Source: Lingula anatina | Lineage: Eukaryota; Animalia; Brachiopoda | Assembly: GCA_051362555.1 (NCBI GenBank) | Contig: CM120640.1 | Span: 68,364,788 to 68,428,787 of the forward strand | Direction of reading: 5' to 3' | DNA length: 64,000 nt | Part shown: one piece after another, positions 1-64,000 of the stretch | Position numbering within the stretch: position 1 is the first letter of the stretch | How the letters are laid out: the number at the start of each line of letters is the position of its first letter | Translations under genes and position numbers: made by a program | The notes under the pieces: model-generated | Databases searched by the model: none | The model's input: the letters and a program-made list of their open reading frames with translations, nothing else | What the model was told of the DNA's origin: nothing

Positions 1-405
1 TCTGTTATCTAGATTTCATTGTTTAAAGCAAAGCTGGTCATCTACATGACAGGAAAGGAATGTTACCGCAAACCACCCTTTAAGGTAAACATACATGCCA
101 AATTACACATGTTACACATGTATAATGTGAGAAGTCCAACCTAAAGACCTGTAGAATTGTGGCTACCATTTGCCCCTTAGAATAATGCTCCATGATAGTG
201 TCTGTCATTTCTGTTAAGACCAGTATACACCTAGATTTTCAACAAAAGTAGGAGAAAAAGCCCGTGGATTTTATATTTTTCAACCACCAGCATAGAGCTG
301 TAAGTACTTTGAGTCCTTGCTCTGGGATGATAGTATTTTAAGACAAGGGTAATTTTTCTTCTAACAGAACTTTCTCTTTTATAAAGCACTTGACAATATT
401 AGTTA

Positions 406-8880
<8,475 letters not shown>

Positions 8881-9138
8881 TGTGCCGATGTACAGATTAT
8901 ACTGAAACAATGAAAATAATTATAAAATAATAAAAATTCCACCTTGTGATACATATACTACTTAATTAGTACTAAAAATCTGCATACTTAAAAACATGAT
9001 GTATAAAGACATGCAGACAGAATTGGGTAACAATAAATGAGCCTGGCACTTTCCTATGCATGTCTAACCATTTTGTGAGATATGATGCAGACAAACAGAT
9101 ATCATTTTGAGCTGCCATTGCAAGAGTAACACTACTAA

Positions 9139-11483
9139 GGGACCATTCCCAAACCCTCTAAAGGCTCTTGTACTAACTGTGTTTCGAACTATCTCCGATG
9201 GGATTCTTGCTGAATCGCAATCAATTTAACAGCCATTCCACGAAAAAGGGTACAATTCTGAATAATATTACCTGTCGCAGCTTATTTTCGGTAGTAAAAG
9301 CATCTGCAATTTTGCTTTTTTTAGCCTTTTTTAGCAGGACCCGAAGTGTTCTACTTAAAAAACAATAATTAATATAGTAACACTTGCTTTGACGGGAACC
9401 CCGGGGGTCTATATGCCGCAAAAAGCACGATTTCGACATGTCACTTCGGTATTATAGCTGATTTGCCACAAGAAAAAGTTTATATTTTCCAGTGTTTTAG
9501 TGTTTTTAGTCCTCAACTAATTTGAATTCATGTTTCTTTTTATCATACATGGTGTTCTCTGTCGAATTTGTTGGTTAGTTACGTCACTGTCATAGTTTAA
9601 TCAATGTTGCTCAGTAACCCCTAACCTCCGTAACGCTTTTTCAAGTCAATGTAAGAATAAAAGAAAATGCCCTTAAATGGCCTTCCTGTGCATTTTTCAA
9701 ACTCATAATACATGAAGTTTAATAAAACAGTGCTATTTGTTAATTTTGAATGATGCGTTCCATCATAGAGAATGTTAACTCACAAAAGTCGGGGTGTTGC
9801 ATTTAAGAGCCTAACCTCAGTAACGGACCAAATTTGAAGAAAATGTTGCTTTAGAAAGTTTAAAACATCATTTTTGTTAAGCAAGGACCAACTTCTTCCT
9901 AAAAAATCCATTCAATAGTTATGCAAAGTTATCCCGAGGATAAAAACTGAAAAAGAATGCGTGTCACCTTATGTCTGTTATGCTAACCTCCGTTACGAAA
10001 TAAGTTAATTGTTATAAAAATGACTGCTAATACTTTAAAACGTTATTTCTGTGGTTTTGTGAGTTAATTCTGATCATATAAGTAGTTCTACTTCTATGTT
10101 CTGATGTAGTATGCATTCATACCTCTTGCTGTTAAAGACATTACCCCGTATTAATATAGATTTTATTGTCGGCCTACTTGATTGTATACATTAACTTTCT
10201 CGGGTATTGTGTTGTTTTTTATTGCATATAGCTGCGATCACGTACATGTAGGTTTAGTGTTTTGTTATACAGACACCAATATGCCACTTACAAATACAGA
10301 GCGACAAAAACACTACAGAGAAAGAAAAAAAATCTAATGACCGCGAAGCTTTTCTTGTGAAAGATTTTGAACGGTTTAAATGTATGACATAATTTAGACT
10401 AGAGTTTTACCTTACCTCTGTTACTAAGATTATAAATTAAACTCTTACTATGGTAAAATATGGAATGTGAATTCTACAGATACATAGATCAACATATTAG
10501 CGGTGAAATGTATCCAGTAGTGGTAAATGTATTTATGTAGTCCCTGAAAGTAAGCAAAACAACCCGTTGTAACCATTTGCCATTTATTGGTTTAAATAAA
10601 TATGTTTTATCAATTTTTCTATGTTATTATGTAAATTTGTCGTATCTGTAATACTATAAATTCCGAATTCAACTTCTAAAGTCTATTTTAAGCTAAAAAT
10701 ATCAAAACAAATATGATCGCTGACCTATGTAGAATGACCTAACCTCCGTTACGAAATTACTCATTTTTTATCTGAACATTGGATATGTGTGTGCTCATTG
10801 ATCAATGCTCATATCATAATAGATTGATAGCACTTTGTTCATAAACAAATAGTATGATAAAAAAGCAAGTCTGTCCCCAACAATTAATAAAATATTTAAA
10901 TTGGAATATCTCAGGCTTTGTATTTATAGAAAACGAGCCACTTATTACCAATGTGTTTGCACCGCATTTTCTATAATTGAAGAGAAATCTTAAATGGGCA
11001 ATAATATTTTGAATACATACAAAATCTTAATAATTGAATCAAATATGGAGCCTGTGACCTTTGGCATGATTGAAATATAACCTAATTTAGATGTTACCTA
11101 ACCTCCATAACGAAAAATATACTGTACCATGTTTACACGTGCATATTTCTTTAAATACAGTAATGGTGTGGGTTAAAATTCTTCTACTACTCTCTGAATA
11201 CCTCTTCATCAAAATAATATAAAAAGTTTTCCAGTTTTGCAAAGTTCATATCACTGCATTTCTTGTATTAGAATTGTACCCCTTTTCGTGGAATGGCCGT
11301 TAAGTGGCTTAATTAGATGTCTGTCACGCCTACTGAAGCTGCCAGAGGGTAATTAATTATCGTTAAGCAGCTTCAGTAAACGTGCCAGACATCTAAGCAG
11401 CTTAAGCTGAGACAAATTTAGCGACAAACCCCATCGTAGATGGGTCGATTCTGTTAGATCGATCTAGGTATGGGAACCCAGTC
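9139..11483. mobile_element. Short PIF/Harbinger-like MITE (3-bp TAA TSD) split by a 2-kb nested insertion
   Basis: TAA|GGGACCATTCCCA ... TGGGAACCCAGTC|TAA; related copies at ~19347-19547 and ~27009-27103 (the latter flanked by AAA). Confidence 0.6.
9230..11299. mobile_element. TTAA-flanked non-autonomous TIR element (piggyBac/Kolobok-type target site)
   Basis: TTAA|CAGCCATTCCACGAAAAAGGGTACAATTC ... GAATTGTACCCCTTTTCGTGGAATGGCCG|TTAA; ~29-bp TIR; five same-orientation internal CTAACCTCCGTAACG-like motifs. Confidence 0.8.
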
Positions 11484-11628
11484 TAACAGTACTAGTACAG
11501 TACTAGTACACTGTCTCAATCATCACTCAGTTGCAGCACCACAAAACTTTCAGCGTCAAAACATCATCAGCACGAAAAAAATAACAGGTTTCTTGCCACA
11601 CCACTGCAAGGCAGAAAAAAATACTTAC

Positions 11629-11987
11629 CAGTTTAGGTATCTGAGATGTGCCTTGTTAGTGTCATGCAGTTTTAGTGGTGTCTTACTAGGTGTCCAACCA
11701 AACAAACCGCCATGATGGTATGTTGTTTGCAACGAGATACTACGTGAATTGCGCTATAAGTCTCGTTATGGTTCTTGAAAAGCGATATTATTATAGCTAT
11801 CATTACAGAGGTCATTTCGCGGAATACATTGTTTCCGGTAAATGGCAAACTACGCATGCGTACTTCTCGCACGTGGAGCATTCGTTGTCTACCGCCATTT
11901 TTATTTACAGTGTGAAAGGAGCTTTGTCTTCGCGAAGATTTGCTCTTAAATTTTTTGCTTCCTGTTTCTCATAAGCAGGTTAGAATA
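11629..11987. promoter_or_regulatory. Probable bidirectional promoter for SNRPE (+) and CAPS2-like (-), including a putative non-coding CAPS2 first exon
   Basis: CpG-rich. NRF1-like palindrome TACGCATGCGTA 11851-11862, E-box CACGTG 11870, YY1-type CCGCCATTTT 11892, palindrome TCTTCGCGAAGA 11927-11938, ETS-like TTCCGG ~11833. Minus-strand donor CTG|GTAAGT at 11629/11628. Confidence 0.55.
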
Positions 11988-13349
11988 ATGGCGTACAAAG
12001 GAGGGAAAGTGCAGAAGGTTATGGTGCAGCCAATTGTATCCTTACTGGCTGTGGAGGGAGTATTATCAATGATAAACTTTACCGGCGAGCTTAAAACTTT
12101 GACAAACCTTCAGTCACCTGACGGTATTGCATGATTAGGGTCTTTTCTGTTGTTGTTTCTCTTCAATTTGTTAATAGTTTATGCTTCAGTATATTGCACC
12201 GTTGTTGGTAATACTAGGTGGTAGATATGTTTTGAGTACGATTTTGTTATTTCCGCAATCAGATATCTTTGGCATGTTAACCATCGTTCTAATCCATGAG
12301 AACATTAATCCGGTCAGTTTTATCAAACGTTTGAAATCTTATGCCCTTAACATATTTGCAGAATTTAATTTTTAGGTACCTGCAAAACGTAAGTAACCTT
12401 TTTGATTTAATTTAAATTCTTGACATAATGGTGATTGTTGCATTGTATTTGTATTGCATTGTTTACAGACGGCGTTTAACTACTACTCTGGCAGTCTTTA
12501 TAGTACAGCATAATTTTGAACTTTGTTTTACAGAGATCACGCATCCAGGTCTGGCTTTATGATCAGGTTAACTTGAGGATAGAAGGCTGCATTGTGGTAA
12601 GATGGCATACTTAATGGGAACTTATACTGTACCCCCCCCCCCCTCACTTAGGAACTGAAGACTATTCATCTACTAGTTCAAAACACTGAAAACCAATGTC
12701 TTTTAAGGTTGGGTGGGATGCTGCAAAACTACTTAATTGTTTCACGGGGTATTAACTAGGAAATAAAATGAAATGTTACATGCTTTTTAATATCTTATAT
12801 TTCACTGAAAAGAGTATGAACAGTGTATCGTGCTTAGATATAATTTCACATCCACTACAATGTCTATGGATAGTAATATTATCAATTTGATTGCTATCTC
12901 TCTCTTGCTCCTGTATCAAAGAGAAAAAAAAACATAAATATGATTTCATTACATTCTTGAAATTGTACAATTATATTTTGGTGTGATAAACATGTTGTTT
13001 TGTGTTCTAGGGATTTGATGAATACATGAATCTAGTTCTGGATGAAGGGGAAGAGGTTCACATGAAGACAAAAAACAGAAAACCTTTAGGTAAGAGATTA
13101 ATTTGCTACGCAATTTTCTTATGAACTCATCAGGTTTTCAGATGTTATTTCACTGCATTTCATGTTAAACATAATTTTGGCAATCCAGTATATATTTATA
13201 ATATTGTTCATCTATACTTCTGCCTTGGTGATGCATTTTCTATTTAGAAATATTTCAATTGTATAAATTTTCATGTTTTTCTTACAGGAAGAATATTGTT
13301 AAAAGGAGACAACATCACATTGATACAGTCTGTGCAGACAGTAGAATGA
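11988..13349 (+). CDS. SNRPE: Small nuclear ribonucleoprotein E (Sm-E), 92 aa, 5 exons
   Basis: Exons 11988-12035 ([16 protein letters not shown]), 12362-12388 (NLIFRYLQN), 12534-12596 ([21 protein letters not shown]), 13011-13089 ([17 protein letters not shown]...), 13288-13349 ([13 protein letters not shown]...TGA); Sm1/Sm2 motifs unmistakable. Confidence 0.97.
12036..12361 (+). other. U12-type (minor spliceosome) GT-AG intron 1 of SNRPE
   Basis: 5' site GTATCCTT; branch-like CCCTTAAC at ~12344-12351, 10 nt before the acceptor end; no polypyrimidine tract. Confidence 0.9.
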
Positions 13350-15001
13350 CCAATGGCATAGTGAACTGGGAAAAAAAAACACTGACAAACTGCTGGCTGA
13401 TAGCAAGATGTGAAAAGGAAGGTCCTTTCAGAAGAATGTGCAGGAACAGTGAGACAGCACCTGTTTGAAATAAACATTCTCTCCTGCTATTGCCCGATAT
13501 GTCAGCAGTTGTTTTGCAGGGAAATTCATATGGACGTATGCTTAACTGTTAGGATAATTCGGAATATATTCTCATCAAGTGATAATATCAAGCAAAGTGT
13601 CTGAAACGCATCATAAAATTCATCAATGTTCAGAAGTCTGTTCTTTGCAAATATGGTAAATGATTAGCCAGGTATAAAAACTGTAAATAATTTCTTTTTT
13701 ATACTGAGTGGCCCGTTTAGATTAGGAGTGTATTATTTTAATAAAATAGAGAAGTTAACAGAATTTCTGATGATCTTGTTATAAAAAGCAACCAGCAGCT
13801 CAGTGTCATCTTCATCCTAATGCATGTTAAACTTGCTTATCTGCAGATGCTCTTAGCAAGATGGGGATGACATTTTGACAATGATTGAATGTCTTTCCCT
13901 AATGAAATTGGTTTTTGTGTATTGATGGTTGGGTGGCAATGATGTGGAGTTAAAGGTTGGTGGCCATTTCTTCCAGATAAAAGTGGAAATCAAAGAAACG
14001 AAAATACCAACATAAAGGTCCTTAATGCAAGAATAACCTGCCAAAACGAATTTCCCTCCTGGGGGAAAAGCGCAAATTTCTCCTACTCGCAAAGTATTCC
14101 TTTAACCTGTTCGTGCTCTAAGATTTGCCGTTTTATTTCATTTATAATTCAATTAGCTCTAAATTACAATTTTGAACACAGTCTTCCTGTATATTTTGGA
14201 AGGAGCGTAAGGTGCCTTTTTTGGGGTGGGGAAGGAGATATGGTTGTTTTGCAGGATGTGTAGACAAAAAATTTTTTTTTAGGAAATTCTCAATCGTGTA
14301 CCGTGTACGTTTTAACTGTTTAGATTTGCCTGAGGCCTCCTGGCTGCACAATTTTGCCTGCAATCATTGTTGCTAGCTACGTAAATCTGTCAAAACTTTT
14401 GCTATTTATAAAAGCACCGTATATAACTAGCGTGTGTTGGGTGATGCATTACTTTAGTATCATGTTACACGTGGTCGGTAACATCACCACCCAACCCCAC
14501 CTGTCCTTAGTTATATGTAGCCTTGACCTTAATCTAAGGGCTCGTCCCCAATGAAACCATCGTTCTACTTGGATTGATCCAATTTCGCGGGTACTCGCTG
14601 AATTCAACCAGTTATGCAGATCGACACGTCTCCTCTGGCGTTCAGTAGAATCAGAAAAGTACGGGCTGATTGACTTATAGTTGCAGACGGTTGACAGGCA
14701 AATCTTTCTTTTATATCTTGATTACGAAACGCTTCCACCAGGTGAATCTCGCGACAGTGTAAAGATCTGATAAGCACTGTAAAGCATATTTAAGTAAATA
14801 ATAGAATTACATGTAGTTATTTGGTATAAAATACCTAAATATTAGAATAATGTAGTTTAATGTTGATAATCAAGAGAATGTGATTGAAGCATGTTATGTT
14901 GGATGCAGCACATTGTAGTGAACCGTTAATTGGTACTGATAACATAAATTTGAATACATGTCATTTACATATTCGTTCAATTATAAATATATCCAAATGT
15001 A

Positions 15002-16853
15002 CGGTGGCCCACAAGTGCATTCCAAATTCCAAACGACACTCCCAATTCTAAACCTCACACCGAATACTTAAACTTCACTCTCAATTCTTAAACCCCACTC
15101 CGAATTCGTAAACCTCACTCCGAATTCGTAAACCCCACTCCGAATTCGTAAACCTCACTCCGAATTCGTAAACCTCACTCCGAATTGAAAAAGCTCACTC
15201 CGAATTCGTAAACCTCACTCCGAATTCATATTTTAACCCCGTTCACTGCCGTAGATGGGCTAGGGGATTTTGCCAATAGAGGGCTTCGTGTGAAAACTAG
15301 TTATTTTTCATACTACTTGGTGCGCTGTATTCCCATTCACAAAATGATGACGTAGACGTATGACCCTTTTAAGCTCAAGGAAATAGAAGAAATGAAGAAA
15401 ATAGGGATAAACATACATGTACTTAACAGCAAGTCACAATTAAAATATATTATGTTTACGTGTTTTCTTGTGTGTGTCGTTTTAAGGAATTATACATGTA
15501 TTATGAATATGAGAACAGAATTACGAGTTGAAACAGCGTTGGAAGGAACAGATTTATGCACTACATGTATGTAAATAATCGTGCGTTATTTATTATTTAC
15601 AACTTCAAGCATTTTCACATGATTATTTTGAAATGAATGTTTAATACAGATAACATGTTTCAGGGTGTCGACATTGGCTTATATTATTTATAAATGGGCA
15701 AAACAATCCGTATTATCATATACTGTAGGCCTACACATGTACCTGTTATATAACCGAGTATACTTGATAATAGTAATTAGTAGCCCCTCACTCTTTTGCA
15801 GCTGAAATATTCATCTAAGATCATAGATAATCTAATAATTGAAATTAATCAGATTAATTACACTTTATTAATCGATTTCGAATGAATAATATGCAGTGGT
15901 GGATGGGGGGGGGGGGGGGGGAGGCGTGTGAGGGGGGTCTTGACCCCCCTTTTGAATTCTGTAAAAAAAAAATCACACCAATGTTAAAATTAGAATTTTG
16001 AATAATAGTTCTAAAACGTACCAAATAGCACTGTTCGCCCTATAAGGGGGGGGGGGGGGGTAGCTCTGCATGTGCAGCCTGTCATTCAAAAAAAAAAAAA
16101 AAAAAAAAAAAAAAAACAGATCCCCCTTCAAATAATCCTGGATCCACCCCTGACATGTATGGATTATTAGTAGTATCAATCCTATGTTGAGAAAATTGGG
16201 AGCAGTGTCACTTAATTTGTCCTTTTATTTATAATGGTAAACCTGTAAATTGCTTCTTGCCCCCAATTTGTGTCCCTGGCGAGAGAGAGTGTGTGTATGT
16301 GTGTGTGTGTAATTGTGAAAAATACTGAAAATAGTTGGAGAAGTCAATTGACCTTGTGAGGTAAACTGTTGGTTTATTTTCGTAAGGTATGTATCACGCA
16401 AACCAAAATGTAACACAATTCGCACTGTTTGCTAAAACTCTCGAACCTTTCACTGGAAGCGCCCAGCTAAAAAAAATTATTTGTCCCAGACGAATTACTG
16501 TTTCATAAGATTTCTCGAAGAGAACTTTGATGAGAATGGGCATAGTGGATTTGGGAGTGAGCTTTTTGAATTCGGAGTGAGGTTTACCGATTCGGAGTGA
16601 GGTTTGCGAATTCGGAGTGAGCTTTTTCAATTCGGAGTGAGGTTTACGAATTCGGAGTGAGGTTTGCGAATTCGGAGTGAGCTTTTTCAATTCGGAGTGA
16701 GGTTTGCGAATTCGGAGTGGGGTTTACGAATTCGGAGTGAGGTTTACGAATTCGGAGTGAGGTTTAAGAATTGAGAGTGAAGTTTAAGTATTCGGTGTGA
16801 GGTTTAGAATTGGGAGTGTCGTTTGGAATTTGGAGTGCACTTGTGGGCCACCG
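15002..16853. mobile_element. Foldback-like non-autonomous DNA transposon with long TIRs built from 20-bp tandem repeats
   Basis: TA|CGGTGGCCCACAAGTGCATTCCAAATTCC ... GGAATTTGGAGTGCACTTGTGGGCCACCG; arrays of CGAATTCGTAAACCTCACTC at ~15040-15228 and their reverse complement at ~16550-16820. Confidence 0.85.
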
Positions 16854-17290
16854 CACAAATGGATCTAAGCATGACAGTTTGCATGCGGTGAACTATTAAT
16901 AGTATTGAGAGCTAATTTCCATATATGTGATTTACACATTCGTTAATGCAAATTGTATCCACAATTAAATTTTAAGGTCTTAAGGCATGGCATGTCGCAT
17001 GTCAATAATAGAAGTTAATCTAAAATGTAAATTAGAGAGACTGAGAGAGAGGGACAGATACCACAGAGAGAGATGGTAGAAGAAACCTGAGTCTTCAGTC
17101 GGTTGAATAAATCATGTAGCAGAAAACTATTCCTGACTGTCTCAGTTGACTTATTGGTGAAAAAGTAACTCTAAGAAGGTGTGTATAACCTCCGACTGGT
17201 TATTACAACATGCATATTTTAATACGCCGAGAAACGAGCCCACTTTGGAAATAAATCCATCAACTCGATCGGCTCTAGTTTAGGAGGCAT

Positions 17291-18030
17291 CCCAGCGGGC
17301 AAATTATGTTGTTTTAATGTTGAAACAACGTTGAACCATAACGTTGAGTAGACATTGAATAAACGTTGGATTTGAAAGTTGTGTCAACCTCAGATAACAA
17401 CGTTGTATCAACGTCAGAAAACAATGTTATATCAACCCCACCCAGCGGGACATTAGCCTGGATGTGTTTAGCAGTAGGACATGTTTGATGGCTAAATATA
17501 TGTAGGGTATAAATGTATGGCCTTTAAGTTGGAATTTCCAAGATTTATATATATATAAATATATATATATAACAAAGTCACAGTCACCTCAACCTGTCTA
17601 TCTAAACAGGTTACCAAGAACTGTTAACTCCATCACATTTACAGCAACTTATTCATCCTAGTGTTAGCTGACCTTGCAAGCAATTCAGTTTATTGGAATG
17701 TATTTCTGAATAACAAGTTAAGAAAATTCACTAGTTCACTACACACAAAACAACTGTCAATTTTACTTTAAAACCATTTTGTTATTATTTTGATAAATTT
17801 AGTTACAGTATTGATAAACAAAGTATCACGTTTTCAATAATTAATATTTTAAATTACAATCCATAACTGCAAGGTTGTGTCATTAACCAAAATACAACGT
17901 TGAGTCAACGTCACAGTGTTTCGACGTGGCTGGATCAACATTGATTTGACGTTGAATTTAGGTAGATCAACGGCAATTCAACGTATCAACCTGTTTTCAA
18001 CGTTGATCCAACGCAACTATGCCTGCTGGG
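17291..18030. mobile_element. CCCAG-terminal MITE (CMC/EnSpm-like, 2-bp AT TSD) with CAACGTTG subterminal motifs
   Basis: AT|CCCAGCGGGCA ... TGCCTGCTGGG|AT; repeated AACGTT/TCAACG motifs at both ends. Confidence 0.7.
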
Positions 18031-18293
18031 ATCCATCATACTGTTTGTATGTTTGTTTGTTTGTTTTTTTCTGCATAACCTTGTTTGAGGATAACGGTGT
18101 CATCATTGCCAGAAAGAGACATTTTGACCAGGTTTATCGCTTGCTTGTATTTTTATAAACGTTGGGGAACGACACAGCTCATTTGGGTCGACGCGTGAGA
18201 CTACATGTAGTAGCTGTCCTTAAGACATCGCTTTCGTATTTTGTCGTTGAACGTGCAGGTGAAAACTTGCCTGGCCTAATAAAAGAATGCCTA

Positions 18294-18391
18294 CCCAGCA
18301 GACAAACGACATTGATTCACCTTTGAATCAACGTTAATTTTGGTGGATCAACGTTGAATCAACGTAGAATCAATGTCGTTTGCCTGCTGGG
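18294..18391. mobile_element. 98-bp minimal member of the CCCAG MITE family
   Basis: TA|CCCAGCAGACAAACGACATTGATTC ... GAATCAATGTCGTTTGCCTGCTGGG|TA. Confidence 0.75.
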
Positions 18392-18528
18392 TATGTATAC
18401 ACAACTCAATCTTTTGTAAGAGGGATTATATACTGGTATTTTTAAAGGCGCCCAAAAAATCAACACTTCAACTAAGATTTGTTCAGGTCATCTGTCACAC
18501 AGTTCATACAAGGGTATTTAGGAACATC

Positions 18529-18607
18529 ATGGACGGTGCAAACTTTACGGCGCAGCGTTTGCTCTTCTTGTTTTTTAGCATCATCGTATTTTCAGCGACC
18601 CAAGCAG
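18529..18607 (+). CDS. Orphan duplicate of laccase-A exon 1 (signal peptide); alternative first exon or gene remnant
   Basis: [26 protein letters not shown] with intact donor CAG|GTAAGT; near-identical to 25116-25194 including several hundred bp of flank. Confidence 0.7.
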
Positions 18608-18845
18608 GTAAGTCGACGTAAATGACGTTGAGTCACGTAGAAAACAATGGTGTTTTTAATGTGATATGAGTAGTTTTAATTACAGTTGTAAGTCATTTCT
18701 TAACATAACGTTTATGTAATATGAAGGGCTGTTCCATAACATGTCACATATATAGACAAAAGGGTTGCCATGTGTGGAAATTTGATTTGATTTGATTTGA
18801 ATGACTTTATTGGGTACAAGATTATATACAAGATTTTTAAAAGAG

Positions 18846-18991
18846 CATAATAAAACAACTTACAACTAATAGTACGACGTCACTTTAAAATAATGCAAAA
18901 ATAAGATTGTTGCATTCGCATAATAAAACAACTTAAAACTAATAGTACGACGTCACTTTAAAATAATGCAAAAATAAGATTGTTGCATTCG
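18846..18991 (+). repeat. Two-copy ~73-bp tandem duplication next to a (TTTGA)n LINE-tail-like insertion
   Basis: CATAATAAAACAACTTAcAACTAATAGTACGACGTCACTTTAAAATAATGCAAAAATAAGATTGTTGCATTCG repeated twice; segment absent from the paralogous region near 25380. Confidence 0.75.
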
Positions 18992-19770
18992 TGAACAAAA
19001 ATATAGATTTTCCTTTATTGGGTCATAAGAAAAGTGTTTGAAGTGGCATTTTTACCGACGATCTTGCCAATGTTAAGATTCCGTGTTAGAGCAGCCCAAA
19101 GGGCGCATTTCTCATAGGAGGGAGTTTATATTTTGTAAATAACCTCTGTGTAACTAGTAAGATAAAAGCTATATATAACTAGTGTATTGGAATCTGCAAT
19201 GGTAGAGTGGGAAATGAAATTAAAAGAAACAATTTCATTAAAAACTGGACCCAAGTTTCCAAGTTTATTGCTTATCGACAGACAATAAATCCTCATTTGT
19301 TAGCTCATGGTGTTTGAAAGCAAACCACCAATATTCCGGAGTATAAGACACCATTCCCACAGATTTTCGATCGATCAATCTCACTAGATTACTGTCAGCT
19401 TAGCCGGCTTAAGCGTCTGTCCCGCCTACTAAAAGCTGTAAGGGGGTAATTAACTGTCGTGCGCGCTCGGCTGACTGCAATTTAGCGTGAACCCCCAGGG
19501 AGTTAGGTCGATCCGGATAGATGATCTAAATCTCTGGGAATGCACTCTAAGAGGCTAACTTTCAGACGTCTCCGCTCTTCGCCACACAACCTGGCTATGG
19601 AGACTGGGTCGGTGTGCCCGTATCACTAGAAAAGAGAGATCGTGTGTTTGCGGGATATCAGTACAAACGGAGAGGCATGGCCTCAACTTCAATAGTGCAC
19701 ATGCGTAAGCAATGTGAAGGCCCCGTGGAGATTGTTGTAGATTTTGTACAAAGCGTGTTAACAGTATTTA

Positions 19771-20998
19771 CAGGGGGGGGGGGGGGGTTGACAAGGGAAA
19801 TAGCTGGATTTGTTAGTTTTTGAAAACTGAATTGTGAAAACTGATTGTGTCAAGTGAGTATCTTCATTTTAGGCATAGACTGATAAAGGTTCATTAATCT
19901 TCTGGGGGCTATGTTGACCCAGGTTCGGAAGACATTTTGGATTAGAGCGTTTCTGGGGCGATCATTTGCCACTTGATTTCCAATATCTTGCCACAGGTTT
20001 TCAATGGGGTTTGTGTCTGGTGATTGGACAGGCCAGTCCACTTGTTGATACGATGCTGGTACAGCCACTCTTGTACTGCCCTGGCCCTGTGTGGTGTAGC
20101 GTTATCATATTGAAATATAAGCGGATGGCTCTGTACCCAAAGATGTTTATACCTATGCTAAAAGGTGCTTGTCGAGAATTTCAATGTCTCGCTTGTGTTC
20201 ACGTTTCCATTTATCAACACCAGCTCACCAATACCGTAGAAATCAATGCACCCCCTTACCATTATTGAAGTGGACTGTCTAGTGAGGAAATGCATATTCT
20301 CTGGCAGATGACAAGTGGATGATGTTCATCATACCCTCACTTGTCCACCCACGCTGTTAACTGTGAATATGGACTTGTCAGAAAAAACCAAATGGCACCA
20401 ATTCTGACCCACTGTCCAGGTAATGGTTCTTGCAGCTCTGTTTACCAAGGTAATGAGTGGCTTCCTCTTCGAAACCCGGCTGTGTATACCTGAAGCATGG
20501 AACCTTCTTTGTACAGTTCTTTTGCTAACCCCAACCTGCAAACTGCCCGACCACTGCAACGTTAATTTCCTGCACGGCTCATACCTCCTAATCCTTGACA
20601 GCATAAAAAGGCGCCTGACGTATCTGGCATAAACCTTCCTTGGGCGGCCACTTCGGTGTAATTTATGGGCATCAACAGTGTCCTCCATTCTTCTGCAAAC
20701 CCTATACACAGTCTGGCGAGATACACCATATCTGGCAGCTATCTGGGTTAAATTGATTCCCTCCTCCCTCTGAGAAACAATTTGATTTCTTTCTTCTTTT
20801 GTGACCTCCCGTACCTTCAACATGGCGGCAACGTGACAGCTAGAAGGGCCTTTTACCTTCGGAGGCACCGTTTATAGCACACATGGATGAGAACTCATCA
20901 CTGGTAAAGTGAGCAATAAACCGAAAAACACGCTGATTCTCCCCATGTCACATAGAGCAATATTTACACAGGTGTTGCAATACTTATGTCAACCCCCT
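19771..20998 (-). mobile_element. Tc1-family transposon, full-length but decayed
   Basis: TIRs TA|CAGGGG..GTTGACA and TGTCAACCCCCT; HTH region (LTQIAARYGVSRQTVYR, RSGRPRK, LVFSD) at 20329-20868; WPVQSPDTNPIENLW at ~20000-20045; frameshifts and stops between. Confidence 0.9.
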
Positions 20999-21000
20999 AT

Positions 21001-23001
21001 ATATAGCGACAACGAAAACTATAATTCCAACAACCGTTCCTATCCCATAAGACTTAGCGGAGCCACTGGTGAGAGCAGTCCAGAAATCATCCTCAGGTTC
21101 CTTTAACGGAGCGAGGCGGATGTGCGCAATCGGGTCTTAATTTTGAAAATTTATACTCATTAGACGCTTTGCTACTGCTGAAGGTGGTATCAGTCGTCGG
21201 ACATTGAGGGGTTGGATGTCGTTCACCAGTTGCGTTTTAATCAACGTATGTCCAACACGCTCTGTGATCCCTGGAAGAGTGAAGTTTCTACTAGTCATGG
21301 TGCATTGAGCCGGCACAGTGACCAAGTATGTCCCTGCTGTCAATGAATAGTAGGTTGGCTTGGCGTGGTGACAGCGCTTTGCCACTTTTTCGCCTCAGGT
21401 TTCCAATACATATTCTCCAAGTGCTACTTCCGTGGCTCTGGAGATCATCTCACCGGAGGTCAGCTCAACCTAACATGCACCTCCCTGGGCATGTTCGCCG
21501 GTGATAGCCACCCTGGAACATAACTCTGTTCCGCGACTGAAGATGGCGCCGGTTCTACACACCAAGGGCTTCCATCCTAGGCAGCTATTCGGATTAAACA
21601 TGTTACCGGTTTTCGCCCCCATTCCCTCTTCTTGACTTTCTAAGAGCAGGCAGCCGGCAAAACCCGTGCTATTGTATGGAACGCCCTGATGCTGAACCTG
21701 GTCGCCTCATCTAGACCAATCAAGGGTAACCTTACCCGGTAGCTTAGTGTCTTGTCTCCCCATATGGGTGTTACTCTCACGTGTTCGCATAATACCACTG
21801 CAGCGGTTCCACCACCTCCGTGGCATCGTCCGCTGCCTGGCTCAAGATTTCCCTCAACTTGAATGGCGGCAGGAGCTCTTCTGTCAACCTTCCAAGTTGG
21901 AGACTAGCCTTTTGACGATTGTACTTGTCAAATATGATGCGGTAGTCGCTTACTAATTCTTCAAAGGAGTGAATGGCACGGTCAATATGGTAGATGGTCC
22001 ACATTCCGTTCAGCGCGATTTTGGTATAATTGGGTAATTTGCCGAGGTCATCAAAACGAAGCGTGACTGCAAAGTTCAGATATGAAGAAATGTCATCAAT
22101 TCTTCTATATCCCTGATTTGCAGCGCTGATGGTTCGGTTCAGGACGGATACTGGTTTGTAGACACGATGTAATAATAGTCTATAATACTCGTTGATTCTT
22201 TCGTGTGCTCTCAATGATTGACTTAACTTTTTCAACATCTTCATCAAGTCCAAAATGAGAACGTCCAATGACTGCACCAAAATTAAAGAGTCCACGCTTC
22301 GTTCGGTGATCATGCGAATTAAGACGAGGATCCGTAACATAGGGCAGGTTTAGGTGGTAATTAGCATTGGTTGTCATGCGTACAGTTGCTTTACTTATGC
22401 GCATGAGAAATTGCGTAAGGTCAGTTGGTTGGATCCACCCATCAGTGTACATTTCAGCGATTCTTTTCTTTAAATAGTTCAAGGTATTGTTGACAGGCTA
22501 ATCGAATCCGGGCCTATCTACGACAATCAGCAAGGTCCATTCAGCAGTTTGTATTCTTATGGGTTCCCTGTCGGTAATCAAAAGTCCATCTTTAAGTGGA
22601 GCAATATCTACCGCACTCATCGTCACGGCTACCATAAGGAGTAGTATAGCAAAGCTAACGCCATAGCCTCGTCCATGTGTCGATACTTGGTCCCCACTGG
22701 GATGAAACATTCGCCGTTTCTGCTTGATGTCGTGAAGGTTAGGGATTTTGCTGTCTCGGTTTGCTTCTTGTTCGATCCATTCTGCAGCAAGTTTTCCGTA
22801 CCGTGTGTTGTAACTGTGGTTCACCTCTCTGTAAAGATTAGTATCAGCAGATGTTTCCCACGCTAAGTCTTCTTCACTCTCTTCAGAATATGAGTTTGAA
22901 GTGATGGGGTCACTGTCTGACTCCTCTTTAATATCCTCTTGGTCCCTTTCATCTTTTATCTTCTCTTTGATGGTGAATAGTCTTAGTTGGGGTTGGGCCA
23001 T
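21001..23001 (-). pseudogene. Envelope fusion glycoprotein (baculovirus-F/errantivirus-env-like) pseudogene
   Basis: Hydrophobic signal (FAILLLMVAVTMSA), furin site and fusion peptide RTKR|GLFNFGAVIG at 22264-22305, heptad-like region, Cys-rich segment (SCLGWKPLVCR), TM segment GIGTVVGIIVFVVAIY at ~21001-21050; in-frame TAG at 22498 and frameshifts. Confidence 0.75.
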
Positions 23002-23595
23002 CTGATGAACTCCACAGTTTAGAGAAACTACTGCGCATGCGTCAAGATGTCAGAATCTCCTCCGAGCGCAGCCGAGAATTAATTACAGCTTTGGAAGTAA
23101 CTCCCTCGCTCTGCTAGTTAATTACGCCGCGGGTATTCGGGGCACAGACCGTGATCACTAGATACCGCCAATGGATTTTTGGATTTTTAGAATTTAGATT
23201 TTTCATGTGAACGGTGCCTAAATGGTCTTTTTCTGACGTCATCCCAAACTATATTTGGATCCACCAGGTGGAGCTTGTTGCAATTAACAGTTAGCACCTT
23301 TCCTGTCTGTTGATGACGTATCTTGTAGACCTTGCCACGCGTACTTATGATCTTGTACTGAGGGTCCCAACTGTTGTTGAACCTAAGACGTCCCTGTGCC
23401 TTCAGTATGACGGTATCAACAAAAGTTCATGCATTCAGGCATCTTCTGTTGTATTTTTTAAAATTTTCTATGTTAATCTTGGCTGTCTGTATTGCTTCGG
23501 TCATATCTTGTAACAGTCCGTTCAGTGGGTTGGTCACAGGCGAAGCTGTTAAGAGCTTAGTGAGTGGCAGTCTGGCACGGCGTCCATACATTGTG
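21001..23595 (-). mobile_element. Decayed Gypsy/Metaviridae-like LTR retroelement fragment: integrase C-terminus plus env-like ORF; no LTR seen
   Basis: 23205-23595: MYGRRARLP...WDPQYKII...VYKIRHQQTGKVLTVNCNKLHL, resembling the Ty3/Gypsy integrase GPY/F module; followed on the same strand by an env-like reading frame. Confidence 0.75.
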
Positions 23596-23732
23596 GAATC
23601 CCGCACTAATTTCACATTGCATTATCATAGTAGTCAACATGTTAATATGTAATTTGCGTCTGTTCTGTATACATAATTAGTATTCGCTGTAGAGGCCTAT
23701 AGGTATGCTGAGACAGATGCATATCACCCGTT

Positions 23733-23970
23733 ACTAGAAAAGCACTCCGAGAGCGCAGACCTCCGCCAAGGCAGCAATTTTTTATTTTTATTGATTATTG
23801 ATTGATTATTGATCCGGATCACCACCAAAAACTAATCATCTGATCCTTGGCCCACTTCTGACAGTTCCTGAAAATTTCACCAAAATCGGTCCATAACTTT
23901 TTTTAGTTATGTTGATGACAGACAAACAAACAAGGAAACTGGTAAAAACATAACCTCCTTGGCGGAGGTA
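23733..23970 (-). mobile_element. Helentron-associated (HINE/DINE-1/pearl-like) non-autonomous element, single core unit
   Basis: ACCTCCGCCAAGG sub-terminal inverted repeat (23759, ~23957-23969), GTTT/GTCT microsatellite; core homologous to the array at 41738-42160. Confidence 0.6.
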
Positions 23971-25115
23971 AATATTGCACAACAATTAGTATGCAAATAA
24001 GTAGCAGTTGCTTGCACGCATAGATTCCCTGTAGAAAACGTGTATAAAATTTGAATGTTGTACATAATAAAGACATTTTTAGACTTGAGACTGAAGATGT
24101 GAGGTTGTTCTTTTATGCTTCTCTGTGCACGTAAAGTGAAGGATCCGGACTGATTCGGATCTGGAGTGATGTCGGAGCCCATAGACTTGTTAATTGTTAC
24201 ACTGAAATTCAGTAGTCATTTTGGACGGTTCATACCGTCCTTGGATACTACATATACCCTAGTAGTTTCACTTCAATTATCATGAGGGAAAATATCCCGG
24301 TTAATATACCCTATGAAAATGTAATTAAAATATCTAAGTGCTTTATCTATTTCCTCCACCAGGTAAGTCATGAATAATTATGCTAATAAGTGATTCTGTC
24401 CACTATAGAGAGCCTGGCCGTCCCAAGCCTCGGAACCACCGGAGTGGCACTCCGAGTATGTAATTAAGGTACAATTTGCTTAGATTTCTCGGATATCTGT
24501 TATCTGTTCAGAGTTATCCAATGTAACAATGGTGGGTTTCAGTTTTAATGAAGTACTAAATTATGCACTGTCCACGAGCCCGATATACACGAGGGGCGAG
24601 GGGGTAACAGTGCATTATTTCCCATACATACAAAGGGAAATCGTGCATGTTCCACACCCAAACCCCCTAACTTTGAATAGAACACGCTGATATCACCGCG
24701 CATAAGGTGAGGTCAAAGAATGGACTTTACTGCCTAATTGCGGTCACCGTCCAATCATTTTCATTTGCGTGAATGGTTTGTGGTTGCGTGTGTATTAACA
24801 GAGACAATACTCTCTTTATAACTTCTTGGTCTGTTAGTTGTTTTGATATCAGCCCCGTGGAATGTATTTTCAAATACCCTAATTAGGATACAGTCTTTAC
24901 AAGACCGTGGAACGCACTCGTACGGAACATGCTTGTATGTCGAATACAGCACGACCGAGTCTTTTGTTCTACGCGCTAGCCGTGGTTTAAACACAATTCA
25001 ATTTTTTGTAAGAGGGATAATTTATTTTTAAAGGCGCTAAAATAAATCAACACTTCAACTAAGATTTGTTAAGGTCATCTGTCACACAGTTCATACAAGG
25101 GTATTTAGGAACATC

Positions 25116-28100
25116 ATGGACGGTGCAAACTTTACGGCGCAGCGTTTGATGATCTTGCTTTTTAGTATCATCGTATTTTCAGCGACCCAAGCAGGTAAGT
25201 CGGCGTAAATGAAGCTGAGTCACGTAGAAAACAATGGGGTTTTTAATGTGATATGAGTAGTTTTTATTACAGTTGTAAGTCATTTCTTAACGTAACGTTT
25301 ATGTAATCTGAAGGGCTGTTCCATTACATGTTACATAATTACATGAATAGACCAAAGGGTTGCCATGTGTGGAAATTTGTTGAATTCGTGAAGAAAATGT
25401 AGATTTTACTTTTTGGGTCATAAGAAAAGTGTTTGAAGTGCCATCTTGTTTATGTTGCCACACCTACACGGAAATAAACTACTACTACTTTACAAAAACT
25501 GTAGGTCATCCCAAAGTTTTAGTTAGTACATCAACCATTTTTTTCAAAAGCCCTTTATATGGTTACATGTTATGTTAAATACATACTGTTGCTCAAAATG
25601 TGTGACACATTCTCGTGAATTCAGGTTTTAAATGATGTTACTGATTGTCGGGGACATTTAATAATTCACGAGCATTTGCAGTCACTTCAGGTAACGTCTT
25701 TGTTTGAAGTTTTTTCGCAACGCATTTCTCCGTAATACTTAGCACGTAGAATAAAGTCTAAAAAGTAAAGCCGTCTTGTTTGTTAATCTGAGTAAGAAGT
25801 TGAAGAATCCAACCTTTGACTTGGCTTGAGATTAAAGAGTGGGATTTCCCAGATCGTCAGAATTGTACCGGGGCAAGCAACGAGTGAACATTAAATGACT
25901 GAAATTGTTGTTGTTGTCTGCGTTGGATTTTCTCATAGCGACTTATTTGGACCACGAATCTGTTAAGAACCGGTAGTATTAACGCGTCAACCGCTCAAAA
26001 AGTTTACAACGGTTTACATTCTGAACTGGATGACATTTCTACCTCAACCGTTTTGCCATAAAATTTTATGAATTTGATGGAAGTTATTTTAATGATTATG
26101 TTCGCGTTGGGGTCCCTTTTTATTTACATTAAAATTACACTTTGAGTGAGTTTTGAAAGCTTGTTTTTTTAAACAAAAAATGTACACAATAAAGATGCGT
26201 TTCAAAATTGATCTAAGTTTATATCCCTTCTTCTGACCTTTTTGTCTTTTCTCTTTTTAGGACACTCTGGCGCCCATTTCATAAAACTCATTTTACCTCT
26301 ACCATGAGCTGTTTAACAATCTTGGGCTTACATAATTTTTAATTATTTTACAGATCGCCACGAGTGTGCTCGAGTTTGTCAGCGAAATGTCCACAAGACC
26401 TGCGAGTACAATTTCACCGTCGAGTGGTATCTTACGCTATCCAAGGTAGAATGAATAATAAAATTTAAATATTACGAGATTGTACCAGAAAGTTCAAATT
26501 GACTAGAATTGAGTAAATTAAGGGTCGAACGAAATTCCAACATTTACATACAATACAAAGGACGTCCGACCATAAAGCCACGTCATACACAGGTATGAAT
26601 CCCTTAACGCCATTTTTAAGTGACCCTATTCAGCACAGGGTAGATTTTCCAGGTGGCATCGGAAATTTTCGTATACTTACGGAAATAAGTATGATTTTAT
26701 TTATACTTTTCTCCTTTACATCTGTCAGTAATACCTCTACCGCCATGCACCAATGAATAAAGAATTGATTTTGTTTACGTCACAGATGCATTTTTTACTA
26801 AAAGTCCTTTTCTGCAGTCTGGTAATACGCAAGAACTGCGTTTGAAGAGGAGAGGTATCATTTTTGGTTTAGTGATATCTCAGTCCCCAAAACAGCCACA
26901 TGGCGTTAAAATACAAACCTAACGACATAGCGATTGAAAATGGCTGTGATACAGAATCTTGATGTTTTTTAATGACATCTTTTCTCCTCTTTTTGGACTG
27001 CATTCAAAGACTGGGTTCCCATGCCTAGATCGGTTAATTGACAGCAATTTAGGCAGACTCCCCAGGGAGATAGATCGATCCAAATATATGTGGGAATGGT
27101 CCCAAAGATTATACATATTCTGTTGTCTATTGTGATCAGCCATTTATTCATTTAATGAAAACACTTTCATTATTCAATAAGGTCAAAACATATATCTCTA
27201 CAAGATTTCTGCTTGGAAAAATAGGTGGATTAAAACGAATGAAACAAACACGTGTATTTAGAGAGGATTTAAACAAACGAGACAAACATGAATATATAGA
27301 GAGAGTTCAGTTTTCCACGTATAACTCATTGTGCTAAGTAAATGACACACTATTATTATTCGTTGCTTATAAAAATTCTTCCAAAATGTACAAACCGAAT
27401 GTTACGATACATTCTAGGCTTGCTACGACTGTCCATTCAACTTGACGGACTGCCACCGCCCCCATTGTATAGCCGCTGATGGACATATGCGAGCTGTCAT
27501 TGCGGTCAATAGACAGATACCAGGGCCAATGATAGAGGTAAGACAAAGTATTTCACATATTTAGAAAACAAATGCGTTAACAACACATCATACAAAAAGG
27601 ACGTAGAATCAGTTATCCAAATTATCAATATTTAGGGACCTGTCAGTACATTGGCTTTATGATGTGTTTATTGTAAATTAATCAAAACATATGTGATTGT
27701 CATCCAGGTTTGTGAGGGTGATACCTTGGTGGTGAATGTAAAGAATGAACTTGAGGACGGTGAAAGTACAGTGATACATTGGCACGGTATCCACCAGATG
27801 GGGACACCGTACATGGACGGAGTCAGTATGATAACACAGTGCCCCATTCCACAGTTCACAACTTTCAGGTACGCTACGGGGATGTTAGACACATTAAAAT
27901 GTAATGTTGATAGCCTTTTTGCGAAGTATATTGTATTAAGGTCCTTTTTATTATTTTTATTCAAATCTATCGCAAAAATATGGCAAAAGTGGCAGCAGCT
28001 GTTATCATTCATATTTAAGGAAGTCACCCAAATGTTGTAAGAAATCAATGTCTACGTGTATCATTGTGTCTCAATATTTTATTTGTTTTCTGCACATGTA

Positions 28101-31100
28101 CATGGGTTGGTATAAGGATCTCAGACATTATTCTTCTTCTAATTTTTGTGTCTTTTCAATCCCTTTCGTAAGGAAGCTTCTCCTTTTTTTGCCATATTTT
28201 ATTTCCCATCCATCAGCGTTTGGGTCAGTAAACATGCATTGATGATCCGACTCAGAGTAGAACACTCTTTTATTACATCCATCTAGCTTTAAGGCATGAA
28301 CCTCTCTGGTGACTTAATATTGCACAAAAGGTCTCTTGTTACAATCATAAGTTATGCCAAAAGGAAATGTCAGTGCTTAGCATACAAAGTATACCACATT
28401 GGGCCTAAGGTATACTAAAGTTGACAAAAAGTTGCTACATTTAAGGCAAACACAAGTCATTTAATATGACCTGCTCATTTGCACAACAGCATTACAAACG
28501 CATTCCAGTTATTTCTTTTTTAGAAGTAAGACTATTATTCTTATGCCTGGACACGAATGTGGATTTCACTTAGCAAGAGTGTGAAGGCTTGTGCATGGGT
28601 ACAATGTATAACCTCACGTTACCAACTTACATGTACATTATTCTTGGCTTGACATGGTATGCCCAAACACTGACATTTAATTGTGTCGCAGGCCAATGTT
28701 TACCCCGTCAAAGCGAATGTTTGCAGGATAATTCTAACAGGTCATCTTGGAATTGTTTCTGTTGATACTAGTGAAAGAATGTTTTTGCTCTTTCGACGTG
28801 ATTCATTGAAACTCCGATATCTAAATATGATTTTTTTTTTCAAACTATTTCTGGCCCCTACAGATATTTATTCGATCTTTTACAACAAATGAAGTGCAAA
28901 TATTTTAAACATGCCATCTTTAAAGACATAACAACTCTTTGTATGACATTCATATTTCACAACAAATACATTGTAAACAACTCATAAAAAAAAATTATCA
29001 TATGAACGTCGGTTATCGCAATTATTCTGGAATCTGTGGTTGCCATCGGACCACGTGGACCTTCATAGATGGCTTCCATCTTTAAAAAATCACTTGATAT
29101 ATTATTACAAAAATCAAACTTAAAGTAAAGAAACATGGATTTTATTTAAATGGCAGAACGAAATCATTAACATTGGACAGTAGGGTAAAACGCCGTTTAC
29201 TCCGTTTATTGCACTTTTCCCACCAAAATGTCTTTATTTCATCAAAATGTAAGAAAACTTTTTTCTTTTTCTTTATCTTTTTTATTCATTTATTTATTCA
29301 TTTATTTTAATTTTTTTTGGGGGGGAGGGGAGGGGGAGAAAGAGAAAGATTGACAGCCGTAGTACTTAAGCAGAAGTCTACTCTAATACAGGTACACGTT
29401 TAAAGCCAGCCCAGCTGGGACCCATTTCTATCATTCCCACATTGGCTCGCAGATCGCGGACGGCCTGTTTGGTGCGTTAATAGTTCGCAAACCACCGGAA
29501 GATGAACCACATAGGACCCTGTACGACGAGGATCTTCCTAGTCACGTGGTTCAGCTGGCAGACTGGTTTCCAGAGCCATCAAATGCACGTTTTGTCCATT
29601 TGATGCATCACAAGTGAGTGTCGTTGTTGATATCCCTAAACAAGGGATCTTCCCAGTAATGTAAGTTATAGATATCCCTCCACCAGGGGTCTTCCCAGTG
29701 TTGTGTTGATATCCGCCCAGCAGGGGTCTTCCCAGTGCTGTGTTGATATCCCCCACCAGGGGTTTTTCAAGTGTTGTGTTAAAATCTGTCAACCAGGGGT
29801 CTTCCCAGTGTTGTATGATATCCCTCCACCAGGGGACTTCCCAGTGTTGTGTTGATATCCGCCCAGCAGGGGTCTCCCCAGTGTTGTGTGGATATCCCTC
29901 CACCAGGGGTTTTTCAAGTGTTGTGCTGAAATCTGTCCACCAGGGGTCTTCCCAGTGTTGTTGTTGTTGTTGATATCTGTCCATTAGGGATAATTCCGAG
30001 TGTTGTTATAGATATCCCTCCACCTTCTCAGTGTGTTGTGGTAATATCCCTCCACCAGGGGTCTTCCTAGTGCTTTTTTGAATTGATACCAGTGAACAGA
30101 GATGTCAGCTTTATGTTTTTTTTCTGTCTGCAAACAATCAAATTTAATTGTTGATGATGAAAATTATGATTTTGTAATAAGTGATCATTTATTTTTGATA
30201 ATGAACCTGAGTGATTCTCAAATAGTAAAGTGAAATCTTCTCTTTCATACAGGTTTGATGTCTTTCTTCCACTTTCGTTAATGTTAAACGGGAAGTCTGA
30301 TAACTACGAAGTGAAACTGAGTTCCAATCCTAACATCACGGCAAGACCCCCTCTAGAAGTCTTTCACGTGACCCAGGGTAATCGATACCGCTTTCGCTTC
30401 ATCAACGCTGGTCACATGTCATGCAATTTTAAAGTGTCGGTTGACGCCCACAACTTGACTGTCATTGCTGCCGATGGTGTTGCTGTGAAGCCCTTGGAGA
30501 TCGATGTATTTGGAATAACACCAGGTATTTATGCATTGTTATTAACTTTTTGTAAAGCGACGTGACTTTTTGCAATTAACAAAATGTTAACAAGGGAAGT
30601 AATGGTGATTTATAAGAAATATCAACTCTAACAGTATCTATAATCACGCAAAGCATTTCACCACTTCATAGGATAAGCATTACTACTTCATGATGATAGG
30701 CGACTTCATTCGTTAAAAAAAAAGGACCCTCATGAATGCGACTTCGCGATATAAACCACTTTATGGGACATTTGTATCCAAACATATAATCGTTATAAAT
30801 ATAATTTCTTCTTGAATTTTTAGATAAAATAGTTATAATTATAATCATGGAAATTAGTCTTTTTAAAGTGCGACGCGACTTGATAAAGGCGATTGGCATG
30901 TACCAGTATGTCACTTCAGTGATTTTATTATACCCTAATATTTAATTATTTATTCATCTTGTAATCCAACAGCCTACCGATACTCTGCCGTGTATGCCCC
31001 CCCCTACTTTGAACGCCTATGGTCCCCCCTTTCAGAAATCCTGGGTCCGCCTGCATATGTCCGAGTATTTTAATATTGCTCAAGACATACACCCCAAAGT

Positions 31101-34100
31101 ACTAATGTTTATACAGAAATATTCGTAAATATAATTGAAACGTACTGTTTATCAATGTTGGATAATTTTTTACAGTATAAAAGTATGTTTTTTTCAAAAA
31201 CACTTCATCGCCATTATCCTATGAGGTAGCAGGCAATATCTTACTTGGTGATGAAGTCGCTTTTTATCCTATGAAGTAGATTTGTCTGGGCATTTCTCCT
31301 GTGAAGTGGTACTACACCAATGTACAAGTATTATATTACAATATTATTATTAAATTATTCAATACAAATACAATTAACCTATAATTCGAAGCGCTGTGTT
31401 CGTCCGAGTTTAAATAATAAAATCAATAAAATGTTAACATGGGCAGTTCAGGACATATCTTTGTCGATATTGTTAATTTACCCTCCAGCAGTACATGCAT
31501 AGTATGGCATGCGCTTCATTCTACCACTTGAACTAAAGGAGGCTACATTGAACGTTAAACGTATATTATTAATTATTATTCGTTTTCAAATTACTTCCAG
31601 GTGAAAGATTTGACGTCGTCTTGCATGCCAATCAGTCAGTTGGAAATTACTGGTTGAAAGCGGTAGGCTTGGTAGATTGTGGTTTCTTAGGGCATGTGGC
31701 CCTAGGAGTGATAAGATACGATGGCGCGGCTGACGAATACCCCACGGAAGACAGGAAGGCAAACAGACTCGGAAAGGTTATTTTCACTTGTGTATCAATA
31801 TACACCGTTTTCAATTCATCCTTAATATAGATCAATCAAGGTAGCTCTTCTTTACAGATGTCTGATAGTGCTACAGGTGTTACAAATATAATACACTGGC
31901 ATTGTTGTTGCACAAGATGTAACTAGAATTTCGGAGCAATTCTTCCAGTTTGATTACAGGACCTTACAAGTTATTTGCATTATTTGCATAATACAAATAT
32001 AAAAACTAATTTGGAGGTTCGTTTCTTTAACTACATAATTCAGGTTTTGAGGCTTATTTCGTATCTATCAATGAAATGTGACTTTTTTTCAATATAAAAG
32101 TCGCCAGGGGGGTGTTAAATTGTTGAAAACAATAAAATAGTTAAACGAAGAAAAACAAACATAGTAATACATGAGCAATTTACTGGTAAATCGAACATTT
32201 GATATAAATCTGTCATTTCAGTATTTGAATCCAACCACAAGTGAGCCTGATAACCCAATTGCAATTAACGGACCGGACTTTGATATTCTCGTTGACGAGT
32301 TGGAAAATTTTGAGAACGATAATTTCACCGATGAGAAGGTAGATGTCTATTACTATCTTGGTAAGTCAAGTTACTGTATGATCGAGTCTAGTTTTGCTGT
32401 CACTTATTTTGAGACACGAATGTGTTTTGATTGTGTCTGTGCTATCTGTTCCGTTGCTTTTTGTCTTGACTTTGGGAAATATCGCTAGCCAGGGCTCTGT
32501 TTCATGAAATGCTTATATGCTTCTCTACAAAAATCTAAATAGCCGGCTATACAAAGTCGACTTTGTGAAATTGGTCTTGGAACGCTTTGCGAACTGCTAG
32601 GCTGCCAAAGGTTAGTTAAAACATATTAGAATATCAGGATAAATTACGATATTTAGGAGAAAACGTGACAATTTGACACAACAATACGTCATACGCAGAA
32701 TATGCTATATAAGGTTTTTCTGTTGAACATAATGTGGCGTACCGTACCTTAGTCGGCTAAATCATAAATTGACTTTAAGACTTTTTTCATGGAACAGCGC
32801 CCATTTGTATCGTCTGGAGAATCTGAAACTAAGAACGTAAGAACCAGTTTTGACGGTAAAATAATTTAGCAGTTTATGGTAGAATAATTAGGTACATGTC
32901 AAATCGACTTTACTTCTTCTTGTAATTTTAGGCATGGACTTTCTGAACAATGACAACACAAAGTTTAACCATTTTGTCTACTACCCCGTGAAGGAGCTCA
33001 CTCCAGCCAAGGCACATTACACACCAGCTTTAGACAATGTATCCTTTCTGTTGATATAAGCGAAGAAAAGGTATATACGCAAAATAATTATCACCCAGTA
33101 TTTCAAAATTTTAGCTTTATCATCTTTATCAGGCCCCGTCACATTTATTCGCAATCAGCAGGAATCAAGCTGAATGAGCCGGAATGAAGAGTTGTCTAAA
33201 TTCGTACTACATTCGGGAAGAAATTTCAAATTGACCTAAATTCTTGTAAGAATGCCGGTGGAATTAGAATTCGCTTGAATCCGCCTGTAATGATTCGTGC
33301 ACATTTCGGCTGTATTAGCTCTCAAATGCAGCTCGAATGTAGTTGGAAAACTAGGAATATCGATAATGCTGTCATAATGCAGTCAGAATATTTATAATAC
33401 ACTTCGAATGCCGTATGAGTGTAGTTCGATTGCTGGCTGAAATAGGATTTCGGCGGCAATCGAGATGCATTCGAGTTGCATTCCGGCTCATTCTAGCAGG
33501 ATTTGAAGTGTATTGGCATTTCGGTTCTCCCTCGAACGCGACCAGAATGTTTCAAATGCTGTCGGAATGCCCCAAGAATATTTAGAATGCACTCATAGTG
33601 CAGTTAGAATACACTTAGAATGCCATTCGATATTTGTCCACTTCGAAGTTTTGAGCATGAGCAAAACATTCGGGCCGGCCACAGGAATGGGTAAAATATT
33701 TGGAATGCACTCAGAAATTTTAGAATGCTCTTCGAATATCCAGGAACGTACAAAGAATTGTCTTTCCGAGCATTCTTGCTCATTCCGCCTTTAGTATGAC
33801 GGGGCCTTTAAGAGCAGGTGTCACATGCCATTGTCTGCTGTTTGTTTGATTTGTCAATACCAATTGTGGATATTACACTGAATTATATAATTATGAATAT
33901 CATGTTAATTCCCAATGTTATAAAAGCATTTAAATTGACCTACTGTAAGGGACAAATACACGGACTTTCGATCCTCGCTGTGGATGTCTAAAGATCACAT
34001 ATCAGAAGTTTAAGGCTCAAAATATATCATTCCATGAACTCCACCCTCTCAAAGTTTGTCAAAGTTATAACTTTCCTGGAACCCTGGTAGTTATTTCATA

Positions 34101-34483
34101 AATACCGTTCATTTTTTTCCTTAAAGACACTAAAGATAACGTTTGCGTTCCCTCCTGTGCCCCTCATGACACAACCAGATGACATTGATACCGCCTGGTT
34201 TTGTAATCACTCCACAGTTAACACCACCAACTGCGGTGACGATCTCTGCAAGTGTACACATATGGTGGAATTCAGGCTTAATCAGGTAAAAACATAATTT
34301 TAACCTTGAGCCACCCTTTCTTTATCCACTTTTAACAATACTATGTAAATGCTTTTGTGCTCAAAGCAACGGGATGAGAATTTTAAATGTCGTTTCTTTA
34401 CGTCATTGGTTTATTTAAAAATAACTCATGATTTAATGTCTTTTAATAACTATTTAAACTCTTTTTTTACTTTCAATTTTGCT

Positions 34484-34522
<39 letters not shown>

Positions 34523-35712
34523 TTTGGGGGGGGGGGGGGATTCTGAAGATAACTTGCGTACCTAAATGGATAATTGTTTCCAAAATGTTTCAGGTTGTGG
34601 AAATGATCCTGATCAACGAGGGTAGACCGTTCAAAAGTGGGCATCCACTCCATATGCATGGTGCATATTTTCGTGTGCTAGGCATTGGAAAGGTAAGTGC
34701 ATGTGTATTCCCTAGTTCTCTTCAATGTAAAATGAAATTAGCAGTAAAAGGCTTACTCGACTAATTTCTGTGAATATTTGACATTTGATTTTTCGTGCGT
34801 GTTTATATATTTCCTAATAATTACCGTTTTAATTTATTTCTTTAAATAGATGTGTATAACCATGTTTGGAGCAAATAAATTGACGAAAAACTGATAGCAG
34901 CAGCTGTCTTCTTTGATATTTACAATTCTAGCTCGGAAGTTCTATTTCGGTTGAAGAAGTAAAGAAACTTCACGAGGAGGGCAATCTAAGATATAAACTT
35001 ATAAGTCCTAGCTACCGTGACACAGTAAACGTACCTGACGGAGGATATGCCATCATACGATTCAGAACCGACAATCCAGGTAATTGTTAAATATTAAAAT
35101 TAAAAAAGAAAACGGAGTTTTCCTTTGTATATAACCCAAACCCATTATTAAATATTATATAATTAATACAAAAGACCCATAATATTCTTGTCAGGGTTGT
35201 ATACCTACGACAATATTCAAGTTTTGTCCTTTGGTTTATACTGTAATCAATGCAGGCCTATAGACTGTTTACGTTAAATACTTCTCTCAGAATTTAGTGC
35301 TCATTTACATATCATAAATACCGTAATGCACTGAAAAAGGTACAGAAAAATGATAACCTAATACCAAATAGACATTGATGTAGTTTTATTAAGTTATATA
35401 TTTCATTTCCATACAGGTCTTTGGTTCTTCCACTGCCATGTTGACTCTCATCTAGCCCAGGGTCAAGCCATGTTGCTGAAGTTTGGAGATTTTGCAGAGT
35501 ATCCATCGATTCCAGCAAACTTTCCTCGATGTGGAAGTTGGGGCGGACATGTGTACAAAGATGCAACTCACAGGGACCAATGTCCTCAACAACCTGTGCA
35601 GGAGTGTAAAGAACCAACCTCGACCGGAAATCGTAGCCTGCCGCCATTTTCTTTGTTTCAGTTGACCATCTTCCTCCTACATGTTTATTGGATAAAATCT
35701 GGATTGTTATAG
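25116..35712 (+). CDS. Laccase-like three-domain multicopper oxidase, copy A (686 aa; signal peptide, Cys-rich N-terminus, hydrophobic GPI-like C-terminus)
   Basis: Exons 25116-25194, 26354-26445, 27418-27537, 27708-27868 (HWHG), 29392-29613 (HFYHSH), 30253-30524, 31601-31776, 32222-32360, 32932-33038, 34136-34285, 34594-34692 (HPLHMHG), 34932-35079 (RFRTDNPG), 35417-35712 (HCHVDSH); 2061 nt, phases consistent, no internal stops. Confidence 0.93.
29625..30075 (+). repeat. Intronic minisatellite, ~37-bp unit, about 12 degenerate copies
   Basis: Unit GATATCCCTCCACCAGGGGTCTTCCCAGTGTTGTGTT; starts just after the exon 5 donor of copy A; absent in copies B and C. Confidence 0.9.
33039..34135 (+). 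other. U12-type intron 9 of laccase copy A
   Basis: Donor GTATCCTTT; TTTTCCTTAAA branch-like motif about 10 nt before AG; joins ...ALDN|ITFAFPP in frame. Confidence 0.8.
33131..33807. mobile_element. Harbinger-like MITE within laccase-A intron 9
   Basis: AGGCCCCGTCACA ... TATGACGGGGCCT termini; interior dense in GAATGC/GCATTC motifs. Confidence 0.7.
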
Positions 35713-37364
35713 AATGCATCCGACTTTGTCAAACTAGTAGTGCACACTGGTTGCATTTCTTTCTTTCTTAACATTCCATTATAGGTGAAATATCATGAAA
35801 GACCAAATAATTAACTGGAAGGCCTTTTCTGAAAGCTTTAAGTAGGCCTACATACATGTAAGTGTAATATTCTCAACTGATATCTCGCTTCATCTGCAAG
35901 ATGTGACTTGATCTCCATGGAAATCACAGGGAAACATGTTATGAATTTGAGTAAATGGTGTAAAATATGGATATATCTGTGTTTTGTACCATAAATCATG
36001 TTATTATTTTTTCAAAATATTGTAGATATGTTTTTTATTCATACGTACCTCCAGCGTGAAATCTAGCGGTAGTCATAGTTTTAGTCCCTATCTGTGTCGC
36101 GTCATGTCGGCGGATGTAAGTCACCGTTACCGCTTTTCCTTGCGGACCACAAGGACCTTTGTATTAATCTCTTGGATCGGATTAGGTCACATTTAACCTC
36201 AACTTAAACCACCTAGATCTTGTGCCCTGTAGGGGCATTTGCCTATGTGTGACGCTGGTTGTAATGCAGGTCCTAGTTACATTTTAAATGAAATGCGAAA
36301 TATCTCCTAAACCGAAATAGGGAAAAGTTACTATAGAAGTTTAACTGAAAGTCATATGTGGAGGTGCCAAATATGACCTTGGATTTGACCTTCAACATTT
36401 ATGACCTGTGCTTGCAAAATTATTGTGTACGAGGAAAAAAAAAACTTACACCACACAAAACTTACATGTCTGAACGACAGGTCTGGGAAGAAAAATTGTT
36501 GAATTTTCCTTTCAATAGAAAATGCTACTTTGTAAAGATTGAAACATCTGGCGGCGGTATCACAGGTATGATCCTCAAGTTATGATTATATTTTATCATT
36601 ACGTATCTTATATACTGTATGCACATGCAGTAGGACTCTCACACGTGTGGACTAGTACAAGAATGAATGGATCCTATTTTTGTCCCTTTAACTTCAGGCA
36701 GTAATTGTGTTTTAAAATATACAGAGATAGATAGACTTTAAGACAAAGACATTTATGGGGTTCCAGACAGATAACTTTATATTTTCAGGTGTAATTCACA
36801 CAGACTCTATCTTAACAATTCATATATTTTACGAATCTCACTTGCCGGAATAAAATTTTATTTAAAAGAAAACATTATTTTGTGTTCATGTCATCTTTTT
36901 ACACTCTCAACTGAATTGCAAAATAAATAAATAAATAAATAGATAATTAATTAATTAATAACATTTGGAAATGGAATAAATAAGGTAAATTTTCAGTTTC
37001 ATCTACATTGTTATATTCAACATATCTAATCGGAACATATACTGCTTTTCAAACAGCAGTACAAATGTAATAAAATCCTCTATAAGAGTACGCCTGCTTG
37101 CATATGCACTTTTTAACGAGATGATATGTTGGAGTTGATGAAGATAAACATTGGTCTAAACGGTTGTCTGACCCCAATTCCATGTGCTTTTTTTTTACAA
37201 ATGTTCAACTCACATATTTAATTGTGATAAACAGTGCTTTTTATTCAAGATGCCATATTTGACATGATTAATGGTTCAGAAAATACAAAATAGCGATGAA
37301 AAATATTTCAACAGATAAATACTATGAATTAATGACGCAAAATAGTCGTCTTTATTACCTCTTG

Positions 37365-40300
37365 ACGAACCTTGCAGAGATCGTCACTACAGTTGGTAGT
37401 GTTAACTGTGAAGTGGTTACAAAACCAGGCGGTATCAATGTCATCTGGTTGTGTCATGAGGGGCACAGGAGGGAACGCAAACGTTATCTTTATGGTCGTT
37501 AAGGAAAAACAAATGCACAGAATATATTTTAATAACAACTATTCATCAATGTTCAGTTGTTTTTTTTCGGAATTTGGATTCACAAAATGATTTTCTATTA
37601 AACAAACGAGGAAACAATAGAAAATTTTAAAATGTGAAAACTAATATTTTGAAAGTTTGGGCACCAGTGATAATTATTACGTTCAGAAACCTCTTTATTA
37701 TCATCGACCAAAAGGATACGTTGTCTAAAACTGGAGTGTGGTGTGCTTTGGCCCGAGGGAGCTCCTTCACGGGGTAGTAGATACGGTGGTTAAACTTCGT
37801 GTTGTCATTGTTCAGAAAGTCCATACCTAAAGATACAAGAAGAAATAAAGTGGATTTCACTTGTACATGTACTTTATAATTCTACCATGAGCTGCTGAAT
37901 AATTTTACCTCTTGTACTCTGAAGTCCACATCCTTCCAGACGCTTTTGTCCATTAGCCTGATATACTAAAACCCGGGGCCTATTTAAGAAGTCTTAAGTC
38001 AGTTATGGGGCTCAAATTTTAACAACTGATATTTATTAAATGTACGTTTCATAGACAGCTTTTATGACTGTATAAATCAATCTTTTCGGGCTAAATAGTT
38101 GGGCAAACATGCATGCATGAAACATGCATGAAACATGCACCGATTCGACTTATCAGCAAACCCAATCCAAATTCTCATCGGTAAATTTGTATATATAAAT
38201 ATTGTATGTAATGTAATAAATACGGAAAATATAACACAATAACAATTTTACAAGCCCAAAAAAGTACCAGCAAGACAAGACTCGACCGTACAATAACTTG
38301 ACTTACCAAGATAGTATTTAACATCTACATTTTCATCAGTAAATATTTCGTTCTCAAAATTTTCCAACTCGTCTACGAGAATATCAAAGTCCGGTCCGTG
38401 GGTTTTGATCGGGTTTCTTGGTTCACTTATGGTTGGATTCAAATACTGAAATGTGGAGATTTATAATACGTTGGCGACATGATACACTTCTATCCGTGTT
38501 GCCGACTTATAACATTGAGTGATACATGTATTTGACTTATTTATAATTACAGTAAATGTTCTTCTTTGACTTTTTGCCTTGTTTTCAAATTGATATATTG
38601 TATATCTACAAACAACACCAAACTGTCTGGAGCCATCGTTCTCAAATACCAAAATAGAGAAAGGTCCATTTTGATACACAGGTTTTGCGTCAAAACACCC
38701 ACACATAACGTATGAATAGTTTTAGTTATCATTATTAAAGACATCATAAAAGTTTGATATCGTTTAAAATGACGGAAAACAAAACTGCTTTATCAAGGCA
38801 TAATGAAAAACAGATATGATCCAATATTTAAATTTATCGCAATTAAACCTGTAGCTAAATCACCAATAATTCCGGTGAATCGAAATTGCAGCATCTTATT
38901 TTAAATCAAAGATGACACAGTATAAAACTCGTCTCAGGCCCATACAGTTTATGTGAATGATTGGTAAACCATAGTATATTGAAGCATAAATTAGAATAAC
39001 CTTTCCGAGTCTGTTTGCCTTCCTGTCTTCAGTGGGATATTCGTCAGCCGCGTCATTGTATCTAATTACTCCTAGGGCCACATGTCCTAAGAAACCACAA
39101 CTCGCCATGCCTACAGCCTTCAACCAGTAATTACCAACTGACTGATTAGCATGCAAAACGGCGTCAAATCGTTCACCTGAAATTAAAGTTAAATCATGAA
39201 CGAATAATTGATCATTGATCAGGGCACGTTCAGGTTGCGACACGAAGCGCCTGATTAGAGACATTGCTGGATATCCATTTTTAGGTAAAATTAAAAAATG
39301 TCGTCTTGGCACCTGCACTTTTCCTGTTAAAACTGTATTGCAAGGAACTACAGCACTTCGTGATAATCAAAGATAAATGATTACCTGGTTTTATTCCAAA
39401 TACATCGACCTCTATAGGCTTCACGGCAACGCCATCGGCAGCAATGACAGTCAAGTTGTGGGCGTCAACCGATACTTTGAAATTGCATATCATATGGCCA
39501 GCGTTGATGAAGCGAAAGCGGTATCGATTACCCTGGGTCACGTGAAAGACTTCTAAAGGGGGTCTTGTCGTGATGTTAGGATTGGAACTCAGTTTCACTT
39601 CGTAGTTATCAGATTTCCCGTTTAACAGTAAGGAAAAGGACAGAAAGTTGTCAAACCTGCAGAAAAAAGAATGCTCAATGCATGCTAAACTCTGCTAGAC
39701 TGTACAAATAAAATAAGGTTTCAAATGCTGCTTTTTATATCAGATACCATATATAAAAGGACTTTAAAAACCCCAGTGTAGATATACTATTTTATTATCT
39801 TTACAGAGCATGTACGTTTTTTATCTTTTCTTCAGAACATTCACCCCCTTGTGACTTGTATAATAGCGTGTGTATCTACTACGTAAACGGTCCCATTCAC
39901 TTTCTATTCCAGAAAAAACAATCTACTAAAACCATTGGCACCTAATGATCCCCAAACGGGCTACATTCTCCTCCACTCACAGACCAACACACGCGCACAC
40001 ACACACACACACACGCACGCACACACACACACACACGCAAACATACACGCGACAAGTGTAGTGGAGTACAACAAAACTGTTGATTCGTCAGCAAAGACGG
40101 TGGGATTCCAGTGATGAAAGGTAAGTTTCATTACTCCCTGACCGTCTGCAGGAGAAAAGTGCAATGCCCCATAGACATACACGCTAATGTGCCTTTTAAA
40201 GAACTCACTCAAATGCTTATTGTGTAAAAAATGTTGATATTTCGCGGAATCTTTTTAATTTCACGGAGGTATTTCACCTTTATGCAAATCACCGAAGACC

Positions 40301-43300
40301 ATCAGATTTGAGGTGGAAGGTGCATGTAATTAATTTGAATAAATGATAAAAATATCTAAGCATCTGGATTTTGTACTTCGATACAATATGTTACGTTAAT
40401 ATCTGGAATAGAAAGCATTACTAAAAACAAGGTTTACAGCTGTGATGTGATAAAACAAAAAACAAGAAATTAGAGGCATATCTTCCTTTTTGTGCAATTT
40501 TTCATGTATTAAAAACTTTCAATGTGACTCTTTTGTTTTCCAATTTGTTAAGGGGCTTGATATTTACATAAGAATTGACAGCTTGATATCTCAAATCTCA
40601 TCCTGGTAGAGCACATTCAACAACAGCACTCACTTGTTATGCATCAAATGGACAAAACGTGCATTTGATGGCTCTGGAAACCAGTCTGCCAGCTGAATCA
40701 CGTGACTAGGGAGATCCTCGTCGTACAGGGTCCTATGTGGTTCATCTTCCGGTGGTTTGCGAACTATTAACGCACCATACAGGCCGTCCGCGATCTGCGA
40801 GCCAATGTGGGAATGGTAGAAATGGGTCCTAGCTGGGCTGGCTTTAAACGTGAACCTGTATTAGAATAGACATATTACAAATCAGTTCATCCTGGGTCAA
40901 TCATCAATCAGAAAAACAAATTGGGTTTTTGAATTGCAGCCGCTGTCGCTGGACAGAAATTTATCACAAACTCACAAACAACAAACAAACGCAAGATACA
41001 TGTACACAATGAAAACGGCTTAAATTCACTTCTTTTTAGAATATTGGCCAAAAGGCAATAATCATCCTTTGATTATGTATGTGTCTAACATCCCCGTAAC
41101 GTACCTGAATGTTGTGAACTGTGGAATGGGGCACTGTGTTATCATACTGACTCCGTCCATGTACGGTGTCCCCATCTGGTGGATGCCGTGCCAATGTATC
41201 ACTGTACTTTCACCGTCCTCAAGTTCATTCTTTACATTCACCACCAAGGTATCACCCTCACAAACCTGGATGACAATCACATATCTTTTGATTTATTTAC
41301 AATAAACACATCATAAAGCCAATGTACTGCCAGGTCCCTAAATATTATCAAAGGTATATATACATTTGAGTAATTAATCCTACGTCCTCTTTCGTATGAA
41401 ACGATGGACACGCATCTGCCGTTTAAAACTGCAAAATACATGTACTCCGTCTCACCTCTATCATCGGCCCTGGTATCTGTCTATTGACCGCAATGACAGC
41501 TCGCATATGTCCATCAGCAGCTATACAATGGGGGCGGTGGCAGTCAGGTTAAATGGACAGTCGTAGCAAGCCTAGAATGTATCATAACGTATGGAAGGTA
41601 CAAGACTGAGAAATTTTATAAGCAATGAATAGTACATCGTTGACATTGGTTCACATTTTTCTTATTGCCTTAACCTTACCCCTTTTTTTCAAAAGGGGTT
41701 TTAACCCCTGTCTGTGTGTCTTTCTGTCTGTTTGTCATCAACATAACTCAAAAACATATGGACCGATTTTAATAAAATTTTCAGGGTAGGTCAGAAATGG
41801 GTTAACTTAGAAGTGATTAATATTTGGTGGTGATCCGGATCAATAATCAATCAATAATCAATAATCAAAAATCAATCATCAACACAACTCAAAAAGTAAT
41901 GAATCGATTTTTATGAAATTTTCAGGGTAGGTCAGAAATGGGTTAACTAAGAAGTGATTAGTTTTTGGTGGTAATCCAGATCAATAATCAATCAATAATC
42001 AATAATCAAAAACCAATCATCAACATAACTCAAAAAGTTATGGACCGATTTTAATGAAATTTTCGGGGTAGGTCAGAAATGGGTTAACTTAGAAGTGATT
42101 AGTTTTTGGTGGTGATCTGGATCAATAATCAATCAATAATCAATAATAATAAAAAAATTGCTGCCTTGGCGGAGTGCTTTTCTAGTTTCTCTTTTTCTTA
42201 ATCTTTACCTTGGATAGTGTAAGATACCAATCGACGGTAAAGTTGTACTCGCACATCTTGTGGACATTTCGCTGACAAACTCTAGCACACTCGTGGCCGT
42301 CTATAAATACATGTATTAGAAAATACGTAAGCTCGAGGAAGGTTAACAACTCGTGGAAGAGGCAAAGATAAGGCTTAGGAAATGGGCGTCAGATTTTCCT
42401 AATAAGAGAATTGGCAAAACGTACAGAAGAAGGTCCTAAAAATAAAACTTTGAACAATATTTAAATTTTATCATATACAGTTTTATATATTACAGAGACA
42501 CAGACAGATTTTTTTCATATGTTTACTTATTTTTTGCTTTAAGTCACTTAATTGCGTTTTTAAATTCGCTTTGTTTAATATATAAATCATAAATTGTATG
42601 TTTTTATTTAAGGGTAAATTCTTCGGGGCAACTTGCCCCGGGGTCTAACAACCCCTGGTCTCCCCTATGTACATGTAAGAGCACTAGCACGATATGCCGT
42701 GATATAACAATAAGCTGTTTTTATATACAATTCCTGAAGAAAAGCCATATTCAGTGGGTACATATACAATATACCAGCATGTTCGATAAATATACGTTAA
42801 GCTGCGCATTGTACTCATTTCAACTCGCGCTGTGAGAAACGAGCGTATTATTCAGTTGATAATATAGCCAAAGTAAGTTTTTGTTCAATACAATAATTTG
42901 GGAAAATATTACTAATGGACCCTGTTTACGCTGCCCATAATGTTTGTTAACACCCAAACTACCTTCCTTTCACAATATTTGAAAGATGGCCTTCACCAGT
43001 CTAAGCTGGATTGTTGAATTTTATTTGGTTTTTGTTGAAATAAGTTCAAATTGTTTCATTTTATCATCAGAGAAATATCACTAATGATGAAATAACAGCA
43101 GTTGCGGGGAAATATTGCTTGCGTTTTATTTTTCTATATGAATATACGACAAGTAACAATTACGTATAATTAACCTTAATTTTCATAGAGACTACTATAA
43201 CATTTACACTTACAATTGCGTAAACTTACATTTTGATTTAACTTACCCGCTTGGACCACTAAACATGTGATAATGCTTACAGCCAGGTACACCAAACGCC

Positions 43301-43328
43301 GTGCCGTTAAGTTTACAACGCTCGTCAT
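37365..43328 (-). pseudogene. Inverted laccase paralog B, frameshifted and 3'-truncated
   Basis: Exons 43247-43328, 42209-42300, 41456-41571 (116 nt versus 120: 4-bp deletion), 41105-41265, 40634-40855, 39385-39656, 39001-39176, ~38306-38444, 37720-37826, 37487 down to ~37365 where homology stops mid exon 10; exons 11-13 with the L3/L4 copper sites not found. Confidence 0.88.
41660..42186 (+). mobile_element. HINE/pearl-like element carrying three tandem ~141-bp core repeats
   Basis: GTCT microsatellite then units starting ~41738, ~41880, ~42021 (CAACATAACTCAAAAA...TCAGGGTAGGTCAGAAATGGG...GATCCGGATCAATAATC); ends CTGCCTTGGCGGAGTGCTTTTCTAG. Confidence 0.7.
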
Positions 43329-44639
43329 TTTCGTTAACACCCGAACTACCTTTCTGACGCGATATATGAAACCAGCCTAACCCAGAGCGCTGAATCTACT
43401 TGCTCTGTGAGAAATATAACACCGGCGTTAAGTTATGCATACATTGTTACTACCTATACTACTAGGTTTGAAAAGTTTACATCACCCCAGCTGAATTTAA
43501 AAGACACGCGCACAAAGAAATGCGTCTAAAAGGAGATGCGACGCACCAACATAATGGCTTGAACAGTGCATACCCTTCACAAAATGTATGCCCCAATAAC
43601 GAATAACAACTGTTCATTTTGGCCGAGAAATGAATTTTCCTGGGGTAAACATCAATTTTCCTATTCTTACCAATGGTTAATGAATCCATTTCTACATTTA
43701 AATTTAGTCCCTGTTTTTTTTCCTAAAAAGATATTTTTTGTAAATCTCTTAAGAGATTATTACTGAGTATAGCCATCTACGAAGGTTACGTAGTCGGATG
43801 GCATGCACAGATTTCAGATTACTTGCTATAACTGCTGTTTTTGTGGTAAAATAGAATATATTTTATTTCTATGTTGTTTACAATGTATTTATTGTGAAAT
43901 TTAGATCTCATACGAAGAGTTGTTATCCCTTTAATAAAAATATACAGAATGGAAATTCGTTTTGTAAATATCGAGCTTTATCGAGCGTGCTATGTGCACA
44001 CGAACAATATGTGGGGCCTCGATTTGAAACCTGCCAGCTTTTGTGTTTTTAATCTCCAAATACTTTAAAAAATCTATAAAGCTAATAAATTGGGCGTCGA
44101 TAAGAACCTATTATATCGTATCTTTTATATTAATTATTATTGAAGATCACAATAATAAACGAGTCGCATTTCAATGTACTCCATGCTATGGTCTTTATTT
44201 AAAAATAGCAATTTTTACGAGATTACATAGTGCATCGTTTGGTTCCATTGCCTCGCTTTCAAAAATTAGAACAGGCGCTCCAAAACCGGGAGACGAAGTA
44301 AAAAAATTTATATTGGCCCTTGCACAAGAATGTCCTCGCAGCATTATCTGCAATTAACCTTCCTACGATTTTGAATGTATTTTGCAATATCATTTTCAAT
44401 CTGGCCCATGAAGAATTTTATTAATCAAGAGTTGGGGAGGGGTGAAAAATCCCCATTGGGGCCACATATAACACTATAAATACAATGGGATTCCCCTTAA
44501 AATGAAGGTAAAATAAATGTTATTCTAAGGAATTTCGACGGATTTACTTTTTACAACATAAAATCAATAAAAAATTTCTAATATAAAATTTCAGAAAGAC
44601 ACCAGAGAGCAAATGAAATAAAATCAACCAGACGGTAAA

Positions 44640-45626
44640 CACCGGCAGGCTTTGCAGCGCACTTTGGTCCGCATATAACCAGTCTACTGTTGCATTGATT
44701 GTTAGTGGAGAAGCATTATCATGCTGAAGTATAGGGTGGCCACGGTCTCCAAAGATATTTTCGAAAGATTTTCTTTTCAGAACTTGGATGCATGGCCCTG
44801 CCTTAAGTTTTGCGTTGACCACTGCCAGCTTGCACTACACTATAGTAGCCAATACACGGATACCATGACTTATATGGAGTGTGTCCTGGCGACCAGATGC
44901 ATACAAATTGGGAAGATACTTCTTTCGAGCTTTCTCCAATCTCTTACGCGCCCATCCCTGCTGACAACGCTTAACAAGCTTTCATCTTGTTTGCTGGCGT
45001 CCATCCCAGAGATTTTAAACGCAGTTGAGGAATATGATTTCTCTTGTTTTGTGAAAGCTGACAGAGGGACTGAAAATGGGTACATTCAAAGTGTCACCCC
45101 TACCGCATCATCGGTAGAGAACATCTTTGGGGACAGGAACCAATCGTTTATATTTCAAGATAACGCTACACCACATAGGGCCAGGCCAGTGCAAGAGTGG
45201 CTTTACCAGCATGGTTTCAACAGGGTGGACTGGCCTGCCCAATCACCAGACGCAAACCCTATTGAAAACCTGTGGCAAGATATTGGAAATCAAGTGGCAA
45301 AGGATCGCCTTTTTGCCAGAAACTCCCTAATCCAAAGTGTCTTCTGAGCCTGGGCCAACTTAGCCCCCAGAAGATTGATGAAGCTTTATCAGTCTATGCC
45401 TAGCAGGATGGTGGCCATATTGAGATCACGTGGCTATCCCACAAAAAATTAATTCTGTCATAATAGCATGTGTTATGTAAGGGCAATGCACTGTTCTGTA
45501 AACCTAAAATAAATATACTCACTTGACGCAATCAGTTTTCAATACAATAGCAATTGAAAAAACTAACATATCCAGCTGTTGTTCCCCTTAAAGCAAAATG
45601 GTACAATATTTTTGTCACCCCCTGTA
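44640..45626. mobile_element. Composite transposon debris: minus-strand Tc1 DDE piece, short integrase-core-like piece, plus-strand Tc1 3' end with TIR
   Basis: Minus 44640-45000 DESLLSVVSRDGRVR...QHDNASP; plus 45010-45090 LNAVEEY...ADRGTENG; plus 45110-45450 FQDNATPHRA...WPAQSPDANPIENLW...RGYPTK; TIR TTTGTCACCCCCTG|TA ending 45626. Confidence 0.75.
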
Positions 45627-45897
45627 CATGTGCCTGTATATTTGTTTAACTGCTCATCTGACAGGATTTGCTTAGAATGTATTTCTTTGTGCATATTTGT
45701 CTTTTAAATTTAGCTGGGCTGCTGTAAGCTTTCTTGACCTTGTAAAGGGTCTAACAATGCATGCACAGGCTAACGCTGGTGTTAGAGGTTCTATGATTTC
45801 ACTGATCTCGTAAAATCAACACCGTGGCTTAGATTGGTTAAGGCCTTCATCCTTCGCACATTGCGCAAGGAAGGTAGTTTGGGTGGTAACGAACATT

Positions 45898-46186
45898 ATG
45901 GGTGTGAACTTTAAGGCACAGCGTTTGGTATTCCTGCTTGTTAGCATTATCGCTTTTACTACGGTCCAAGCGGGTAAGTTAAGTCTAAATGTAAGTTAAA
46001 AAAATTCTAAATGTAATAAGACCGTTAGTTAAGAAAATAGTTTCACACAAAAGTTGTCAAATTTCAGAGCCTTATCTCAGTAAAGGGACAAATTTGCAGA
46101 AAAAGTTACTATAGAATTTAATTTCCTTGATGATTAAATAAAAGACATAACTTTTTGAAAATGCCTTAATTTTCATTATTTTTTAC

Positions 46187-46218
<32 letters not shown>

Positions 46219-49200
46219 TTAATATTTAGAATAAAGAATGAAGAAATAGCACTATTTTCTTAAAATGGATGAATCGTGAGTTAAAAGAAAGCAAAGAAAA
46301 TCCATTCATTTTTAATGCAACACAGTTGAAGTGGAAATACCATCCAACACAGAGTGATTATTTTGTCTTCCCATTACTAAATTTTAATAACAGAAAGCAT
46401 GGCTCAAACTTTTGCATCTTAAATGGAGGGCGTTCCGTAAGTTCTTTTGAGCAGCATGATAGTGGAAAATAATATGACCTCCATTATTTGTCAATTCTTT
46501 TAAACCTTGGGCTATATTTACATATACATTTGAACAATATTCACGTCTTTGCAGCGTGAGGGGAATAAGTACCATTACAATGTGTGGCTTAACGTGTTTA
46601 CACTGTTTACCTACCCATTGAATATGGCTTTTGCTCGCGTATTGAATAACAAAATACCCCTTTTTGTTAATGATAACCATGTTTGTTATCAAGATTATAA
46701 AACTAGCCCCTGAGATTTTTTTATTTGTACTTTTTGTTTCCAGTTTACTTGGTTTTCATTTTCCATATTCAATCAGTGTCAAAAATGTTAACAATTTGCA
46801 CAAAATATATAGATACGTAAAGCAAAAAAGAGTATTTCACTAATCCTAAAACAAATAGATACTTTTAATAATTAATTTGTAGACAAGGCGATTTTAAAGG
46901 TTTTCCATCAAGTTTATATGCAGGGTGAATGCCCGTTATCAAAAGTTTCTTCGACCACTTTGGAATGCAAATAAACCAATATACAGCCCAAATCATGATG
47001 ATCAACGGATCGGAAGACAGGTAGGACCTGCTCTAGGTGGCTTGACAAATATATGACTGTGATGAGTAATGCTATTTGGGGAGAATATTAACACAGACGC
47101 AAGGAGAGAGCCGTCAGTCTGAGAGCAAATAGAAATAAAACAATTCCAGATAATGAAATATGTGTACTTTATTGCAAAGAACTTAGACTTCCCCTTTTGC
47201 ATAGAAAATAATGGATGCAGCTCAGCTATCGTTCGTCATCTACACATGTCAAGCAGGGGCTGGACGCAGTGTGGCCGTAGCAAATAGCGTGTAATTGAAT
47301 ATAATAAAATGTAAATTATACATGTAGGTACGTCTATCATCTAGACGTACCTACATGTATAATTTACATGTAGGTACGTCTATCATCTAGAAATGTCTTC
47401 TGGAGTTGGGTTTATCTACCTTAAGTTTAGGGACACGTAATGGATGCTCAGCGTAGGTTCCTTAGGAAAATTTTGGATAAAAAGAGGAATGAAGAACGAC
47501 CCTTTCATGGCTTTTCGGAATACCTGTTTAAATGCAAGGGCAAGGGCTGCAATTTCCTTCTTTGCAATGCTGTTTACATCAAATACCATAAACGAAGTCA
47601 GAACGAAAAGAAATATACATGTAGAATCTTCACAGGAAATGTGTGTAATAAAATTCTACCACCTACTTCGATATCATATGATTCCGCTATTGTTTATTTA
47701 TTTATTGTTTTATTTTCAGGGCGTTCCACTCCAAGTATTTGTCTTTTGTTTTGTCTATTTTTATTAAAGACATTTTATCATTTATTTTTTTTTTATTACT
47801 TCTTCCACGTGTAATTAACCTCAGATATGCATTATATCGAACTGTTTTACAGACCGCCACGAGTGTGCTCGAGTTTGTCAGCGAAATGACCACAAGACCT
47901 GCGAGTACAACTTTACCGTCGAGTGGTATCTTACACTATCTAAGGTATACAGAGTGCGAAAAAATAAGAAACAAAATCAGGAAATTACGCGAAGGCAAAA
48001 AGTGTAGAGATTTTAATAAAATCAGAGCCAAAGTAGTTTGATCAGTTCCCAACTAGAACAGTTATAACTATATTTAATATATGTAAATCTAAAATGTGTT
48101 AATTTCAATCAACCAGAAAGTCGACTCTGCTGCACAAGGGGAAATGTTTTGCGCCAGACTATATGGCACCTGTTCTTTATCTTTAATTATGTTAGCGACA
48201 ATATGGGAAAAGGTGGCAAAATGAAAGCATGTGTTTGCTTTGAAGTTATTATCCTGAAAGTGAAGGCAATGCGTGCTAGAAATAATTTTACTGGTTGTCA
48301 TTCGAGCATGATTCGATAGAATTCCCTATAAAATACCTATACTACATTATCAATTATTAATAGTTTTTAAAGAAAAACAGAAAAGATTAAGACAATAAAA
48401 AAAAACATGAAAACTCCCTGTAGTTATTTTGTTAGTGTTAATGATGCACGAACTGTTGCTTATACATTTATAAAAACCCTCCCAAAATGAACAACACGTA
48501 CGTTACGATGCATTCCAGGCTTGCTATGACTGTCCATTCAACTTGACGGACTGCCACCGCCCCCATTGTATAGCTGCTGATGGACATATGCGAGCTGTCA
48601 TTGCGGTCAATAGACAGATACCAGGACCGATGATAGAGGTGAGCACAAATATATTGAAACCTTCGTGTGCCTGAAGAGCCCTCGGGCGAAGTGTTTGGAA
48701 AATGTAATGTAAAAGTCATTCAATTTCGATATTGTATGTTTTGGCTCGTCTTCATGAGTTCAGCGTCTTCATGAGTACTGTTCAGCATGAATTACACACA
48801 CTGGACCAGGGCCGTAGCCTGAGCAAACTGCCAGGGGGGGGCAGTAAGCGGATACGAGGAGGCGAAGTCACCAAGGGGGGGGGTGTCCCCCTCCCACGGT
48901 GTGGAAAATTTTTAAAAACTGTATGTATAATACTGCATTCTGGTGCATTTTAACTGTTATTTATTGCTCAATCAGAAGTCAGAAATTGCGATTATTTTTT
49001 TTTTGCACCTCAAATCCCAGGGGAGGCAGCTGCCCCCCCTGCCCCCCCAGAGGCTACGGCCCTGTGGACAATAGAAGTGTCACCCCCTAAATCAAAGTAA
49101 CCAAAGTAGGCAGATCTTGGGTAGTTATAATGCCTGCATGGTCTACTTATAATGTGACTAATGAGTATAAAACCGCTGTACCATGGAATTGTATTGTTGG

Positions 49201-52185
49201 CCTTGTACATGTACAGCAAATGTTATTCCTGTCTTCCTCCAATATGGCAAGTTACAGGCAATTATCTAACTTATAGACGTCAAGTTATTAACCTGAAGAG
49301 GCGGAATATAAGCAATGTCAGAATATCGATACAGTTGAATTGTTCAGTCAGAACCGTGCAGATCCCTCGAGGGTCTGGTCTCGGTATAGAAACACTGGAT
49401 CAAGAGACAAATTGCCTCTGATGGGTCGTCCAAGAAAAACTACTGACAGTGAAGACCGACGACTGATTTTGATGTCCAGGTTGTCAAAGTTCGACATTGC
49501 TTGTCAGTTGACAACACAGTGGAACAATTTCACACATAAGAATCTGTCTGTGAAAACTGCTAGGCGTCGGTTACATGCTCAGAGAGTAAACAGCAGGGTA
49601 GCAAGACTGAAACCTCTTATATCGTTACAAAAAGGGCAACATAGAGTGAAAAAAAGGCCAACAGGATCTGGAACCGGACAGTCCATGACAATTGGTCCTA
49701 TATAGTTTATCTGATGAGTGTCGCTTTTGTCTGACCTCTGATGACAGACGATGCTGGCGAACTGCTGGTAAAATGTGTGGAATGATATGTCAAAACTTAT
49801 GACAAATGCCCGTCCAACCAGAAGACAAACTCTGTTAGATTCAGTGTTTCATGCTTGGGCCAGCATTAGCCCTGAACGCATTAGACAATAATATGAATCC
49901 TTGCCTCGCAGACTGGCAGCTATTATTAGGTCACGTGGCTATGCCACTAAGTACTAATTTTGGACTTGAAACTGCATATCTTGGTAGAGTGTATGTTTTG
50001 TGAAAATTGTTGTTAGTAAAACGATACCAGGAGCATATCATTCCACAGTCATTTATCTCCCACAAAGCAATGTTTCAGTAGGGGTGGCACTTCTACTGTC
50101 CAGTGTGTGTAGATATAATATTGTTGGTGTGTGTGTTTTATACAACTTGTTTTTGTTGTTTATTTTCCCCGCGGTGACGGTTGAAATAGACCCCAGACAC
50201 CTTCGTTTAGAATGCTTTGGCGTGGTTTGAGACAGTTTACACCAGCTGATAAATCAAAGATGTAAAAAAAAGACTGGAAACCTTGAGCGAACACAATTGA
50301 ATTCCCACCTAAAATATTTTCGCCCTCCCTAAATTTTCATGTATAGATAAATTATGAATATTTATTAATACATTGGCTGAGATGTGTTTATTGTAAATAA
50401 ATCAAATTGTCAATTGTGATTGTCATCCAGGTTTGTGAGGGTGATACCTTGGTGGTGAATGTAAAGAATGAACTTGAGGACGGTGAAAGTACAGTGATAC
50501 ATTGGCACGGCATCCACCAGATGGGGACACCGTACATGGACGGAGTCAGTATGATAACACAGTGCCCCATTCCACAGTTCACAACATTCAGGTACATGTA
50601 CGCTACGTGAATGTTAGACACATACAAAATCAAAGGATGATTGTTGCCTGTTGGCCAATATTTTAAAAAGAAGTGAATTAAAACCATTTTCACTATACAG
50701 GAATATACATGGAACTTCTGTTTGTGTGTTTGTATGTGAGTTTGTAAAAAAAATTCATTCAATCTTCTTACAACAGATGAAGTCTAAATATTTTAAACAT
50801 GGCATATTTAACTCGTGAATTGTTGATTGAAGCGTTATTACTGTATATTGCTACAAATTCTACCCTCTGTCTTTATTTTATAAATATTAGGCATTTTTTC
50901 TTTTTCATTACCTTATTTATTTATTTATTCATTTTCTGGGTTGGGGAGGGGATAGGTTGAGCGGGAAAGAGAATTAGAGGGACAGCCTGGGTACTAAAGC
51001 AGAAATATCTGTTCCAATACAGGTACACGTTTAAAGCCAGCCCAGCTGGGACCCATTTCTACCATTCCCACATTGGCTCGCAGATCGCGGACGGCCTGTA
51101 TGGTGCGTTAATCGTTCGCAAACCACCGGAAGATGAACCACATAGGACCCTGTACGACGAGGATCTTCCCAGTCACGTGGTCCAGCTGGCAGACTGGTTT
51201 CCGGAGCCATGGAATGCGCGTTTTGTTCAATTGATGCATAACAAGTGAGTGTTGTTTGTTGATACTAGTGAAAGAAATGTTTTGAACATCAGCTTTAAAA
51301 TATCTTGTTTCGTTGATGCTGTGAAATAATTATTTTGTAATAATTGACCACTTACAATGTCGTTTTAAAACTTAAGAATGTTCCCTGTATTCTTGAGAAT
51401 AAGTTAACTAAGTGTTATTTATTGAACCAGTGTCTCTTTGTACAAATTTTGTTATGCAGTAATAATTGTTTTTTCTTCAGGGCTGACTTCTTTCTGCCAC
51501 TTTCCTTACTGTTAAACGGGAGATCTGATAAGTACGAAGTAAAACTAAGCTCTAACCCTAACATCACGGCAAGACCCCCTCTAGAAGTCTTTCACGTGAC
51601 CCAGGGTAATCGATATCGATTCCGCTTTACGAACGCTGGTAATCTGAAGTGCCATTTTAAAGTATCGGTTGACGCCCACAACTTGACTGTCATTGCTGCC
51701 GATGGCGTTGCTGTGAAGCCCTTGGAGGTCGACGTTTTTGGAATAAAATCAGGTTTAAATATATTTTTGATCACCATGCGGGGATGTTTTTTTTTTTTTG
51801 GGGGGGGGGTGCAATTATGATGTCGAAGGGTACAGGCAATTTACTTGTAAAGCTTTTATGTCTAACAGCTTCTCTCATGAAGCAATTCAGGGCTTGAACT
51901 TCAGTAAACCATACTGAATGTATTACTTTAATAATAAAATTTGAAAATCATTCGTTCATTTTAGGTGAAAGATTTGACGTCGTTTTGCATGCCAATCAGT
52001 CAGTTGGTAATTATTGGTTGAAAGCGGTAGGCTTAGTGGACTGTGGCCTTTTAGGGAATGTGGCCCTAGGAGTGATTAGATACGATGGCGCGGCTGACGA
52101 GTACCCCACAGAAGACAGGAAGGCAAACAGACTCGGAAAGGTTATTGAAATTCGTGTTTTAATACATGACTTAATCTCTCTTCAA

Positions 52186-52232
<47 letters not shown>

Positions 52233-55200
52233 CGTAATATGGAATCATTGAGGCGTTGCGATGACACTTCAGGCATCAAGTTGTCTATTCTTTGTGGCTG
52301 TTCGCTGAAGTCTTGGTCTGATAAAATATCTATAGTTTTTTCTGTCTGGTTCTGCGCCTCACACCTTCAGCTGTGGCTAACTTTTGCAAGACCGTTTGAT
52401 CTTGTTACACGTTCATGTACTATCGAAGCTTTATTTCCGTTACTTCCGTGAGAATGGCCTTATCGAACTTATGTTCATCATAATGGTGTTACGAACCTGT
52501 TCATTTTTAATCGGTCTTTATATGGGAGGCTCAAGATGTCAGGTTAGCACCTCATTTCAAATTTTGACTTTTCAAAGGCCATGCCTCATGTGAATACAGG
52601 AATATTGAGAGAATTATCGACCTTAATTTTAAGAGTATATGAATATCCCTGGTTATGGATACAAGGTATATGAACATGGCTCCAAGGTACCCGGTATATG
52701 AATATCTCTGGATGATGAATCAAAGTTAAAGCCTGATAGCTCTGGCAAAGCTGATACCCATTTAAAAGCCATAACTGGGTCCATAACCTTGTTCATACTT
52801 CTGTCTACCAGATTTTATAACATCATTGTCATTGTATGTCAGCCACAGCGACACTGCCGTATGTAATCAGCTAATGCCTGTAGATTTACCATTCTTCATA
52901 GATTTTAGTGCTTGTTCTACTCCTGCACACGTGAGTGGAATGTTTCCCTTTTTGGGTAAGGTTATCCGGATCACCACCAAAACCTATTTGTAATCACTCT
53001 TCTGACATATCCTATAAATTTCATCAAAATCCATCCATGACTTTTTGAGTCAAGCGGGTGCAACAATATAATACGGTCATGTACGAATACCCCACGGATA
53101 GAAGTATATCATGTCGTCAACGTATTTTACAAAACTGAATATTTCAGTATTTGAATCCCACCATGAGTAAGCCAGGGAGCCCGATTACAACCCACGGACC
53201 GGACTTTGATATTCTCGTGGACGAGCTGGAAAATATTGAGAACGAAAATTTTACCGACGAGAATGTGGATGTCAAATACTATCTTGGTAAGTCAAGTTGT
53301 TGCATGATCCAGTGTCAGCTCGTCAAATTATTTTTGCGTTATACATGTATATGCTTTATTTATCGCACTATATACAAAAATTTAATAATTTTGATAGAGA
53401 GGACCTTGTTAAACAGGAAGTTTTAAACTTTAATCGACTAATGATGTGTAAAAACCCTTGTGCCATTGGTCTGATATGGTTTCAACAATTTACACTTCTT
53501 ATGCCTTGGTCAAGGCTGTGCCGCTCTAGCGGACAAAAGTCCGTATGAGTACAGTATCAACTTTGAGTGGACGAAGCCACTTTTTGGTGCATGGATTGAA
53601 CGTATAAGCAGCGTACAAATAGGGTATGAACAGAGTATTTGCACCGTATAAAAGGTGTGCTGAAGATGTGGAAAAAGATCTTCGTATAAACCACAAGTGA
53701 TATAACGCAGTTTTTCATACACCAATCACGCGAAAGGTAAACGCTAAGGACATTATTACCCTTTGCCAAAAACTACAAAGGGGATGGAGCAACCATCTTT
53801 GAGCCCTGTTATTAACCGTACTGAGCATCTTTGAAATGAATTGAAGTGTGCAATCCAGATGACCACCAAACGCCAAAAAGGCTGGACCAATTCCGCCAAC
53901 CTTTTGAGGAATCATGAGGCAATATTTCACAAAGCAGAAGGCAGGCCGCGCCACCTACAGGAAAAGATTACCGAACGTGGTAGCCACACACGCTTTTAGA
54001 CACGTGACCTTTAACTAGCACACCCTAATGATAAATGTGTGTAAATTTAGTGACATTTGGTGAGCTTCGTATGATCAGTTTTCAAGCTACAAACCGATTT
54101 TCCCGACCTGACTTCAAAGCAATGAGCCTCGGAGTACAAGAACCAATTACATGTATAAAGGTAAAGTTTATTAGCAGTAAACGGTAGACTTATAGCGTTA
54201 CATGTGTTTCAATTTTTCTTGTTTTTTAGGTATGGACTTTCTGATGAATGACGACCCGAAGTACAACCCCCCTATATACGACCCTGTCGAGGAGCTACGT
54301 CCAGCTAAAACACATTTGACTCCAACTTTCGACAACGTATCTTTTCTTTAAAATCATTCTTTATTCTTTTAAATACAAAAAATATATTCCCAGAGACCCA
54401 GGAAACCGTATATGTATAATGTTGCTACTTGACAGTTAACATACAGGTGCATTACATATAATTTCAAGTAGGAAGCCAATAGTTTTGAAATAATCTTTAT
54501 ATCCAGTATTTTACTACTAAAAACCATAAACAACATTTAATAGTTATTGATATGTATACTTGAAAACCGACTTCGAAGCAAAATGCTGATACGTGAAAAG
54601 ATGAAAATAAGTGATATTGATCAATTATATTCTATTAAGTAAAGCGTGAGCTTTTTCATCTTCTTCCATATTTTCATTGGTACAATAATTAATCACTTCT
54701 CAAACACGAAAATTATATAAAAACTGGTTATCTTCCTTAACGATCATAAAGATAACGTTTGCGTTCCCTCCTGTGCCCCTCATGACACAACCAGATGACA
54801 TTGATGCCGCCTGGTTTTGTAACCACTCCACAGTTAACACCACCAACTGCGGTGACGATTTCTGCCAGTGCACACATATGGTGGAATTCAAGCTTAATCA
54901 GGTAAACAATATTCATTAAAATCGGTATTTGATTAATACTGTAAACCTCGTCTCTTTCTTTTTTTCAATTATCACTTACAAAAGTTGCACTCGGTTTATT
55001 TATTTATTTTTTTTACTATTCTTATTTTTCCTCCATTAATTCGTTCCATTATAATAATAATTATTATTATTATTATTATTATTTACCCTTTATTTGGTTT
55101 ATTAAGATGAGGGACGTAAATGAAATGGGTTGTTATTTACTAAGGTCGTGGAAATGTTCCTCATCAACGAGGGTAGACGGCTCCCAGTTGAGCACGTGCT

Positions 55201-56218
55201 TCATCTGCACGGTGCACATTTTCGTGTGCTTGGCGTTGGAAAGGTTTGTGGGCATTTTCTTACTTGTCTGAAAATAAAGTTACCAGCACTGCGTAAACTC
55301 AGTAATGGTAAATGGATATAAATTTGTTTAAATTTGTAAAATTATAATGAAGCTTAACATATGACAAGTTGCCAATACACTGACAACATAAATGCATTCA
55401 AATTTCAAATTCTAGCTCGGGAGTTCTACTTCGGTTGAAGAAATAAAGAGACTGCACGAGGAGGGCAATCTAAGATATAAACTTATAAGTCCTAGCTACC
55501 GTGACACAGTAAACGTGCCTGACGGAGGATATGCCATCATACGGTTTAGAACCGACAATCCAGGCAAGGGTTGAATATTGACATTTGAAATGAAAATAAA
55601 CATATTATTTGTATCGCATACTAAATGTTTTTGAAGTATTGATTGAAACCTGCATAGAACCGAACATTCCTCTAGATATATAACTTCGTTAAATTTGCAG
55701 TTAACGTAAGTGTCTTGACGCCCTTTGATTCTTTGTCAACGCACCCATTGCTAACGTTGATTGTTTAATTATAATTCATTTGTGACCATTTTTGCTAATT
55801 CAAATATGCACTCAAAATAGCACCAAAGAATAATCGAACATCAAGTTGGGATAGAGTTTGAATTTTAAAGATAGGGTTACTCCTTTTATTTATGTATGTA
55901 ATAACATTTAATTTTCATGCAGGTGTCTGGTACTTCCACTGCCATTTTAATCTTCACGTGAGCATGGGTCAAGCCATGTTGCTGAAATTTGGTGAATTTG
56001 CAGAGTATCCATCGATTCCAGCAAACTTCCCTCGATGTGGTAGTTGGGGCGGACATGTGTATAAAGATGCAACTCACAGGGACCAATGTCCTCAACAACC
56101 TGTGCAGGAGTGTAAAGAATCAACCGCGACCGGAAGTCGTAGCCTGCCGCTATTTTCTTTGATTCAGTTGACCATCTTCGTCCTACATCTCTATTGGATA
56201 AAAACTGGATTGATGTAG
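45898..56218 (+). CDS. Laccase-like three-domain multicopper oxidase, copy C (685 aa)
   Basis: Exons 45898-45973, 47853-47944, 48519-48638, 50431-50591, 51023-51244, 51481-51752, 51965-52140, 53148-53286, 54230-54336, 54752-54901, 55145-55243 (HVLHLHG), 55416-55563 (GC donor), 55923-56218 (HCHFNLH); exons 2-13 same length as copy A. Confidence 0.92.
48795..50109 (+). mobile_element. Internally deleted Tc1 element in laccase-C intron 3
   Basis: TA|CACACACTGGAC(..)AATAGAAGTGTCACCCC versus GGGGTGGCACTTCTACTGTCCAGTGTGTG|TA; GRPRKTT...[12 protein letters not shown]; C-terminus [19 protein letters not shown]. Confidence 0.85.
48807..49064. mobile_element. hAT-like MITE inserted in the left TIR of the Tc1 element, 5-bp TSD
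   Basis: TGGAC|CAGGGCCGTAGCCT ... AGGCTACGGCCCTG|TGGAC. Confidence 0.8.
53500..53960 (+). mobile_element. Highly decayed Tc1 DDE-domain fragment
   Basis: Translates with stops to ...[20 protein letters not shown]..., resembling WPxxSPDLNPIEHLW. Confidence 0.4.
54337..54751 (+). other. U12-type intron 9 of laccase copy C
   Basis: Donor GTATCTTTT; branch TTCCTTAAC 54733-54741, AG ending at 54751. Confidence 0.82.
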
Positions 56219-56254
56219 AACGCATCCGACTTTGTCATACTGATAACGCCTTAA

Positions 56255-58262
56255 GGGGTCAAGGATATTAAAAATACGTCTTAAATTCGATTTTTAGTTT
56301 TTTATACGTTAGAATCAATCAATATTGTATCTAATACTCAATTAAGTTATATTTTTGCAACACGGACTAAAAATATACATTTGGACGAGTTTTTCTACCT
56401 GTCCGTGGCAGCCTTTAGGCTCGGCCTCCGTTGTCAAGCACCGTTACTATGGAGGGCGGGGCAAGAATGGTTGTCTAACTTGTCTTAAAAAAATAATTAA
56501 GCTGTTACGCGTGCACTGGCAGCTCATAAGCCTCAGCTAAACTGAGGTTATACTGTTTCCATTTTTCTACATTGTTAACAATTTATTAAATTTTCTCTCT
56601 TAGCGTCTCAATCACGTCACGTCAAGATCACACTTGAGCTGCTGAGAATTCGTACAACGTCTGGGGTTGTCAGAAAAAAATCGTTAGGCAATCATTTTAT
56701 TCACAATAAAGATCGTAACAGCAAGCAAGTTTATAAATAATATTGCCACCCAAAACATTTATTACGGTCTTGGCACTCTGTGGCATCGTGGCTGATACGT
56801 ACCCACATTCGGCCGTTTCTCGGAGTAATCTCTTATAACTTCTTGGAGTAATTCTTTCTTTGCTTTCTCCATTTTCGCGTCTTGGTGTGTGGAGCGGCGT
56901 CCACGCGCGACGGGTGGCATTGTCCTCTGCTTGCACCTCAAGTAATTTTCTTTTTGTTTGTTAGCGCTTCCTTAGACACTTCCTAGATAGTGCACAGACT
57001 CCTACTGCGTCAGGCACAATTATGATTAATTACGTCAGTGAAACGGGAGTAGGTAGGGCCTACTCAGCTGTCAATCATTTCTCAGGGGAGAGCGGCTTTC
57101 GTGGTGCGAATAAGTTTGCGTACAAAAGTAAGACTTTCTGGCATGTAGATAGAAACAAACAACACAATTTTAACACGTAATGGTGTATAGACCTTCCCGA
57201 TCAATAAAATGATAACAGGTAAGGTGGTGGTGCAATTAGTTTGCTAAATTAGCCCAATTACCTGAGCCAAATGGTTTATGAGCGATTTCTCAGCTTTGAA
57301 GATTGATAACATAGTCTAAACTTCAATCCCCATATCTCATTCTTTTCCTGTCAGATTGACATGAAATTTGATGTGTCTGTGTTTCAGTATAATATCTAGT
57401 CGACTGCGTCTTGGGTTTTGATTGGCCTTTTATTTTTGAAGTTATTAATACTGAAAGTGGAAGGTCCATATATATTGCGTAAAATTCATGTTTTATCAAA
57501 ATAAAATCAAAAGTAAAAATAATAAGAGAAAATCCTGACAGAGTTTACTTGTCTTTGTGCTAACCTTTAGATAGCTATTTCAATCGTATTTATAGGTGTT
57601 GTAAAGCAAATGACATACACTTTCGGCAATTACAAAACAATTAAAACAGAATCAAATGTGTAGAAAGTTATCGAGTACAAAGTAAATTTCTTAAAGTGTC
57701 AACGAGTGTAGAGACTGTTCTCGAAGATGGAAAGGGTGGAACGTTTCAGAGTCCGAAATAGTTGGATCCGATTGGTTAATTTTTCTATCGATTTGCGCGT
57801 GTTTAACACGTGTAGAACTCATGCATACTTGAATTGGACAGGATCCAAAATGAGTAATTCGGAAAATATTTTAAATATTTTAAATCATAAACAAGTTTCA
57901 TTTAAATTATTAAATTAGGAAATATTGAATAGAGTTTTGTAATATGAGAATGGGGAATATGAGAATGGAAAATAGAATATAAATACTTGTAGATTCTGTG
58001 AAAAATTGAGTGTGGGGAATAAATATCTGAGGCTCCAGATCGTCGTTGTTGTCACTATAATATAGGGCTTTTTGTTTAAGAGAAAATCTTGATTAAAAAA
58101 ATGACAATTTTAGCCCCAAAACTCTGATATTATGTCACTCGTGTTACACTGTGACTACAAACTTTGGAAAATTGTTTTGCTTGCTAGACCATATCCTTTA
58201 GTTAATAGGACATTTAATTAGCTGCATTAGTTTTGGACTTTTTCGTTAATATCCTAGACCCC
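56255..58262. mobile_element. Kolobok-like non-autonomous element inserted in the laccase-C 3' UTR
   Basis: TTAA|GGGGTCAAGGATATTAA ... TTAATATCCTAGACCCC|TTAT; sequence resembling copy A's 3' UTR resumes after 58270. Confidence 0.75.
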
Positions 58263-59243
58263 TTATTAACCGTTCTCTTGCATTTCTTTCATTTTTAGTG
58301 TTCCGATAGTGAAATGTTTTCCCTTGTCTCTTTATACAGAACATTACAATAATGATGAACAGCTCAACCTCTAAAAGAAAATCCCCTTTTAGCAATTACA
58401 GGTACATCATCCAATTATACATGATTGAATATCTTAGTATAGATAACGTTGATTAATTTACCTTGTCCATCCGATTTCCAGAATTCAATTAACAATTTGC
58501 TTGCCTATTTTTTTCTTTCAATTGATATTTTGTATAATCTGTTTGCCTATTTTTCTTTCAAACTCGTCTGTTTGACTTAGTTCTGTATCGAGGCTCAGAC
58601 GTTTTGTTCCTGTGGTTGAAAACGGAAGTTTCAGAACTACAAAAGCGGAAACGAGGCTAAGCTTGTTTTACATTGAGCCAAAGCTTACACGGTTAACTTT
58701 TAAGAACAACCAACTACTGTTAGTCTACCTGATAAACCCCAGTCCAAAGTCCCCATATTGTGCGCGTGCTGTTAGGTTATACACTTTATTTTCTACCCAA
58801 AATCTCACAGTAAATGCAGGCTTCCTCGATTTCTGATGTGTTGGCTTCGTGTGTCTAATAGTTTCCATTTTTAACAAATGGTTGCCTAAAGTCTAGTTAA
58901 AGAAATATATTTTTCAATGTCATCATGGTATCCAGATTATCTTCTTTTAAAAAACTTTTTGTGCTTTTGGAAAGGTGGAATTAGGCTACATTCTGACAGT
59001 GAGGATGCATCTCTTTGTGCACTTTTGTTATTTACAGTAAATTCAGCCGGGCTGCTGTAAGCTTTTCTGACCTAGTAAAGGGTCTTACAAATATCGCATA
59101 ACTTAACGCCGTATGTTAGGAGCTTTTTATTTCTAACAAAGCCACAAAGCCAGTAAAATCAATACTCCAACTTAGACTGGTTAAGGCCGTCCTTCACACA
59201 TCGCGCAAGGAAGGTTCATGTAGTTTGGGTGTTAACGGACATT

Positions 59244-62200
59244 ATGGGCGGTGAAAAGTTTACTGCACAGCGTTTGGTGTTCCTGCTTGTTAGCGTTATA
59301 GTATTTTCAGCGGTCCAAGCCGGTAAGTTTAATCTAAATGTAAGTTAAAATACTTCTAAATGTAAATGTGTCATGTGCAGTATGAATTATGAACATTAAG
59401 ACAGTTTAAAAAGTTAATATTATACATGCTTTCTTGTGGCAAATCAGCTATATTATAAAAGCAATGCGTGTGCGCGCGAATAGTTCTTTTTTATGTAGAA
59501 CACTAAAAATAGCTACAAATAGTATTGTACCTGTACAGTGTACCTATAGCGATGTTTTTTTCATGGGCTTTGCACATGGCCCCACACATTCTGTATATAC
59601 TTTGGTTTTATTGGCATGGATTTTACCTCGAAGCATTCGTATAGAGGCACACACCTTAGGAAACACTTAGAAAAACAAATATAATAGAGACCGTTTCCTG
59701 TCCAATACCTTAAAACTCAAAAATAATGATTGTCAAGCATCGCTTTATAGTGCTGCAAATAATCATACTTATTACCTTTGATGACTGCAAAATTCTTTTT
59801 TCTTGGAAAACGGTGCTATCCAATACAGAATGATGACTTTGTCTTCGCATTATTAAATTTTAATTACAGAAGGCATGGTTCAAACGTCTGCATCTTAAAT
59901 AACGAGTGTTTCTGTAACTTCTTTTGAGCAATATAATAATGGAAAATAATATGACCTCCATTATTTGTTAGATTTTCCCTTTTTCAATAACTTTGGGCTG
60001 TGTTTGCAGATACACTTAAGCAATACTCACGTTTTTTGTTGGTTTAAGTACTGGCACAAAGTCTGGCTTGACGTATATACATTGTTTACCTACCCATTGA
60101 ATATGGGTTTTCTTTGCGTGTTATATAACGACACCTTTTGTTGTACCATGGCAGCATACTCTTACAAGGCCAATCCTAGGTCAGTTTTAAAGAATCATTT
60201 TTAAAAGAACGCTCCCATCACAAAGACTCGCAATAGAAACCGGCAGATACAGAAAAATACCTATTGCACAAAGAAATATCTGGATTGAAACGCTGCGGAT
60301 GATGGATTCCGTTTTATACATGGGTGCCGCAGAAATGCCGTTCTCGAAGAAAGTTCATCAAATGAATTCTTCCAATAAGAAAACACAATGTAACCTTGCA
60401 CAGTACATTGACCTAGCTGGAAGGCTTCAGCAGGGGCCCTTATCGTATCTGATTTCCATGTGACTAATCGGTTAAATAAAATGGCCTCTGGAATTTTTTT
60501 TTTTTTTACATTTTGTTTTCGGTTTACTAGGTTGTCATTTTCCACTTGCAAGCGGTGTCAAATAATTTTAACAATTTGCAAAAGATACATGTATATAAAC
60601 TTACGTACAGCAAAACAACTTATCCTAAAACAAATACATACATTTAGTAGAACTTTAAATCAAGTATATATGCAGGGCGCATGAGACTTATGGCGCAATA
60701 CTTGACATCTTGTGAGACAACCTGTACATGTGGAACCTGCGATGTTCTGCATGGGGTGGGGTTAACTCTTCTGCTATAAGGGTTAACCATTAAGTGCCTG
60801 TAATATAGTCCAGTAAACGAACGGTCTAAGTTGAAAAAATGTTAACAAAGGTTTCTCAACTGAATCCAGTCCAGTTACGGGCCAATATAACCCAGATAAC
60901 TTCCCACCGGAATCCACAGATGGTAAAGTGCCAAAATCCAAAATGGCCGCCAATGCATAGAGAAGGGTATTTAATTGGGCATATCATGGAAACTGGGTTA
61001 CTTAGAAACTTGTAAGAGGTATCATGTTCAAAGGCATGTCTACGTTAATTTCCATATAACATGACATTGTAAAATGAAAAGCAAAATAGAAACTTTGGAG
61101 AAAATATGCGCAAAAACCTACGCGGGAGTGAACCTTGACTTGTCAGTATACGACCTCTACACAAACCAGTCCGATATTCCAAAGTATCAGCGTATTGTCA
61201 CAACACGTTTCAAATTATCATCACATCAGTTGGCTATACCAACCTGAAGGTGGAGCAGAAAGGAAGGGAATGAAAGGCTGTGTCAGTGCAGTGAGATACA
61301 AACGGAGAGTCAAGCGATTAGTGAGAGCTAACTTACGCCAGAAATCCGTTTGGGCCACCCTGGAGTTGTAAAGACAACATTAAGCCAATTATTTTTGAAT
61401 ATTTCAGTAAATGCGTCTGAATTTGTGTAAACTGGTATGAGGATAAGTGAAGGAATGAGGCACTTCTGCATTTAAATTTTAATTATTTTACCTTTTTGGT
61501 TTAAATTTGAAATCATATATTTATATATGTGTGTTCTGCTTGCACCATATTGTATACAGTAATGATAAAATCCTACAACCTACATGTATTGTACATGTAT
61601 GCAATGTGATTCCAATATTGTTCAAGGTTTTATTTTCAGGGTCTTCTTCCGTCAGTTTTTAATGTCTTTCTCAATTCAGGTGCTTGTTTTATTACTCTTT
61701 TTATAACCTTTACCACGTATAATTAACCTCATGCTTATATTACAGATCGCCACGAGTGTGCTCGAGTTTGTCAGCGAAATGTCCACAAGACCTGCGAGTA
61801 CAATTTTACCGTCGAGTGGTATCTTACGCTATCCAAGGTGAAAAAAGGAAAAAAACTAAATTTTAGGATTTGGAAATTTAATGAAGACTCAAAGTTAAGA
61901 TATTTTTAAACATAAAGGGAATATGTTATGTGATCCGTTGTCAGCTTGAAGGGTTAATGAATCAAAAAAACGTTGTTTTTTTTTTAAATTTTGTCAATTT
62001 CAATCAACTAGAACGTCGACACTGCTGCACATGGGAAGCTGGTAGGCACCCCACTATATTCTTAATTTACGTTTGCGACAGTATGGCAAAAAAAAAACAT
62101 TTGAGGAAGTTCTAGAAATTATTTTGCCAGCTTACCAGCTGAGCGAATCATTCGAGCATAATTCGAGAGAGTTCCCTATGAAATAACTGTACCACTTAAA

Positions 62201-62993
62201 TTATAAAAAAATAGTTTTTAAAAAGAAAAACAGGAAAGATAAAGACAATAAGCATGAGCACCCCCTCTAGATATATTACTTACCATATATTACTTACCGT
62301 TACTTACATAAAACCCTTCTAAAATGCAAAACCCGCACGGAACGATACATTCTAGGCTTGCTATGAGTGTCCATTCAACCTGACAGACTGCCACCGCCCC
62401 CACTGTATAGCTGCTGATGGACATATGCGAGCAGTTGTTGCAGTCAATAGACAGATACCAGGGCCGATGATAGAGGTGAGCGTACGCACACTCGCACACA
62501 CACACACAAACACATGAGGCCTCTGTATCCCTGAAGATCTCTCGAAAGAAGTCATTCAATTTTGTGTGTGTTTAATTCAGCTCGATTTTGCGAGCCTGTC
62601 ATGCGGTGACAGTTGACATTAGTCTTGGAAGCTTTTGCGTGGTTTGTGACACATTGTCCACCCCTCATAAAGCTGGAAACCTAGCGTGCATACACCCGAA
62701 TTCCCACCGAAAATATTTTGGCCTTAGCCAATAATTTATTTGTTTATATGAATTACGAATTAATATTTATCAATACATTGGCTGAGGTGCCTTTATTGTA
62801 AATTAATCAAAAGATATGTGATTGTCATCCAGGTTTGTGAGGGTGATACCTTGGTGGTGAATGTAAAGAATGAACTTGAGGACGGTGAAAGTACAGTGAT
62901 ACATTGGCACGGCATCCACCAGATGGGGACACCGTACATGGACGGAGTCAGTATGATAACACAGTGTCCCATTCCACAGTTCACAACATTCAG
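59244..62993 (+). CDS. Laccase-like multicopper oxidase copy D, exons 1-4 (continues beyond window)
   Basis: Exons 59244-59322, 61746-61837, 62356-62475, 62833-62993 (HWHG); lengths and phases match copy A. Confidence 0.85.
61110..61240 (+). mobile_element. LINE (CR1/L2-like) ORF2 C-terminal fragment
   Basis: [31 protein letters not shown] resembles the RFRLSSHxLxIE motif of LINE ORF2 C-termini. Confidence 0.5.
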
Positions 62994-63639
62994 GTACGCT
63001 ACGGGAATGTTAGACACATTAAAATGTAATGTTGATAGCAGTTTGTCGTCAGATCTTTTTAAGAAGTATAATATATTTATATTCTTTACGTTATTTTTAA
63101 TTACAATCTATTGCAACAGTAAGTTAAACAGCCGCAATGAATTAACCATGGCCTTTAGGACTAAGGTATGTAGGGCTCTCTGAAATGTCTTGTAGCAAGA
63201 ATGAATTCCTGCTTGCAGTTACATGATTGTTTGTTACGTCTGGTGTGTTATAATTTGCAAGTACTTGCGCTATTGAGCAATTGTATATTTTAGTTTTTCA
63301 CACGCCTGTGTTTTACACTGTCAAAGCGCACAGGGTTACTACTAAACATGGAATATTATTTTTTTGAGAGTAAATTTTCTACAAAATATCTATTTTCTCT
63401 CTTACTTTTTTAAATCCAAAACTGAGGTGTCACTCCATGTGTAGCCAGGTGTGTTACCTTATTACCACACAACTCTCGAAACAATTGATGCTTGCAGTTG
63501 CATTATCTGTGGTCAGAAATGAGGGGTGGTCTTTTCGGCAATTTCTTCCCTTGTATAAAACGCATGAGTTTGGTCAATCTTTGGAGTGTATTTAGAGAAG
63601 CAACAAAGGGATCGCTCTGAAACTTGACAGGTACCTTAG

Positions 63640-64000
63640 AGAAGATATGGTTCCACAGCTAAGCAACGCAGCTTACTATGGGATTCTTGCTCTCAGAGAA
63701 AATGGCCAGAAACGGACAGCCATTGCCAGACAATTCAACATTTTTCAGGAACCGTTAGTAAAGTCCTACAAAGAAATGCTATCGACGTCTGCAATGGGCT
63801 GGGGACCACGTCCGTTTGCAGCCAAAACACTGGAATTACGTCGTTTTTAGTGATGAGGCTAGATATGGATTTTTTGGGGTTGACCTTCGAATCCGTGTCC
63901 GCTGACGTGTATGAGAGGCATAAAATGATGATTGTGTATTGCCTAGGGTGCAAGCAGGGGGTGGTAACGTCTCTATTTGGGGAGCATTTAGTGGCGGTGC
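63640..64000 (+). mobile_element. Decayed Tc1 transposase fragment in laccase-D intron 4
   Basis: RTAIARQFNI (HTH), VVFSDEARY, RVQAGGGNVSIWGAFS with frameshifts and stops. Confidence 0.8.

Follow-up and report, generated by a model that had tools for sequence, protein, structure and literature searches.

Natural glutamine in the predicted axial slot of the type 1 copper site of laccase-like genes from Lingula anatina

Laccases have been classed by the residue located ten positions past the cysteine of the type 1 (T1) copper site, which is Met, Leu, or Phe (PMC3129051; PMC8517187). The PROSITE signature PS00080 is given there as ending in [AG]-[LM] (PMC3129051), and a 2015 review describes Gln as "not naturally found in MCOs" (multicopper oxidases; PMC4323517). 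In the brachiopod Lingula anatina, two laccase-like genes (copies A and C) within a 64-kb window, i.e., the whole stretch of 64,000 nucleotides that was analyzed, and the paralog P0003 (RefSeq XP_013389793.1) break this ending with Gln at Cys+10. The locus raises the question of whether this Gln occupies the axial slot of the T1 copper, which relatives share it, and what type of copper site it would form.

Gene copies, transcripts, and copper motifs

Self-comparison of the window identified four tandem laccase copies (A-D) and a stray exon 1. Copy A (25116..35712, forward strand) was intact and contained 13 exons that encoded 686 amino acids in an open frame with GT-AG introns, and three joints within exons 9-13 were found in RNA. 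Its exons 1-7 were located at 25116-25194, 26354-26445, 27418-27537, 27708-27868, 29392-29613, 30253-30524, and 31601-31776, and exons 8-13 at 32222-32360, 32932-33038, 34136-34285, 34594-34692, 34932-35079, and 35417-35712. Copy C (45898..56218, forward strand) was also intact, with 13 exons that encoded 685 amino acids at 88% identity to A; exons 1-7 were located at 45898-45973, 47853-47944, 48519-48638, 50431-50591, 51023-51244, 51481-51752, and 51965-52140, and exons 8-13 at 53148-53286, 54230-54336, 54752-54901, 55145-55243, 55416-55563, and 55923-56218. The introns of copy C were GT-AG except for intron 12, which had a GC donor. Copy B (37371..43328, reverse strand, ends approximate) was an inverted partial duplicate that had lost 4 nt of exon 3 through a deletion and broke off within exon 10; its exons 11-13 were not found in the window, and it is probably a pseudogene. 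Copy D (59244..62995, forward strand, ends approximate) comprised exons 1-4, with the remainder past the window edge, and its translation matched the N-terminus of P0003. The stray exon (18396..18784, forward strand), an additional exon 1 of A with its flanks, was 90% identical to 24988-25379 and represents either an alternative first exon or a duplication remnant. The last exon of copy A was 99% identical to one L. anatina RefSeq protein and 84% identical to another.

Several other features of the array were observed. RefSeq XP_013382487.1 (P0004) was A-like to about residue 455 and then C-like, read through window position 55564 at the GC donor of copy C intron 12, and ended there. This model is therefore chimeric, derives from a collapsed assembly, or reflects a recombinant allele. 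Domain 1 was near-identical among the copies (27418-29613 vs. 48519-51244, and also in B and D), with a dS of 0.12 and a dN of 0.005, and the middle exons reached a dS of up to 0.59 between copies; gene conversion is a possible source of the near-identity of domain 1. Fragments resembling Tc1/mariner transposases were recognized by eye among the laccase copies (19850-20871, 44544-45347, 49292-49705, and 63596-63850), as were broken reading frames resembling retrotransposon integrase-tail or envelope-like fragments in a GC-richer stretch (21100-23500, reverse strand). Intron 9 of A contained a very high-copy repeat (33100-33830), whose contig depths in X5 summed to tens of thousands and which was also seen in RNA reads. 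A tandem repeat occupied part of intron 5 of A (29617-30081), and two inverted, internally repeated elements (14988-15226 and 16548-16867) formed a pair upstream.

The axial-Gln laccase-like genes of Lingula are expressed. Raw reads from five of the nine listed RNA runs and from DNA run X6 were mapped on copy-A coordinates. Run X12 yielded 238 reads on 32850-35900, with exonic reads stranded as predicted, and 31, 19, and 17 of its reads covered the three predicted copy-A joints. Run X18 supported two copy-A joints, and X15, one of the five RNA runs, showed zero exon coverage on copy A. Mean depths at 35462-35466 were about 12, 47, and 24 in RNA runs X13, X19, and X12, respectively. At a 2% threshold for variant letters among reads on 35417-35560, no alternative letter was detected at 35464-35466 in these three runs or in DNA run X6; the uniform RNA and DNA reads rule out an assembly error or RNA editing at this CAA codon. 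In 31 RNA reads of X19, the copy-C loop appeared as a loose end that continued into an identical CAA codon. Copies A and C are under purifying selection, with a dN of 0.065, a dS of 0.246, and a dN/dS of about 0.26 over 659 codons (Nei-Gojobori script), and domain 1 was almost invariant between the two.

A previous sequence-only reading of this DNA had reported a copper motif with a CAA-encoded Gln in both copies, together with ten intact His ligands and the Cys. Translation of the window recovered the motifs and both codons exactly where they had been reported. Copper motif 4 of A (HCHxxxHxxxGQ, 35431..35472, forward strand) includes His594, Cys595, His596, His600, Gln605, and Met607 by translation and alignment, and the corresponding motif of C is located at 55937..55978 (forward strand); each lies inside the last exon of an intact 13-exon model. 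The codon of Gln605 in A (CAA, 35464..35466, forward strand) falls in the T1 axial slot (Cys595+10) and was unchanged in RNA reads, and that of Gln604 in C (CAA, 55970..55972, forward strand) falls in the same slot by translation and alignment. Exon 11 of A (34594..34692, forward strand) encodes motif 3 (His523, His526, and His528) and a hypervariable loop adjoining the T1 site, and exon 11 of C (55145..55243, forward strand) encodes motif 3 as HVLHLH, in which Val replaces the Pro after the T1 His. All 11 copper ligands (ten His and one Cys in four motifs) were aligned in A, C, and P0003, and P0003 likewise carries Gln in the axial slot. Translation and motif tabulation placed Asn at Cys+3 of copy C, a position usually occupied by Asp or Glu. 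Relative to A, both C and P0003 have lost the Cys+3 acid, carry another residue in place of the Pro that follows the T1 His, and have a changed T1 loop; the T1 loop of A is almost identical to that of abalone.

It had also been pointed out that the Gln is kept although neighboring residues differ. This description stood, as A and C disagree at every one of the six positions within 597-603 that are not ligands. As evidence of selection on the Gln it is weak, because the three paralogs are about 88% identical and 550 of 659 positions are invariant among A, C, and P0003, so that an unchanged Gln is the default and the loop is the unusually variable part. Differences among the three cluster at about 213-232, 383-392, 423-447, 513-527, and 593-607, and by comparison with known laccases, several of these clusters would lie in loops that face the T1 site.

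Register and frequency of the axial residue

Met607 is present in every Lingula copy, and a shift in register could make it the axial ligand of an ordinary Met site. Some bacterial proteins read HCHxxxHxxxGQGM (L017), and their longer loop appears to shift the Met downstream. Such a shift is very improbable in Lingula. The insertion is absent: the T1 Cys is separated from the downstream PxC Cys by 32 positions, equal to 207 of 238 motifs, and the Gly at Cys+17 is in place. Gln605 aligned without gaps to the Met of the termite laccase 8r7i, and columns 595-612 were contiguous in a 117-row alignment, in which the Gln605 column contained M 102, K 7, Q 4, L 3, and one gap, and the Met607 column contained L 67, M 15, V 15, plus others. 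Furthermore, Cys+12 is generally a hydrophobic strand position (L 139, M 34, and V 29 among 238 motifs), Met occurs there in 25 of 210 Met-axial proteins as well, and P0252 and most Lys-bearing members lack it. The paralog P0003, which is 88-89% identical to A and C and contains three cupredoxin domains (PF07732, PF00394, and PF07731), was available as an AlphaFold model (pLDDT 91.5, no copper in the model) with a helix at 598-603 followed by a strand at 606-611. Met607 lies inside this strand, which makes its ligation unlikely at the level of the fold. Gln605 thus occupies the alignment column of the axial Met in related proteins, which favors it over the downstream Met for the axial slot; spacing, Cys+12 statistics, P0252, and the Lys-bearing members largely rule out Met607.

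The axial residue was tabulated in 292 proteins (290 from databases plus A and C) that were the top matches of three query-centered searches and thus form a redundant set, not a census. The motif was present in 238 proteins, with M 210, K 15, Q 8, L 4, and G 1 in the axial slot, and 54 proteins without the motif were fragments or degenerate. Gln is therefore rare at Cys+10 among the animal laccases of this set (8/238). The eight Gln rows represent four lineages, namely Lingula (five rows), P0252, P0122, and the crinoid P0087, whose model ends shortly after the motif. P0252 was 46% identical, with an axial Gln and no downstream Met. The 15 Lys rows included eight from Haliotis, two from Patella, one each from Lottia and Gigantopelta, two from Batillaria, and one from Megaselia. 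Among 27 sequences of the Lingula group, the axial residue was K in 14 (eight from Haliotis), M in 7, and Q in 6, and axial Met was found in 203 of the 211 motif proteins outside the group, with P0122 counted among these outsiders although it fell inside the Lingula group in later trees. A subfamily defined by Gln, as previously proposed, was not recovered, because the gastropod members mostly carry Lys and others carry Met. The axial Lys is kept across limpets, abalones, Gigantopelta, and Batillaria (P0017, P0166, P0171, P0174, P0175, P0177, and P0179), and this conservation is arguably stranger than the Gln of Lingula. P0064 (6257 amino acids) harbored the MCO C-terminal motif ten times in tandem, with two forms alternating, and is probably an annotation or assembly artifact.

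A GTDB scan restricted to the Gln pattern yielded 99 matches, of which 18 were within MCO-like frames and only five had Gln in apparent register. These five loci belonged to Nonomuraea (L005, L047, L051, and L083) and Sphingorhabdus (L056), and four of them had all four copper motifs within the stretch analyzed; where the locus was full-length (four cases), the motif match spanned 2001-2045. The remaining MCO-like matches probably represent other architectures in which the Gln is a loop residue. A metagenome scan returned 21 matches, including four MCO-like ones: two loci encoded P0252 with the codon CAG, and contigs L109 and L116 (2001-2045) carried an MCO gene of fungal appearance, rich in introns, in which Cys+10 is Lys. 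A laccase of Cryptococcus reportedly also has Lys at the axial position. Together, the bacterial, metagenome, and animal matches indicate that polar residues occupy the axial slot rarely but repeatedly, also beyond animals; besides Lingula, predicted natural Gln-axial MCOs included one crinoid protein and several from bacteria.

The sequence-only reading had known of no described natural family of this type. Our literature search, which covered text rather than figures and few subscription journals, turned up neither a description of an MCO family with a natural axial Gln or Lys nor any work on the Lingula and gastropod laccases considered here, although a passing mention of such an MCO may exist in earlier work. 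The available text of PMC6700816, PMC4059628, PMC10488915, PMC13323077, PMC7036934, and PMC4595640 contained no report of a Gln- or Lys-axial MCO. Laccase goes unmentioned in the Lingula genome paper and in its text supplement; the paper lists a shell-matrix MCO as hephaestin.

Relationship to mollusc laccases and the T1 pocket

In phylogenetic trees, the Lingula copies grouped with the Lys-bearing gastropod proteins and with Met-bearing proteins of a chiton, Pomacea, and unionids (FastTree support of 1.0; SH-aLRT of 95). When the T1 loop was masked and a mixture model was applied, this group (17 of 36 rows) retained a support of 87/86 with an unresolved interior, and a sister position of P0252 to Lingula (support of 97) was lost. 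These trees moderately support a predicted mollusc-plus-brachiopod laccase subfamily that includes A, C, and P0003. At least six changes of the axial residue are required on the 36-row tree, and each step along the codon path ATG-AAG-CAG (Met, Lys, and Gln) is a single base change. The gastropod relatives with axial Lys (Patella KAK6192790.1, Haliotis XP_048241782.1, Lottia ESO97324.1, Gigantopelta XP_041367040.1, and Batillaria KAK7487838.1) were 43-47% identical to the Lingula proteins and had a T1 loop nearly that of copy A, and the chiton (XP_064601859.1), Pomacea, and unionid members had axial Met. Lingula, Lottia, Haliotis, and the chiton also carry canonical Met laccases in a separate clade, which in Lingula are P0185 and P0290. 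Degenerate MCO relatives without the His-Cys-His motif were separate among the search matches, and A, C, and P0003 are not of this kind.

The pocket of the subfamily differs from the canonical one, as HHHxxG-NK of domain 2, the Asp of DEG, and the Glu-Phe of HCHxEFH are all replaced. His221/His222 were present in 16 of 17 canonical rows vs. none of 16 subfamily rows, a small Ser or Gly occupied Cys+4 in 22 of 27 subfamily members vs. 2 of 211 proteins outside, and Gln occupied Cys+8 in 24 of 27 vs. 4 of 211. The HHHxxG-NK motif of MCO1 has been linked to ascorbate or iron binding, and its loss weakens the previous guess of such substrates; to the extent that this general background on the motif holds, its loss would argue against a simply retained MCO1 ascorbate role.

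The termite blue laccase BP76 (PDB 8r7i) was both the best sequence match (E value of 3e-114) and the best fold match to the P0003 model (Z score of 44.4, rmsd of 2.2 over 565 residues, and 34% identity). It shares with the Lingula proteins a Cys-rich N-terminal region, three cupredoxin domains, and the motif spacing, but has an axial Met and different T1 loops. Insect MCO1/laccase-1 and its canonical mollusc, echinoderm, and Lingula orthologs (e.g., XP_013415315.1) were about 40-44% identical to the Lingula Gln laccases and likewise possess all copper ligands; a signal peptide and a hydrophobic C-terminus may be common to both, and insect MCO1 is predicted to be GPI-anchored (PMC4593997). However, they form a separate clade that keeps HHHxxG[D/x]NK, DEG, and HCHxEFHxxIGM, in which the Lingula Gln replaces Met, and the Lingula Gln laccases failed to group with Daphnia, beetle, and canonical mollusc MCO1-type proteins. 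Stellacyanins, bilirubin oxidase M467Q, and Thermus thermophilus M460Q combine His-Cys-His with an axial Gln, as the Lingula sequences do. Stellacyanins, however, are single-domain electron carriers, whereas the Lingula proteins have three domains with trinuclear-cluster ligands; the mutants are artificial, whereas the Lingula Gln is natural in a full three-domain oxidase.

Predicted T1 site and alternative explanations

By analogy with these systems, it is somewhat probable that A and C encode secreted, anchored oxidases with a four-coordinate, stellacyanin-like T1 copper of lower potential that would act on easily oxidized diphenols at the cell surface. The copper would be held by His523, Cys595, and His600 together with Gln605, the latter via its amide oxygen. 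Electrons would pass via His-Cys-His to the intact trinuclear cluster, where O2 would be reduced to water, as laccases (EC 1.10.3.2) do when they oxidize diphenols. Hydropathy showed an N-terminal peak in A and C and a C-terminal peak above threshold in C only, and the P0003 model has helices at both termini; secretion and a GPI-type or membrane anchor would be suggested by these hydrophobic ends. Replacement of the Pro after the T1 His in CueO reportedly introduces an NH-S bond and a higher potential, and if this analogy applies, the potential of C and P0003 would be retuned upward. The potential drop that the sequence-only reading had ascribed to engineered Met-to-Gln changes agrees with published mutants, in which it amounts to about 100-200 mV: T. 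thermophilus laccase M460Q decreased from 357 to 258 mV with kcat falling from 5.98 to 3.18 per s (PMC6487685), bilirubin oxidase M467Q was about 200 mV lower with stellacyanin-like parameters and lost much activity (PMC4323517), and a rusticyanin Gln mutant decreased from 667 to 563 mV (PMC11881046). These analogs favor a stellacyanin-like T1 site, and the Lingula potential may lie about 100-200 mV below that of a Met equivalent. Substrates of the catechol or catecholamine type, with roles in tanning, pigment, or defense, are a guess from the roles of invertebrate laccases, which have been linked to immunity and tanning (PMC6289776; PMC4593997).

The stellacyanin-like reading has to be weighed against a different function of the polar residue. 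Lys is the commonest non-Met axial residue in the predicted subfamily, which may count against reading the Gln as a coordinating ligand. Protonated Lys is a poor copper ligand, and since Lys may not coordinate, what the members have in common could be a pocket that has opened, instead of a stronger ligand. According to this main rival, which we judge rather unlikely, the Gln or Lys faces solvent or substrate as a hydrogen-bond donor in a pocket opened by the small Ser or Gly in place of Phe at Cys+4 and by the Gln at Cys+8, the copper has three ligands or binds water, and its potential would not be low. Lys and Gln would both be accounted for by a polar side chain that does not coordinate, and the frequency of both pocket residues in the subfamily and the retention of Lys in Patella, Lottia, Haliotis, Gigantopelta, and Batillaria favor it. 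Nevertheless, the Met-to-Gln mutants of three T1 proteins shift as coordination predicts, and C and P0003 retain the axial Gln even though neither the small residue at Cys+4 nor the Gln at Cys+8 remains in them.

Other points that would count against the stellacyanin-like reading are the missing Cys+3 acid in C and P0003, the retention of Gln that is expected by default among such similar Lingula copies, the lack of exon coverage in RNA run X15, the subfamily support of just 87/86 and its unresolved interior with the T1 loop masked, and, by analogy, the activity lost in the Gln mutant of bilirubin oxidase (PMC4323517). The first and last also bear on whether the Gln is simply tolerated in a redundant array, leaving a weak or decaying enzyme that is a poor oxidase or a metal-binding or structural protein. 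The array is a recent tandem one with a broken copy (B), and Lingula has its separate canonical Met laccases. Such decay is nonetheless improbable given the low dN/dS and the almost invariant domain 1, the complete set of 11 ligands, unlike in the degenerate relatives, the spliced and stranded RNA, and the recurrence of non-Met axial residues across phyla within the subfamily.

A broader and more tentative reading is that of a Met/Gln/Lys axial switch within an old subfamily, in which the Lingula enzymes would be stellacyanin-type oxidases and the T1 copper of limpets and abalones would be amine-ligated or pH-switched. If true, it would provide two natural T1 types that in MCOs have so far been made by mutagenesis only. 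The new part of the present analysis is a predicted natural subfamily with a remodeled T1 pocket and an axial Gln, Lys, or Met. A natural Met/Gln/Lys series in one scaffold, together with Lingula paralogs that have different second-sphere residues, would make two sides of a long-standing question directly testable: the extent to which the axial ligand controls potential and turnover in a working oxidase, and the means by which the protein offsets a strong ligand. The Lingula genes may also point to a subfamily of animal laccases that has been overlooked and whose substrate pocket is distinct.
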